Source: an uncultured Nitrospiraceae bacterium (GTDB taxonomy: Bacteria > Hydrogenedentota > Hydrogenedentia > Hydrogenedentales > SLHB01). From it: 56,442 nt of DNA. How positions within the stretch are numbered: the first letter of the stretch is position 1; each line of letters begins with the position of its first letter. The stretch is taken from positions 1 to 56,442 of the forward strand of contig CAZFOG010000002.1 of assembly GCA_964520685.1 (NCBI GenBank), written 5' to 3'. Shown here piece after piece: positions 1 to 56,442 of this stretch. Position numbers and translations under genes: made by a program. Under the pieces are notes generated by a model that was not told the DNA's origin, did not search any database, and saw nothing but the letters and a program-made list of their open reading frames with translations.

Positions 1-471
1 ATCCTTTTTTCTTTCCCCCAAACCTTCAACTGCTAATGGTTCAGCCCCTTGCAAATCCATACATAGTAAATCAATGTGATTTATATTTTGTAATTGCATA
101 AATGTATCTAATCGAACTGCCCCAACCTCTATTTCTTTTTGAACAAGCCCTCTGGTATGTCTAAACAAGGAAGAAGCTCCAATATTCTTATCCGGACTTT
201 TCCGCATATCCGTTGGATAAAATTTTACTCTTCCGTCAATATTAGTAACCGCCATATTTGAGAATAATATTTTCTCATGCCCTTCTATATTTCCCAAACA
301 AACTGGAATGCTTTCCGGATTACATTCAAATGAATATATTACATCAGGATTAAAGAATTCTTCAAGAGCAATTGTATCCAATCCATCACGACTACCACAT
401 TCAATAATAGTATGGATTGATCTCTTATCAATCAAACGTGTAAAGCCCTCATATAAATAATCTGAATTCAT
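1..471 (-). CDS. FkbM-family SAM-dependent methyltransferase, N-terminal 157 aa (C-terminus lies beyond the window edge)
   Basis: Not in the ORF track because it runs off the edge. My translation from ATG 471-469 reads MNSDYLYEGFTRLIDKRSIHTIIECGSRDGLDT...INHIDLLCMDLQGAEPLAVEGLGERKKD. The ECGSRDG SAM loop and the IDLLxxDxxGAE block are typical of FkbM methyltransferases. ATGA stop/start overlap with ORF 468-1355. Confidence 0.7.
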   Translation of the reverse strand, partial: MNSDYLYEGFTRLIDKRSIHTIIECGSRDGLDTIALEEFFNPDVIYSFECNPESIPVCLGNIEGHEKILFSNMAVTNIDGRVKFYPTDMRKSPDKNIGASSLFRHTRGLVQKEIEVGAVRLDTFMQLQNINHIDLLCMDLQGAEPLAVEGLGERKKD

Positions 472-1355
472 TTACTTGTATATAAATGTAAGTTCTTACT
501 GTGAATATGCAAATTGTTAATACGATACCCCATATCTCCGTAAATGAGACATGGTATACGTAAATGATCTTGATAAATCCATGTAAGTCGGACTTCTGGT
601 ATACCTTTTATCCAAACTCCTACATAATGATCCTGTGGAGTTGCTCCTGGACCTTCACTGCGGGTTCCTCCCACATATTGCCCCCAAGATGCCGGGTCAA
701 ACAAGGAACCAAAATCATCGAGCTTATAATTCATTGGAGGAACAGGCATCGTTGGGAACGGGCGTAATTTAGAATCAGCATCGCTGGCGTAAACCCGCAT
801 CAATGTCATTTCATTAACCATGTCCATACGAAACTTTTGTAAAACTCCCTTTACCCCATACTCAAATAATAGAGTAAGGAAGTAAGTATTCATATGCTGT
901 AATGCTTTATAATCTTTGAAAAATGCAAAACCAGTCATGCACTTGTCCGGTCCCCCAATAGTCATCCCAATTTGATAATTCTTCTTGATGTATTGATGAT
1001 ATTCATTTAAATCATAATATATCAAAACGTCATTCTCGAAATGATATACATTTAATAACTGCCTCAAACGCATAAAGTTTTCAATATATATCAAACGAGT
1101 GGCAGCAAGTGTCCAAAAGTCATCAGAAGCCCTTCCAAACAACCTCTCAAATTCAGTTACTCTTTCACAATAATAATCATCCTTGTTGACAGAAATAATA
1201 CCATACTTAGCAAATATTGGATTATCTAAATGACCGTAATCAGTAAGGAAATATACAGGCGTGTTTGGATTAAAATATCGAAACTGCCGAAAGTTGTCTT
1301 CCAAGAATGTTGGAAACTCTTTCCCACTATGAAACATTACTACTCTCATAACCAA
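468..1355 (-). CDS. hypothetical protein of the glycan-modification operon (possible glycosyltransferase)
   Basis: 295-aa ORF. ATGA overlap with the methyltransferase below and a 10-nt overlap with ORF 1346-2107 above, so it is co-expressed with sugar-modifying genes. No motif I can name with confidence. Confidence 0.55.
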   Translation of the reverse strand: MVMRVVMFHSGKEFPTFLEDNFRQFRYFNPNTPVYFLTDYGHLDNPIFAKYGIISVNKDDYYCERVTEFERLFGRASDDFWTLAATRLIYIENFMRLRQLLNVYHFENDVLIYYDLNEYHQYIKKNYQIGMTIGGPDKCMTGFAFFKDYKALQHMNTYFLTLLFEYGVKGVLQKFRMDMVNEMTLMRVYASDADSKLRPFPTMPVPPMNYKLDDFGSLFDPASWGQYVGGTRSEGPGATPQDHYVGVWIKGIPEVRLTWIYQDHLRIPCLIYGDMGYRINNLHIHSKNLHLYTSK

Positions 1356-2107
1356 CTATGCATTGTTAATATATCATATCCTTTACCCCTATTCTGCTTG
1401 ATATGCTGCTTAAGCTCATCATCCGTCCACTCTCTTTTTAAAGCTCTTGAAAGAACGTTAATATGCTGATATTGATAAAGTGTAGGAAAGTATTTTGTTA
1501 CATAATTTCCATACAATTCATACTCGGAAAATCCAGAGGCATCATTAGCTTTATTGATATGTTCTACACATCTATCAAAGAAAGTGTAACTATCAATCCC
1601 TAAACGAACAAGCATATCACTTATGATATCCTTCTCAAAATACATTATCTCACTTATGAAAGAATGAGGATAAACCCTATCAAGATTTACAACATCTTTC
1701 ATTAAGTCAAAATATGGTTGATGTAATTGATCGTTTCCAAGATAGAATATAGGACGCTCTTCATTTACTCTCAATGGTGTGCATATAAAAGCATCTGCAT
1801 CCACTACCAAATAAGCATCAGATGTACTTTCTTGAAATAGTTTAATAAACTGTTGCCGATACCATCCATGCCGATGTGCCATGTTGATACGATAGATATC
1901 AAAATCACACTCTTGTGTATCTGTCCATGTAAACACATCTTTACGTGGCAAATATTTGGCAGGGATTGGAATTGGAGAGATATAGACAAACTCATCAATT
2001 CTGTCTACGTTCTGTATAATAGACTCATAGTTGTATTTGAGTTTATTAAAATCCTTCGGAGCCACTGTGATTAATACATCCATCACGATAAGTTTATATG
2101 CATCCAA
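1346..2107 (-). CDS. putative nucleotide-sugar glycosyltransferase
   Basis: 253 aa. AYLVVDADAFI looks like a DxD nucleotide-sugar/metal motif following a beta-strand. Overlaps both neighbours in the GT operon. Confidence 0.5.
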   Translation of the reverse strand: MDAYKLIVMDVLITVAPKDFNKLKYNYESIIQNVDRIDEFVYISPIPIPAKYLPRKDVFTWTDTQECDFDIYRINMAHRHGWYRQQFIKLFQESTSDAYLVVDADAFICTPLRVNEERPIFYLGNDQLHQPYFDLMKDVVNLDRVYPHSFISEIMYFEKDIISDMLVRLGIDSYTFFDRCVEHINKANDASGFSEYELYGNYVTKYFPTLYQYQHINVLSRALKREWTDDELKQHIKQNRGKGYDILTMHSWL

Positions 2108-2868
2108 TCTTCCCGTAACATACGCTGCTCATGTATAACTGCCCCATTTACTCTCGTTTTATTCCAATTTTTTGGAGCAATAACTGTAGCATTCATTGAT
2201 AGGTAAGCAGCCCACCAAGAGAAAGTAGAATTTGCAATAATAAAGTGCTTACACTCCCTCATTAGTTCAAACTCTAAATAATCTTCTGGTAATTCAACAA
2301 AGTAACAATCTTCAAAATTATTACGGCACCAATCCAAATCATCACTAAACATGAATACTTCAATATCTTTTCTCATAGCATCCAAATACATCAAAGCATT
2401 TTGGTAATACTGAAGTGGCAATACTAAATGACTCGGATGAATAAGGTAATCTCCTCTACGAACGTGAATTGCTACTGCTTTGCAGCTACGTATTTTATCC
2501 CTCCATTCAATAAATTCTGGAGTATGATATTCTTCTTTCACATGAAATCTCTGTCGAAATTCTTCAATCAGTTTAAAATTATACAGATCAGCATTTTGCC
2601 AATACCCACTAAAATAAGTATTATCAGTATATAATGAAGGAGTACAATCAAATCGCTCATTCTCCTTTCGTGTATTCAAATATAATGTTTTTGAAACAAT
2701 AATATCAAACTTATCTAAAACATATGGACGAGGAGGCACTCTTGGCACAGAATACCAAGAGAGGTCATACCCAGTAGAACATTTACTGTATTCTTCAACC
2801 ACTCTTCCAAAAGCATATTGGAATAACTGATTGCCCAAACCTCCCATAACTTTAACCACGTTCATCAA
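2083..2868 (-). CDS. glycosyltransferase family 11 alpha-1,2-fucosyltransferase
   Basis: 261 aa. The N-terminal GGLGNQLFQYAFG and central HVRRGDY are the two signature motifs of GT11 (FutC/WbgL-type) fucosyltransferases. Confidence 0.85.
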   Translation of the reverse strand: MMNVVKVMGGLGNQLFQYAFGRVVEEYSKCSTGYDLSWYSVPRVPPRPYVLDKFDIIVSKTLYLNTRKENERFDCTPSLYTDNTYFSGYWQNADLYNFKLIEEFRQRFHVKEEYHTPEFIEWRDKIRSCKAVAIHVRRGDYLIHPSHLVLPLQYYQNALMYLDAMRKDIEVFMFSDDLDWCRNNFEDCYFVELPEDYLEFELMRECKHFIIANSTFSWWAAYLSMNATVIAPKNWNKTRVNGAVIHEQRMLREDWMHINLS

Positions 2869-3562
2869 ATATCTGCTTTATAGTCATTTTTGGAAAACAA
2901 GTAATTTCACTATTTGCTGATACATTAATTATCTGAACTCCAAGTTTTTTAGCATCCTCTGCAATAACAGGGAATCCTTGTAAATGCCTTGCAAATGGAA
3001 GTTTCCGCTTCCTACGGTCATCTGATACCGGACCTTTACCATAAAGGTCATGCCAATGTTGCATTCTATTACCGTCTATATTCATATCGAATCCAAGTAA
3101 CATAATGCGTTTTGCCCCAAAATGAACTGCCAAATTGATTGCAGCCGCTCCCGTGTTACCATTCCAACTAACCATTGTCGGATTTGTACTTATCCCTTTG
3201 GACTTTTGCCCATCCCTACCAAGTGTTTTAACCCAATGTTCAGCTTTACTTACAGGATTACATGATATCCGTAAACCGGGAAAGGTTGCTAAATTAGAAC
3301 GTTCCTTGGCAAAATATCCACTATCTCCAAAGATAACAGCATCTATCCAATCTCCAATACGGTAAGACATATTTACCGCAATTACATGCTTATCATGAAG
3401 TAGCTTCATATAAGGAGAGTAGGCGGATGGTGGGAGAGTCCCAGCAGTCACCTTACGGATGATCTCTTCTGGAACATCAAACTGACGGGGAACAGACGGT
3501 CCTCCCCCAATTATCCATGCATCGCCACCGTCCCATATATGAGGAACTCGCCACATCATCAT
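2852..3562 (-). CDS. DUF115/MAF-like (motility-accessory-factor type) putative glycosyltransferase
   Basis: 236 aa. AWIIGGGPS, HVIAVNMSY..DAVIFGD and GNTGAAAINLAVHFGAKRIMLLGFDM follow the pattern I remember for DUF115/MptE-like proteins. Assignment is from pattern memory only. Confidence 0.5.
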   Translation of the reverse strand: MMMWRVPHIWDGGDAWIIGGGPSVPRQFDVPEEIIRKVTAGTLPPSAYSPYMKLLHDKHVIAVNMSYRIGDWIDAVIFGDSGYFAKERSNLATFPGLRISCNPVSKAEHWVKTLGRDGQKSKGISTNPTMVSWNGNTGAAAINLAVHFGAKRIMLLGFDMNIDGNRMQHWHDLYGKGPVSDDRRKRKLPFARHLQGFPVIAEDAKKLGVQIINVSANSEITCFPKMTIKQIFDERG

Positions 3563-4005
3563 GAAAGGTCTTTAACCAATCTTTCTGCTGTCGCTTTTGT
3601 AAGAGGCAGCTCATTCATCTTTTTTCCATTAGGACCAATGACATCGAACATGCTCTTACTCTTTCCCCTTGGAACCACTTTATATGCCGATTTTACGGGC
3701 TTCACTGCCGGAATTTCCGGAGCAGGTGGAAGTTCTTCCAATGGCTGAACCATATTCCGGAATGCTTTTGGAATCTCACTTGCGCGAGCTTTAAAAGTAG
3801 CTCCTGGAGGAACTAATTGCTTTGGCAGATGTAATGATCCTCCACCAAGTTTTCTCCACTTGATTACCGGATCAGGATCAACAAATACAGGTTCCGGTTT
3901 CTCATCTTCCACTTCCGGAGTTTCCGGAGTTTCAGGTGCTTCCGGAGTTTCAGGTGCTTCCTCATTCTTTGGAAGTTCCTCGCCATTCTTTTTTGTACGT
4001 TCCAT
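3559..4005 (-). CDS. Pro/Glu-rich hypothetical protein (first gene downstream of the capsid gene)
   Basis: 148 aa. APETPEAPETPETPE repeats followed by a basic C-terminal half. Overlaps the start of the DUF115-like gene. Confidence 0.6.
   Translation of the reverse strand: MERTKKNGEELPKNEEAPETPEAPETPETPEVEDEKPEPVFVDPDPVIKWRKLGGGSLHLPKQLVPPGATFKARASEIPKAFRNMVQPLEELPPAPEIPAVKPVKSAYKVVPRGKSKSMFDVIGPNGKKMNELPLTKATAERLVKDLS
3914..3958 (-). repeat. 18-bp tandem repeat (2 full copies plus a 9-bp partial) inside ORF 3559-4005
   Basis: TCCGGAGTTTCAGGTGCT at 3923-3940 and 3941-3958, preceded by TCCGGAGTT at 3914-3922. Encodes the (A)PETPE repeats. Confidence 0.85.
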
Positions 4006-4023
4006 ACCTTTTTGTTTTAATTA

Positions 4024-4042
4024 AAAGACTTGATTAGTCTTT
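4024..4042 (-). terminator. hairpin just after the major capsid gene stop (weak terminator or mRNA-stabilising stem)
   Basis: AAAGACT-tgatt-AGTCTTT forms a 7-bp stem 6 nt beyond the capsid stop codon. It is followed on the minus strand by UAAUUAAAAC, which is only partly U-rich. Confidence 0.35.
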
Positions 4043-4047
4043 ATTTA

Positions 4048-5145
4048 TTATGCAAGATGGACTATACCAGTCTTACCATACGCATCAGAACGAATCTGAG
4101 GAACCTGAATGGTCATTACCTTGAACTTGGTAACCATTCCACCTTCTTCTGACCACTGAACGTTCTGAAGACCCATCCCCCGTACAAGACGGATAACGTC
4201 ACGGGTCATCTGAATAAGAAGAACGTTATCATCAGCAAGAGTATCAGAAACTTTGATTTCATTTACCCCAGCGATTTTGAGAATCCTCTCACGAATTGTG
4301 GTCCCCGGAGTGGTTGCGTCATAATCGGCATCCAAAACGGTTTCATAATTCGTCGGGATATACAGAGTCCACGGACCATAATGGTAATTGTCTATACTGG
4401 CCTGCTTCATTTCGAGAACATCCTGTATAATCATTGCTCCGGTCATACCTGAATTATCCCAAGGAATACTCAGGTTGACTCCTATACGGTCGGGGAAGTT
4501 TACATAACTGTAAATCGCATTGCGAAGACGTGAATCCTTCTCTCCAAACGTATATGTGGTATCAGTGAAAAGAAGAGCTTCCAGCTTCTCCAGTACCTTA
4601 CGAGCAGCCCTCTCAGCCATCGTAGTATCAAGGGGATTCCCCAAATTACGGCTGGCAGCGAGTTCCCTTGTATTGATCTCGTATTCTGCGTGGATGATCG
4701 GCAGAGGCAAATAATTGTGCTGGAAAGTAACTCGGTCGTTCTTACCTCTGGTAATACCGTCCATTGTCATTTCAGCCTCAAGTGCCTCGTTTACATCATG
4801 CCATTCGAGTACGGTGGTACCCATTGCATTTCCGAGATTGTACACGAGATTCTTAGCAGTGAGGTCTTCAATCCCACCAAGCCTTGCACGAGAAGGTTCC
4901 ATGATAGCTTCATCAAGTGCTTTCCACTCTTCCCTGCGGAGAGTAGCACCTGCGTTCACTACCATAGTTTTCCAACTCTCTTTCTTCTTGGGATTGCCCC
5001 CCATATACACAGTCACACACGACCTTCCATACTGGTCGATAAACGGACGCATACGGCCAATATCCAATTTGCCGTTGTTTGCCATCATGCGAGCTACCTG
5101 CCCCTGACTCTGTCCGTTGCCAATCAGATCAACATTGACATCCAT
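4048..5145 (-). CDS. major capsid protein (HK97-fold, DUF2184/encapsulin-like type)
   Basis: 365 aa. Canonical position after portal, MuF, scaffold and decoration genes. Strong AAGGAGGA Shine-Dalgarno about 8 nt upstream. The sequence resembles the capsid family that travels with DUF2213 scaffolds. Confidence 0.75.
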   Translation of the reverse strand: MDVNVDLIGNGQSQGQVARMMANNGKLDIGRMRPFIDQYGRSCVTVYMGGNPKKKESWKTMVVNAGATLRREEWKALDEAIMEPSRARLGGIEDLTAKNLVYNLGNAMGTTVLEWHDVNEALEAEMTMDGITRGKNDRVTFQHNYLPLPIIHAEYEINTRELAASRNLGNPLDTTMAERAARKVLEKLEALLFTDTTYTFGEKDSRLRNAIYSYVNFPDRIGVNLSIPWDNSGMTGAMIIQDVLEMKQASIDNYHYGPWTLYIPTNYETVLDADYDATTPGTTIRERILKIAGVNEIKVSDTLADDNVLLIQMTRDVIRLVRGMGLQNVQWSEEGGMVTKFKVMTIQVPQIRSDAYGKTGIVHLA

Positions 5146-5163
5146 TGTATTTTCCTCCTTTCT

Positions 5164-5649
5164 TTAAATTATACGAACTGCGATCCTTCTGTTAACAGAA
5201 AGGAAGTTGATATCACTGTCCTCTGATCCTGCAGCAGCACTTTCAGTATCAAGGCTCACGCCTATGATAGCATTCTGATAAATAGCATTCTGAGAGCCTT
5301 CATCAGGAGTGTGTTTCTGCAGATAACCAGCTCCATTAGATTCGACGAAATCGCCCACGGCAATAGTCTGTCCATCAGCAAGAATACCATACACTACGTC
5401 TCCACGTGTAGGAACCCAGCAACGTACTTTATCGCCAATTGCGTAATTTTCATCTATTCCCTTGCCCTGAAGAGCATCCTCAATGGCAAACATCGGGAGA
5501 GCATTTCCACCAGCAGTAGCATGGACTTTCACCTTGTTTCCGCTGGTAAGTTCAATCAGACAGCCGGGATAAATGGTCGCGGCTTCTGCTTCATACTCCT
5601 CAAATACATTGGAGTAATTTTTCAGTATTACTGTATTTTTAGCAGCCAT
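5164..5649 (-). CDS. putative head decoration protein (DUF2190-like)
   Basis: 161 aa, Gly/Ala-rich and predicted beta-rich, located between the scaffold and capsid genes. GGGAGGA SD upstream. Confidence 0.5.
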   Translation of the reverse strand: MAAKNTVILKNYSNVFEEYEAEAATIYPGCLIELTSGNKVKVHATAGGNALPMFAIEDALQGKGIDENYAIGDKVRCWVPTRGDVVYGILADGQTIAVGDFVESNGAGYLQKHTPDEGSQNAIYQNAIIGVSLDTESAAAGSEDSDINFLSVNRRIAVRII

Positions 5650-5663
5650 GATTCATCCTCCCA

Positions 5664-7232
5664 TTATTCAATATCAATACCAGCAGGAGTAAGAATTTCT
5701 TCTTCTCCAGCATTAATAATAGGTGCCCCGGCTCCAAGTGAGTAATCTACCACCTGATGGGTTTCCTTCTTCTGCACGGATTTATGTACTCGGACAAGAG
5801 TATCATCATCCATCTTGTTCAGTCCTTCTTCAGTCCACGTTCCCTGTTCGGTATTGGCCTGAATCTCAGAGATCATCGTCCGCTTTCTCTCCGCACGCAT
5901 ATTCGCAACAAAGGCGAGGTCTGCTTCCTGCTGCGGAGTAAGCTTGTTCACTTCAACTTTCTTCTCGACCTCTTTCACGACCTCAATTGGCTTCATTTTT
6001 TCCAACTGATCTTCGGAGAGTGTCTGAAGAAATTCCCTGTCATTTTCGGTCCAGCGACCCTGACTGTTTGCAATCAGAGCATCAACCTTCTCCTTAATGC
6101 AGGGGGCGCATTCTTTGCTCATTTTTACCTCCTTTTTGTTAGTACTTAAATTATTAGTCACATACTCCACCTTACGATGGACTTCAACAGGATTTCCTAC
6201 CAATTCGATTTTCCCACTCTCATAGGTATAGTCCTGTTTATACATTTTGGTTCCTTCTTTGGAACTCTTTGAATACACTACATAAGCATCAAACATCTCT
6301 TCGAGATAGGAGTAAGATTCATTATTCTCCAATCCACGAAGAGCGGCATACATTGCATCCATTTTCTCCCGAAAACCCGCGTCAGCATAATCTCCGATTG
6401 ATCTTGGAACGACTCCTTGCCGATTTAAAGCCAGAATAAGGTCTCTGCCTTTAACCGTACCATCTACTTGTATTTCCATTGTATTGTCTTTATTGGTTCG
6501 TATTCCGCAACCATCTGCGCAGGAACAAGCTCCTACGAATTCTGTAAGAATGGCAAGGTGGTCCGGGCGGTAGTTTAAAGCAATAGCTTTATACTCTTCC
6601 CCATTCCACGTGCCTTCCTCCTCAATTTCTTCGCTGAAAACACCTACACTTACTTCAATCAATTTGTTATTGATAATGTCCTCAAGAATTTCCGGAGCGA
6701 TAGAATTTAACTTATCTTCATCCAACCATGCTTCCGCTCGTAATTTAAAACCATCCACATTGGTATTATACACACGTCCCACCGTACGGGAATCTATAAC
6801 ATCCGGATCATTTGCAGAAATAGGAATGCCCTCAGTATCCTCTGGGTGATCAATCACCACTGGAATACCATTCCAAGAAGCCGGTATTTTTCCAAGTTCG
6901 TCAATCTTATGTAACAAAGGGCCATGACTACCACTATGAACTCCTTCTACCATCATAACAACTGGTACAACGTAGCAAGGCTTATCCTGATGAACTGTCA
7001 GGGTAACTTCATAATCAGACTCAGGCCTATTTTTATAAACAGCATACGAATTACTATTAGCATTCAATACGCTATTTGCCTGCTTTATTGCTTTAGGAGC
7101 ACAATCTTCATCTGATCCCCCATCTTTCATGCATTTAGCAAGAACAGCATTAGCAATGCGAACCCATTGTTTCTTCTGCTTATCAGATAAACCTTTCTTA
7201 TGTTTATCTACATCATCTACAGTCCACGGCAT
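5664..7232 (-). CDS. prohead scaffold/protease-like protein (DUF2213-type)
   Basis: 522 aa. Central block VVPVVMMVEGVHSGSHGPLLH...IPASWNGIPVVIDHPE resembles DUF2213, with a coiled-coil-like charged C-terminal half. Lies between the MuF-like and capsid genes. AAGGAGGA SD. Confidence 0.6.
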   Translation of the reverse strand: MPWTVDDVDKHKKGLSDKQKKQWVRIANAVLAKCMKDGGSDEDCAPKAIKQANSVLNANSNSYAVYKNRPESDYEVTLTVHQDKPCYVVPVVMMVEGVHSGSHGPLLHKIDELGKIPASWNGIPVVIDHPEDTEGIPISANDPDVIDSRTVGRVYNTNVDGFKLRAEAWLDEDKLNSIAPEILEDIINNKLIEVSVGVFSEEIEEEGTWNGEEYKAIALNYRPDHLAILTEFVGACSCADGCGIRTNKDNTMEIQVDGTVKGRDLILALNRQGVVPRSIGDYADAGFREKMDAMYAALRGLENNESYSYLEEMFDAYVVYSKSSKEGTKMYKQDYTYESGKIELVGNPVEVHRKVEYVTNNLSTNKKEVKMSKECAPCIKEKVDALIANSQGRWTENDREFLQTLSEDQLEKMKPIEVVKEVEKKVEVNKLTPQQEADLAFVANMRAERKRTMISEIQANTEQGTWTEEGLNKMDDDTLVRVHKSVQKKETHQVVDYSLGAGAPIINAGEEEILTPAGIDIE

Positions 7233-7245
7233 GGCTTTATCCTCC

Positions 7246-8202
7246 TTACTTTACGTTATACTTTTCAAGTTCTTCAATATATGGTAACGCTATACATCTA
7301 CACTGCGGATGTAAAGGTATCATTGGTTCTATTTCATCAAGAGTAAATATTTTTCCTTCCAAATTAGCACACTTTATACAAACCCTATCATCTCCTGCTG
7401 TTTTCCATTCCCCCTTTACCGTGATGTTTAAAACCCTCCAATTTCGATATTCTTGTATAGTAGCTAAATGATGTGCTCTTATAATCTCCGTACGAGCCAA
7501 AATTTCAGCCCTTCGTCTTGCTGGAATAAATCTACCTAATGTATCTGTAATTCCCAAAGAACCTACATTTGAACCATCTATGGCCGATACCAATTTTCTT
7601 GCCAACAATCTAGGAGCATCCCCATCTATCAATCCTTGCGCTAATATACGACTTATTTGATAATCCATTGTCTCTGTAATACCTTTTAAATCGGTAAATA
7701 TTCTCGTAAAGAGCAATCCTACCCGATCCAAGTGAAAAGGAGTTCCCATAACGATTTCAATTCCTCCAGCATCATCTATGGAAGGTATTTGCATTCCCTG
7801 TCGAATCATCTCATATCTAGCCCGTATAACTCCCCTTTTATAAGAATCATAGATATATTTATTCATCCAGGCCGCTTCTACCGAAGTTCCTACCTGTGAC
7901 AAATTTATTACCGTTACTAACTCAGATTCTATCTGCTTTTGTAACCACTCCATAAATTTTACCACTTTTTCTGAGCTACGCGCATACGCAAAAGCCTCTC
8001 TGGCCGGAGGTACTACTTGTAGTATATGCGGCCTTTCCTTAAGTCCAAAACAATCATTTTTATAAACTCCAGTCACTATACCTGCCATAATCGCTTTAAA
8101 CCGACGATTCATATCACTAGCAAAGAGATTTCTCAACGCAGTAGTATTCGTTGGATCGTAATTTCTACGCTGGATTTCAGTATAGGTCGTTACAGTATTC
8201 AT
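7246..8202 (-). CDS. phage head morphogenesis protein (Mu F / SPP1 gp7 family)
   Basis: 318 aa. The C-terminal DDRVCIKCANLEGKIFTLDE...PLHPQCRCIALP is the characteristic Mu-F domain signature. Immediately downstream of the portal gene with a 1-nt overlap. Confidence 0.85.
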   Translation of the reverse strand: MNTVTTYTEIQRRNYDPTNTTALRNLFASDMNRRFKAIMAGIVTGVYKNDCFGLKERPHILQVVPPAREAFAYARSSEKVVKFMEWLQKQIESELVTVINLSQVGTSVEAAWMNKYIYDSYKRGVIRARYEMIRQGMQIPSIDDAGGIEIVMGTPFHLDRVGLLFTRIFTDLKGITETMDYQISRILAQGLIDGDAPRLLARKLVSAIDGSNVGSLGITDTLGRFIPARRRAEILARTEIIRAHHLATIQEYRNWRVLNITVKGEWKTAGDDRVCIKCANLEGKIFTLDEIEPMIPLHPQCRCIALPYIEELEKYNVK

Positions 8203-9650
8203 TACTTCTTAACCGGATTGGTTTTTTTCGTTCCCGGTTTAGCAGGAGCTGCTACTGGAACAGGTTCAGGCTCCTCTAAACTATCCACTATTTTATTATA
8301 AAGCTCTTCCTTGCTTATCATCTCATCCCTAAGTCTTGTGATGTAATTGATTTGTTCTCTATTCAAACCTAAACACAACTCAAAGAAAGCGTCTGGAGGA
8401 AGAATTGTCTCAGCCATTGGAGTATATGTGTACTCTCTTATAGCCGTAGCTCTTGATTTTCCGATGTCTACACGGGCCTTCTCACTAAGAGAGTACAAAT
8501 CATTCCATTTTATTGTGTAATCCCCTGTAACAGGAGTAGGTAAAATCCCATACTTAATTAAAGCATCCACAAAAGGTCTTAAAATATGTGGCTCGGCATG
8601 ATCTTCCCGACGAGCCTGTACATATTCTTTCCATTCAGAAGTATCCTGGGTGCTTGCGAGTTCTCCACGCTCACTTCCCATTAATACTCTCTGTGGAATA
8701 CCAGTTATAGCAGAAATACAAGAAATCTGAACGTCAAAATGCTCTTTAGGACTAGCTATTTGCTGTTGAAGAGCTTGTATATCAATTCCTTCGTTTATAA
8801 GAAACCGTCGGAGATTGTTTTCATATTCATTTATTTGTTGTATCAAATCCTCCCTCATTTCTTTGGTAAGGGTATATTCATCCGCGACCTTTCCTTCATA
8901 TCCTGGTCTGGCTCCCCTCCAAAACATCTCGGCATCTCCCCCCACTAACTTTTCGATATCCATCAATCGATTATACACTACTTCCAAACGAGGAGTTCCA
9001 TATACTTCAGATTCTAGAAGATCATCTGTAACATGAACTACTCTAGTGTAATGTACTTTTACATCTGCCGTACCCCCATTCGCTTCTTTAACTGTTATAG
9101 TATAATACAACGGAAGACCATATCTTGGATCAGTAGGAGAATTCACTAATTCCGAAATGCCCGCACTATTTTCTCCAAAAGGTTTAACATAATGAAGCTT
9201 ACGAGGCCCCTCTTTAACAGGCTTAGCAAATCCTTCCCGACTTCCTACATCATCCAACCCAAGCAATAACACCCCATACCTTCCTAAACCAGTCAAACGA
9301 TCTACACGAGCTAATTTTGTTTTGAATTTCATTTTACGATCTAGCTCAAACCATGCCTTTTCAAATTCGGTATCATTCTGCTCATCTGTTTCTACCAATT
9401 CTAAAGGACCTTGCCATGTTGCTCTAACAGGACGGTCTACGATCGCCTTCGCCATATCCTGTCGAGTATATCGAGAATAAAAATCTTTAAACTTTATCTC
9501 TCCTGGAGGATACCCCAAAGCTTGATATAAATCCCGCTCTCCACCATATTGAAATCCCAATAGAGAGTTGAGCACCCCTCTATTTAAAAGAGAACCCTCC
9601 AAACTAATCTGATTTGCTTGAAGTGTGGCCGATTTACCTATCCTTTTCAT
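8202..9650 (-). CDS. portal protein (DUF1073-like)
   Basis: 482 aa. Size and position upstream of the MuF, scaffold and capsid genes. Acidic/proline-rich C-terminal tail. Confidence 0.75.
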   Translation of the reverse strand: MKRIGKSATLQANQISLEGSLLNRGVLNSLLGFQYGGERDLYQALGYPPGEIKFKDFYSRYTRQDMAKAIVDRPVRATWQGPLELVETDEQNDTEFEKAWFELDRKMKFKTKLARVDRLTGLGRYGVLLLGLDDVGSREGFAKPVKEGPRKLHYVKPFGENSAGISELVNSPTDPRYGLPLYYTITVKEANGGTADVKVHYTRVVHVTDDLLESEVYGTPRLEVVYNRLMDIEKLVGGDAEMFWRGARPGYEGKVADEYTLTKEMREDLIQQINEYENNLRRFLINEGIDIQALQQQIASPKEHFDVQISCISAITGIPQRVLMGSERGELASTQDTSEWKEYVQARREDHAEPHILRPFVDALIKYGILPTPVTGDYTIKWNDLYSLSEKARVDIGKSRATAIREYTYTPMAETILPPDAFFELCLGLNREQINYITRLRDEMISKEELYNKIVDSLEEPEPVPVAAPAKPGTKKTNPVKK

Positions 9651-9670
9651 CTCTACAAGTTTTTAAGTAA

Positions 9671-9694
9671 CCCCCGGTATATTTCAACCGGGGG
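9671..9694 (-). promoter_or_regulatory. GC-rich hairpin between the membrane-protein gene and the portal gene
   Basis: CCCCCGGT-atatttca-ACCGGGGG forms an 8-bp perfect stem in the 51-nt gap. The weak U-tract suggests an attenuator or processing/stability element rather than a full terminator. Confidence 0.35.
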
Positions 9695-9701
9695 ACTTTT
9701 C

Positions 9702-10100
9702 TTAAGCAGCTTTCTTTACCGAGCCAAACACTCGTGCTTTTGTTGTATTGTACGGAGGAGCAAGGAAAGTACCACCAAGATAGGTAAAGGTAGCCGCCAG
9801 AGCCACTTTCCACACAATACTCCAAATTACAACGCCTTCAATAATATACGTACCCACTGACTGCAATACCGCAGTGCCAAGGGCAATTAGAACACCTGAT
9901 GCAAGGTTAATCCAACTGAGTGCCCCCACAGGAGAATCAGAATGGAGAACATCAACCAGGTTCTTTCCTGTGTACGTCAGAATAGTACTGACTGCTGCAA
10001 CTGCAAGAAGAAGATAATCAATCGGCGTCTGTGTAAAAGCCGTAACGATTACTGACATTAAGGCCATGAATAGACCTTTGAAAAATTGCTGTGTTGTCAT
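9702..10100 (-). CDS. multi-pass membrane protein
   Basis: 132 aa with about 4 hydrophobic helices (e.g. LFMALMSVIVTAF, LLLAVAAVSTILTY, GVLIALGTAVL, VVIWSIVWKVALAATFTYL). Confidence 0.65.
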   Translation of the reverse strand: MTTQQFFKGLFMALMSVIVTAFTQTPIDYLLLAVAAVSTILTYTGKNLVDVLHSDSPVGALSWINLASGVLIALGTAVLQSVGTYIIEGVVIWSIVWKVALAATFTYLGGTFLAPPYNTTKARVFGSVKKAA

Positions 10101-10111
10101 GACAATTTGTT

Positions 10112-10933
10112 TTAATTAGACAATAAAGGAATATTTTGCAACATTACATGAATTTCATCATCTGGCAAATAATCATCAAATACAAGTGCTTCATCTACCC
10201 CATCAATCTCATCACCAGAAATATCATTTAATTGTGTTCCATGGGAAGAGTTATGCAAAATTAATGTCTGACTAGACCCAATGATTTCATTCTTTAACGC
10301 TGCCGGACCATCAAGTGTGGGGATCTGATTGAATTCGAGTTGGTAAAGAATAGTAGCAGACATACTGAACCATTCCTGCCAAGTCATTTCCTTTTCAAAA
10401 CCACGACGTAATCCATAGGATAAAGCTCCCATGTACTTTTTGATATCGGTAAAGTATGCATCAGCCGCAGTCTGATGTTCTTGGCAAGCACTGATAACCA
10501 ACCAACGTAAATAACCAGAACGAAATATCTGATGATGTACTGGCATACCAATATGAACCCCAGGAGTAGGAAGGAAACGATTTCGTACAGGACGCCCATT
10601 AAAGACATCGTGTGGATTACCTTTGGTTATTCCCTCAGAGAAACAACTGTCCGCAACCACAACCACGGTTGCCCCCGGACTTAACGAAGCGATTGCCTTT
10701 GAAGCAGCCAATTTGTAATTCTTAACTGTTGCTTGATAATCTGTATAACGACGTACATCAATTCCAGGAAAAGCAGAAACAAGTGGTTGTGGGAGAAGAT
10801 TTGTATCATTGACACAGCCCTTCAAACTATTCCCACCACTATAAACGTTCCTACCAACAGAAATAATACGAAACTCTACAGGATCAAACGGCCTGTCATC
10901 AATCTTACCAAACATATTACCAAAACAAGTCAT
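10112..10933 (-). CDS. caspase/metacaspase-like (peptidase C14-like) protein with non-canonical motif order
   Basis: 273 aa. LKGCVNDTNLL (helix-1 motif) near the N-terminus, VVVVADSCFSEG (Cys block, compare DSCHSG) at about residue 95. LILHNSSHGTQLNDISGDEIDGVDEALVFDDYLPDDEIHVML (His block, compare YSGHGxQxxDxxGDExDGxDE...DDE) sits at the extreme C-terminus. Confidence 0.7.
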   Translation of the reverse strand: MTCFGNMFGKIDDRPFDPVEFRIISVGRNVYSGGNSLKGCVNDTNLLPQPLVSAFPGIDVRRYTDYQATVKNYKLAASKAIASLSPGATVVVVADSCFSEGITKGNPHDVFNGRPVRNRFLPTPGVHIGMPVHHQIFRSGYLRWLVISACQEHQTAADAYFTDIKKYMGALSYGLRRGFEKEMTWQEWFSMSATILYQLEFNQIPTLDGPAALKNEIIGSSQTLILHNSSHGTQLNDISGDEIDGVDEALVFDDYLPDDEIHVMLQNIPLLSN

Positions 10934-12057
10934 TGCTGAATAATTAGTTCTGCTTGATTAAGAATAATCTTTCCAGTAGTAAGAGGAATACTTATTGAAT
11001 CACCATAGAGCAGTTGACCACTACGAAAGAAAATAACCATATCTCCTTCATAGATTCTTGCACCCTGTTGCCAATATCCTCTCTGTTTCACCAATTGTAT
11101 ATCAAATCCTGCAACCCAGTAGTCACTCATTGCAATCCCCATATCAAATTCGGTAGGTGTCCCCCACTGCAAACGAAACTCTGGAACGAAGTTGATGAAG
11201 TCCTTAAAGTGAGGATTCATTATCATTGAATGAGTGTCGTATCCCAACGCTTGCCATTCGGTAAATGTGTAATGTTGACCCTCTAACGCAAATATAGGAT
11301 CTCCGTCCTCACACCAATAAATGTTGTAATCACATTCAAACCCTTCCAAACACTCCTCATCCATCACGTTTATATTACGTATTTGGTGACGAGTATAAAA
11401 GATGTTATTTTTAATTTTGGTATGAGTAGCCGTCCCAATCACTCCGGCACTTGCGTCCGTATTCATGTACACATCTATCAAACCACGCCAAGTACCTATT
11501 CCCGGACCAACATAGGTAGAATCTTCGCTAAAGAATGTATTATTGTATATACATACACCATTCATTCCTTTAACAACAACTCCTACGGCAGGTGGGGAAA
11601 CGATAATATTGTATGCAACCACTCCAGCAGTATCCGTCAGGCCATTTGACTTACGGATGATCCCCATTGGTACATGATCCAAATAGTTATACATCACCTT
11701 GACGTCGGTATGATACCCCGTGAAGATACCATGTGTTATCGTATTACTATCTTGATTCCCAACCCAATTGAATTTATTACCAATAATCTCCGCCCCTTGG
11801 AAATTGTTAGTATATGCGGATGGTACTTCCTGTCCAGCTTCCAGCATATAACCGCCAATATTACAAGACTCTACGTAATTATTCCTGAAAATAAACTTTG
11901 CAGGATTACTGCGGGGAGTTTGAATACCATATGACCTACCACAGAGATAATCTATAAAAGTGGTATCCACATAGGTCTTCCCTTCCCAAAGTACCGTATC
12001 CTGTGCTGTCAGGGTTGTGGTAACAAGCAGTAGTAATATGCCGATTAGCCACTTCAT
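10930..12057 (-). CDS. secreted protein, probable right-handed beta-helix (polysaccharide-binding or depolymerase-like)
   Basis: 375 aa. Signal peptide MKWLIGILLLLVTTTLTAQD. Recurrent NNxxx strands (FRNNYVE, YNNTFF, KNNIFYT) suggest parallel beta-helix repeats. Confidence 0.55.
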   Translation of the reverse strand: MKWLIGILLLLVTTTLTAQDTVLWEGKTYVDTTFIDYLCGRSYGIQTPRSNPAKFIFRNNYVESCNIGGYMLEAGQEVPSAYTNNFQGAEIIGNKFNWVGNQDSNTITHGIFTGYHTDVKVMYNYLDHVPMGIIRKSNGLTDTAGVVAYNIIVSPPAVGVVVKGMNGVCIYNNTFFSEDSTYVGPGIGTWRGLIDVYMNTDASAGVIGTATHTKIKNNIFYTRHQIRNINVMDEECLEGFECDYNIYWCEDGDPIFALEGQHYTFTEWQALGYDTHSMIMNPHFKDFINFVPEFRLQWGTPTEFDMGIAMSDYWVAGFDIQLVKQRGYWQQGARIYEGDMVIFFRSGQLLYGDSISIPLTTGKIILNQAELIIQQ

Positions 12058-12638
12058 TTTGCTATGTATGAATCATAATTACTTAAGAATGTAAATACTC
12101 TTCCACCATACCCAGTAGTAGCATGAGCAGGAGATGTAAGAATATTGAGCACTTTCTGATTGTACTGATCTATCGGACGCATGTCTTCTGGAATCCCTGC
12201 TGCCTCCCAATCAAAGTTTGCGTCAAAGAAGGCTTCCTGTTCCGCCAATAGTTTATCAGCAACATCATACATATTGTTAATCACTTCCCAATTATCAGTA
12301 ATAAGACTGCCCTGTGGAATGATAGTCGGTGGAACAGTATCAACCGCCTTAACCACGAAAAACACCTGAGAAAAGTTGTCAAATGCGTCAGTTGCTGTAA
12401 TTGTTACGGTAATCTGCGGATTATTGGCATTTAGAAGTGTACCTGCCACCGGGTCCTGCGTAACCGATTTTATTTGGCAATTTTCCTCCACCTTTATGAA
12501 TTCAGGCGTGGTGTAATCCGGAAGAACTGCCTCACAATTTGTCCCAACCTGTATATACTGTGGCGGAATCTGTGCCAACATACAGGTACAACTGCTGGCA
12601 ACCAGCAGCACTGCAATAAAACCAATAATCTTTTTCAT
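12054..12638 (-). CDS. putative lipoprotein with Ig/HYR-like domain
   Basis: 194 aa. MKKIIGFIAVLLVASSC looks like a signal peptide with a lipobox-like Cys. TVTITATDAFDNFSQVFFVVKAVDTVPPTI resembles HYR/Ig-like modules. Confidence 0.6.
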   Translation of the reverse strand: MKKIIGFIAVLLVASSCTCMLAQIPPQYIQVGTNCEAVLPDYTTPEFIKVEENCQIKSVTQDPVAGTLLNANNPQITVTITATDAFDNFSQVFFVVKAVDTVPPTIIPQGSLITDNWEVINNMYDVADKLLAEQEAFFDANFDWEAAGIPEDMRPIDQYNQKVLNILTSPAHATTGYGGRVFTFLSNYDSYIAK

Positions 12639-12646
12639 TTCTCTCT

Positions 12647-13189
12647 TTATTTGGTTAGTAACTCTTTTAAACGTTCTCTTGCTCGAAGAACCCGCACTCG
12701 AATTGTTGAGGAAGGTTCTTGGTACTTGTCAGCAATTTCATGAAATTGCAATCCATTAAAGTAATACTCCTCAACCATTAGCCGAGTTTTACACTTTAAC
12801 TTTGACACTGCCCGTTCTACCATCTCCATCTGCTGATTGTAAATAAATAAATCCTCTGGCGTTTCTACTCCATAAGAAATAAACTTACAATCTTCAGTAA
12901 GGGTAACTTCAGTAATACGTCTATTCTTTGTTCTTATAAAATCAATACAGTTATTCTTTGCTATGGAAAACAACCAAGTACTAAACTTATTTGTTGGTTG
13001 ATAATACTTAATCTTTAGGCAGGCATCCTCAAATGAATGTGTCATTAACATTTCAGCATCATCTTTGTTATTGACAAAAGAATAGATCATTACATACAAC
13101 GATGTTTTAAAACGACTTACCATCGCTTTGTATGCTTCTGGATCACCCTTCCGCAAACCTTCTACCACTATATGCTCTTCATATTTCAT
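12647..13189 (-). CDS. RNA polymerase sigma-70 family factor, ECF-like
   Basis: 180 aa. Region 2 (DAEMLMTHSFEDACLKIKYY...FSTWLFSIAKNNCIDFIRTKNRR) and region 4 HTH (LQFHEIADKYQEPSSTIRVRVLRARERLKELL) are both recognisable. Confidence 0.85.
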   Translation of the reverse strand: MKYEEHIVVEGLRKGDPEAYKAMVSRFKTSLYVMIYSFVNNKDDAEMLMTHSFEDACLKIKYYQPTNKFSTWLFSIAKNNCIDFIRTKNRRITEVTLTEDCKFISYGVETPEDLFIYNQQMEMVERAVSKLKCKTRLMVEEYYFNGLQFHEIADKYQEPSSTIRVRVLRARERLKELLTK

Positions 13190-13602
13190 TCTACAATCTC
13201 AAAGTGGGAAGCGTCCCAAAATTTTGTATCATCAACATCATCATCCATATCCCAATCTGCACCAGAACGGATATGATGTGTAATTCTACCTTCAGCCAAC
13301 AACATCTCAGCAATTCCCATCACAAACCCTGCAAAGTTGGAAGACTGTAATTTCCCCCAATCAATAGCAGTGCGTTCGTATGGAGCAGCATCTACCGCCA
13401 AACTCGGCCACTTATTGTGCTTGGAAAGCGGCCACGGTTTTTCAGAGTTTCCGGCAGCATACGCCTCATTCTGCGCAATCTCCCCACGATGCCCACAAAC
13501 GATAGTACAGTCATAATATTTGATGACCTCATTAAATAAAGTCTGTAAATCTTCGTGACACGTGCCCAAACGACTCTTTGATATGTTTGAATACTTTGGC
13601 AT
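13186..13602 (-). CDS. endolysin, peptidase M15 family (Zn D,D- or L-Ala-D-Glu peptidase)
   Basis: 138 aa. CGHRGEIAQNEAY, SKHNKWPSLAVDAAPY and a C-terminal D..SHFE match the H/D/H zinc-ligand pattern of M15 cell-wall peptidases. Adjacent to the holin-like gene. Confidence 0.8.
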   Translation of the reverse strand: MPKYSNISKSRLGTCHEDLQTLFNEVIKYYDCTIVCGHRGEIAQNEAYAAGNSEKPWPLSKHNKWPSLAVDAAPYERTAIDWGKLQSSNFAGFVMGIAEMLLAEGRITHHIRSGADWDMDDDVDDTKFWDASHFEIVE

Positions 13603-13603
13603 A

Positions 13604-13918
13604 TCAATTCCCTCCAGATAATATAAAAGCAGTTGCGATAGCGGAAGCAGATAATACCGCAGTAATTACCATATTGACAACATCTCTTGTTTGTAATTTC
13701 ATTCTTGCAATAGTCTGAGATTCTATCATAAATTTCATTACTGCGGAGAGATTGGTATTCATATCTTTCAGCAAATGATTCATATTTCTCTGCTCATCCT
13801 TAATCATTATCAACTCTCCCTTTATTCCAGGCTTTCCATTACCATCAATGTCCTCATCAATGCTGTCCAAACGCCTGCTAATAATATCAATCTCCTTTGA
13901 CTTTGTACACGGTTCCAT
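13604..13918 (-). CDS. holin-like / lysis-associated membrane protein
   Basis: 104 aa. Charged N-terminal half and a single C-terminal TM (VVNMVITAVLSASAIATAFILSGG). Ends 1 nt before the endolysin start. AAGGAGGA SD. Confidence 0.5.
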   Translation of the reverse strand: MEPCTKSKEIDIISRRLDSIDEDIDGNGKPGIKGELIMIKDEQRNMNHLLKDMNTNLSAVMKFMIESQTIARMKLQTRDVVNMVITAVLSASAIATAFILSGGN

Positions 13919-13966
13919 CAGTTCCTCCTTTCTTTAAACATTTGACTTATCTATATCTGACAGTTC

Positions 13967-16900
13967 TTATGAATTTACATAAAATGAAGCAGTATAACCT
14001 GCAGCAGTATAATACCCCTTAATAAGATCAATTAAAACTTCACCTTCAGAAGAAACCTTTCCCATCGGGGTCCCCTCAAGGCTATATGCACAATTATATA
14101 ATGGAGCATGTGTACTTATCCAATCTTCTATATCTTCTAATAATGCATGTAAATGAGCATCATCTACCGAATTACTATTAAAATTATATACACTCAGTCT
14201 ATGAAAAGCCCCCCTTGGAAGATCAGTAAAATGACATCCACCAGCACAATTGATTGCTATTCCGGTAGTCCTTAAATCATCTGGTATAATAAGCCCGGAC
14301 CAATCCCCATAAAATCCTACAGGATGATATGAAATTAAACTAATCATATGTGTAGGAAATTGTGAAGCAACCCAAGGGAGTACATTAGTCATATCCCCAG
14401 ATACGTATCCTATAATTTGAAAATGTGCTATAGTTCCAGGCAGGTTCCAATTACTGATATCTCCATATATACCTATCCCATCTTGAGTTGTTGTAATTTC
14501 ACTTTGTAAATGAATATCCCAATACTGAGCAGGGAACACCGCATTTGTTATATCTATTGTTATATTATTTCCCCCAAAGTGACATCCAATACATGTACTT
14601 GGCAATTTATTAGGATACCAAGCAGTAAGATTCCCAACAAAGTCATTATCGTAAAGATGTGCCCATCCAAGATACTGTGGTAATACCCATTTTTCTATAA
14701 CAGTATCATGTAATATCTCATATTGACTATACCACTCAAATTGTAACAGATAATCCACATCTCCCGTAAAATGTACCCAATATATGCCAGTAGAAGTATA
14801 ATCATGTGTAATTTGGGCAAGTACTGTAGAAGTAAAATTTGTAGTAGTACCATCTCCCCAATTTATTACTAATGTATATCCCCCTGTGTTCATAGACATC
14901 TTTACCATTTTGATTTGTCTTAGAGTTGTTTGATCAACTCTAAATGACAGTAAAGACATAATATTAACAGAATCACAATAATCAGAATATAACGTTCCAG
15001 ATTTAGCTCGAACTCTATATGTCAAAGAAGAATTCTGCCAAGCATGATCTACATATGTAGTTACTCCAGCAGCAAGCGTGGTTATTAATACCCAACCACT
15101 AACACCATCACGATAATTGGAGGTTTCACAATATATCTCGTGTTCAGCAACTCCATCAGTATTATCAACAAACGAAATTGAAGCATGATCCTCTTCCCAT
15201 ACAACTGATAAATCAGATGGAGAGTCAGGAGTGCGCCTTGCATTATCTTTCCAAATAGCAAGTTTGTGAATATAAGTATTACCCAACCTTGACTGTAATT
15301 TTATGAACACTCTTTGAGGACCAAAGGCTTGTGCATAAAACGGCATCTTATGAAATGTCCAATCAACATCAGAAATATTGTTTTGATAACTACTATAATC
15401 TGCATATAGTCCATTATTGAAAGTAACATAAAACTCACCCTTTGTCCAAAACTGAAAAAAGTATAATCCTGTTTCCGGGGGTACAAAATCATAGAGCATA
15501 TAAGAACCTTGTGGAATACGGGCAACATTTGTCCCATCTATACTATTATTCATAGTTTCAGTGGCATCAACAAATACAGATGCCACAGTATCTCCCCCTC
15601 CAGTTATTCCCCAAACCTCACCGGAAAGACCACATAAATCATCACGTAAATCACCATTCTTAATAAAATTAACTCTTGAAGTATTTAATGGCTCGTTCAA
15701 TACTTCTTCCATCCCCAATGACTCCCACCCATTTACTTGAGCCCATTGTACAAATTCAGCCATCGTATGATAACTTCTATCATGAAATCCTTGTAAAGTT
15801 CCATCCGCCGCCTTAACTACTGGATTTTGAAAATAATGTGTATATAATTTCATTGTTTTCCCACGCAAAGCATTCCGTAACATATATTTCTTTATGTCAA
15901 GAATAAGTTCGGCTTCATTGGCATAATCTAAATAATTCCCATCATAACTAATTGCAAGTGACATTTCTCTTGGGTAGTCATACCAAATTCCATCAAATAT
16001 TACTTTAATACTAACATCTCGAATATCGCAATCTACACCAGTACACTCAATTAAAAATTCTCCAAGCGCATTATTAATAGTAGTAATTTTTTTAGAAAAT
16101 ACTAAACATTCATCACGCTTATCATCACTATCTAATGAATATATTCTAAGGAATAAATTTCCCAGCCCATACCGATTTAATGAAATTTCATACCATTCCC
16201 CTACTACACATGGATTATCAACTATAGCTGATGTAATTTCATTTGGATATATTGTGTCTGCTTGAAAATCAATAGAATCATCATAATATCCAAATTTTAT
16301 TACCCCTACCGGACAATTTCCTGTTGTTCGTAAACACTTAACCTTAAATGAAACTTCCAAATTAGAGGCTTCCATCCAATCTTTATTTTCTCCAAGATCA
16401 AATGAACCATATGCAGTATCTGCATACCCAGACATACGTTGTACAACTGACCACCCAGCACTACTATCCTCACTACTCTCTTCAACCACACTACAATTAT
16501 ATTGAGCACCAAAAACACTAACTCCATTTATAAGGTTATCTGTGTAAGTATAATTTTCACGATTCCAATGTGCTGGAGCAGGAAACCAATGGGTACGTAA
16601 AGTCGGATGTAGTAAATGCTGATGAAATATTGTATAATACATTAGCCAACCCGGATTATCTCCTAAAATACCGGTGTCTATAAAATGCCATGCCTCTGTT
16701 GAACTTGTATTGCCGGACTCTTCCCCACGAGACCTCAATGCAATATTAGTAGCTGCAAAAAACCATTCCCACCATAAACTATTATCATCCGAAGCGGAAG
16801 GGGTCATACCATCTGGATATGGAATACCATAATCATTATGTAACAATTCAATATTATGCAATGCTTGAGAAGATATTTTAGAATACCATGCCCCTATAGT

Positions 16901-19006
16901 CCCCATATCTTCTTGTACATTATGGTTTGCTATTTCTTCCGGAGATCCATTAAGATATGCCCGATAGCCCTCCTCATAAGTAGCGAATTGCCAAAATGAA
17001 GGGGTAATACCATGAAAGGCAAAAGTTAAATTACCTAAAGCAATTTGTTCTAACCACACTGCATCCAAAGTAACATCCCACCCAGTATGTACTTGAGCCC
17101 TAAAAGAATAATCCCCCGAATTCATTTCCTTGACAAAAGTTCCAAATAATGGACTATCACCATCTGTAGCTCCAATTCCATCAACACGAATATGATACCT
17201 TAATGGAATCACCCCAAATCCATTAACATAATCCTCCATAGTATCGGATTCAGCAGCCGTTACTATTAGATTGTAATATGCATTGTTAATATGATTATCA
17301 AGAAATATCTTTTTCCCATATGACGGATAAAATTGATTGAGATTCAATTCATTTGGGATACCAGCGGTATATAATATTCCATTAATATCCGCTGCAATAA
17401 GAGCCACTTCAGTTGGAAGTTTTACTTTTACTTCACACCCATTATGAGCATTAATATATGATGGATTTAAAGGCGCCTTGCCTAAAGCATCTAATTGTTC
17501 CCCTGAGGAAGATCCATCAAATACAGGAATACTCATATACCCAGTAGGTTCGTCACGGATATGATCGGAAAAAACTATCCCATCTTTAATAAGATATGAA
17601 TATATTCCACCTATCTTATAATAAACATTCTTTAAAATCACAGAACGACAAAGGGATGTGGCAGCATTACCAAATCCCCAATAACACATTGCGGTAGTCC
17701 GCTCATCCTCCGTCTTTGCACCAGAAGATTCATCCACCATTTCAAGTAATTCATCTTGAAAATAAATTTGGTAATTCTCAGAATCAGCAGCACCACAACC
17801 ATTATAAACAATTCGGAACTTTAACCAACCATCTAATTCCGTCCCGGTATATTCCTTTACAATCCAAAAACCATCACGGCAACCAAATGCTATCGTTTTA
17901 TCAGCCCGATCTACCAATAATGAATTAACATAAGTAGACGTTGGTGCATAAAAAGTCATTATAGGTACTTTATACGCTGTTGCTGACGTAAGTGGGAATC
18001 CTTCCCAATAGGCTTCCCAAGCGTGATTATTTGTACCTATTACATTAACACTACCTGCCCATAATCCCCTGCGATATGTCTGATTAATCACTACGGGATA
18101 AATAGAGCATCCCTCTTGTAAATTAAGCAATAGACTATCCTGCGTTGACCATTGCCAATCAATACCTTCCACTCCTCCAAGTATCCCATAGTTGTTAGCT
18201 GAAAATACATAATTTGAATATCCAGTAGTAAATTTAAACTCTTGTCCATCGGATAAAGTAACGGATACAATTTTCTTATTTGGAAGGGCTGAATAATCAA
18301 AAACCAAATTGTTGCCAACAATAGATACCCCCGTCGTTGTATCAGCACGATTCACTTGTGTTACTGACAATCCTGACAATGAAACTTCAGGAGTGAATGT
18401 AACATTTCCTAAAAACTCTATACAATAACCACCAACAAGATCAGCATCATATCCATTATCAGAACCATCTATCCATTTATTAGTATTAAAGTCAAAATAG
18501 GTGCTTTGAAATAATATATCCTCTTCTTCAGAACTTAATATATCCTCTTCTTCAGAACTTGATATAGCCTCACTTGGTAAGTCACTATATTCATCCATTA
18601 AGATTTCACCCGTAATTTGAACTGTTATATTAGCACTAATCTTATCCGCTGCTTCATTGGTAATTGGTAATTTTGTGACGAACCCCATAAAAAACATAGA
18701 GGTTTCATATTCATCAGGTAGTAAAATACAATAATATGCCTGAGTATTCCTTTCAAAATCCCCTTTTAACAATTCGTAATTATCACGAGTGAAATTCATA
18801 GCAAGAGAAATTTCACCTCCCACCTTAAATCCTGCCGCAAATTCACGATATCCATCTAAAGTGGCAAAAGAAGTAACATCAATATTATCATGTGATCGGT
18901 TTGGTCCAACAATAGCATTTACATCAGCAATGGTTTCCCATTGAGTACTCTGACTATTCCATCGCTGAAATCGTGTACTTACTCCCGTAAATGCTTCACT
19001 TGCCAT
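13967..19006 (-). CDS. giant fibre/receptor-binding-like structural protein with tail-tube-type (TP901-1 major-tail-like) N-domain
   Basis: 1679 aa. The N-terminal ~135 aa (MASEAFTGVSTRFQRWN...DVTSFATLDGYREFAAGFKVGGEISLAMNFTRDNYELLKGDFE...) is paralogous to ORF 19006-20463. It is followed by an acidic SSEEEDIL x2 linker. The long C-terminal region contains an FN3-like segment (..LTYRVRAKSGTLYSDY..) and a PKD-like INWGDGTTT...THDYTSTGIYWVHF. Confidence 0.8.
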   Translation of the reverse strand: MASEAFTGVSTRFQRWNSQSTQWETIADVNAIVGPNRSHDNIDVTSFATLDGYREFAAGFKVGGEISLAMNFTRDNYELLKGDFERNTQAYYCILLPDEYETSMFFMGFVTKLPITNEAADKISANITVQITGEILMDEYSDLPSEAISSSEEEDILSSEEEDILFQSTYFDFNTNKWIDGSDNGYDADLVGGYCIEFLGNVTFTPEVSLSGLSVTQVNRADTTTGVSIVGNNLVFDYSALPNKKIVSVTLSDGQEFKFTTGYSNYVFSANNYGILGGVEGIDWQWSTQDSLLLNLQEGCSIYPVVINQTYRRGLWAGSVNVIGTNNHAWEAYWEGFPLTSATAYKVPIMTFYAPTSTYVNSLLVDRADKTIAFGCRDGFWIVKEYTGTELDGWLKFRIVYNGCGAADSENYQIYFQDELLEMVDESSGAKTEDERTTAMCYWGFGNAATSLCRSVILKNVYYKIGGIYSYLIKDGIVFSDHIRDEPTGYMSIPVFDGSSSGEQLDALGKAPLNPSYINAHNGCEVKVKLPTEVALIAADINGILYTAGIPNELNLNQFYPSYGKKIFLDNHINNAYYNLIVTAAESDTMEDYVNGFGVIPLRYHIRVDGIGATDGDSPLFGTFVKEMNSGDYSFRAQVHTGWDVTLDAVWLEQIALGNLTFAFHGITPSFWQFATYEEGYRAYLNGSPEEIANHNVQEDMGTIGAWYSKISSQALHNIELLHNDYGIPYPDGMTPSASDDNSLWWEWFFAATNIALRSRGEESGNTSSTEAWHFIDTGILGDNPGWLMYYTIFHQHLLHPTLRTHWFPAPAHWNRENYTYTDNLINGVSVFGAQYNCSVVEESSEDSSAGWSVVQRMSGYADTAYGSFDLGENKDWMEASNLEVSFKVKCLRTTGNCPVGVIKFGYYDDSIDFQADTIYPNEITSAIVDNPCVVGEWYEISLNRYGLGNLFLRIYSLDSDDKRDECLVFSKKITTINNALGEFLIECTGVDCDIRDVSIKVIFDGIWYDYPREMSLAISYDGNYLDYANEAELILDIKKYMLRNALRGKTMKLYTHYFQNPVVKAADGTLQGFHDRSYHTMAEFVQWAQVNGWESLGMEEVLNEPLNTSRVNFIKNGDLRDDLCGLSGEVWGITGGGDTVASVFVDATETMNNSIDGTNVARIPQGSYMLYDFVPPETGLYFFQFWTKGEFYVTFNNGLYADYSSYQNNISDVDWTFHKMPFYAQAFGPQRVFIKLQSRLGNTYIHKLAIWKDNARRTPDSPSDLSVVWEEDHASISFVDNTDGVAEHEIYCETSNYRDGVSGWVLITTLAAGVTTYVDHAWQNSSLTYRVRAKSGTLYSDYCDSVNIMSLLSFRVDQTTLRQIKMVKMSMNTGGYTLVINWGDGTTTNFTSTVLAQITHDYTSTGIYWVHFTGDVDYLLQFEWYSQYEILHDTVIEKWVLPQYLGWAHLYDNDFVGNLTAWYPNKLPSTCIGCHFGGNNITIDITNAVFPAQYWDIHLQSEITTTQDGIGIYGDISNWNLPGTIAHFQIIGYVSGDMTNVLPWVASQFPTHMISLISYHPVGFYGDWSGLIIPDDLRTTGIAINCAGGCHFTDLPRGAFHRLSVYNFNSNSVDDAHLHALLEDIEDWISTHAPLYNCAYSLEGTPMGKVSSEGEVLIDLIKGYYTAAGYTASFYVNS
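18516..18563 (-). repeat. 24-bp tandem duplication inside the giant fibre gene
   Basis: ATATCCTCTTCTTCAGAACTTAAT (18516-18539) and ATATCCTCTTCTTCAGAACTTGAT (18540-18563). Encodes SSEEEDIL twice at the domain boundary. Confidence 0.9.
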
Positions 19007-20463
19007 TATGTGATGTTATTAATTAAAGGGATTCTAAAATTTGGAACTATATCTCCTCCAGCAGTTAATAATCCTCCTGCACTACTTGAATTATAAGAAA
19101 CTACGATTTCTTCCCCAGCAGTTACATTAGAATTTAATAGAAGGTTTATTCCTTTATCATCTGACGAATCAATCTCAATATCTATAACGGCATGTCCCGG
19201 TACACTGAAATCTCCTGGAAGCATGTCAAGTGACAATGGATCAAGTGACTCATGCCAAGTAACATGAACCCTTAGAGGATCACCATCTTCACATACTGCC
19301 GATAAAGGATAATGAACATAAGCATCATTAAGAACATGAAAGAAGGCTTCTTCCTTTGTAGAATCATCTCCTCTTCGTATCATTAATGCTGCCCATTCAA
19401 CATTAGCATTACTCAACAATGCTGCAGTTGCCCCCAAAGTAACTCGATTGAATGGTCTTGTCCCAGCATCACCAGTTATCTCTGGATCTTTATTCCAATG
19501 CATCCATGAATTAACCCCATTAAAACAACCGATAAATATATTATATTGACCCAGAAAAGTACTGTCAAAATTACTGCTCAAAGTTGCTCCTCCAGCCATA
19601 GATACTCTATTGAGACCGATTTGCCGTAATCCACTTTCCACTGTTCCAAAAGTACCTAAACGATCGTTGCTGGCAAAGCTAACAGCCTTAGCTATTGCAT
19701 AAAATGTCCATGGCGTATTAACTGGAGTGCTCATAGCAGCTACCGTTTGCAAGACATCATCTTGCCCATCAAATAAAACACCCGTTGCAGTTTTCGTAGG
19801 ACGGGTTCCGTCAGACCCAACTTCTAACAAATCCTGCCCGCTACTACTTATCAAATCTGCCCACGATATAACCTTATTAGTATCCTCTACCGTAATATCT
19901 TCATCAAAGACATATAATACCTCTGTAAGACCATCATCATTTATTACAGCAAGAAGCTTCTCATATACAGAATCACCACTTGGTTCTGGAATTGGTTCTT
20001 CACTCTCAGCTGGAATTTCACTCTCTTCGGCAGGAACGGCCGATCCAACATCCAGGATCACCTCGCTTGTTATTTGTATAACAACGTCTGCGGTTACTTT
20101 GTCGTCTGCTGTCATCGTTATTGGTAATTCAATTACTAACCCTTCAATTGTAAATGTACTTGGTTCTGAATCATAGTCCGGTAATACAATTCGGTAAGAC
20201 CGGACATCATCCGACTCAAAATCTTCTTTCATCAATTCGTACGTCTCACGTGTGAAGTTCATGTCAAGAGTAAGAGTACCGCCTTCAGCAAATCCAGTAA
20301 TGAATTCGTTGTAGCCTGCATCCGTCTCTAATGACGTAACTTCAAGCACATCTTTAGTCATCCCCGGACCATCAATGGAATTCACTTCAGCGATATCATC
20401 CCATGAAGCCCCGTTCCAACGCTGGAACTTTGTTCCTACTCCTGCAAACGCTTCACTTGCCAT
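19006..20463 (-). CDS. fibre-like structural protein: tail-tube-type N-domain plus LamG/concanavalin-like domain
   Basis: 485 aa. N-terminus MASEAFAGVGTKFQRWN...EVTSLETDAGYNEFITGFAEGGTLTLDMNFTRETYELMKEDFE is paralogous to the 1679-aa protein. Acidic linker ESEIPAESEEPIPEPSGD. VLFDGQDDVLQT...WTFYAIAK resembles LamG-type jelly-rolls. 1-nt overlap with the next gene. Confidence 0.75.
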   Translation of the reverse strand: MASEAFAGVGTKFQRWNGASWDDIAEVNSIDGPGMTKDVLEVTSLETDAGYNEFITGFAEGGTLTLDMNFTRETYELMKEDFESDDVRSYRIVLPDYDSEPSTFTIEGLVIELPITMTADDKVTADVVIQITSEVILDVGSAVPAEESEIPAESEEPIPEPSGDSVYEKLLAVINDDGLTEVLYVFDEDITVEDTNKVISWADLISSSGQDLLEVGSDGTRPTKTATGVLFDGQDDVLQTVAAMSTPVNTPWTFYAIAKAVSFASNDRLGTFGTVESGLRQIGLNRVSMAGGATLSSNFDSTFLGQYNIFIGCFNGVNSWMHWNKDPEITGDAGTRPFNRVTLGATAALLSNANVEWAALMIRRGDDSTKEEAFFHVLNDAYVHYPLSAVCEDGDPLRVHVTWHESLDPLSLDMLPGDFSVPGHAVIDIEIDSSDDKGINLLLNSNVTAGEEIVVSYNSSSAGGLLTAGGDIVPNFRIPLINNIT

Positions 20464-20469
20464 GACCTA

Positions 20470-20838
20470 CTACCAATCAAATCCAAATGTCACACTTCCA
20501 CTGGTATAATCCGCATCGTCAACAACACCTGCCCGCCAAATAACTCCGGCAGCATTATCATTGATCTTTACTCTCGTTCCAATAGGCCAGTTATCAGTTC
20601 CATTCTTTAAGTAATCTGACCACCCAGCATCTCTTGGACACTTGAACTGTAATTTTACTACTACTGTTGACGGAGATGAATCATCCACACTTTCCCTTAT
20701 GGAAAAATAAAATCCATTCGAGAGTTTTTTGTTTCGGGGAGCTACCTCATTGGTATAATACCCTCCACTACCTTGAGCAGGAGCCGTATCAACGGTAGCA
20801 TACTCCCAATGTTCTCCAGAACTCTTTGCGTTTGCCAT
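20470..20838 (-). CDS. hypothetical (probably virion-associated) protein
   Basis: 122-aa ORF in the structural operon, 6 nt upstream of the fibre paralogue. No recognisable motif. Confidence 0.6.
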   Translation of the reverse strand: MANAKSSGEHWEYATVDTAPAQGSGGYYTNEVAPRNKKLSNGFYFSIRESVDDSSPSTVVVKLQFKCPRDAGWSDYLKNGTDNWPIGTRVKINDNAAGVIWRAGVVDDADYTSGSVTFGFDW

Positions 20839-20846
20839 GACCGTAT

Positions 20847-21035
20847 TTATTTAATGCGTTTAACTTTGACTGCTTTCAAACCCTTCTTTCCCTCTTCTAC
20901 ATCAAATTCTACAAGGTCATCCTTCTTGATGACATCTAATGTTCCTGATTTGTGAACGAAAACGTCCTTACCATCATCTCCGGCAATAAAGCCAAAACCT
21001 TTTTGTTCATTGAAGAACTTAACTTTTCCTGTCAT
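20847..21035 (-). CDS. csp: cold-shock domain protein (CspA family)
   Basis: [31 protein letters not shown]...[17 protein letters not shown] carries the RNP1-like KGFGFI and RNP2-like VFVH motifs. I prefer the internal ATG at 21035 (62 aa, 4 nt after the upstream stop) to the track start at 21068. Confidence 0.85.
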
Positions 21036-21039
21036 TGTG

Positions 21040-21318
21040 TTAATATTTATCTGTTCTGAATACGTCAATAAAAAGAATTACTACAACCCCAAAAATTCCA
21101 CCGACCCACGTCAGCGTGACATCTGCTATCTCAGGATTACCCGTGCCCCACCACAAATCAATGGCCTCCTTCCCTAAACCTATAAACAGTGGAAATATTC
21201 CTGCAATGGCTTTCACCCAATCAGAGCGCAGGTGGGTAATCGGATCACGCTTTCCAAAGATGAGCATGATCAATATGCTAATAACAGCACCGGCAATGAA
21301 ATGATACAATAGGTCCAT
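21040..21318 (-). CDS. small membrane protein
   Basis: 92 aa with 3 hydrophobic segments. TAATG overlap with the terL stop. AAGGAGGA SD. Confidence 0.6.
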
Positions 21319-22841
21319 TATGTTATCCTCCTTACAAGTTTTTTAAACACCAGCTTGTTAAATGCCCCAGCTGCGGCATCTACCTGGTCCTTATATGTTG
21401 AAAATGGGAAAAAACGATGTTCTTCGATGAAGTCCCGGTTCCAGGGAGCTTTCAGCAACCGGATTCCTCCGTTATTTACCTGAACACTATACGAGTCTGC
21501 ACGTGAAGCTTTATCCCCAGTCGGACGTTCGGCATACACTATGAACCCTGCAAGTCCTAAAATACTAGCCTGTGCAGACTCCTTCCCCCCTGATCCAGGT
21601 TCCTGTTCCAACCATATGATAGTAGAGGTTCCATCCATGCGAGCCGTTTCCTGCACAATAGCTTCCCTGCGTTCTGCTGTCCATCGTCCCCGGCGAACGT
21701 CCTCAATAATCCACCGGCCACTCATCAACTGCAACATTTTACATCCAACAGTAAAAGCAGACCCCTGTTCTTTGGAACCTGCTTTATCCCAGTACCGGAC
21801 TGAACGAAGAATATTACTGGGGTGCGGAAGTTCATCAATAATCTCAAAATTTGCAACCTTGAACATTCCACCTCCTGGAGGCGTTGGATCCTGACCGATC
21901 TGCCCTGCGTATCCATACTGTCCAAGGTCCGCTTCCAGGTCCTCAAGAACTTTCCATGGTAACCGAACAGGGTCCAACAGATCATCCTTGTAAAATTTGT
22001 AGAGTTCAGGTGGATTTATTTTTTCTTTATATCTGCGTGCATCTCCAGGTAGGCATATATGCTTGATGTTATCTTTACGCTTGGACAGGATATGTCCAGC
22101 TGGATCGTCCTGATGTAATCTTTGCATGATGAAGATCGTCGGCGTGATGGCTTTATCCGTCTTACGGGTGGACAGCGTTTGTTCACACCAGCGATTAGAA
22201 GATGCAAGTTCCAATTCGCTCACCGCCTGATTAGGATTCAGAGGGTCGTCCACAATCAGAATATCTCCATGAAACCCCGTCAGCGTACCTCCTACTGATG
22301 TGGAGTACCGGCTACCTCCTGAAACGATTTTGGGAGGCATCCCCTGACGAGCCACTTTTTTCACGATTCTGAAGTTACTTTTAACGTTCTTATCATCCCT
22401 GATGTCCAGGTCTGGATACATTTCACGGAACTTTGATGAACGAATTAGGTCACGACAGTACTCTGCACTCTCCAAAGAAAGGGTGTTAGAATACGATGCA
22501 CAAATAAACCTCATCCAGGGCCATCGTGTCCAACACCAGACGGGAAACATAATTGAACACGTGATGGTTTTCGTAGTTCCGGGAGGAACGTTGATGATCA
22601 GGTCGTATTCACGTGCACGACGCTCTCCAACACGGGTTGCAACCTTTTCCAACTCTCCACAAAGGTACTCGATATGCCAGTTGGGATGGAAAGTGTGAGC
22701 AGAGGCTATATCCCAGAAATATTCAAGGAAATGGAACAATGAACGATCGTTAAGTGCACGGGAGACAGCCAGTGGATTTTGCATTGCAAATTGCAATAAA
22801 TCCTTCTTGGACACGACCTGATCTCTCGTTTGCACTTCCAT
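21318..22841 (-). CDS. terL: terminase large subunit
   Basis: 507 aa. Walker A-like VPPGTTKT, Walker B-like ILIVDDP, and a C-terminal RNaseH-like nuclease region (..WLEQEPGSGGK.., ..DQVDAAAGA..). Downstream of the small subunit. Confidence 0.9.
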   Translation of the reverse strand: MEVQTRDQVVSKKDLLQFAMQNPLAVSRALNDRSLFHFLEYFWDIASAHTFHPNWHIEYLCGELEKVATRVGERRAREYDLIINVPPGTTKTITCSIMFPVWCWTRWPWMRFICASYSNTLSLESAEYCRDLIRSSKFREMYPDLDIRDDKNVKSNFRIVKKVARQGMPPKIVSGGSRYSTSVGGTLTGFHGDILIVDDPLNPNQAVSELELASSNRWCEQTLSTRKTDKAITPTIFIMQRLHQDDPAGHILSKRKDNIKHICLPGDARRYKEKINPPELYKFYKDDLLDPVRLPWKVLEDLEADLGQYGYAGQIGQDPTPPGGGMFKVANFEIIDELPHPSNILRSVRYWDKAGSKEQGSAFTVGCKMLQLMSGRWIIEDVRRGRWTAERREAIVQETARMDGTSTIIWLEQEPGSGGKESAQASILGLAGFIVYAERPTGDKASRADSYSVQVNNGGIRLLKAPWNRDFIEEHRFFPFSTYKDQVDAAAGAFNKLVFKKLVRRIT

Positions 22842-22846
22842 CGTTT

Positions 22847-23362
22847 CTATCCTAATGCAATACTTTCAGCTAACTGTTTCAAGCCGATCTTTTCCACCAG
22901 TTGCAATTCTTCAGTGGAAAGACCGTTGAAATCAAATTTGTTGATGTTGATGTTTGTATGAGTAGTCTCACTCTTGGATACATCGGCCCATAACTGCGGC
23001 TGACGTGCACTCAGCCATTTATTTGCACTCCATGGATCTGGAATTACATGCTTGGTAACGATCGTGCGAACCACCTGCCCCTTGATCACATGCAACACCT
23101 CCTCCTGAAAAGAGAATCCAACAGCACGCTTATACAGGGAAGCCGCCACCTTGGAATCTGCAATGATTTTTCCTTCATCCAACGCCTCCCGAAGTTCAGG
23201 CTTACTCTCCACCCACTGAAGAAACTTATCCTTGGACACTCCAAATGCACGTGCAATATCCTTGTCTTCAGCTCCAAGCAGAGCCATTTCATATGCAATT
23301 AATGGAAACCCACTCCTCCACAACACAGGCCGACCAGCTTTCCCATTACCAGACCGTTTCAT
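22847..23362 (-). CDS. terS: terminase small subunit
   Basis: About 171 aa. N-terminal HTH-like GRPVLWRSGFPLIAYEMALLGAEDKDIARAFGVSKDKFLQWV and ..ADSKVAASLYKRAVG.., typical of phage TerS. The track start at 23368 is a TTG, so I use the ATG at 23362. Confidence 0.75.
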   Translation of the reverse strand: MKRSGNGKAGRPVLWRSGFPLIAYEMALLGAEDKDIARAFGVSKDKFLQWVESKPELREALDEGKIIADSKVAASLYKRAVGFSFQEEVLHVIKGQVVRTIVTKHVIPDPWSANKWLSARQPQLWADVSKSETTHTNININKFDFNGLSTEELQLVEKIGLKQLAESIALG

Positions 23363-23367
23363 CTCCA

Positions 23368-23395
23368 ATTAAATTTACTATTGCGTAAATTTAAT
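23368..23395. promoter_or_regulatory. perfect 11-bp inverted repeat abutting the terS start
   Basis: ATTAAATTTAC (23368-23378), spacer tattgc, GTAAATTTAAT (23385-23395). Lies 5 nt upstream of the terS ATG on the minus strand. Could be an operator or a 5'-UTR hairpin. Confidence 0.5.
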
Positions 23396-23514
23396 GGATT
23401 TAAACCATATAACAATCCCACTTGAACAATTATTTTTTCGTAATTGAATCCACCTCTTCCCCCATCAACACTCCATTAGGACAATTCCCATCGAACTGAA
23501 CCCAAAAAAATTTT

Positions 23515-23542
23515 TTGACTTTATATAATACTCTATTATATA
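23515..23542 (+). promoter_or_regulatory. candidate sigma70-like promoter firing rightward into the non-coding region
   Basis: TTGACT (23515-23520), 16-nt spacer, TATATA (23537-23542), preceded by A7T7. Host promoter rules are unknown, so this is tentative. Confidence 0.3.
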
Positions 23543-23560
23543 TCAACAAATAAAAACACA

Positions 23561-23650
23561 TGAACATGGAGATAAAGAATCCATCTCCAAAAATCCCCCT
23601 ATAATACCAGAGTAATTACCCTATTACTATCCTATGGATATGAACATGGA
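23561..23650. repeat. direct repeat TGAACATGGA, two copies exactly 80 bp apart
   Basis: Copies at 23561-23570 and 23641-23650, with a related ATGAACTGGA at 23661-23670. Located in the AT-rich segment upstream of terS. Confidence 0.6.
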
Positions 23651-23699
23651 TATTTACCATATGAACTGGAAACCTGTTGCAAAAACCACTTGAAAACCA

Positions 23700-23985
23700 A
23701 ATTTGGACTGCAGATTTTTTACGGGTGCATTCCGGCAGTCCCAGAATTTGAATCTGCCGCTGATGGGGGGTGGGGTGACCGTCTCCCAGTCTATCCACCA
23801 CTTGCAGCCAGTCCAGGGACCTTCCACGGTACGTGGCCTGTCCGACACTTGCAATTGGAAAAGCTAAATATATGCACCCCGTCCAGTGGCGTTGTTTCGG
23901 CGGTAAATCAGTCCAGGCCAACGCACATGCATGCGGTGCACGCCACTCTATTCCGGTATCCTATCCCAGGCCTGCTCCCAGGTTA
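23700..23985. other. GC-rich, helix-rich non-coding segment (structured RNA or DNA element of unknown type)
   Basis: Composition jumps relative to the flanks. Nested complementarities: GCAGATT 23710-16 with AATCTGC 23751-57, ACGGGTGCAT 23721-30 with ATGCACCCCGT 23872-82, AGTGGCG 23885-91 with CGCCACT 23941-47, and local palindrome CCACGGTACGTGG 23824-36. Overlapping ORFs on both strands have non-protein-like composition. Confidence 0.4.
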
Positions 23986-23988
23986 TTT

Positions 23989-24330
23989 CAACGCCGTATC
24001 CGATATCAACGCCGTATCCGTTCTCCTATATCCCGTTATTACCTCCGTTCGGTATATAACGGTATCGGTCTATTATCCCGTTTTAGCCTATTTTCGTGCC
24101 GTTTCCGGCAGGATAATACCGTTTTACCTATATACCTATAACCTATCCTATTTTTACGCCGTTATCCCAGTTGACGGGAGGGGAGTTCAACGCTGTTTTT
24201 AACCTATTTTACCGATATTCAGTGATTTTATTAGCGTTATAACTATCTGATATTTAAGCTTATATATACGTTTATAATATTTTTTATAAAATACCGTTAT
24301 AATCTTAAATATTTCGTATATTAGTCCTGA
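23989..24330. repeat. iteron-like CCGT[TA] repeat cluster followed by an AT-rich tract (candidate replication origin or protein-binding array)
   Basis: CAACGCCGTATCCG at 23989-24002 and 24007-24020. TATCCCGTT at 24029-37 and 24074-82. Same-strand CCGT[TA] cores at 23994, 24012, 24018, 24033, 24045, 24078, 24099, 24119, 24159 and 24294. The stretch 24190-24330 is strongly AT-rich. Confidence 0.5.
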
Positions 24331-24339
24331 GAAAGAGAG

Positions 24340-24877
24340 TATAAACGAAAAAGAGGTAAAACGCTGAAAATCAGAGAGATAGCACTCCGGCACCGCAGTC
24401 AAGCCTAACACTGCAACCGACTGAAAATAGGATATTCCGCCACCTGTCGTGAGATAGTGCTTTTGCGGAGGAAAGTAAAACAGCGGATTCTTTGAAAAAA
24501 CTGGGATTATAGCACGGTCCACCGCTCCGCAGTCCAACTCCTCTGGCTTTTCCGGTTAATTACCGGACGGTTTAAGGGATGGATGTGATAAGGTATCCGG
24601 GAGATGCAACCGGATACCGCTAAAACGGGCAAGTAAGCTATTAACTCACCGCTCCAACGCTGTAGGCTACAAGGTAAAGAAATAATCCACTTGAGCTGTT
24701 GATAACGCTGGGACGGGAGTGCGGAAATAACTAATAATACCGCAGCCGGATATCTTTTCAAGTTATCCGGTATTGGTGCCGAACGCCGGGAGTAATAACA
24801 AGGTAATTTTGGCTGAAAGGTTTTTATCTTTTTTAAGGTATCTGAAGAGGTATGCGCAAGTGTACCTCTTTTTTTTT
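24340..24877 (+). ncRNA. candidate ~0.5-kb structured non-coding RNA ending at a strong intrinsic terminator (boundaries approximate, class unknown)
   Basis: No plus-strand ORF of 60 aa or more. Stable hairpins: GGTATCCGG 24592-600 with CCGGATACC 24610-18, and CCGGATA 24746-52 with TATCCGG 24764-70. Long-range GCACTCC 24382-88 with GGAGTGC 24716-22. Repeated CACCGCTCC and CCGCAG boxes. Terminator at 24845-24877. Confidence 0.4.
24845..24877 (+). terminator. Rho-independent terminator
   Basis: AGAGGTA (24846-52), 10-nt loop, TACCTCT (24863-69), then T9. Followed by GCCCGTCC. Confidence 0.8.
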
Positions 24878-24935
24878 GCCCGTCCTGTTATACCTTATTA
24901 ACTCCCGTATTACAGGAGGTAATATTTACCTTCAT

Positions 24936-24949
24936 AACTAAAAACCTTA
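24936..24949 (+). promoter_or_regulatory. early-gene leader box AACTAAAAACCTTA
   Basis: Box ends 5 nt before ATG 24955. Confidence 0.6.
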
Positions 24950-24954
24950 TTAAG

Positions 24955-25317
24955 ATGAGCAAAACCGTTATTAATTCGAACGAAACTGCCGCTGAGAGCA
25001 GTGTAAACGTATCCGAAACTGCCGCCACTCCGGTTAAAAACAAACCGGCAGCTGGGAAAAAACCGGCAAAAAAGGAAAAGAAACTGCTGAGCACGTTCGA
25101 ATTTGCCCGCGCAGGCGCAGTCGCGTTGGCAATCCGCCAGCTGAAACTCTCCGGTCACCCTGAGAAGCTTGCCGCAGCTAGTGAAAAAGTTATCGCACTG
25201 GCAGACAAAATTTACTCCGAAAAAACCGGAGCACCCTCAAACCTGAAGGAAAGCAAGTGGAATTTCCTTTATGCCACACGATTCCTGAAGTACTATGAAC
25301 AGCCGGCAAAGAAGTAA
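24955..25317 (+). CDS. early hypothetical protein (Lys/Ala-rich N-terminal tail)
   Basis: 120 aa. Leader box upstream and two terminators downstream, so it looks like a monocistronic unit. Confidence 0.7.
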   Translation: MSKTVINSNETAAESSVNVSETAATPVKNKPAAGKKPAKKEKKLLSTFEFARAGAVALAIRQLKLSGHPEKLAAASEKVIALADKIYSEKTGAPSNLKESKWNFLYATRFLKYYEQPAKK

Positions 25318-25325
25318 GCCAACTG

Positions 25326-25355
25326 AAAAAAGAGTCCAAGTGACTCTTTTTTTTT
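25326..25355 (+). terminator. Rho-independent terminator (A-tract/T-tract, potentially bidirectional)
   Basis: AAGAGTC (25330-36), loop caagt, GACTCTT (25342-48), then T-run to 25355. Followed by GCCCGTCC, as at 24878. Confidence 0.8.
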
Positions 25356-25375
25356 GCCCGTCCGTCATCAAAATT

Positions 25376-25402
25376 AGAGATCATCCGGTGATCTCTTTTT
25401 TT
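25376..25402 (+). terminator. second Rho-independent terminator
   Basis: AGAGATCA (25376-83), loop tccgg, TGATCTCT (25389-96), then T-run. Confidence 0.75.
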
Positions 25403-25548
25403 ATATCGGATGCCTAAATATTTAGCAGTTTTACAGACAAAGATACCGAATATTAAAGAATTCAACAGACCAGTATTCAAAGACATCCGTACACTCACTC
25501 ATAGAAGGGAGTGCAATGGGTGAGTGAATACGTAAATCCGCTTTGTCC

Positions 25549-25562
25549 AATTTTCGGGTGAA
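25549..25562 (+). promoter_or_regulatory. conserved box AATTTTCGGGTGAA (copy 1)
   Basis: The exact 14-mer is also present at 30051-30064 and 36902-36915, always in intergenic DNA upstream of a plus-strand transcription unit. Confidence 0.55.
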
Positions 25563-25575
25563 TTTTCTTTCATTT

Positions 25576-25598
25576 TTATTGTATAACTAAAAACCTTA
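25576..25598 (+). promoter_or_regulatory. promoter-like TTATTGTATAAC fused to leader box AACTAAAAACCTTA
   Basis: TTATTGTATAAC (25576-87) is a variant of the TTATTTGTATAATA 14-mer. The box 25585-98 ends 5 nt before ATG 25604. Confidence 0.55.
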
Positions 25599-25603
25599 TC
25601 AAG

Positions 25604-25906
25604 ATGAAAAATCAATTCCGTTTCTCAGCTCCGATTGTTCATACAATCGAAATTCAACGTCGTCCTACCACTTTCCGGGTTTCATTCCCGGACCGTAACC
25701 TGGTAGTATCTATGATTGTTAGGGGAACGCATGTCCATATCAGCGATGCGGCTATCGTTGATGATGGAAAAGGTCGCCGACAGTTGAAATGGAACGGGAC
25801 CGTAAACAAACTTTTCAAAGCTTTCCCTTCATCTGACGGATTACAGGCTGCTTTCCGCCGGTACGTCAAGTGCTGGTATTGCTCTGAGGCCGAAATGGTA
25901 ATCTGA
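25604..25906 (+). CDS. early hypothetical protein
   Basis: 100-aa ORF bounded by the promoter/leader box and the terminator at 25920-25950. Confidence 0.65.
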   Translation: MKNQFRFSAPIVHTIEIQRRPTTFRVSFPDRNLVVSMIVRGTHVHISDAAIVDDGKGRRQLKWNGTVNKLFKAFPSSDGLQAAFRRYVKCWYCSEAEMVI

Positions 25907-25919
25907 TACCGCTAAAATG

Positions 25920-25950
25920 AACCGCTCCTATGCGTGGGAGCGGTTTTTTT
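25920..25950 (+). terminator. Rho-independent terminator
   Basis: AACCGCTCC (25920-28), 8-nt loop, GGAGCGGTT (25937-45), then T-run. Confidence 0.8.
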
Positions 25951-26006
25951 ATTGCCTTAAATAAAGAGATTCTGAGTTTATAATTGATACTAAAAAAGAT
26001 GAACAG

Positions 26007-26234
26007 ATGAATGATTTTAAAAACAAGTATGGATGGTCAGTGTATGACTTTCTTATGCTATTGGATGAATTTGTAGAAATACCTTCATCCGTGTACTCCC
26101 AGGCGAAAGCCTCCTCTTCAACCACGAAAAACAATCAAAGGTTGAAATTCCTTTTTCAGCAATGGACAAAAGGAAAGTACGACAATCATGTTGATGTCCT
26201 GTATAAGGAGATTTTGAAAACCTTAAACAAATGA
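26007..26234 (+). CDS. early hypothetical protein
   Basis: 75 aa. Degenerate leader ACTAAAAAAG, then a 3-codon mini-ORF (ATG 25999 .. TGA 26010) overlapping the start. Confidence 0.55.
   Translation: MNDFKNKYGWSVYDFLMLLDEFVEIPSSVYSQAKASSSTTKNNQRLKFLFQQWTKGKYDNHVDVLYKEILKTLNK
26216..26225 (+). promoter_or_regulatory. leader box variant GAAAACCTTA
   Basis: Ends 5 nt before ATG 26231. Lies inside the 3' end of the preceding ORF. Confidence 0.5.
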
Positions 26235-26443
26235 AAAAGCCTAAAATCTTTGTTAGCACGCCACAAAAGGAATGGCCACTGGACGACATCGAAACTTATA
26301 TGGACCTCCATGGTATCCATAGAATGGACGTTGCTATCAAAAAGCTCAACCGGGAAAACCGGGCAAGCAAGAATCCTGTCCGGTTCTTCATTCGGATGGT
26401 AAAATTGTTATTCCCGATTTTCGGGTGGTTTTTACTTAAATAG
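26231..26443 (+). CDS. early hypothetical protein
   Basis: 70 aa. ATGA overlap with the previous ORF. Hydrophobic C-terminus (LLFPIFGWFLL). Confidence 0.55.
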   Translation: MKKPKIFVSTPQKEWPLDDIETYMDLHGIHRMDVAIKKLNRENRASKNPVRFFIRMVKLLFPIFGWFLLK

Positions 26444-26451
26444 TAACAGCA

Positions 26452-26655
26452 ATGGCAAACGTTGAAATCATTACTAGCAAGTTCCCACTTGGAAACACGG
26501 TTGTTGAAATCCGTTCCGAGTGCAATCGTGCCCGTCGGGAAATGATGGACACAGAGGTCCGTATTGGAGGTGAAATTATCTGCATTATCAGCGGAGATAA
26601 TATTGACGAATTCACATTTGAACTCCGTAAACTTATTGATAAGTTCCGCATTTAA
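26452..26655 (+). CDS. early hypothetical protein
   Basis: 67-aa ORF in the same direction as its neighbours. No motif. Confidence 0.5.
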   Translation: MANVEIITSKFPLGNTVVEIRSECNRARREMMDTEVRIGGEIICIISGDNIDEFTFELRKLIDKFRI

Positions 26656-26660
26656 TTCAT

Positions 26661-26669
26661 TAAACCTTA
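26661..26669 (+). promoter_or_regulatory. leader box variant TAAACCTTA
   Basis: Ends 5 nt before ATG 26675. Confidence 0.5.
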
Positions 26670-26674
26670 AAGAA

Positions 26675-26842
26675 ATGAAAAAATCAATTGATTTGCTTGT
26701 TTTCATGTCGATTCTGGTAATGGCTGGCTGTACTATGGGTCTCCTATTGAGACCGACTGTTACGCTGGCATACGGCACTATCATTTCCATGATCGTCATG
26801 CTTATTCTGCTTTTCGTTTATTACCGGATTGTCCGGCGGTAA
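26675..26842 (+). CDS. small membrane protein / putative lipoprotein
   Basis: 55 aa from the internal ATG of track ORF 26564-26842. MKKSIDLLVFMSILVMAGC has a lipobox-like MAGC, followed by a second TM (GTIISMIVMLILLFVYY). Confidence 0.55.
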   Translation: MKKSIDLLVFMSILVMAGCTMGLLLRPTVTLAYGTIISMIVMLILLFVYYRIVRR

Positions 26843-26847
26843 ATTTA

Positions 26848-26892
26848 GCCTCAAATGGAGTACAAGAGGGTTCGACTCCCTCTTGAGGCTCA
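26848..26892 (+). ncRNA. tRNA-like acceptor-stem/T-arm minihelix (not a complete tRNA)
   Basis: GCCTCAA-atggagtacaa-GAGGG-TTCGACT-CCCTC-TTGAGGC-tca. It has a 7-bp acceptor-like stem and a 5-bp T-stem with a canonical 7-nt T-loop. Only 11 nt replace the D arm, anticodon arm and variable loop. Starts 5 nt after the stop of ORF 26675-26842. Confidence 0.5.
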
Positions 26893-26925
26893 AAGGTCAT
26901 TAACCAGATGATCATTTTATGTTAA

Positions 26926-26938
26926 ATTAAAAACCTTA
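26926..26938 (+). promoter_or_regulatory. leader box ATTAAAAACCTTA
   Basis: Ends 5 nt before a start-stop mini-ORF ATGTAA (26944-26949). The real ATG is at 26952. Confidence 0.55.
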
Positions 26939-26951
26939 AACAAATGTAAAA

Positions 26952-27212
26952 ATGGAAAATGAAGAAAAGATTCAAGACTTGAAAAGCTTTTTAGAGCAAC
27001 ACAAGGCTCTAGGAGCTTTTTTGAACGGCGTATGCAGGAGATCATCATCTCTTGCTAAAAAAGAAGATCCAATCCACGCTTTCTGCTCAGAAAGAACAGA
27101 TTATACGGATTGGACCACCGACTGCTTTACCTGGAGTGCAACTTACCCAGGTAGAGCATTTTGGGAGAACATTCACCGTGATTGGAATGTTTTCTGTGCA
27201 ATGAATTATTAA
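26952..27212 (+). CDS. early hypothetical protein
   Basis: 86-aa ORF after the leader box and the start-stop element. Confidence 0.55.
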   Translation: MENEEKIQDLKSFLEQHKALGAFLNGVCRRSSSLAKKEDPIHAFCSERTDYTDWTTDCFTWSATYPGRAFWENIHRDWNVFCAMNY

Positions 27213-27218
27213 TTTATC

Positions 27219-27232
27219 AACTAAAAACCTTA
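27219..27232 (+). promoter_or_regulatory. leader box AACTAAAAACCTTA
   Basis: Ends 6 nt before ATG 27239. Confidence 0.6.
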
Positions 27233-27238
27233 AAAAAG

Positions 27239-28828
27239 ATGGCAAAACTTACAACAAACGTTAGAGAAGTGATAGCAGAAGCACTTTCCGAACAAGAAAG
27301 AAAAGCTTTACACGGATATCGTGGTAGCATCATTGTGAATACTATTCAACGTGGTAGGATTCGTCTTGACTGTATATTTTCCTTCTACAATGAAGGAATA
27401 TATGCATGTCAGAATGAATTGGACGGAGCTGAGTGTAATGTGAAATGGGGACAAAGGTACTCATGGAGACTTTCAAATGAAACTTTGATCTTTATACCCC
27501 CTTCTACGCAAGTCAAGATCAATGTAATGAGCAGGAGACTTCTCCAAACCTTAACAGATCCAGAATTTGTTAAGGAACACAGAATGGAACTGTGTTTACA
27601 GAGAATTTTGAATATGACGAAAGATGTAGAATTCACATCAAATAAAACGTTGAATGGACACCACTTTGATCTTAGAAAAGGGGAAATCAGTTATTATCCC
27701 AATAATGTTCCTCTTGCTATGGCGATGAACGGCACATGGGCACGTGAAGGTAGAGTCACTTTTAAAGTAGGAAAGTTCATCAAGATGTTACTCGAAACGG
27801 AATCTGCGTTCATAACGGCAGATGGAGATTTACTTGATATTTCCAATCACGAAGATGCTAAACTGATTACATCATTCTTTGAAATAAAGAGTGGATTAGT
27901 AAAAAGTACGGCATACCAGGATTGTATAAAGGTCAGTGATGATCCTTCTGCTATTTATGGTATGGAAACCGCTGAAAATAGTGGCACTTTAGCCTCTAGC
28001 TGTATGCGTCCTGAAAGTGGACACGGTTGCCACGAAGGAATGGATTGGTATTCGATGATAGGAACAAAGATAGTATACATAGCAAATCCAAAAACGGATG
28101 AGCTATGCGCTAGGGCATTGCTCTGGGAGAATTGCTATTTTGTTCAGAAAGTCGATGACCGCCGTATTCGTAAAGTTGGTGCTCCATTTACTTTTTTGGA
28201 TCGCATATACGGAGATGAAGCTTCCATGGCTCTAATGAAAGAATGGGCTAAAGAACAGGGCTATTTCTACAAGTCAGAGCAAAGCAGTCGTTCCAACACT
28301 TTGATTTCCCCCACTGGAGAGGTTGTATCTAAACAATTCATATGGGATAAGGAAATCACTGAAGTGTTTGAATATTCTCCTTATATGGACACTTTCGTTT
28401 ACTTATATGGAGAATTGAAAAGATTGGGAACAGGAGCAGCATCTGATACGAGTGGATACGATTTGACCGACAGTAGTGGGGACGCCTTTGATGATATACT
28501 AATTTGTCCTAATTGCGGAAAAATCGCACCTGGCCTGCGCGCAATTGGCCCTGAAGATTCAGACCTGACAGGTTCCTTTGGATGTACCTTTTGTGCTGTG
28601 GAAACTGCAAATTCAGAAAATTCAGGAACAATCTGGCTCTTCAAAAGCGATGTGCTAGAGTATTATGATTTGAAAGGTATTTTCCGTATCATTCCACTTT
28701 CAGAAGCAAAGGATTTGAATATCGTATCTGCTTATTATCGTGGTAGAGGACTAGTGAACGTGGAAATAGTGAAACCTGAACCCATGGTATATCAGGAAGA
28801 TGAAGAATTAATTTTGGAGGAGGTTTAA
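27239..28828 (+). CDS. large early protein of unknown function with C-terminal Cys4 zinc-ribbon-like motif
   Basis: About 529 aa from the ATG behind the leader box (the track ORF starts at 27182). Conserved-looking core ..ASSCMRPESGHGCHEGMDWY...ARALLWEN...FLDRIYGDE.. and CPNCGK..(24 aa)..CTFC. No family assignment possible by eye. Confidence 0.7.
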   Translation: MAKLTTNVREVIAEALSEQERKALHGYRGSIIVNTIQRGRIRLDCIFSFYNEGIYACQNELDGAECNVKWGQRYSWRLSNETLIFIPPSTQVKINVMSRRLLQTLTDPEFVKEHRMELCLQRILNMTKDVEFTSNKTLNGHHFDLRKGEISYYPNNVPLAMAMNGTWAREGRVTFKVGKFIKMLLETESAFITADGDLLDISNHEDAKLITSFFEIKSGLVKSTAYQDCIKVSDDPSAIYGMETAENSGTLASSCMRPESGHGCHEGMDWYSMIGTKIVYIANPKTDELCARALLWENCYFVQKVDDRRIRKVGAPFTFLDRIYGDEASMALMKEWAKEQGYFYKSEQSSRSNTLISPTGEVVSKQFIWDKEITEVFEYSPYMDTFVYLYGELKRLGTGAASDTSGYDLTDSSGDAFDDILICPNCGKIAPGLRAIGPEDSDLTGSFGCTFCAVETANSENSGTIWLFKSDVLEYYDLKGIFRIIPLSEAKDLNIVSAYYRGRGLVNVEIVKPEPMVYQEDEELILEEV

Positions 28829-28830
28829 CA

Positions 28831-29805
28831 ATGGAAACAACATTATTAAAGCAACTATACAAGATTAATTCAAAATCTTGTTTCGAAGATGATATGCAAG
28901 AATTCATAATGTCTTACGCAAAGCAAAGAGAATGTGTAATTGATATGGATAAGAGAGGCAACATTCTCGTTACTTATGGAAAGGCAGACGCGTATCCTTG
29001 TATATGTGCTCATATGGATGAGGTGCACCATGCTATTTTAGACAAGGAAGTGATAGAATTTGAAGATTTCATGTTCTGTTTCTCTCCGTCAAAAATGGGG
29101 GTTGTTGGATGTGGAGCGGATGACAAAAACGGCATTTTCATAGCTTTGAAAGCGTTGGATGTGCTTCCAGCTGTTAAACTACTCTTCACTGTAGAAGAGG
29201 AAATTGGAGCTGTAGGAGCTTACAACGTGAATATAAAGAAATGGTTAAAAAATGTACGATATGTCATCCAATGTGATCGTCGTGGAAGCGATGATTTCAT
29301 AACTTCCATTTCAGGAATAAAACTGGCCAGTAAGGAATTCAAGAAGGATGCTGGAACTATTCTCAAAGGGTATGGATTCCACGAATCTACTGGGATGCTT
29401 ACAGATGTGATGGCATTGAAAGAGGGAGGATTAAATGTTTCATGTTGTAATCTTTCCTGTGGATATTATGCCCCTCATTCGGACCGTGAAGTCACATACT
29501 TACCTCACTTGGAAAAAACCTTTAATGCCGTAATGGAAATATGTCTTACACTTACAAAGACATATCAACATAACTATGAAAAACCGGTGTACAAAAAGTA
29601 TTCAGGTGCTGCGACCACCTCAGCAAATGCGCATGGTAATAGAAATTACCTTAATATCGCACGTTCTGAAGGTGGTAGGATTCCTTTAAATCCGGAATCT
29701 ATGATTTGTCGGGATTGTTTAAGACTGAATTGTGATTTATGTGTGTATTCAGTTCCCTCTCATACCAATTACTCCAAAGATTGGGATAATAGGTATTATG
29801 ATTAG
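28831..29805 (+). CDS. M20/M28/M42-type zinc metallopeptidase-like protein
   Basis: 324 aa. CAHMDEVHH, GCGADDKNGIF and FTVEEEIGAVGA match the His/Asp, Asp and Glu-Glu metal-ligand and catalytic blocks of co-catalytic aminopeptidases. Cys-rich tail (CRDCLRLNCDLC). Confidence 0.65.
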   Translation: METTLLKQLYKINSKSCFEDDMQEFIMSYAKQRECVIDMDKRGNILVTYGKADAYPCICAHMDEVHHAILDKEVIEFEDFMFCFSPSKMGVVGCGADDKNGIFIALKALDVLPAVKLLFTVEEEIGAVGAYNVNIKKWLKNVRYVIQCDRRGSDDFITSISGIKLASKEFKKDAGTILKGYGFHESTGMLTDVMALKEGGLNVSCCNLSCGYYAPHSDREVTYLPHLEKTFNAVMEICLTLTKTYQHNYEKPVYKKYSGAATTSANAHGNRNYLNIARSEGGRIPLNPESMICRDCLRLNCDLCVYSVPSHTNYSKDWDNRYYD

Positions 29806-29889
29806 ATAAAAATCTACATTGAGTTTGCCGAATGGAAAGTTTTTACTCTCCATTCCAATAGGCGAACTATACATTGATATAACACGGTA

Positions 29890-29929
29890 GCAAGTCCCTT
29901 CTGTGAAGGGGTTTGCTATTGCCTTTTTT
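29890..29929 (+). terminator. terminator-like hairpin after the peptidase gene
   Basis: GCAAGTCCCTT (29890-900), loop ctgtg, AAGGGGTTTGC (29906-16) forms an 11-bp stem with two G-U pairs. A T5 run follows after 9 nt. Confidence 0.5.
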
Positions 29930-30050
29930 ACACATTGAAGTTGAATCTCAATAATTCAACCGGGGGCTTACTATATCCTCACTTTAATATTCAACACTAC
30001 ATAGTAAAAAGAGAAACGAGGTACTATCATCTGTATAAATTGCATTATAT

Positions 30051-30064
30051 AATTTTCGGGTGAA
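30051..30064 (+). promoter_or_regulatory. conserved box AATTTTCGGGTGAA (copy 2)
   Basis: Exact 14-mer. In this copy it can form the hairpin AATTTTC-gggt-GAAAATT. Confidence 0.55.
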
Positions 30065-30150
30065 AATTTCGTTGAAATAAAAAGCCTTCTAAAAACTTGA
30101 CAATGACTTAATTATAAATATATTTTTATTTATAAAATATTTTATCTATC

Positions 30151-30163
30151 TTTAAAAACCTTA
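30151..30163 (+). promoter_or_regulatory. leader box TTTAAAAACCTTA
   Basis: Ends 4 nt before the 2-codon mini-ORF ATG CCG TGA (30168-30176), which overlaps the GTG start at 30173. Confidence 0.55.
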
Positions 30164-30172
30164 TAAAATGCC

Positions 30173-31804
30173 GTGAACGTGAAAACAGCGACACTCGTAA
30201 CAGACAAGAAGGGTAATGATCTGATTAAGATACTCTTCACTTTCGAAATTCCTACATTGGAGAAAGTGAGAACCATATCTGGTCGGAAATATTTCCCTGA
30301 CGGAAAGTACTGGACCGCTCCACTTCATGTAGGTACATTGCAAAACCTAAAAGATTGGGAGTTTGAATTAGATGAAGCTCTTTTGAAAATACTTCATCAG
30401 GTTCAGGAAAAACAAATCCAATTAGAGGTAAAGAATGTAAAGATTCCGGGATTGAAACGTGAATTGTTTCCCTTTCAAAAGAAAGGGGTATCCTTCATCG
30501 AACAATGCGGAGGAAGAACATTAGTTGCCGACGAAATGGGTTTGGGGAAAACTGTTCAGGCTTTGGGATGGATTCAGTTACATCCTCATAAGCGTCCGGT
30601 AATCATTACAGTTCCTGCTTCTATCAAGCTTAAATGGAAACAGGAAGTACTAAACTGGTTACCAAATCCAAAGGTGGAGGTACTATCAGGTACTCATCCT
30701 TATAGGATCAAAGGAAATATCGTAATAATCAACTACGATATTGTATTTTATTGGTTGGAACAATTAAAACTATTAAATCCACAGGTCTTAATTACTGATG
30801 AATGTCATTATTACAAGAGTAATAAGGCTAAGAGAACGAAGGCAATTAAGATGTTGAGTAAAGGAATCCCGCATGTGATAGCATTGAGTGGGACTCCTAT
30901 CGTAAACCGGCCTATTGAGGCGTATAATGCTATCAGAATTATTTCTCCCTTATTGTTTCCAGATGCCTGGAAGTTTGCACAGCGTTACTGCGGAGCCTAT
31001 TATGATGGATTTGGATGGAACTTCACCGGAGCGACTCATACAAAGGAGTTACACGAGAGATTGACATCTACCATAATGATAAGAAGGTTGAAATCGGAAG
31101 TTCTTACTGAACTACCTCCGAAGATGTATTCATATGTTCCTTTAACGTTGGATAATGAAGCTGAATACAGATTCGCTAAAAACCACTTTATTCAATTCAT
31201 TTCATCCACTCGTGGTCAATCCGCAGCCCATCGTGCCCGCAACGCTGAAATAATTACTCGGATAGCAACACTGAGACAGGTTGCTGTTAAGGGAAAGTTA
31301 GCCCAGGTAATAGGATGGATCGAAGATTATTTTGAAAACAACGAAAAGTTAGTCTTATTTGCTATTCATAAGTTTGCCATAGATGCTATCATGGAAGCTT
31401 TCAAAAAAGTAGCAGTTAAGATAGATGGTTCAGTTCCAATGGAAAAGAGACATGACGCTGTTCAGAAGTTTCAAACTGATCCAAAGGTTCGATTATTTGT
31501 AGGAAACATTCAGGCTGCTGGCGTTGGATTGGATCTGACTGCGGCCTCAAACGTATGCTTCCTTGAATTACCCTGGACTCCAGGTGAATTAGCTCAGGCC
31601 GAAGACCGATGTCATCGTATCGGACAGAAAGATAATGTAACTGTGCATTATCTTCTAGCCACGGATACGATTGAATATGAAATGGCGGAATTACTAGATG
31701 CGAAAAAGAAAGTACTCAACGCCGTTCTAGATGGACGGGATACCCCTCAAGAATCTTTATTAACCGAATTAATAAACAAATATTATGACGACAGAACAGA
31801 TTAA
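30173..31804 (+). CDS. SNF2-family DNA-dependent ATPase/helicase
   Basis: 543 aa. LVADEMGLGKTVQAL (motif I), LITDECHYYKS (motif II), LSGTPIVNRP (motif III), and GVGLDLTAASNVCFLELPWTPGELAQAEDRCHRIGQK (motifs V/VI). GTG start according to the track. Confidence 0.9.
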   Translation: MNVKTATLVTDKKGNDLIKILFTFEIPTLEKVRTISGRKYFPDGKYWTAPLHVGTLQNLKDWEFELDEALLKILHQVQEKQIQLEVKNVKIPGLKRELFPFQKKGVSFIEQCGGRTLVADEMGLGKTVQALGWIQLHPHKRPVIITVPASIKLKWKQEVLNWLPNPKVEVLSGTHPYRIKGNIVIINYDIVFYWLEQLKLLNPQVLITDECHYYKSNKAKRTKAIKMLSKGIPHVIALSGTPIVNRPIEAYNAIRIISPLLFPDAWKFAQRYCGAYYDGFGWNFTGATHTKELHERLTSTIMIRRLKSEVLTELPPKMYSYVPLTLDNEAEYRFAKNHFIQFISSTRGQSAAHRARNAEIITRIATLRQVAVKGKLAQVIGWIEDYFENNEKLVLFAIHKFAIDAIMEAFKKVAVKIDGSVPMEKRHDAVQKFQTDPKVRLFVGNIQAAGVGLDLTAASNVCFLELPWTPGELAQAEDRCHRIGQKDNVTVHYLLATDTIEYEMAELLDAKKKVLNAVLDGRDTPQESLLTELINKYYDDRTD

Positions 31805-32057
31805 CATCAGAAGAGAAGCCGAAGGCAATGTGCGTGGATACCATACCGGAATCCCGTGCGACAGAACTATGCTTAAGAGTGAGATTACTCCCACTCAATT
31901 GAGATTGGATTGGATCCAAGCAATACGGAACATGGATAATGTTATCCTGTTACGGTACGTACATCCTGAAGATCGGGCAAGTATAGCTACTAAAATGATG
32001 AAAGCTAATATGATAACCCGGTTTCAAGCGAAGGAATTTGTCAGATTTGCTAATTAG
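31785..32057 (+). CDS. hypothetical protein
   Basis: 90-aa ORF overlapping the SNF2 gene end by 20 nt. Confidence 0.5.
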   Translation: MTTEQINIRREAEGNVRGYHTGIPCDRTMLKSEITPTQLRLDWIQAIRNMDNVILLRYVHPEDRASIATKMMKANMITRFQAKEFVRFAN

Positions 32058-32066
32058 AAAAAAGTT

Positions 32067-32264
32067 ATGGACTACACAAAATTACTTTGTTTCGACAAGT
32101 TAGACCTGATTCAAGGAATGATACAGCATAACCTTCTTAATCAGGAGGAAATAAATTACATATGGCATGAATTAAATGACGTGTCACATGTAATAGATGA
32201 GTATATTGACCGACGTCAGATAAGAGACAGGCGTAATACTCAAAAGAAAGATGGAACATATTAA
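32067..32264 (+). CDS. hypothetical protein
   Basis: 65-aa ORF in an operonic position. Confidence 0.5.
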   Translation: MDYTKLLCFDKLDLIQGMIQHNLLNQEEINYIWHELNDVSHVIDEYIDRRQIRDRRNTQKKDGTY

Positions 32265-32706
32265 TCTCATTCGGAAGATCGCTTGGTCTTTTCATAACTC
32301 TACTGGGATTGACTGGGACGATCTTTTTCAAGAAGCTGCGTATCATTACTTACGAGCCTTGAAATCTTATGACCCATCTAAAAAAGTTTCCCTTTCAACG
32401 TATGTATGGAACTTCGTAAAAAACGAATTGATACTGTACATCCGGAAAGAGAAAAAGAATTCAGAACCTTTAGAATCCATCGACTCCATAAAAAGTTGGA
32501 GTCAAACGGGTTCTCCCTATTGGGAAGGTCTATCATCCACGGCTCAAAAGGCCGCTGAAGAAGTATTAAAACACCCTGAAGAGTTTTCGTGTTTGGATCC
32601 TCTCAACGCCCGTTTACTGTTAAGGTACAGGCTTTTAAAGAGCGATTGGACATTGAAAGACGTTAGAGTTGCAATGCGTAATTTAAAAAATGCATACTCG
32701 AAATAA
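32251..32706 (+). CDS. sigma-70 region-2-containing protein (second phage sigma-like factor)
   Basis: 151 aa. LIRKIAWSFHNSTGIDWDDLFQEAAYHYLRALKSYDPSKKVSLSTYVWNFVKNELILYIRKE matches sigma-70 regions 2.1-2.4 (DLxQE...Y/FDP....F.TY....I). The C-terminal part is short and only weakly like region 4. Confidence 0.65.
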   Translation: MEHINLIRKIAWSFHNSTGIDWDDLFQEAAYHYLRALKSYDPSKKVSLSTYVWNFVKNELILYIRKEKKNSEPLESIDSIKSWSQTGSPYWEGLSSTAQKAAEEVLKHPEEFSCLDPLNARLLLRYRLLKSDWTLKDVRVAMRNLKNAYSK

Positions 32707-32709
32707 TTT

Positions 32710-32736
32710 TTATTTGTATAATAACTAAAAACTTTA
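32710..32736 (+). promoter_or_regulatory. promoter-like 14-mer TTATTTGTATAATA fused to leader box AACTAAAAACTTTA
   Basis: 14-mer at 32710-32723 (exact copies at 36921 and 47364). Box at 32723-32736, ending 5 nt before ATG 32742. Confidence 0.6.
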
Positions 32737-32741
32737 AAGAA

Positions 32742-33020
32742 ATGGAAATCATCAAAGAACTCACTACATTGGAAAATCAAGCATTGGATGCCCTTTGTAA
32801 AATGTTATCTACATGGAGAGAAGGAGAGCCTGGGTATTCATGTATAGACGGAGCTGATATCACAAGAGCTTTGAGGTGGCCCCCAAAAACTACTTCTGGA
32901 GTTATTAGTTCCTTAAGCAAGAAAGGATATGTTGAAACTTCAGATGCCGGAGATTTTAAAGGAATTTTGTATGTTAAATGGGAAAAAATCCCTGAGAATT
33001 TTGGTCGAGATATTAACTAA
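32742..33020 (+). CDS. small winged-helix-like DNA-binding protein (tentative)
   Basis: 92 aa. ..ITRALRWPPKTTSGVISSLSKKGYVETSD.. resembles MarR/winged-helix recognition helix plus wing. Confidence 0.5.
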   Translation: MEIIKELTTLENQALDALCKMLSTWREGEPGYSCIDGADITRALRWPPKTTSGVISSLSKKGYVETSDAGDFKGILYVKWEKIPENFGRDIN

Positions 33021-33029
33021 AAACTATTA
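33015..33029 (+). promoter_or_regulatory. leader box variant AACTAAAAACTATTA
   Basis: Ends 3 nt before ATG 33033. Confidence 0.5.
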
Positions 33030-33032
33030 AAA

Positions 33033-33482
33033 ATGTCAAACTTACCAATTGATTTCAATTTTGATTATGAAAAACCTACTGCTTCACGCAGAGGAGAGAT
33101 GAGAACCCCTGCTTCCATTTACCTTTCAAATAAGGATACGGCTTCAGGTGGGATTTTGTTCATAAGCCAGAAATGGTTGGACAAAATGGAACTTAACGGA
33201 ACAGAGATAGCTATGCAGGTGAAAGATAATCAAAGTACTTTCATCCTGTTTAACCCTCCTAAAAACGCTCCACGCTTCAAGAAGAGGGACAAATCCCCCC
33301 GTAAAAATTCAGTAGCTTATTCATGTACCGAAACCGTTCGCAAGATGTTCGAGATATTCGGGTATGAAGACTCTTCAAAAACTACAATCGAATTGTGGTT
33401 GGAGCCTGTAGGAACGTTTGGTACGGCTTCCGTATGTCGCTTGAGAAACCTTCAGCAATCAGATTCTCTGTATAGGTTTTAA
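33033..33482 (+). CDS. hypothetical protein
   Basis: 149-aa ORF. TAATG-type overlap with the primase start. Confidence 0.6.
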   Translation: MSNLPIDFNFDYEKPTASRRGEMRTPASIYLSNKDTASGGILFISQKWLDKMELNGTEIAMQVKDNQSTFILFNPPKNAPRFKKRDKSPRKNSVAYSCTETVRKMFEIFGYEDSSKTTIELWLEPVGTFGTASVCRLRNLQQSDSLYRF

Positions 33483-34381
33483 TGGATATCGAGCGACTGT
33501 ATAGGGACTTTGGCGTTGATTACGCTTCAGAAGGGCATCGTCATGCTCGTCCGGGGTGGGTCAACGCCTCTTGTCCTTTTTGTACGGGGAATCCCGGTTA
33601 TCATCTAGGATTTGACCTGGACGGAAATTACTATTACTGTTGGCGATGTGGATGGCATCCGATAATTCAGACTATCTCCAAGCTAACAAATATTTCTGAA
33701 CCGGAAGTCCGCAAGTTTATAAAGCAGTATGGCCTTACAGTCCCCAAGTCCCGACCATCCTCTGAAGCGACGGTTAGGATAAAGGCACATCGTATGCCTT
33801 CTTATACAGAACCAATGGGATCAAACCATAGACAATATCTTATCAGAAGAGGATTTGACCCGGATGAATTAGGCAAGCTTTGGAACCTTGTTGGAACAGG
33901 TCCTATCAGTAAACTAGATGGATTAGATTTTAAACATCGTATCATTATTCCAATCGTATGGGATCAAAAAGAAGTATCCTTTACATCAAGAGATATTACT
34001 AATAAACATCCATTACGTTATATTACCTGTCCCAAAGACAGAGAACTGATACATCATAAGGAAATAATTTATGGTAGGCAAGAGTACTGGAAAGATATTG
34101 GAATATGTGTAGAAGGACCGACTGACGTATGGAGATTAGGAGTAAATAGCTTTGCAACATTTGGAATAAAATACATTCCTCAACAAGTCAGAATTATTGC
34201 AAAAACCTTTAAGAGAGTAGCAGTAGTGTATGATGATGATCCTCAAGCCGTCGTTCAGGCGAAGAAATTAGTGGCCGATCTTCGATTCAGAGGTGTAGAT
34301 GCTTTCTACATTCCTATTGTTGGGGACCCTGGTTCTATGAAACAAGAAGATGCAAACTACTTTGTAAAACAAATAATATGA
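33482..34381 (+). CDS. DNA primase (zinc-finger plus TOPRIM, DnaG/T7 gp4-N-like)
   Basis: 299 aa. CPFCTGNPGYHLGF..YYYCWRCGWH zinc finger. TOPRIM Glu in ICVEGPTDVWRL and DxD in VAVVYDDDPQA. Confidence 0.85.
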   Translation: MDIERLYRDFGVDYASEGHRHARPGWVNASCPFCTGNPGYHLGFDLDGNYYYCWRCGWHPIIQTISKLTNISEPEVRKFIKQYGLTVPKSRPSSEATVRIKAHRMPSYTEPMGSNHRQYLIRRGFDPDELGKLWNLVGTGPISKLDGLDFKHRIIIPIVWDQKEVSFTSRDITNKHPLRYITCPKDRELIHHKEIIYGRQEYWKDIGICVEGPTDVWRLGVNSFATFGIKYIPQQVRIIAKTFKRVAVVYDDDPQAVVQAKKLVADLRFRGVDAFYIPIVGDPGSMKQEDANYFVKQII

Positions 34382-34587
34382 AGACATACAAACTATTTGA
34401 TAAAAGATATGAAACATATCTGTTAGAAGAAACCGGGGACGAGTTTGTTACCCCTGATCTGGACGATGCGGAGGACCAAAGATGGTACTATTTACGCAGA
34501 AGTCAATGTCCAGAGTTTGCTATAACCATACACGAATTTTCTAACGGTGTTTTATCCGGGGAAATTCAAAGTATCATTCTTAACTGA
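34378..34587 (+). CDS. hypothetical protein
   Basis: 69 aa. ATGA overlap with the primase gene. Confidence 0.55.
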   Translation: MKTYKLFDKRYETYLLEETGDEFVTPDLDDAEDQRWYYLRRSQCPEFAITIHEFSNGVLSGEIQSIILN

Positions 34588-34616
34588 TTGACTATAAGTC
34601 AAGTATAAATAAATTT

Positions 34617-34727
34617 TTATTTTCGAAAAATAGTATTTAACTTAGCGGAGGAATTTAAAGTGACGGCCCACAATGATATACCGGGAACTCGTTTGAAACT
34701 CATCTTGTCAAAGAACATACCCGGCAT
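34617..34727 (-). CDS. possible 36-aa antisense-oriented mini-gene
   Basis: On the minus strand, AACTAAAAACCTTA (34746-34733) is followed after 5 nt by ATG (34727). The ORF reads MPGMFFDKMSFKRVPGISLWAVTLNSSAKLNTIFRK. It is the only minus-strand candidate within the plus-strand arm, so support is weak. Confidence 0.3.
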   Translation of the reverse strand: MPGMFFDKMSFKRVPGISLWAVTLNSSAKLNTIFRK

Positions 34728-34778
34728 TTTTTTAAGGTTTTTAGTTGGAGAGCTTGAAGAGAGTAGGTGGGCCGTCAC
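34660..34778. repeat. 12-bp perfect inverted repeat enclosing 95 bp
   Basis: GTGACGGCCCAC (34660-34671) and GTGGGCCGTCAC (34767-34778). The enclosed DNA contains the reversed leader box and the start of the mini-ORF. Confidence 0.85.
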
Positions 34779-34817
34779 CGAAATCTTCAAGTTCTTTTTT
34801 AATCCATACATAAGATT

Positions 34818-35648
34818 ATGAAAAGATTATCTACAAAACCCATTACTCCAGATAGTGTTCAATACAATAATTTAGAAGAACCTATCATATTATCAAAACC
34901 CATATTAGATTTATTAATGCAAGAACCTAAACATGCAGAATTAATTGCCCTATATATTTTTTACTATTCAAAAGCAAAATGGCAAGGAACTCCCCAATTG
35001 AAAGCCTCTACTCTTTATGTGATGCAAGAATTGGAATGGACTGAGGAAAAAGTATTAAGAATCAAAAAACGATTAAAAGAACTGCAACTCATAGAGGATA
35101 TAGTTATTCATAGTGTGGGAAATAAAATACTTGGACACTATATTAAGGTTAATTTGTCCATACCAGTACCCCATTCATACCAGGTCCTGGGAAATATAGG
35201 GAAAAAGAAAAGTGACTCAAAAGAAAAAGATACTAAAAAGAAAATTATTATAAAAGAAAAAGACGAAGATGGAATAACTTTTTCTATGTTTGAAAATTTC
35301 TGGGAGATTTACCCAAAGAAGGTTGATAAAGGGAAAGCTTTAACTTCATGGAAAAAGATTTGCAACAAACCATTAAAGGACCGTCCCACTTGGAAAGAAA
35401 TAAGACGGGCTGTTTCACTCCAAATAAAAAGTGAACGATGGCAGGAACGTTCTTTCATTCCTCATCCAGCCACCTGGTTAAATCAGAGTCGATGGTTGGA
35501 CGATCCTAAAGAAATGAAAGCCTATAAGCGAAATTCTGAATTTACCTCCCGTATGAAACCATTCATCATTGATGACGGTATCCAATACGATCTAGGTCCA
35601 GATGGTAAATATCATCATTGTGTAACCGGTGAAGTTTATATTCCATGA
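34818..35648 (+). CDS. putative replication initiation/organiser protein (DnaD-like; tentative)
   Basis: 276 aa. N-terminal winged-helix-like region. C-terminal FENFWEIYPKKVDKGKALTSWKKI...IPHPATWLNQSRWLDD is a pattern common in phage replisome-organiser proteins. Precedes the helicase with an ATGA overlap. Confidence 0.55.
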   Translation: MKRLSTKPITPDSVQYNNLEEPIILSKPILDLLMQEPKHAELIALYIFYYSKAKWQGTPQLKASTLYVMQELEWTEEKVLRIKKRLKELQLIEDIVIHSVGNKILGHYIKVNLSIPVPHSYQVLGNIGKKKSDSKEKDTKKKIIIKEKDEDGITFSMFENFWEIYPKKVDKGKALTSWKKICNKPLKDRPTWKEIRRAVSLQIKSERWQERSFIPHPATWLNQSRWLDDPKEMKAYKRNSEFTSRMKPFIIDDGIQYDLGPDGKYHHCVTGEVYIP

Positions 35649-36889
35649 TAGAACGAAAGATTTTAATTGGACTCATAACTTCCACCGAATACTGTCAAAA
35701 GATTCGGGCCATTTGGAATATAGATTTGATAGAATCGGATATGGCAAAACGCCTGTCCACATGGATTTGGGAATATTTTGATAAGTATAACAAGGCTCCA
35801 GGTCCAGATATGGAGATTCTTTACTTTTCCAAGTTGAAAGAATCAAAGCTCCCCAAGTCAGTTGCAGAAGAAATAGAACAGGACATTCTTCCAGGCCTGT
35901 CCTCTCAATACTCACAGGAAGGGATAGATATCAAGCCTCTGATAGATGAAACAGAAAGATATTTCAACGAGAGGCATTACTCCCTGCTATCTGAAAACAT
36001 TCAGGACCTGATATCAGCCGGGAAAATAGAGGAAGCCTCCCGGATGGTTCAGGATTTTCGTCCGTTGATATCGGACGATCAGCGACTGGATAACTATATT
36101 CTGACAGTTAGAGGCATGCGAAATAAAAAGCGGAAGCCTCCCAAGCCTCTTATAGCTCCGTGGCTTAGAGAGGGTGAAATGACAGTAATTTATGGAAATT
36201 TTGGGACGGGTAAATCCCTGCTAACAATCTCCGCAGCGTATATTTTGGGAATGGAGGATTATACCAATGAGGAAGCAGAGATCGGAGAGTGGCAGGTAAA
36301 AAATCCTACAGGGTGCCTTTACATAGACGGTGAGTTAGGAGAAGTAGAAATGCTCAAAAGAATTGCCCAATTTGAATGGCTAGGAAAGCAGAATTACCCT
36401 ATTCGTGTACTCTCTATCCCCGAATACCAATTGGAAACAAGAGACACCATGATTTTGTCGGAAAGAAAAAATCAGTTAAAAATAGTTAATTGGCTTAAGA
36501 GACATCCGCAGTATAGGCTTGTTGTCTTGGACAGTGCAAGTACTCTATTTGGCTTGGAAGATGAAAACAATAACAGCGAATGGAATAATAAAATTAATCC
36601 ATTTCTCAGGGACCTGCGTGGGATGGGAGTTGCCTGTTTACTTTTACACCACGCTGGAAAGGATGGAAATAAAGGATTCAGAGGAGCTTCTGCTATTGGA
36701 GCTATGGCAGAAAATATCTTCAGAATAACAAATCATAAAAAGAAAAATGTGGATGATGGAGAAGCCTGGTTTGTTATTTCAAAAGATAAATTGAGATCAG
36801 CAGGAAAGAGTTTTAAGAAGTTTGCGTTGAAATATACTCAAACCGAAGATTGTTCAGGAACACAGTGGGAGGAAACTCAAATAGAGTAA
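35645..36889 (+). CDS. RecA-fold replicative helicase/ATPase (AAA_25/RepA-DnaB-like)
   Basis: 414 aa. Walker A YGNFGTGKSLL, Walker B LVVLDSASTLF, and LLLHHAGKDGNKGFRGASA. Confidence 0.8.
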   Translation: MIERKILIGLITSTEYCQKIRAIWNIDLIESDMAKRLSTWIWEYFDKYNKAPGPDMEILYFSKLKESKLPKSVAEEIEQDILPGLSSQYSQEGIDIKPLIDETERYFNERHYSLLSENIQDLISAGKIEEASRMVQDFRPLISDDQRLDNYILTVRGMRNKKRKPPKPLIAPWLREGEMTVIYGNFGTGKSLLTISAAYILGMEDYTNEEAEIGEWQVKNPTGCLYIDGELGEVEMLKRIAQFEWLGKQNYPIRVLSIPEYQLETRDTMILSERKNQLKIVNWLKRHPQYRLVVLDSASTLFGLEDENNNSEWNNKINPFLRDLRGMGVACLLLHHAGKDGNKGFRGASAIGAMAENIFRITNHKKKNVDDGEAWFVISKDKLRSAGKSFKKFALKYTQTEDCSGTQWEETQIE

Positions 36890-36901
36890 ATAGCATATGC
36901 A

Positions 36902-36915
36902 AATTTTCGGGTGAA
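36902..36915 (+). promoter_or_regulatory. conserved box AATTTTCGGGTGAA (copy 3)
   Basis: Exact 14-mer, 5 nt upstream of the TTATTTGTATAATA 14-mer. Confidence 0.55.
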
Positions 36916-36920
36916 AAAAA

Positions 36921-36934
36921 TTATTTGTATAATA
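36921..36934 (+). promoter_or_regulatory. promoter-like 14-mer TTATTTGTATAATA
   Basis: Exact copy of the 14-mers at 32710 and 47364. Contains TG-TATAAT (an E. coli-like -10 element) and TAtTTG (near the Bacteroidota -7 TAnnTTTG). Confidence 0.55.
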
Positions 36935-36979
36935 TCTTCATAAAAACGTTTTAATGTTAAACCAAAACTTTTAAAAATT

Positions 36980-37570
36980 ATGATTAGCGAAAAAGCATTG
37001 AAAGCTGCAGCAGCTGAAGTAAATGAATTGGGAGTTGATCCCCCAATTGACCTGAAAGCAGGTGTAAAAAAAATTACCGCTGGCCTGAAGGAGGCGATTG
37101 CGGATGTACTCGAAAAGGATGATGAATTTTCGAAGGAAACCGAAAAAGTTCTGATTGAACTTGGTTGGAATAAAGAGGAAGAGGAAGAGGAAGAGGAAGA
37201 GCAGGAAGAAGATGACGATGATGAAGAGGAAAAGGAAGAAAAGCAGAAAGTAGCAGAAAAGATTCATCAGAAGAATATTGCTAGCAAAGCTCCTATCATC
37301 AAAGAAGACAAGGGAGGAAAAGAAAAACCGGCAGCTCCGAAGGAAAAAAGGACTCCACCTCCCAGGAAGACCGGATCATACACTCGTATTGATGCTGTCT
37401 GCGATGCCCTGAAAACAAAGAAACCCAAGACTGTTAAGGACTGGGTAAAAGCAACCAACGAAGTCTACATTGAAAAGGGAGGTTCCGCCAACGACAGCGA
37501 AAGCTCTATGATGATCAAGTATGCTTCCAAGGTAATGACGCACTTTGATGTAAAATTCCCTACGGAATAA
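36980..37570 (+). CDS. hypothetical protein with poly-acidic tract
   Basis: 196 aa. Central NKEEEEEEEEEQEEDDDDEEEKEEK followed by a Lys/Pro-rich segment. Confidence 0.65.
   Translation: MISEKALKAAAAEVNELGVDPPIDLKAGVKKITAGLKEAIADVLEKDDEFSKETEKVLIELGWNKEEEEEEEEEQEEDDDDEEEKEEKQKVAEKIHQKNIASKAPIIKEDKGGKEKPAAPKEKRTPPPRKTGSYTRIDAVCDALKTKKPKTVKDWVKATNEVYIEKGGSANDSESSMMIKYASKVMTHFDVKFPTE
37175..37245 (+). repeat. GAA/GAG-rich low-complexity coding tract
   Basis: (GAGGAA)n-like run encoding the poly-Glu/Asp stretch. Generates the spurious minus-strand ORF 36971-37267. Confidence 0.8.
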
Positions 37571-38625
37571 TGTCGGAGGCGTTGTTAAAAAACAGTGTGA
37601 CGATTCGAGGGGACAGCCTGTACTGTCCTCTCGCATTGTCCATTGATAGTTACGGAAACTGTCTTACAGACTGCTGGCACTGTTACTTACGCAGATTAAA
37701 TCATACCTGGGGACAGGATTTAAAACCGGCAGATGTTTCTCTACTTGAGAAAAAGTTGGTTTCTGGACTTTCTAACAAGCATCCTAAAACTCCTTTAGCA
37801 TGGGCTTTATCTCAACGAAAAACCATTCGTTGGGGGAATAAGACTGATCCATTCCAAAAGGCAGAGTTGGAGTATCGGGTAGCTCGTCCGATATTTAACA
37901 TTCTTACAGAATTAGAATGGTCTTTCGTGATACAGACCCGGTTCACCTCTGTGCTTGAAGAATATGAACGGTATATATTGAGAGCCCATGGTAGGGGATT
38001 GATTACAATCATGCCTGTGATTTCTCCCGGATTGGAGAAGGATTGGTCCATTTTTGAACGGGAAAGAACTACGCCTCCGGAGGACAGATTGAGATCAATT
38101 CAGCGTTGGAAAGGTTTGAAAATACCTGTTGGAGTAAATGGAGAGCCTTTTATTCCAGGATTCCATACTGAAGAAGATTTTGAGAATGCTTTGAAGCTTT
38201 TGAAGGCGTACGGAATAAACCGATACAACACCTATAATTTCCATTTTAACGCTTTTGTAGCCCGACGACTTAATGATATTGGAATCGATATCGAGAGTAT
38301 TTGGTATTACAACCGGGATAAGCAGTGGAAAAAGATTTTGAGAAATTTATTGGACCTAGCGAAGAAATACGACATTATACTTGGATGCCCGGACTTTGTT
38401 AATTCAGGATTATCTTGGGTGGAACGGGCAAATACGTGCTGTGGAGTGGACGTTCCCAATCCATGTACTTTTAACACTCACCATTTTAAAAGACTGCATC
38501 AGAGCGGTAAATCTCCAGAGGAAATATTTAAACTCTCTTTTGATGGAACTGGAGATGAGAATATGGGAAGATCTATTATTGAAGGAAGCACGAAAGATTT
38601 CTACACTTTAAAAGATATCAAATGA
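37570..38625 (+). CDS. radical SAM protein 1 (SPL/COG1533-like)
   Basis: 351 aa. The CxxxCxxC cluster motif is present as NCLTDCWHCY near the N-terminus. Overall it resembles the spore-photoproduct-lyase/DNA-photolyase-like radical-SAM family. ATG overlaps the previous stop. Confidence 0.75.
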   Translation: MSEALLKNSVTIRGDSLYCPLALSIDSYGNCLTDCWHCYLRRLNHTWGQDLKPADVSLLEKKLVSGLSNKHPKTPLAWALSQRKTIRWGNKTDPFQKAELEYRVARPIFNILTELEWSFVIQTRFTSVLEEYERYILRAHGRGLITIMPVISPGLEKDWSIFERERTTPPEDRLRSIQRWKGLKIPVGVNGEPFIPGFHTEEDFENALKLLKAYGINRYNTYNFHFNAFVARRLNDIGIDIESIWYYNRDKQWKKILRNLLDLAKKYDIILGCPDFVNSGLSWVERANTCCGVDVPNPCTFNTHHFKRLHQSGKSPEEIFKLSFDGTGDENMGRSIIEGSTKDFYTLKDIK

Positions 38626-39440
38626 CTCCTATTGAAGAACACTATAATGTCTTAGTAAAACGGGATGATCTATGCTTTCCTCCCCCTGCCCCTCCATTCT
38701 CCAAATGTAGAGGTATAATCGAACACCTCCGTAAGTTGAAACGGGAAGGAATAGAATATGTTGGATATACTGAAACGTCCATTAGCATGGCTGGTTGGGG
38801 AGTAGCTTGGGCCTGTAAGGAATTGGGACTAAAAGCGGTTCTATTTGATCCTCAGTACAAGCAAACTCCCGAAGTTTTAAAATACCATCGTCAGCAATGG
38901 AAACAGTTTGATCCAATCATAGTTCCGATTCAGGCTGGGATGGCTTCTGTAAACGTACATATTGCTGCTAATATTTTACGGAGGACCTACAAGAACTCTA
39001 TTATGCTTCCTTTAGGGCTACCTTTTGAGGAAACAATGGAGGCTACCCGTGTAGAAACTATTGAAACTATGCAGGCTTTATCTTCTGAAAATATCAAATC
39101 AGTAGTAGTAAGCGTGGGTAGCGGTACAATATACGCTGGAATCTTCCGGGGGTTACACGATTTAGGTGCCCCCGTTACTTTATATGGAATCCTAACTCGA
39201 AGTAGTGATCTGAAAAGAAAGCGAACGTCCATTCAAAACAAGGCTGGTATATTTGAATTCGGATTATCTGATAGCCCTGTAAAAATGAAACTGATAGACA
39301 AAGATTGGGAGTACACTCAACGGAGTTATCAGGAATGTCCTTTCCCATGCCATCCGTATTACGATCTGAAAGCTTGGGAATGGTTAGTAAAAATACAATA
39401 TATTCCAGAGCGAATATTGTTTTGGAATATAGGAAAATAA
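38622..39440 (+). CDS. PLP-dependent fold-type-II enzyme (ACC deaminase / D-cysteine desulfhydrase-like)
   Basis: 272 aa. LVKRDDL...FSKCRG (candidate PLP lysine) and the Gly-rich VVSVGSGTIYAGI loop. ATGA overlap with radical-SAM gene 1. Confidence 0.65.
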   Translation: MTPIEEHYNVLVKRDDLCFPPPAPPFSKCRGIIEHLRKLKREGIEYVGYTETSISMAGWGVAWACKELGLKAVLFDPQYKQTPEVLKYHRQQWKQFDPIIVPIQAGMASVNVHIAANILRRTYKNSIMLPLGLPFEETMEATRVETIETMQALSSENIKSVVVSVGSGTIYAGIFRGLHDLGAPVTLYGILTRSSDLKRKRTSIQNKAGIFEFGLSDSPVKMKLIDKDWEYTQRSYQECPFPCHPYYDLKAWEWLVKIQYIPERILFWNIGK

Positions 39441-39458
39441 TGTTTAAATTTGTAGAAA

Positions 39459-39860
39459 ATGTCAGGCACGGTTAAACACTTTACTTATGAAGAACTCATA
39501 AAGATTTGGAAGATAAATAACTATGAGGAGAACTACATTCTAAAACCAAATTTACCTTATAGCAAGGGGTGTATTATTCTAGACAGGAAAACCGGAAAAA
39601 TAATTCGTGAATTTGATAAGAATTATGATCTTTTCAAAGCGTTAATGGAAGGGTATATTCCTGGACAACCTTGGAAGATTAAAGGTCTGTTTGGAGAGGA
39701 AACTACTCAATCTACTGGATTGAGAGCTGATATAGCAGTAGATATGTGCATAGACTATGTAAAAGCGTTATTGTTAATGTTACCTACTATGATTGGAGAA
39801 GAATTACCGAAAGACTGGGAGAGCAAATTATATGAAAAACGTAAGAAATTAAGAGGATGA
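39459..39860 (+). CDS. hypothetical protein
   Basis: 133 aa. TAAATTTG (a match to the Bacteroidota -7 consensus TAnnTTTG) lies 7 nt upstream of the ATG. ATGA overlap with the next gene. Confidence 0.6.
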   Translation: MSGTVKHFTYEELIKIWKINNYEENYILKPNLPYSKGCIILDRKTGKIIREFDKNYDLFKALMEGYIPGQPWKIKGLFGEETTQSTGLRADIAVDMCIDYVKALLLMLPTMIGEELPKDWESKLYEKRKKLRG

Positions 39861-41266
39861 ACTATTGGGAATTGAGAAAAATCATAGCAAGAGCTGTGGG
39901 AGGAATGTCTCATCAGTTGAAGGCCACATTCCGTAAGGAGGATCAGGTTAGAGAGAAAGGACGAAAACGGAATTACAGCCAATTCAATTTAGTCCATAAC
40001 GAATGGCGTAAACAGGAACGTTTGTTAAATACGGAGGAAATAAATTCATTTCTTGAAATCTCCGTTAGGGCATCTGCCTGTCCCATGCCTTTCAATATGG
40101 ACATCTGGGATGGGTTAGTTTGTCCGTTTGCTTGTTCGTATTGTTACGCCAATGCCTTTAGGGCTTCTTTATATACGGCCTTCTTTGATAACAGTAAGAC
40201 AATGGGGTTCCGACATTGCAATCCTACGTATTACAAGGAAGAGATGGATAAAATGGCGAAGTATCGGGTTATGTCTTTTGATGAAAAGAGGAGTTTAACA
40301 GGTATCAACAAAGCTTTTGCTTTAGAGATTCCAGTTCGTATGGGAATCCGTTTTGAAGATTTTCTCAAGAAGGAAGGACGGGAGCATATCAGTTTAGAGA
40401 TGCTTCAATACCTAAAAGATATTTCATATCCGGTAATGATAAACAGTAAGGCGGCACTTCCGGCTGAAGATGAATACTTGAGAGCTTTAGCTGACAATAA
40501 GGCTGGGACGGCTATTCACATTACTCTTATATCTAGTAGTGATGAAGTGTTAAAGAAACTGGAACCAGGTGCTCCTACATATTCAGAAAGAATACAAGCT
40601 ATGAGTGAATTATCTGCTGCAGGAGTTCGTGTAGTGGCTCGTATTGAACCTTATTTGTTCTTACTTACGGACGATCCTGATGAGGTTGAAAAGTACATGG
40701 AAGATGTATGGAACGCCGGAGTGCGACATATTACTTTTGATACCTACTCTTATACTGCCCAAAATCAAGGAATACGTCAAAGTTTTATAAATGTAGGATA
40801 CGACTTTGACCGCATTTTCTTAGCAGGATGTGATAGTCAACCACTGGGTTCTCTACTACTAGGCAAGTTTATGGACTTATTCCGGGAAAGAGGATTCAGT
40901 TGTAGTACGTTCGATATGGGGAATGTTCCAACTAATGATCAGTCTGTTTGTTGTGAAGTCGGGGATTGGTTTAAGGGAGGCTTCAGTTACGGATGTACTG
41001 TAATGGCTGCTAGATTTGTAAAGGAGCGGATTGGATTGAAAACCAGTTGGAAGGATTATGTAAAGTGGGTGGAGGAACATGGGGGATTCCTTACTGAAGA
41101 CCTCAAGGAGGAAGTAAAAAGACTTTGGAATCTGGAAGGTAATGTCGCTTACAGTCATCGCTGGGCAGCAGGATTAACCGCAGTAGGACTGGATGAAGAT
41201 GGAACTATTTGGACATACGTAAAAGGTGAAGATTATAGGGAGAAACTTTTAAATGAAATTATATGA
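39857..41266 (+). CDS. radical SAM protein 2 (SPL/COG1533-like)
   Basis: 469 aa. CxxxCxxC present as VCPFACSYCYANAF. Distant paralogue of ORF 37570-38625. Confidence 0.75.
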   Translation: MNYWELRKIIARAVGGMSHQLKATFRKEDQVREKGRKRNYSQFNLVHNEWRKQERLLNTEEINSFLEISVRASACPMPFNMDIWDGLVCPFACSYCYANAFRASLYTAFFDNSKTMGFRHCNPTYYKEEMDKMAKYRVMSFDEKRSLTGINKAFALEIPVRMGIRFEDFLKKEGREHISLEMLQYLKDISYPVMINSKAALPAEDEYLRALADNKAGTAIHITLISSSDEVLKKLEPGAPTYSERIQAMSELSAAGVRVVARIEPYLFLLTDDPDEVEKYMEDVWNAGVRHITFDTYSYTAQNQGIRQSFINVGYDFDRIFLAGCDSQPLGSLLLGKFMDLFRERGFSCSTFDMGNVPTNDQSVCCEVGDWFKGGFSYGCTVMAARFVKERIGLKTSWKDYVKWVEEHGGFLTEDLKEEVKRLWNLEGNVAYSHRWAAGLTAVGLDEDGTIWTYVKGEDYREKLLNEII

Positions 41267-42075
41267 ACATAGCTAAAGAACCTAATGGAAAAGTGGTAGA
41301 GGAAATATTTGCTCTTGCCCAAATTATGGATCAGAATGGAGGTCTTCGAAATTCCGTATATGCGGATGGAAAAGAGATTTACATTCTCAATTATGATCAT
41401 ACCGTACTAGTGCGGTTCAGATTGAAACCTAAAGAGCCAACATTTACTCAACCAATCTCCTTCAGAGCGAGTGACTATGAAGGCTCTGAGTTTGAAGAAG
41501 TAGATGGTAAAATCATTTTTAAAACTAAAAAGGCCGGGCACGTACGGAACAAAAGTTGTGGAAGGGCGGAATACTCTCCTGAAGAGGTCCGTCAAATGTT
41601 CAATAATCTTGTTACTACCGCTCCTGAAATGGTAAAGGGGATAATGTTGAATCAAGCCATAATGAGCTTATTGGATGCAGATTTGAGTCATGTTGAGTTT
41701 TCGGGAGAAAAAGGAGGTTCTTACACCATCGTCCAACGCAATATCTATTCAGGAGGAGTTATAACAGTCACACAGGAATTGGAAAGATTTGGAACTTTGG
41801 AGTTGGAAGAAGGCTTCGGTCCAGTGGGAATAAAAACAAATGACTTGGCGAGTCTATTTCAATTTGAAGATGATCTCAAGTTTGAATTCTCAGGTCGTGA
41901 AACAGAAGGTTCTTTCATAATTGTCCGGAGTTTCAACCGGGAAAAGAAAGATATGGTGGCCCTAATAGCAGGGTGTTTATATGATGAAATAATTAAAATA
42001 AGGGAGGTACAAAACAATGGGAGGCAAGAGCAGAAAGTCAGGAGGCGTAAGCAGGCAGCTGATAGCTCACATTAA
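41263..42075 (+). CDS. hypothetical protein (basic C-terminal tail)
   Basis: 270 aa. ATGA overlap with radical-SAM gene 2. No recognisable motif. Confidence 0.6.
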   Translation: MNIAKEPNGKVVEEIFALAQIMDQNGGLRNSVYADGKEIYILNYDHTVLVRFRLKPKEPTFTQPISFRASDYEGSEFEEVDGKIIFKTKKAGHVRNKSCGRAEYSPEEVRQMFNNLVTTAPEMVKGIMLNQAIMSLLDADLSHVEFSGEKGGSYTIVQRNIYSGGVITVTQELERFGTLELEEGFGPVGIKTNDLASLFQFEDDLKFEFSGRETEGSFIIVRSFNREKKDMVALIAGCLYDEIIKIREVQNNGRQEQKVRRRKQAADSSH

Positions 42076-42125
42076 GAGCGGACGGCTACCTCAGAGTAAA
42101 AACAAGAAGAAAGAACAAGTTCCAG

Positions 42126-50178: not shown

Positions 50179-50335
50179 ATGGTTAGGTTTGGGTATTGTA
50201 GTTTTAATCATAGTATCCATAGTAATAAGTTACATTCAGATCAGAGTGTGGCTACATTTCGGAGAGAAATTTTTATTGAAAAAATCAAATAAACTTAAAA
50301 AGGAAAGTGATGAAAAAATCAAAGAGCAAATTTAG
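50165..50335 (+). CDS. possible small membrane protein (56 aa, below track cutoff)
   Basis: My translation reads MTIIEWLGLGIVVLIIVSIVISYIQIRVWLHFGEKFLLKKSNKLKKESDEKIKEQI, giving one TM plus a basic tail. It overlaps both neighbours. Confidence 0.35.
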   Translation: MTIIEWLGLGIVVLIIVSIVISYIQIRVWLHFGEKFLLKKSNKLKKESDEKIKEQI

Positions 50336-51503
50336 TGGGAAGGTAGGGAAGGATGTGGAACGTCAGCAGAGAGAAGCAACCTCATATGGATACCTAAATC
50401 TTCCCAAAGGTACAAATGTATTTAATCCCAAACCAGGGAGTCGCAATGTTTTGATAGATATCCTCCCTTACGAAGTTACTAACAAAAAGCATCCGGATCG
50501 TAATGAAGAGGAGGAAATAGCTGTTGAAGGTTCTCTTTGGTACAAATCTCCGATTTGGGTTCATAGACATGTAGGAGCTGGGAATGATACCGTAGTATGT
50601 CCTCTGATGACGGTTAAAAAACCCTGTCCGATTTGTGAACACAGATCAAAAATCCAAAAGCAGGGAGCTGATAAGGAGGATGTAAAAGCTCTGCGACCTT
50701 CAAAAAGGAACCTGTATGCGGTAGTACCTCTTAATGATAGGGAAGAGGAGGCCAATCCACATATTATGGATATAGCTGATTACAACTTTCAGAAACTCCT
50801 CAATGAAGAAATTCAGTCAGATGACAGCGTTCAGATTTTCCCCGATCTTGAAGAGGGCTTAACCTTGAAACTCCGGTTTGACTCTTCAACGGTGGGGGGT
50901 GGGAAACCTTACGCAGAGGCCAGCCGTATAGATTTTGTAGAAAGAGAAGAGGCGTATGACGAATCTATTTTGGACGAAGTTCCCAAATTGGATGACGTGG
51001 TTAATGTTCTTTCATATGATGAGTTACAGGCAAAATTCTTTGAAGTAGATACCGAAGAGTTGGGAGAAGTAGACGATGAAGAGGAGGAAACTCCAGCTCG
51101 CAGACCGCATGCTTCTAGGACCTCTTCAAATTCTTCCTCCAATAGAAGGAGAAAACATGAAGAAGAGGAGGAAGAGGAAGAGGAGGAAACTGAAGAAGAG
51201 GAAGAAGAGGAAGAGAAACCTGCCAGGAGAAGTAGAGGAACAAAGAGAGAAGAACCTCCCAGGCGTAGAAGGCCATTAGAGGAAGAAGAGGAGGAGGAAG
51301 AGGAAGAAGAGGAGGAGGAAGAGGAGAAACCTGCTCCAAAAACGATGACTCGTCAAAGACCTTCAAAAGAGGAATCTACGAAATCGAATACGAAGAACAA
51401 GTGCCCACATGGTCACAGATTCGGAATTGATGCTGAGAAATTCAAAGAATGCGAAACTTGTGGGATATGGAGCGACTGCTTGGACGAAAAAGAACGAAGG
51501 TAA
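50310..51503 (+). CDS. gp32-like single-stranded DNA-binding protein with very long acidic/basic low-complexity region and terminal zinc-ribbon
   Basis: About 397 aa. VLIDILPYEV..., WVHRHVGAGNDTVVCPLMTVKKPCPICEH (His/Cys3 zinc site as in T4 gp32), and PSKRNLYAVVPL. These are followed by poly-Glu/Arg tracts and CPHGHRFG...CETCG. Confidence 0.6.
   Translation: MKKSKSKFSGKVGKDVERQQREATSYGYLNLPKGTNVFNPKPGSRNVLIDILPYEVTNKKHPDRNEEEEIAVEGSLWYKSPIWVHRHVGAGNDTVVCPLMTVKKPCPICEHRSKIQKQGADKEDVKALRPSKRNLYAVVPLNDREEEANPHIMDIADYNFQKLLNEEIQSDDSVQIFPDLEEGLTLKLRFDSSTVGGGKPYAEASRIDFVEREEAYDESILDEVPKLDDVVNVLSYDELQAKFFEVDTEELGEVDDEEEETPARRPHASRTSSNSSSNRRRKHEEEEEEEEEETEEEEEEEEKPARRSRGTKREEPPRRRRPLEEEEEEEEEEEEEEEEKPAPKTMTRQRPSKEESTKSNTKNKCPHGHRFGIDAEKFKECETCGIWSDCLDEKERR
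51159..51326 (+). repeat. GAA/GAG-rich low-complexity coding tracts
   Basis: Two (GAAGAG)n-like runs, 51159-51217 and 51279-51326. They generate the spurious minus-strand ORF 51115-51366. Confidence 0.8.
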
Positions 51504-51535
51504 TTAGCATTCTGAAAGAGCGGAAAGATTCGGAA

Positions 51536-51901
51536 ATGAAACTTGTAGGGGTTTGGATTCCCCTACAAGTTCATGCCTATATAATGCTACATACGTTAGC
51601 AAAAGGAACGAATCGTACAAATGTTCTCAGAGAGCTTGTAAATGCCTGGATAGAAGATCGTGTTAAAAACCATTCAGAAACGGAGAAGGTTTTAATACAG
51701 GAGGTTATTCAACGTATCTGGACTAGATGGATTATTCAACGTGCTTCAGGTAGGAGGCGTATGACATTTATAAAGTTTATGGAACTGTTATCCCAAGAAC
51801 TTAAAAAGACTGGAATCCCAGAAAACTATATAGAGAAGATCAAAGTTGGAGTAAATCAATGTTATGCAAAGGATAAAGAAGAACGAGAAGGAGCTGAGTA
51901 A
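51536..51901 (+). CDS. ribbon-helix-helix (CopG/Arc-like) DNA-binding protein, tentative
   Basis: About 121 aa from the internal ATG of track ORF 51449-51901. MKLVGVWIPLQVHAYIMLHTLAKGTNRTNVLRELVNAWIE fits a beta-strand/helix/helix RHH pattern. Confidence 0.5.
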   Translation: MKLVGVWIPLQVHAYIMLHTLAKGTNRTNVLRELVNAWIEDRVKNHSETEKVLIQEVIQRIWTRWIIQRASGRRRMTFIKFMELLSQELKKTGIPENYIEKIKVGVNQCYAKDKEEREGAE

Positions 51902-52922
51902 TCAGGTCAAGAAAAGAGTAACTGCCGCACTACCTCAAAAGAAAGAGGATTATGAGGGGGACTTTGGGCATATAGTGCATACCGGAAGTACCCTACTTGA
52001 TTTGACTATATCAGGAGATCGGATTCACGGGGGAGGTATCCCTACCGGAATACTGGTAGAAATATTTGGACCAAGTGGAAGCGGAAAGACGGTGCTATTA
52101 AGTGAAATAGCAGGGACTATACAACGCATGGGAGGAGATGTCTTATTTAACGATCCTGAAGCCCGACTCAATCACCAATTTGCAAAGTTATTTGGATTGG
52201 AGTTATCTGAGGGGGGATATTCTCAACCTGACACTGTTCCAGAAGTATTCAAGGCTGTGAGAGAATGGAAGCCTAAAACAAAGGCCGAAGTTCACGGAGT
52301 CTTTGCGGATTCTCTGGCAGCTCTCTCTACTGATATGGAGATGGATGCAAAGGACGGAGATAAAATGGGGATGCGTAGAGCGAAAGAGTTTTCAGAGGAA
52401 CTGCGTAAAACATGCCGGATACTTAAGCAAAAGGGGCTTATAATGGTATGTTCAAATCAGGTTCGGGAAAACCTTGATGCTGGAGCTTACGGTCAGAAAT
52501 ACAAAGCTCCGGGAGGTTTAGCGATGGAATTTTATTCATCTTTAAGACTTCGAACTTTCAGCCCAGAGAAAATATATGAGATCAGAAAGGTTGCTGATAA
52601 GGAAGTCAAGAGAGTTATCGGAGTAAATATCCAGATAGAAGTTACAAAGAGTTCCATCAGCAAACCCTACCGTACAGCTCCTTTAACCATAATTTTTGAT
52701 TATGGAATTGATGATATCCGTCAGAATTTGAAATACATAAAAACCTATACTAAATCAACCACCTATAAATTGGGAGGGGAAAGCATAGGTAAAAGTATGG
52801 AAGAGGCTATACGATATATTGAACAGAATGGACTGGAAGAGGATTTAAAGGAGGAAGTAATTCATCTTTGGGAGAACATAGAAAGGAAATTTAAAAGTGA
52901 CCGTAAACCCAAAAGATCATGA
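51864..52922 (+). CDS. RecA-family recombinase (UvsX/RadA/Sak4-like)
   Basis: 352 aa. GGIPTGILVEIFGPSGSGKTVLL (Walker A) and VFADSLAAL (Walker B-like), followed by a RecA-core-like layout. Confidence 0.75.
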   Translation: MQRIKKNEKELSNQVKKRVTAALPQKKEDYEGDFGHIVHTGSTLLDLTISGDRIHGGGIPTGILVEIFGPSGSGKTVLLSEIAGTIQRMGGDVLFNDPEARLNHQFAKLFGLELSEGGYSQPDTVPEVFKAVREWKPKTKAEVHGVFADSLAALSTDMEMDAKDGDKMGMRRAKEFSEELRKTCRILKQKGLIMVCSNQVRENLDAGAYGQKYKAPGGLAMEFYSSLRLRTFSPEKIYEIRKVADKEVKRVIGVNIQIEVTKSSISKPYRTAPLTIIFDYGIDDIRQNLKYIKTYTKSTTYKLGGESIGKSMEEAIRYIEQNGLEEDLKEEVIHLWENIERKFKSDRKPKRS

Positions 52923-53395
52923 AAAGAATTATGAAAGCGAAAATATCTGCCAAAATCCTGGCCCTTGATGTCGCTACGCACTGCGGATGGGCCGTTACCA
53001 GGGAGATATACGGCGTATGGGATTTAACGCCTAAACGTGATGAAAGTGCTGGTATGCGGCTTATCCGTTTCCGGCATAAACTGAAGGAAGTCATCTCAAA
53101 TGAGAATATCAATCTTGTCGTTTTTGAACGACCTGGGGGAAGGCATGTCGGGGCAGTGATAGTTCATTCCGAATTACAAGGACAGGTTAAGGTTGTATGT
53201 GAAGACCTTGGTATTGAATATCGTGGGTATTCCTCTCAGGAAATCAAGAAGTTTGCTACCGGAAAAGGCAATGCCAATAAAGCAGCAATGATTGAAGCAG
53301 CGAAAAACAAACTTGATTATCCCGGTAAAGATGATAATGAAGCAGATGCTTTGTGGTTACTTGAACTTGCTATAAACGATTTACAAAAGTACTAA
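52919..53395 (+). CDS. ruvC: RuvC-like Holliday junction resolvase
   Basis: 158 aa. ILALDVATHCGWA (Asp), VVFERP (Glu) and DDNEADALWLL (Asp/Asp) form the RuvC catalytic tetrad pattern. Confidence 0.85.
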   Translation: MKRIMKAKISAKILALDVATHCGWAVTREIYGVWDLTPKRDESAGMRLIRFRHKLKEVISNENINLVVFERPGGRHVGAVIVHSELQGQVKVVCEDLGIEYRGYSSQEIKKFATGKGNANKAAMIEAAKNKLDYPGKDDNEADALWLLELAINDLQKY

Positions 53396-53399
53396 TAAA

Positions 53400-53618
53400 A
53401 TGGCAGAGGAAAAAATTACAAGAGAGGAATATATGGAAGCTGCGGCCAGAGTTAGAAAATATATTGAACAATGTGCGATGAAAGCAGAAAAACCATGTTG
53501 GGTATGTGCTCATAAAACTATGACATCCATAATAATAGTTTGTACAGACGAACTAAATGCAAAGATATTATATAATTCTGGAGACTATGTAATGTATAAA
53601 GCTGTATTATATGATTAA
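53400..53618 (+). CDS. hypothetical protein
   Basis: 72-aa ORF overlapping the next gene by 8 nt. Confidence 0.5.
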   Translation: MAEEKITREEYMEAAARVRKYIEQCAMKAEKPCWVCAHKTMTSIIIVCTDELNAKILYNSGDYVMYKAVLYD

Positions 53619-54672
53619 ATCAATTCACATAGAAAACTTTCAAAGTCATGCAAAAACAGAACTTGAGTTCTCTCCTGGAGTCAATGTCATTGTGGGAACA
53701 TCCGATTCAGGTAAGACGGCAATCATCCGTGCTCTGCGTTGGGTGCGGTGGAATAGACCTTCTGGTGATGCCTTTCGATCCAAATGGGGAGGAAGCACCA
53801 GCGTGCTCGTGGAATGTGAAGAAGCGGAAGTTTCTCGGATTAAAGATAAGTCGGATAAATTTCTACTCCGCCCAAAAGGACGTGATGAAATGGAATTCAA
53901 GGCTTTTGGTACTAATGTTCCGGAAGAAATTGTTGCACTTCTCAATCTCGACGAAATCAACCTTCAATCTCAGCACGATGCCCCCTTCCTCCTTAGTGAT
54001 ACTGCCGGAGCAGTAGCCGCTCATTTCAATAAAGTAGCTCACCTTGACAAAATTGATATTGCCACAAGTAAAATCAATGGATGGATTAGAGGACTAAAAA
54101 GTGATATTGAGCATACTGAAGCAGATATTGAATCTGAGAAGGAAAAGCTCAAAGCATTTGATCACCTTGACAAATTTGAGGCTGAACTCGAAGTATTGGA
54201 ATCCATGACATCCGATTTATCTGTTTTACGGAATAAACAAGAAGCATTACGAAAGGATACAAATAAATACCGAACATTAGCTGATAGCATAAGTAAGTAT
54301 GAGGACTTTGTATTAGAAGAACCTTTGGTGGATGCTACTCTTGAACTTATTTCCAACCGGGATGAAGTAAGAAATCAATACAGTGCTCTGATAAAAGTAG
54401 TTAAAAAACTTACGGAAATTAAACAAGATGAGGATGCTATAAATCATTTGCTCGAAGCAGAGTCTTTGGTTGATGATTTAATTGATAAATTTGCTCAAGT
54501 AAAGGTCATACAATCAGATTACAGCAAATTAAAATCCTTGATCAAGCAGATCAATCAATGCCAGTCTGATATTAGCACAACCGAAACAAATATTAAAGAA
54601 TCAGAAGAACGCTTTCATAATGAAATAGGAGGCATCTGCCCTCTATGTGATCAACCAATAAAGAAAAAATAA
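53611..54672 (+). CDS. Rad50/SbcC-like ATPase, N-terminal half only (Walker A head, coiled coil, terminal CxxC)
   Basis: 353 aa. MIKSIHIENFQSHAKTELEFSPGVNVIVGTSDSGKTAIIRAL, a long heptad-like region, and an ending ..GGICPLCDQPIKKK. No signature, Walker B or D-loop half is visible. Confidence 0.65.
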   Translation: MIKSIHIENFQSHAKTELEFSPGVNVIVGTSDSGKTAIIRALRWVRWNRPSGDAFRSKWGGSTSVLVECEEAEVSRIKDKSDKFLLRPKGRDEMEFKAFGTNVPEEIVALLNLDEINLQSQHDAPFLLSDTAGAVAAHFNKVAHLDKIDIATSKINGWIRGLKSDIEHTEADIESEKEKLKAFDHLDKFEAELEVLESMTSDLSVLRNKQEALRKDTNKYRTLADSISKYEDFVLEEPLVDATLELISNRDEVRNQYSALIKVVKKLTEIKQDEDAINHLLEAESLVDDLIDKFAQVKVIQSDYSKLKSLIKQINQCQSDISTTETNIKESEERFHNEIGGICPLCDQPIKKK

Positions 54673-54673
54673 G

Positions 54674-54910
54674 ATGTTACCAAAAATTCCAAAACGACTC
54701 GAAAGACGAACTGAGTTCTACAACAAGATCGCTCTAATAATTGGAGAGCATCCTCAAGCAGGAAAGACTGCTCAATGTAAAGGAGCTTTCCAATGGGCAA
54801 AACGTTGGTATATGGTCTTTGAAGATGTAAAAACAAAATTTCAGTTTGTGATAGATAGTCCGTCAAATGTAGCTTGGGCAGAAACGAAAGATGAAAATAA
54901 GGCACGTTAA
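54674..54910 (+). CDS. hypothetical protein
   Basis: 78-aa ORF starting 2 nt after the previous stop. Confidence 0.5.
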   Translation: MLPKIPKRLERRTEFYNKIALIIGEHPQAGKTAQCKGAFQWAKRWYMVFEDVKTKFQFVIDSPSNVAWAETKDENKAR

Positions 54911-55013
54911 TTCAAATATCTATGAGGTCACAAATGACCATGGAGATATTGTTTGGTTCAGAGGTACTTGGAGAAAGTGCCAAGAGTATATGAAAAAACA
55001 TAAAGATAAATAA
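54891..55013 (+). CDS. possible 40-aa protein (below track cutoff)
   Basis: My translation reads MKIRHVNSNIYEVTNDHGDIVWFRGTWRKCQEYMKKHKDK. The stop forms TAATG with the Mre11-like start. Confidence 0.3.
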   Translation: MKIRHVNSNIYEVTNDHGDIVWFRGTWRKCQEYMKKHKDK

Positions 55014-55882
55014 TGCAACGAACAAAGATACAGCGAATACCATCAGCAATCCTAACGGCTGATTGGCATCTACGTGAAGATACTCCTACTGCTTTTACCG
55101 GGAACTTTCAAGTAGAGCAGTGGGGAGTAGTTACCTTTATAAGTAATCTACAAGAAAAATATGACTGTTATGTTATTCATGCCGGGGATTTATTCAATAA
55201 TTGGAAACCTTCTCCATGGTTGATTACAATGGCGATGCGGCATCTGCCAAAACGATTTGTTACCATATATGGTAATCATGACTTGCCTCAACATAATTTG
55301 GATCTCGCAGACAAATGTGGAATTAATGTATTGAAAGAAGCTGGAGTATTGGATGTATTACCCGGAACTCATTGGGGACAACCTGTACAGGATTCTTGGT
55401 CAAGTATGTTTGATATTTTGGTTTGGCACGTTATGACATATCAGGGGAAGAAACCCTGGCCGGGAATAACCGACCCGATGGCCGCAACATTACTACGAAA
55501 ATATCCTCAGTACAAACTCATTCTTACCGGTCATAATCATAAAACTTTTACCGAAGAGCATGAAGGAAGATTACTTGTTAATCCCGGTGGAATAACAAGG
55601 CAGTCAGCAGATCAAATAGATTTTAAGCCCTGTGTTTTTCTTTGGTATGCGGAAACTAATACAATTGAAAGAGTAGATTTGCCATATACTGAAGGGGCTA
55701 TAAGCAGAGAACATATTGATGTTATAGAACAGCGTGATGCCCGCATAGATGCCTTCATATCAAAACTCAATAGTGAGTGGGATGTATCATTATCATTTGA
55801 GGATAATATTGAAGCATTTTGTCAGGCAAATAATGTAAGAGAACCGATTAAAGAAATAATCTATAAAGCATTAGAAGGATGA
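55013..55882 (+). CDS. Mre11/SbcD-like metallophosphoesterase nuclease
   Basis: 289 aa. Calcineurin-like motifs ILTADWHL, HAGDLFN, IYGNHD and LTGHNH. Confidence 0.85.
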   Translation: MQRTKIQRIPSAILTADWHLREDTPTAFTGNFQVEQWGVVTFISNLQEKYDCYVIHAGDLFNNWKPSPWLITMAMRHLPKRFVTIYGNHDLPQHNLDLADKCGINVLKEAGVLDVLPGTHWGQPVQDSWSSMFDILVWHVMTYQGKKPWPGITDPMAATLLRKYPQYKLILTGHNHKTFTEEHEGRLLVNPGGITRQSADQIDFKPCVFLWYAETNTIERVDLPYTEGAISREHIDVIEQRDARIDAFISKLNSEWDVSLSFEDNIEAFCQANNVREPIKEIIYKALEG

Positions 55883-55940
55883 AAGAAGTAATCCAGAGAT
55901 AAAGTTGAAACAGAAGTATTCTTTCGTAAAGCAAAGTAAA

Positions 55941-56228
55941 ATGAAACATTTAACTGAAAAAGAAGCCATTGCTTTTTATGAATCAAATGTATGGAAAGAA
56001 TGGACAGATGATCAAATTGCACGCTTTCAATTATTCCAACCATTACTTTGTGTGCCATTTAGTAGATTTCATGAAGCAGTAGAAAAGGTATTAGGAAGAC
56101 CTGTATATACTACTGAATTTGCCACTTTAAATCTTCAAAAAGAATACCTTGGTGAAAAACCAGCACCAACTCTTGAAGAGATTATCAATTTAATTCCGGA
56201 AGATAAACGAATTGTAATAGGAATATGA
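55941..56228 (+). CDS. hypothetical protein
   Basis: About 95 aa from ATG 55941 (the track start at 55905 is a TTG). ATGA overlap with the next gene. Confidence 0.55.
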
Positions 56229-56442
56229 AACGCATACTTGTAACAGGAGGAGCCGGATTCATCGGTTCGCATCTTTGCCGATATCTACTTAATCAAGGAC
56301 ATGAAGTTATCTGTATGGATAACTATTTCTCAGGGCAGAAGCGAAATATTCATCCTCTGCTCCCAAATCCAAGATTTGAGGCAATTCAGTGGGATGTAAC
56401 AAAGGAATACAAAATAATAGCAGATGAAATCTACAATTTGGC
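56225..56442 (+). CDS. NAD-dependent sugar-nucleotide epimerase/dehydratase, UDP-glucuronate decarboxylase (UXS)-like, N-terminal 72 aa (partial)
   Basis: My translation reads [58 protein letters not shown]... It has the [10 protein letters not shown] Rossmann motif, and DNxFxGxxxNI..L..NPxFE is typical of UXS-type SDRs. Runs off the window end. Confidence 0.8.

Follow-up and report, generated by a model that had tools for sequence, protein, structure and literature searches.

A large structured RNA heads the early gene arm of a phage genome, and the last nucleotides before its terminator are complementary to the leaders of the phage's own early genes. Positions 24330-24877 on the plus strand of the window (the whole 56,442-nucleotide stretch of DNA analyzed here) very probably constitute a real non-coding RNA gene whose product is structured and abundant. 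The best-supported account of its role, judged from sequence comparison and held at slightly short of an even chance, is that of an early riboregulator that would pair with the translation start regions of early genes.

The phage and the gap between its gene arms

The window is the genome of a phage of a type that infects Bacteroidota. The nearest matches of its large terminase (21318-22841, minus strand) are the terminases of Croceibacter and Riemerella phages, at 36-37% identity; Shine-Dalgarno sequences are absent from the phage genes, and a Bacteroidota MAG bin includes the contig of one relative. A blastn search against GenBank phages returned no matches, neither an integrase nor a repressor was found in the annotated part of the phage, and ARAGORN identified no tRNA and no tmRNA in the 56-kb window. 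Structural and packaging genes make up the leftward arm, from 23368, and replication and other genes the rightward arm, from 24955; the two are separated by 1.6 kb without a credible gene, of which the RNA unit is the right-hand third.

The rest of this ORF-poor gap has two distinct parts. A conserved GC-rich block at 23640-23960, identical between clades over approximately 23812-23848, shows very high contig depth in some wastewater and sludge RNA runs; in four other runs the high depth at 23750-23950 did not recur on the cognate reference, and it is explained in part by a 37-nt block that strains have in common. A small minus-strand ORF within the GC-rich block, ending ...FQFIW, is not kept among relatives, its window copy having lost the ATG, and RNAalifold found no net covariation there; the block could be a late-promoter or leader element of the packaging operon. 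The adjoining 23940-24200 segment is pyrimidine-rich, with an 18-bp tandem repeat at 23985-24020 and many copies of CCGTAT, CCGTT and TATCC, and looks like iterons or operator sites. Further into the rightward arm, the phage encodes a sigma-70 region-2 protein (32251-32706; Pfam E = 2e-11) that probably directs transcription from middle or late promoters.

Extent and non-coding status of the RNA unit

The unit and its immediate surroundings are as follows.

24317-24324, plus strand: likely -7 promoter box TATATTAG, matching five of the six fixed positions of TAnnTTTG
24330-24877, plus strand: non-coding RNA of approximately 548 nt, its start inferred from the -7 box and its end given by the terminator
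24844-24877, plus strand: intrinsic terminator with a 12-pair stem (24844-24871), a GCAA loop and nine U
24955-25317, plus strand: first early gene (gene 1), 120 aa, with a basic disordered N-terminus followed by four confident helices

The Bacteroides sigma-ABfr promoter consensus consists of TAnnTTTG at -7 and TTTG at -33; no clear copy of the -33 TTTG was seen upstream of TATATTAG. At the 5' edge of the unit, GTATATTAG is kept in five of six lineages, distant ones included, and is weaker in L005. A first-pass annotation of this DNA had described a terminator-bounded transcript without an ORF, ending in a 7-bp stem followed by nine T. The transcript at 24330-24877 indeed lacks any conserved ORF, and its 3' end is a strong intrinsic terminator, in which the nine T stand as described and the stem is longer than had been stated. 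As in Rho-independent terminators generally, a G+C stem-loop is followed by a U run on the transcribed strand; the element is invariant except for one GU-to-AU change, and a terminator lies at the equivalent place in every lineage, with a different sequence in L005, L107, L126 and L128. An identical 20-nt sequence, CTCTTTTTTTTTGCCCGTCC, occurs at 24866-24885 and 25344-25363, after two successive terminators (that of the RNA and that of gene 1), and further terminators at 25376-25396 and 25919-25946 mean that the first early units are each bracketed by terminators.

No plus-strand ORF of 60 aa or more exists in 24340-24877, the longest being a 42-aa TTG ORF that crosses the terminator, and gene callers applied to 10 independent relative contigs called nothing upstream of the first early gene. 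Discovery of a translated small ORF had been named in the first-pass annotation as an outcome that would overturn the proposal; no ORF on either strand is kept across lineages. The window does contain minus-strand ORFs of 84 and 112 aa with TTG starts, as a hidden small protein-coding gene would require, but neither is kept (L005 has a single 39-aa ORF, and in L107 no ORF exceeds 32 aa), the lengths of indels between clades do not fit a triplet frame, and substitutions follow base pairing, so that we regard such a gene as extremely improbable.

Gene 1 lies directly after the RNA in every lineage but L120, in which a 138-aa gene intervenes. Its protein matches no sequence in Pfam, PHROG or PDB and no fold at E < 1, and as it is without relatives in these searches, nothing indicates a partnership with the RNA.

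The location of the unit, at the divergence point of the two gene arms and adjoining the pyrimidine-rich CCGTAT/CCGTT tandem and dispersed repeats (23940-24200), would also suit an origin-associated transcript, that is, a structured primer or activator RNA for replication from the upstream repeat-rich region. However, the efficient terminator points away from the repeats, the RNA is abundant in free form, conservation among relatives is lower in the repeat block than anywhere else in the gap, and no feature prone to RNA-DNA hybrid formation was seen; we consider an origin transcript very improbable.

Relatives of the RNA

Homologues came from three sources: loci anchored on the terminase, pattern scans of the DNA in three collections, and contigs that carry a gene-1 relative. 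Six of the 12 metagenome pattern matches were set aside as chance. Four lineages can be aligned, namely the window clade, the L004 clade (approximately 79% identical to the window), the L005 clade (approximately 52%) and L107, which carries a shorter version of the RNA; their homologues come only from anaerobic digester, sludge or wastewater samples. Five members (L114, L110, L111, L109 and L100) are mosaics of window-type and L004-type RNA sequence, indicating recombination inside the RNA gene, and some of these mosaics have single mismatches in long-range helices.

More distant relatives of gene 1 (P0010-P0013) sit in phages L128 and L126/L127/L131/L120. Two distant lineages have an ORF-free unit of approximately 430-680 nt at the equivalent place, of which only the ends are kept: GTATATTAG at the 5' end, and a UUUUAAGGUA-like motif plus terminator at the 3' end. 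These units are the following.

L128, positions 2291-2718: distant ORF-free unit
L126, positions 269-885: distant ORF-free unit
L120, positions approximately 2244-2926: distant ORF-free unit

Their interiors are not recognized by covariance models, and the distant lineages were recognized only by eye, through the shared ends. Neither nhmmer nor the three covariance models added a homologue from 75 TerL-related loci or from 13 loci with distant gene-1 relatives.

A conserved fold

The body of the RNA (approximately 24360-24785) folds into three conserved domains, the last of which opens with a conserved block.

24363-24497, plus strand: 5' domain, with closing helix 24371-78/24488-95, hairpin 24395-24414 and long arm 24417-24486
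24524-24630, plus strand: middle domain, with junction helix 24524-27/24627-30, arm 24528-24587 and hairpin 24592-24618
24631-24783, plus strand: 3' domain, with irregular long arm 24644-24720, hairpin 24720-24744 and hairpin 24745-24772
24631-24645, plus strand: conserved block AAGUAAGCUAUUAAC, in which the opening ten bases, AAGUAAGCUA, do not vary among the window, L004 and L005 lineages

The long arm of the 5' domain is capped by a GNRA loop (GUGA, 24449-52), and the arm of the middle domain by a hairpin UCCGGU/ACCGGA. A covariance model of the 5' domain (R1) built from the window and L004 clades only detects L005, L108 and L107 at E of approximately 1e-11, and a model of the 3' domain (R2) seeded on the L004 clade only detects the window clade at E = 1e-19 and L005/L108 at 1e-5. 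In the 5' domain 96.6% of cells pair and 16 of 32 pairs have changes on both sides, a result reached by none of 500 shuffles; with the partners slid by 1-3 columns as a control, pairing drops to 33-54%. Both-side changes are present in 10 of the 38 pairs of the middle domain and in 20 of the 36 pairs of the 3' domain, where 94.7% of cells pair and again none of 500 shuffles does as well.

Since the alignments of the 5' and 3' domains were fitted to the structure and are biased towards it, the whole structure of 124 pairs was recounted on a plain MAFFT alignment of 16 sequences that was not fitted to structure (A4). On this alignment 96% of 1823 cells pair, and the covariation score is 0.145 as compared with 0.078 in shuffles, none of 500 reaching 0.145; slid controls pair at 40-48%. 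The comparative folding with related phages that the first-pass annotation had called for thus yields what is generally looked for in a structured non-coding RNA: pairs kept through compensatory changes at levels above the controls. Many pairs are G-U on the plus strand, with A-C mismatches as their minus-strand equivalents, which identifies the plus strand as the one that is folded. The folding energy is only mildly unusual (z = -2.8 on the plus strand and -3.1 on the minus strand), and since it is nearly unremarkable on both strands, the case rests on covariation, conservation and expression.

Not all of the pairings first seen by eye belong to this fold. Both hairpins, the 9-bp one at 24592-24618 and that at 24746-24770, are confirmed, and relatives keep their pairing through both-side changes. 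The complementary sequences of a proposed long-range pairing between 24382-88 and 24716-22 (GCACTCC/GGAGTGC) are present, but they have a mismatch in the L004 clade, and the 3' arm covaries with 24644-24652 instead, one pair there being AU in 10 sequences, UA in 4 and GU in 1. The repeated boxes to which attention had been drawn are treated as incidental, the second copy of CACCGCTCC (24647) not being conserved in the L004 clade.

Four further candidate interactions were considered and dropped. A pairing of GCUGAAA with UUUUGGC (P2) was left out on account of a register shift between clades. A pseudoknot between 24388-94 and 24775-81 (P3) appears possible by eye in all lineages, has mismatched variants and is not claimed; the palindromic loop UAAUUA as a kissing site is lost in the L085 group; and a competing antiterminator that the shared AAGAGGUA would form lacks conservation in L005 and L107.

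The block AAGUAAGCUAUUAAC is probably unpaired, and hairpin 24720-24744 presents a conserved 15-nt loop, AAAUAACUAAUAAUA. Neither the AAGUAAGCUA block nor this loop has a complementary target anywhere in the window.

Comparison with known RNA families

Rfam 15 gave no family at gathering score over the whole window, and a search of 23300-25000 at E values up to 10 returned noise only, with ROOL and GOLLD absent. Judged by this lack of an Rfam match, the RNA is not ROOL, GOLLD, tmRNA, RNase P, 6S, a group I or group II intron or a riboswitch; the Rfam search had been suggested by the first-pass annotation, whose failure to match the RNA by eye to RNase P, tmRNA, 6S or intron signatures agrees with the Rfam 15 and ARAGORN results. 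A survey of structured RNAs in phages reported motifs averaging 67 nt (PMC10690425), among which pieces of this RNA could be represented; we found no description of the whole RNA in the literature.

The closest kind to this RNA is that of ROOL and GOLLD, large ornate RNAs of phages and prophages whose function is unproven (PMC5737381, PMC12286853). The likeness lies in a length of several hundred nucleotides, many helices and junctions, carriage by phages, a stand-alone gene with its own terminator, high expression and a function that is unproven. Homo-oligomeric assembly is a further criterion for ROOL, GOLLD and OLE RNAs (PMC12286853). ROOL and GOLLD are often found near tRNA genes, whereas the RNA described here has no tRNA neighbors, belongs to a Bacteroidota-type phage, is narrowly distributed and has a fast-evolving interior.

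Expression in metatranscriptomes

The prominence of the RNA among phage transcripts is evident from public RNA data, 22 runs of which contain words of the region. For 11 of the 12 runs examined, contigs placed on the window reference cover the RNA at a depth similar to that of the next gene, and for one run they cover its first third only; the structural genes at 14-20.6 kb have essentially zero coverage. On a cognate, L004-type reference, contig depth in four sludge metatranscriptomes is 68-250 for the RNA and 72-335 for gene 1, compared with 3-25 on the terminase side, 26-85 for the second early gene and 0-26 beyond it. The RNA, at approximately 10 times the contig depth of its flanks, is among the most abundant phage transcripts in sludge metatranscriptomes; these depths, and the RNA ends given below, derive from assembled contigs and not from strand-resolved reads. 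One contig covers 24305-24880. Adapter remnants on the RNA have the same polarity as those on neighboring plus-strand mRNAs, which fits transcription of the plus strand provided that the libraries were stranded. The earlier proposal of a non-coding RNA product at the head of the early arm is therefore borne out by a unit that is conserved, structured and transcribed.

Within the unit, fragment ends joined to adapter sequence form one cluster.

24786-24804, plus strand: cluster of adapter-joined fragment ends, at approximately 24792 in two runs from different studies and approximately 24803 in a third

Coverage falls over the tail and terminator (24815-24896) in most runs. Together these observations hint at processing near 24792 that would free a piece of approximately 85 nt, made up of tail and terminator. 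Contigs of the gene-1 transcript begin at 24923-24925 in five runs, directly after adapter sequence in two of them, from which it follows that gene 1 has its own 5' end past the terminator and a leader of approximately 31 nt.

A tail complementary to early-gene leaders

A striking complementarity links the 3' end of the RNA to the genes that follow it. The elements concerned are these.

24815-24843, plus strand: anti-leader tail GAAAGGUUUUUAUCUUUUUUAAGGUAUCU, U-rich with two AAGG cores, the last 29 nt before the terminator
24923-24954, plus strand: gene-1 5' UTR, holding leader motif UAAAAACCUUAUUAAG at 24939-24954
25592, 26219, 26663, 26932, 27226 and 30157, plus strand: copies of leader motif AACCTTA

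The early-gene leaders share the motif UAAAAACCUUAA, which ends approximately 5 nt before the start codon and to which the tail is complementary. AACCTTA, usually in the context CUAAAAACCUUAA, starts 11-13 nt before the ATGs at 24955, 25604, 26231, 26675 and 27239, and slightly further from the starts at 26952 and 30173. Because its spacing to the start codon is fixed, one copy sits within the preceding ORF, and it lies inside the mapped gene-1 leader, we take the motif to be a translation-start signal acting at the level of RNA. Two gene starts in this part of the arm differ from first appearances: for the ORF listed from TTG 27182 (27182-28828, 548 aa), motif and spacing favor ATG 27239 (529 aa), and the ATG at 30168 is followed by a stop, so that the helicase starts at GTG 30173.

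Two segments of the tail are exact reverse complements of sequence at early-gene starts: AAGGUUUUUA matches 24939-48 in the gene-1 leader (10 nt), and AUCUUUUUUAAGGU matches 27227-40 (14 nt), which includes the AU of the AUG. Tail-leader duplex energies relative to shuffled tails correspond to z = -5 to -7 in five lineages and to -2.6 and -3.4 in two, the A-run/U-run part of the complementarity being of low complexity. Ranked for pairing with the leaders, the tail stands 45th of 11280 genome windows from both strands, and the best 25 of the 44 windows above it are literal antisense of leaders.

All six lineages retain UUUUAAGGUA ahead of a terminator, with UUAAAGGUA as its form in L128, and at the sequence level the tail and the leaders change together in two other lineages. 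In L128 the leaders read CCUUUAA and the tail copy nearest the terminator reads UUAAAGGUA; as two copies of the commoner two-A version are also present, the covariation in L128 rests on the terminator-nearest copy. In L126-type phages the leaders read CUUAAAAUCUU and the tail AAGAUUUUAAG. As the only sequence-specific lead to function, the tail-leader complementarity points to control of phage early-gene translation. None of the observations speaks for the role in host takeover or anti-defense that the first-pass annotation had suggested for the RNA.

The same complementarity, between a tail and a gene-1 leader that lie near each other, could instead act in cis, with RNA, tail, terminator and gene 1 forming one regulated primary transcript in which the terminator attenuates and, upon read-through, the tail hides the gene-1 start approximately 100 nt downstream. 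In one metatranscriptome a contig of depth 120 does connect the tail, across the terminator, with gene 1, another contig covers 24842-25339, and gene 1 is as abundant as the RNA. However, the gene-1 contigs that begin at 24923-25, two of them with adapter at the end, and the dip in coverage at 24815-24896 speak for separate transcripts; the terminator is strong and conserved; and the best match of the tail is to a gene 2.4 kb away, through a motif common to at least five genes. We consider the cis arrangement improbable.

How accessible the tail is may depend on a predicted 5'-3' closing helix between its U-runs and the A-rich 5' end, which is invariant and is thus neither supported nor excluded by covariation. 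In the predicted ensemble most of the U-run sequence of the tail is bound to the A-rich 5' strand (unpaired probability 0.0-0.4), and only the AAGG cores are open. This predicted pairing of much of the tail to the 5' end is one of several points in favor of a function seated in the folded body, which would be a scaffold, a self-assembling particle, a decoy or an enzyme comparable to ROOL or GOLLD, perhaps directed at a host factor or a defense system. The tail match would then be a by-product: the tail would serve only as the U-rich side of the closing helix, or would represent a DNA motif copied in inverted orientation. The large size of the RNA, its division into several domains, its high abundance, and the invariant unpaired AAGUAAGCUA and loop AAAUAACUAAUAAUA without a phage target are as expected of such a body, and phage-borne large RNAs without known function exist (PMC5737381, PMC12286853). 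On the other hand, it is the interior that fails to be conserved in distant lineages, while the ends and the tail are kept, and the tail tracks the lineage-specific variants of the leaders. A body-centered function ranks second among the accounts considered and is, in our judgment, rather unlikely.

A possible riboregulator of early-gene translation

For the riboregulator, the sequence of events would be as follows. Transcription of the RNA would begin at a host-type promoter where the early arm starts and would end at the unit's own terminator, and the tail, carried either by the full RNA or by a 3' fragment of approximately 85 nt cleaved near 24792, would pair with the translation initiation regions of early genes. 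As the stable RNA accumulates, it would determine how much early protein is made, or when, most likely by shutting synthesis off. The folded body may contribute stability, a partner protein, or control of access to the tail through the 5'-3' closing helix. Two considerations temper this account: equivalent tracking of the lineages would be seen if the tail were a leader or promoter motif copied in inverted orientation at the DNA level, and a body of 550 nt far exceeds what an antisense seed needs, so that the main function of the RNA may lie elsewhere.

Precedent for the proposed mode of action comes from the phylum of the presumed host. The Bacteroides sRNAs GibS and FopS pair beside the start codon and thereby block translation, and it is this segment adjacent to the start codon that matters for initiation in Bacteroidota (PMC11697453). 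The phage RNA resembles these sRNAs of Bacteroides thetaiotaomicron in its phylum context, stand-alone gene, likely host-type promoter and intrinsic terminator, and in a proposed action that would block initiation on several mRNAs by pairing beside their start codons. In the FopS consensus, too, UUUAAGGUU stands immediately before the terminator. GibS and FopS are short (the Rfam FopS model has 71 positions), with the seed at the 5' end, whereas the RNA described here is approximately 7 times longer, and it is encoded by a phage, whose own genes it would target. The Rfam FopS model scores 18 bits here against a gathering threshold of 56, the aligned part being UUUAAGGU and the terminator only. 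Set beside a FopS/GibS-type seed, the tail has the complementarity and the tracking across lineages in silico, and the seed is partly paired in the predicted fold.

Phages offer two further points of comparison. T4 RegA is a protein that acts as a translational repressor of early mRNAs and recognizes a set of start regions, so that in T4, as proposed here, one early product turns down translation of a set of early messages; RegA is a protein, whereas the proposed recognizer here is an RNA and the shared site a defined antisense target. The c4 RNA of P1/P7 and the CI RNA of P4 are antisense immunity RNAs of approximately 77-80 nt, processed from leaders, that serve lysogenic immunity. They share with the present RNA an origin at the head of the early region and, as proposed for the latter, action by pairing with repeated short sites in early transcripts; in contrast, the RNA here is large and folded, and its candidate targets are the start regions of many genes.

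A further-reaching and doubtful extension is that the riboregulator governs the whole early regulon through one shared leader motif in the Shine-Dalgarno position, the body gating the tail or docking it to the ribosome or a partner protein. Shine-Dalgarno pairing is largely absent from Bacteroidota. In the boldest form of the regulon proposal, the RNA may supply in trans a pairing partner that marks early messages for, or against, translation.

Significance

Bacterial and phage RNAs of such size and complexity are rare and mostly without known function, and this one offers a testable handle in the form of a defined tail, defined targets and natural compensatory variants. If the pairing is real, we know of no earlier case in which a phage times its early program by means of a large structured antisense RNA, and the finding would also bear on the choice of translation start sites in Bacteroidota. 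Should the tail idea fail, the RNA still represents a new, highly expressed, covariation-supported family of large RNAs, and one that is a good subject for structure determination.

Follow-up and report, generated by a model that had tools for sequence, protein, structure and literature searches.

A conserved, covarying acceptor/T-arm minihelix between two early genes of a phage, a candidate RNA-processing signal

Introduction

tRNA-like structures that recruit tRNA-processing enzymes are found in plant mitochondria, mammalian long non-coding RNAs, herpesviruses and plant RNA viruses. In mascRNA and MEN-beta (of MALAT1 and NEAT1) and in the vtRNA-miRNA units of MHV68, cleavage by RNase P and RNase Z matures the end of the neighbouring RNA and frees a CCA-tailed RNA. 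Natural RNase P substrates are also known from phages, namely the precursor of the C4 RNA of P1/P7 and the M3 RNA of phi80, both matured by host RNase P. In a tRNA, the helix formed by the acceptor stem and the T-arm serves as the recognition part for RNase P, RNase Z and the CCA-adding enzyme, and acceptor/T-arm minihelices are sufficient substrates for the bacterial forms of these enzymes. At the DNA level, phage attP sites often hold the 3' part of a tRNA gene. Hanic-Joyce et al. reportedly dealt with the t-elements of plant mitochondria in 1990. These combine an acceptor-like stem with the motif GGTTCRANYCC (Forner et al. 2007, PMC1920247). RNase P and RNase Z make mRNA ends at t-elements, which are CCA-tailed and not aminoacylated, the CCA being unencoded (PMC1920247; PMC11658184).

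The element described here lies in phage DNA, within a window (the whole stretch that was analysed) of 56,442 nt. Like t-elements, it joins an acceptor stem to the T-arm motif beside protein-coding genes, in what would be longer transcripts. T-elements, however, are non-canonical cloverleaves of about tRNA size, homologous to particular tRNA genes, whereas the phage elements measure 43-52 nt and have no anticodon arm; they are, moreover, phage-borne and paired with a further hairpin (hairpin 2), and their processing is predicted from sequence. Downstream of the tRNA-like unit of MHV68 there are hairpins, comparable in place to hairpin 2 of the phage, but mascRNA, MEN-beta and the MHV68 units are eukaryotic or herpesviral cloverleaves with a reduced anticodon arm and have no known sequence relationship to the phage element. 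The tRNA-like domain of tmRNA likewise has an acceptor stem, a T-arm and a GG-bearing D-loop substitute without a D stem, and no anticodon; the G3-U70 pair for AlaRS, an encoded or added CCA, the long helix to the pseudoknots and the tag reading frame are all missing from the phage element. In synthetic acceptor-T-arm minihelices a 12-bp coaxial helix is enough for RNase P, RNase Z, CCA-adding enzymes and some aminoacyl-tRNA synthetases, but these are laboratory constructs with a continuous 5' strand, while that of the phage element is split. C4 and M3 RNA are not known to have a canonical T-loop or a split-strand design, or to form a conserved multi-lineage family. Finally, attP sites made of tRNA fragments contain the T-arm and the 3' acceptor strand, as the phage element does; for attP, however, the 3' part of a tRNA and an integrase suffice, whereas the phage element adds a covarying 5' strand and occurs in several copies in some genomes. 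In a full-text literature search we found no description of a conserved, covarying family of this kind, lacking the anticodon arm, from DNA phages.

Results

Judged by its gene content, the phage is of virulent type and has its own replication machinery, and its host probably belongs to the Bacteroidota. The element sits between two early genes, in the early, host-takeover region. Re-reading of the window confirmed the sequence given in the preliminary description (GCCTCAA / ATGGAGTACAA / GAGGG-TTCGACT-CCCTC / TTGAGGC / T, then CA), as well as its acceptor/T-arm fold and its distance of 5 nt from the preceding stop codon. The 43-base element (window 26848-26890) is intergenic and on the + strand, its end lying 62 nt ahead of the next start codon, and forms a 12-bp acceptor/T-arm helix with the canonical T-loop TTCGACT. 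The features of the region are as follows.

26675..26842, + strand: 55-aa ORF (MKKSIDLLVFMSILVMAGC...), with a lipobox-like N-terminus and a hydrophobic C-terminal segment
26847, + strand: A(-1), pairable with U26890; paired in 7/7 sequences (RNAalifold)
26848..26854, + strand: acceptor-like 5' strand GCCTCAA; T26851 pairs with A26886
26855..26865, + strand: linker ATGGAGTACAA, 11 nt in place of D arm, anticodon arm and variable region
26866..26882, + strand: T-arm, with the 5-bp stem GAGGG/CCCTC (26866-26870, 26878-26882) and the 7-nt loop TTCGACT (26871-26877)
26883..26889, + strand: acceptor-like 3' strand TTGAGGC, with no spacer to the T stem
26890..26894, + strand: discriminator-like U (26890), then the trailer CAAA
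26895..26913, + strand: hairpin 2, with the 6-bp stem GGTCAT/ATGATC and the 7-nt loop TAACCAG (TAAYCAG in the family)
26914-26919, + strand: T-rich tract ATTTTA, directly after hairpin 2
26930..26940, + strand: AAAACCTTAAA motif, 11 nt ahead of the ATG of the next gene (26952)

As in tRNA, a 7-bp acceptor stem is stacked on a 5-bp T stem, and the T-loop (TTCRANY, with T54, T55, C56, R57 and A58) is closed by the pair G53-C61. The t-element motif GGTTCRANYCC is matched by GGTTCGACTCC at 26869-26879 and accompanied by the 7-bp acceptor stem, in an overall fold that is non-canonical. The CAA of the 5' acceptor strand occurs a second time ahead of the T stem, so that the junction between the two stems can slide (7/5, 6/6, 4/8), the 3'-strand helix staying at 12 bp in every register, and pairing of A26847 with U26890 extends the minihelix to 13 bp. 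The linker carries a GG (26857-26858), which falls within the (U)AUGG / GG conserved in the family. When the excised RNA is folded, the minimum free energy (MFE) structure is the minihelix; with the flanking mRNA included, the MFE favours an alternative made of a GAGU:GCUC pairing plus an 8-bp hairpin. A role of the linker GGAG as a Shine-Dalgarno sequence was rejected, as no start codon lies downstream and relatives have GGUA or GGUU in its place.

A tRNA/tmRNA finder check with ARAGORN and Rfam called neither: ARAGORN found no tRNA or tmRNA gene in the whole window or in 8 loci of the close clade, and Rfam at gathering thresholds gave no match for the element. Far below threshold, Rfam scored tRNA-Sec at 15.6 bits (threshold 47) and the tymovirus tRNA-like element at 16.3 bits, and its tmRNA model gave no match in the 351-nt region even at an E-value limit of 10. 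The best Rfam match by E-value, Plastid-ycf2 on the minus strand, reached 29.4 bits against a gathering score of 65.7 and was judged to be a tRNA-fragment-like resemblance. A canonical tRNA gene is ruled out by the lack of an ARAGORN or Rfam call and by the 11 nt between the acceptor 5' strand and the T stem, and a tmRNA by a C-G at pair 3-70 and the lack of a tmRNA call from ARAGORN. By chance, GGGTTCGANTCCC is expected 0.16 times per window. For the structure we used a descriptor requiring a TTCRANN T-loop, G53-C61, a 5-bp T stem, an abutting 7-bp acceptor stem and a linker of 4-30 nt; 200 first-order Markov simulations gave an expectation of 0.02 perfect matches per 56 kb, versus exactly 1 in the window, which by this descriptor holds a single copy. 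The minihelix was also rejected as a Rho-independent terminator, being followed by UCAAAGG instead of a U-run, and a terminator scan of 23300-30300 found strong terminators at 24844, 25919 and 29885 and called neither of the two hairpins.

The 55-aa ORF upstream ends in a TAA stop codon at 26840-26842, is kept as coding sequence in relatives L001, L128 and L129, and has no Pfam match. Recoding of stop codons was rejected, the long ORFs being intact in the standard code. Downstream, hairpin 2 is rich in A+U and has a partial T tract. It covaries (100% of cells paired, both sides changed in 5/6 pairs), and its loop also occurs in L199 and L203, on unrelated stems; the conservation of the loop UAAYCAG on a covarying hairpin suggests a specific binding partner. 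The AAAACCTTAAA motif is found in L129 and L203 too, and exact AACCTTAAA occurs on the + strand at 26219, 26663, 26932 and 27226, where it precedes four consecutive early genes.

The close clade was retrieved with sequence patterns that do not demand pairing of the 5' strand. Its members show four linker variants, all with the helix kept, and L131 and L134 carry a compensatory change of T26851-A26886 to C-G. RNAalifold independently predicted the minihelix and hairpin 2. UAGCC at the 5' border of the element is conserved in the close clade, its TAG being the stop codon of the upstream ORF in types B and C. An apparent recombinant, L001, has an upstream flank and element of the window type and a downstream flank of the L129 type, joined inside or just after the element.

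Distant relatives, with 20-35% identity in a neighbouring protein, were retrieved by a search with a 9-sequence alignment. L196/L197/L218, L198, L199, L212, L213 and L214 have minihelices in which stems of unrelated sequence go with the same T-loop and a GG linker; L196/L197/L218 have two copies each, and some relatives hold at least two copies that differ in sequence. The design of the family consists of the T-loop, a linker of 10-25 nt nearly always with GG (usually AUGG), and a trailer N-CAA, extended to N-CAA(A/T)G after most members and likewise after most of the genuine tRNA-Glu genes in relatives, L205 excepted. Every family element lies between + strand ORFs, 0-30 nt past a stop codon. 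The T stems covary (CGTGG/CCACG, GTAGG/CCTGC, CAGGG/CCCTG, TGGGG/CCCCA and TGGCG/CGTCA), helix lengths counted from the T-loop range over 11-13 bp in the family, and the linkers of L135 and L199 form a mini hairpin of 3-4 bp with the GG in its loop. The T-loop of L203 is non-canonical (CTCGTGT), L202 and L213/L214b are intermediate-looking with larger inserts, and L201, L204-L209, L215 and L216 have no detectable minihelix despite carrying the gene for a conserved 529-aa protein that neighbours the element in the window.

In a comparison of 12 sequences, 94% of cells pair and both sides have changed in 11/12 pairs, figures that are partly circular because the distant members were found by a structure filter. 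As a fairer test we applied a filter for the T-arm alone over 252 kb of relatives. It gave 17 matches, 17/17 of them on the gene strand, three of which are real tRNA-Glu genes; among the non-tRNA matches, 12/14 had at least 6 contiguous acceptor pairs within 4-30 nt, for which the chance is, by our own estimate, roughly 0.1 per match. Since relatives keep the shape while the sequence changes, the minihelix is, on this comparative evidence, a selected element. The preliminary description had named conservation with compensatory changes in related phages as a check, and it came out positive, in L131/L134 (T-A to C-G) and in the distant covariation. This covarying conservation supports the group of readings that it had proposed around a processing or stability signal or a substrate of tRNA enzymes, and its extent across deep divergence argues against a decayed tRNA gene, which had also been considered.

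A DNA similarity search of isolated phages with a 3-kb query gave no match, and 83-nt and 32-nt queries gave short T-arm matches only (E≥0.02). The pattern ATGGAGTACAA-N5-TTCGA retrieved from viral contigs L001 plus stemless chance matches only. Most matches of the metagenome scan were excluded as a coding-sequence family (…KFEFIINLKAAKQIGL…) or as unrelated tRNA clusters (L153, L174, L185), and L025, from the genome scan, proved a chance match within a gene.

In L132 a genuine tRNA-Glu(UUC) lies between the homologues of the 67-aa and 86-aa genes of the window, that is, in the same slot as the minihelix save for one extra small gene. The trailer N-CAA is common to the minihelix and the tRNA-Glu genes of L132, L196 and L199, and absent in the tRNA-Glu of L205. 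In sequence, the acceptor and T-arm of the minihelix are Thr-like: the pattern from G52 to C72 is identical to that of Rhodobacterales tRNA-Thr(CGU) and archaeal tRNA-Thr, whose genes likewise have GCCTCA(A/G) as 5' strand. A genome scan with the 3' half gave, among the 119 matches listed, mostly these same Rhodobacterales tRNA-Thr(CGU) and archaeal tRNA-Thr genes, and none from a Bacteroidota-like host. The conserved linker GG, hairpin 2 and the tRNA-Glu in the same slot of relatives had not featured in the preliminary description.

Contigs from RNA libraries (metatranscriptomes) cover the element together with its two flanks, which makes transcription of the region as a single unit probable. 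These contigs are assembled, of low depth and may contain DNA, and they lend weak support to transcription through the element as one RNA; they read through it without joints and with no ends or loose CCA at 26848 or 26890, in data of a kind in which cleavage is not visible. The type D variant occurs in many metatranscriptomes of activated sludge or wastewater.

Scans of 54 ORFs (nearly all of at least 150 aa) against Pfam and/or PHROG found no tyrosine or serine recombinase, the sole transposase-like ORF of the window being one with an IS110-family domain (48463-49434). Sequence searches of Pfam, PHROG and the PDB gave no match for the 529-aa neighbour. When its AlphaFold model was searched against the PDB, the best matches, which are weak, were the GNAT tRNA-acetylating toxins TacT, AtaT and GmvT (E 0.01-0.08, probability up to 0.97, TM-score about 0.37, rmsd 6-8 A), with nothing at E≤0.001; strong matches of the fold were to uncharacterised phage proteins. 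A DUF2156-like protein had been assigned earlier to the ORF at 42126 and speculatively linked to the element, but this ORF has no Pfam match at E≤0.001 or even at E≤5 and no PHROG match at E≤0.001, and the link finds no support.

Discussion

The reading that we tentatively favour, and consider close to, though short of, probable, is that the minihelix punctuates the transcript in the manner of a t-element: host RNase P and RNase Z would cut at it, and a small RNA with a CCA tail might be set free. This reading builds on the structure, its covariation, the intergenic same-strand position, the positional equivalence with tRNA-Glu and the shared trailer. The element would act in cis within a polycistronic early transcript, as a 'top-half' tRNA whose acceptor stem and T-arm are completed by a short GG-containing stand-in for the D-loop. 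Folding during transcription would produce the 12-bp coaxial helix capped by the T-loop; the cuts predicted to follow lie 5' of G26848 (by host RNase P) and after U26890 (by RNase Z or another 3' nuclease). A CAA trailer is no block to RNase Z, whereas CCA blocks it. As a result, the upstream mRNA would end a few nt past its stop codon, a downstream mRNA would be freed with a 5' end starting at hairpin 2, and a minihelix of ~43 nt, to which CCA may be added, would be released. Against a cut by RNase P speak the variable helix (11-13 bp) and the A(-1)-U73 pairing, which is not ideal; against a processing signal in general, the alternative pairing preferred by the MFE in mRNA context and the non-canonical T-loop of L203. 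With one copy in the window, punctuation would not be a genome-wide strategy here. The processing model also leaves the conserved loop of hairpin 2 unexplained.

The functional product could instead be the excised small RNA itself, probably CCA-tailed and possibly aminoacylated, which may act in trans as a decoy or sponge for host factors working at the acceptor end or elbow of tRNA (acceptor-end toxins, defence effectors, tRNA-modifying enzymes or EF-Tu), or as cofactor of a phage protein (e.g. the 529-aa one). The T-loop and the linker GG are kept beyond the apparent need of a bare cleavage signal, some genomes hold several diverged copies, the element lies in the host-takeover region, and the best (weak) fold matches of the 529-aa model are TacT, AtaT and GmvT. 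We nevertheless regard this as unlikely: acceptors differ by lineage (GCC.., AGCC.., GGUAGG.., GGGCUU..) and the discriminators are U, A or C, which leaves no aminoacylation identity shared by all; the fold match falls short of significance; and the joint occurrence of element and 529-aa gene is a consequence of the way in which the relatives were retrieved, several of which have that gene and no detectable minihelix. A bolder version, in which the phage lineage would have evolved free-standing 'top-half tRNAs' of ~43-52 nt, excised by RNase P/Z, CCA-tailed and perhaps charged, serving in early infection as trans decoys or sponges for host factors that attack or read the acceptor end or the elbow (acceptor-end-modifying toxins of defence systems, for instance) or as substrates or cofactors of the 529-aa protein, seems to us improbable. 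Distinctly unlikely, too, is a 3'-end module that escapes tRNA enzymes and stays, minihelix and hairpin 2 together, on the upstream mRNA; its tRNA-like look would be a leftover of its origin, and it would work as a block to 3' exonucleases or as a weak terminator or attenuator, or with hairpin 2 as the operator of the next gene, at its promoter or its translation start. Such a module would agree with the two stable hairpins right after the stop codon, followed by a T-rich tract, with the covariation and the kept loop UAAYCAG of hairpin 2, and with the RNA-library contigs that read through the element; past hairpin 2 (types B and D), TATTTTAG resembles the Bacteroidota -7 promoter motif, TAnnTTTG. 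However, no U-run follows the minihelix and the terminator scan calls neither hairpin, and a plain protective hairpin would have no need of the T-loop, the G53-C61 pair, the split 5' strand with its GG linker or the trailer of tRNA-Glu.

Two further readings invoke the tRNA gene from which the element might descend. As a neutral remnant, it would be a Thr-like phage tRNA gene minus its D and anticodon arms, persisting because it is short or as a crossover point in module exchange. The resemblance of acceptor and T-arm to tRNA-Thr, the real tRNA that occupies the slot in relatives, the recombinant look of L001 and the intermediate look of L202 and L213/L214b would suit a remnant, but we find it quite improbable, given the perfect or nearly perfect helices of at least 7 lineages that have no stem sequence in common and whose neighbouring protein is 20-57% identical, compensatory changes in both stems, and linkers of 10-16 nt with AUGG, which independent deletions are unlikely to leave again and again. 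To a site acting at the DNA level, such as an attP core from a host tRNA gene (a possibility raised in the preliminary description) or another recombination or replication site, we give hardly any credence. Its 3' half does match tRNA-Thr genes of some organisms, but a plain attP is rejected because no integrase was found among the 54 ORFs scanned in the window, whose gene content is that of a virulent phage with no recombinase of the lysogeny type; the 5' strand, dispensable for attP, is present and covaries, relatives have at least two copies of differing sequence, and all copies are oriented with transcription.

If the minihelix is a processing signal, phages would shape the expression of an early operon by tRNA punctuation with the host's housekeeping RNases alone, and about 43 nt would be sufficient for this in nature; the element would also provide a small, portable tag for RNA cleavage in Bacteroidota and other bacteria. 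Were the excised RNA to act in trans, it would add a new type of small RNA to those of phages and offer a natural system in which to test the idea of the acceptor/T-arm half of tRNA as an independent functional unit. 'Top-half tRNAs', if true, would provide a natural, selected instance of the minimal tRNA, which to our knowledge is otherwise only a laboratory construct and a hypothetical tRNA ancestor. Finally, these elements are missed by tRNA finders and Rfam, and the descriptor and covariance model built here allow their annotation.

A tRNA-like minihelix past the stop codon of a small gene

The sequence of the element is identical to that in the preliminary description, which had read it as an acceptor stem stacked on a T-arm, with neither D nor anticodon arm (a minihelix, window positions 26848-26890). 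Its parts, and the gene upstream of it, are as follows:

26675-26842, + strand: 55-aa ORF with a lipobox-like N-terminus (lipoprotein-type signal ...LVMAGC), then a single hydrophobic helix
26848-26854, + strand: acceptor 5' strand, GCCTCAA
Between acceptor 5' strand and T stem, + strand: linker of 11 nt, ATGGAGTACAA
26866-26882, + strand: T stem and loop, GAGGG-TTCGACT-CCCTC
26883-26889, + strand: acceptor 3' strand, TTGAGGC, followed by T-CA

The described position, 5 nt past a stop codon, also held, as the stop of the 55-aa ORF ends at 26842. The product of this ORF could, from its sequence, be a small membrane lipoprotein, for example one related to superinfection exclusion or lysis. The 5' strand can be read in more than one register, as CAA is found at acceptor positions 5-7 and again right before the T stem; whatever the register, the 3'-strand helix has 12 bp, and pairing of A26847 with U26890 would make it 13 bp. 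The minimum free energy fold of the excised RNA is the minihelix, whereas within the flanking mRNA a competing GAGU:GCUC pairing is preferred over it.

ARAGORN called no tRNA or tmRNA in the whole window, and Rfam gave no match at gathering thresholds. A permissive Rfam scan returned only sub-threshold matches, to tRNA-Sec (15.6 bits), to the tymovirus tRNA-like element (16.3 bits) and, on the opposite strand, to a plastid tRNA-fragment-like motif. The chance expectation for the core GGGTTCGANTCCC is 0.16 occurrences per window. Using a descriptor that required a T-loop closed by G53-C61 (tRNA numbering), a T stem of 5 bp against which a 7-bp acceptor stem abuts, and the 5' strand of the latter 4-30 nt upstream, we counted 0.02 perfect matches for every 56 kb of simulated sequence and just one in the window.

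Conservation in a close clade of phages

We collected close relatives (L-numbers are our handles for loci and contigs from viral and metagenome collections) by pattern scans of viral and metagenome contigs, with patterns built only on the T-loop, the trailer (the bases right after the acceptor 3' strand) and the loop of a second hairpin, and from contigs encoding homologues of a 529-aa protein (gene at 27239-28828, + strand). The element was found in ~20 contigs of this clade, in four variants:

Type A, in the window, L001, L128, L162 and L163: linker ATGGAGTA
Type B, in L129, L152 and L179: linker CTATGGAGTAACA
Type C, in L131 and L134: CTTTAGGAGTAAT, acceptor GCCCCA...TGGGGC
Type D, in eight loci: linker CGCTAGTGGAGCAATAA, which forms a mini D-arm, GCU-AGUGG-AGC

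A compensatory change of the kind sought in relatives is present, pair 4-69 being T-A in the window and C-G in type C. The 55-aa ORF is kept in types A, B and D, and an unrelated gene takes its place in type C. Within the clade the 529-aa protein is 44-95% identical, and the sequence past the module diverges. Unguided RNAalifold on the close-clade sequences predicted the minihelix, at 13 bp with A(-1)-U73 counted, plus the second hairpin.

This hairpin 2 (26895-26913, + strand) lies directly after the trailer and is followed by a T-rich tract; it has a 6-bp stem and the loop TAACCAG. Across the close clade and the more distant L199 and L203 the loop is constant (TAAYCAG) and the stem wholly changed, with 100% of cells paired and five of the six pairs changed on both sides. 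A terminator scan did not call hairpin 2, which could act as a weak terminator, as a structured 5' terminus for the RNA downstream, or as a binding site.

Comparison of L001 (6046-6134) with the window (26843-26931) and L129 (1203-1295) revealed a mosaic. To the left, the upstream gene and minihelix of L001 are of the window type, nearly identical over ~110 nt upstream; from hairpin 2 onward L001 is identical to the L129/L135 type. L001 thus looks like a recombinant, and since its joint coincides with the conserved module, the element appears to serve as a recombination joint.

Minihelices in distant lineages

Searching with a profile of the 529-aa protein, we obtained 26 viral loci; further look-ups added longer contigs, and to all of these we applied the descriptor and a covariance model (R1) built from 12 members. 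Minihelices with unrelated stem sequences were found in L196/L197/L218, L198, L199, L212, L213 and L214, with two copies each in L196/L197/L218 (~3.2 kb apart), in L213 and in L214. They share the T-loop TTCGAnT, directly abutting T and acceptor 3' strands, usually a trailer N-CAA(A/T)G and, nearly always, a GG in the linker, mostly within (U)AUGG, which recalls U8-A9...G18-G19 of tRNA. L203 (4663-4735) carries the whole module with the T-loop CTCGTGT, in which positions 54 and 58 have both changed (U...A to C...G); it retains both stems, a TTGGAGT linker and the hairpin 2 loop TAATCAG, and neither the T-loop descriptor nor the covariance model detected it. A tRNA-like element of 75 nt in L202 (2999-3073), not called a tRNA by ARAGORN, combines a canonical T-arm with a GCTATG/CATAGC acceptor stem and has the trailer A-CAA. 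The 9-nt loop of its central hairpin, CCUCCUUUA, resembles an anti-Shine-Dalgarno sequence.

With padding of the alignment confined to the linker, 94% of cells were paired and 11 of 12 pairs had changed on both sides; the covariation score, with distant members pre-selected by a pairing filter, was 0.95, against 0.25 in shuffles and at most 0.23 in slid registers. Because of this pre-selection we made a fairer test in which the T-arm was the sole filter on 252 kb of non-redundant relatives. All 17 matches lay on the gene strand and three were real tRNA-Glu genes; at least 6 contiguous acceptor pairs were found within 4-30 nt in 12 of the 14 others, where by our own estimate chance would give about 1/10 each. 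All elements lie between + strand ORFs, 0-30 nt past a stop codon, and a TAG stop overlaps the first base(s) of the element in L199 as well as in types B and C.

A genuine tRNA gene in the same slot

A tRNA-Glu(UUC) gene is present in the early region of L132 (573-645), L196/L197 (4947-5019), L199 (1531-1605), L205 (1271-1344), L216 (8146-8219), L218 (7450-7522) and L219, and is widely kept in the phage group, even in marine relatives at ~20% protein identity. In L132 it is flanked by homologues of the 67-aa and 86-aa genes of the window, so that, barring one extra small gene, its slot is that of the minihelix. After the acceptor stem, the tRNA-Glu genes of L132, L196 and L199 encode N-CAA rather than N-CCA, the same trailer as the minihelix; that of L205 has no N-CAA trailer. 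As L199 and L196 have the tRNA plus minihelices, the minihelix is no mere decay product of tRNA-Glu.

Stems of the window clade are Thr-like (G1-C72, C2-G71, C3-G70, U73). Among the matches listed for a scan pattern running from G52 to C72 are Rhodobacterales and archaeal tRNA-Thr genes, which likewise have GCCTCA(A/G) as their 5' strand. Other lineages differ considerably in acceptor stem and discriminator base, so no common aminoacylation identity is kept.

Possible function of the element

What the element keeps of a tRNA is the stack of acceptor stem and T-arm, the T-loop and a GG with which an elbow could be formed; the part needed for decoding is discarded. Stack, T-loop and elbow are what RNase P, RNase Z and the CCA-adding enzyme recognise. 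It lies in sense orientation among the small genes of an early operon, at the very place where a tRNA with the same trailer is found in relatives. Among described elements, the t-elements of plant mitochondria come closest, tRNA-like structures found through a GGTTCRANYCC motif that the phage element shares; their borders coincide with mRNA ends, RNase P and RNase Z cleave them, and they are CCA-tailed and not aminoacylated (PMC1920247, PMC11658184). On these grounds we favour, tentatively and at somewhat under even odds, a cis-acting punctuation signal. We infer that the element is cleaved: RNase P would cut ahead of G26848 and a 3' nuclease past U26890, so that a small minihelix RNA would be released and the mRNAs on either side would have separate fates. 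Assembled metatranscriptome contigs span the element and both flanks (k-mer depth ~8-14) and read through it, which is compatible with a precursor and has no bearing on processing.

Less likely, in our view, the excised RNA might itself be the functional product, a decoy, sponge or cofactor; the conserved T-loop and GG, the multiple copies and a weak fold likeness of the neighbouring 529-aa protein fit this reading. The best PDB matches of the AlphaFold model of that protein (pLDDT 74) are the GNAT tRNA-acetylating toxins TacT, AtaT and GmvT; the match to TacT and AtaT is not significant (E 0.01-0.08, TM-score ~0.37), and all strong fold matches are uncharacterised phage proteins. A retained module acting as 3'-end stabiliser, attenuator or operator seems a little less probable than a functional excised RNA. 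The preliminary description had also listed a decayed tRNA gene, and a plain attP as an outcome that would refute it. A neutral remnant is improbable given covariation that preserves the architecture across at least seven lineages, and an attP or other DNA site highly improbable, since no integrase was found among the 54 ORFs of the window that were scanned, the 5' strand covaries, some genomes have several copies and all copies are oriented with transcription.

tRNA mimics that borrow tRNA-processing enzymes are a known kind of element. What appears new is the form, a naturally occurring top half of a tRNA, 43-52 nt long and lacking an anticodon arm altogether, together with its covarying conservation across a phage group and its coupling to a second conserved hairpin. 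In full-text searches of the openly accessible literature we found no description of such a phage family.

The phage genome and other features

The window represents all or most of a phage genome, with these features:

468-23368, - strand: terminase, portal, capsid and tail genes
12650-13189, - strand: sigma-factor-like gene, structural arm
From ~23.7 kb, + strand: long gene block, opening with many small ORFs without known relatives and including replication genes (SNF2 helicase, primase, DnaB-like helicase, split family-A polymerase, clamp, clamp loader), recombination/repair genes (RecA/UvsX, gp32-like protein, SbcCD-like genes) and radical-SAM and PLP enzymes
32251-32706, + strand: sigma-factor-like gene, replication arm
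37570-38625, + strand: weak second radical-SAM match (E 0.003, below the Pfam cut-off)
38622-39440, + strand: PLP-dependent enzyme
39857-41266, + strand: radical-SAM enzyme
43906-45156, + strand: uracil-DNA-glycosylase-like domain and 3'-5' exonuclease in one ORF
45984-47354, + strand: family-A polymerase domain in a separate ORF, ~830 nt downstream of the exonuclease ORF
48463-49434, + strand: ORF with an IS110/IS116/IS902-family transposase domain (Pfam E 4.9e-8), between clamp-loader and recombination genes

No isolated phage matched at the DNA level, and the best terminase matches (36-37% identity) are phages of Croceibacter and Riemerella. The window has a G+C content of ~39% and its sequence is present in wastewater, sludge and bioreactor metagenomes. 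The host is likely a member of the Bacteroidota. The two sigma-factor-like genes suggest that the phage may steer its own promoter recognition; standard sigma-70 promoter matches in 23300-30300 numbered 10, against 18.5 expected.

The proposed link to a DUF2156-like protein found no support, the ORF at 42126 having no Pfam match even at E<=5 and no PHROG match at E<=0.001. The 529-aa protein belongs to a large uncharacterised phage protein family (BFVD matches down to E 4e-17), with invariant motifs SCMR, RAL.W, DRIYG and P-Y-x-D-T and a C-terminal CxxC...CxxC; its DRIYG plus helix resembles the GNAT RxxGxG/A motif.

The motif AAAACCTTAAA precedes four small early genes in a row, 4-12 nt ahead of each start codon (26219-26227, 26663-26671, 26932-26940 and 27226-27234, + strand), and relatives keep it (L129 ~1027 and ~1294, L203 ~4747). 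Its 9-mer with one mismatch is not over-represented in the whole window (31 found, 29 expected); what stands out is that exact copies cluster locally ahead of start codons. In a host group that largely does without Shine-Dalgarno sequences, the motif could serve as a translation-initiation or promoter-proximal element specific to the phage.

The IS110-family ORF may be a resident insertion sequence of a virulent-type phage genome, and the stretch splitting the family-A polymerase could hold a mobile element, homing endonuclease or intron. The radical-SAM/PLP cluster (37570-41266, + strand), followed by three ORFs of unknown function, may encode a nucleotide or DNA hypermodification pathway.
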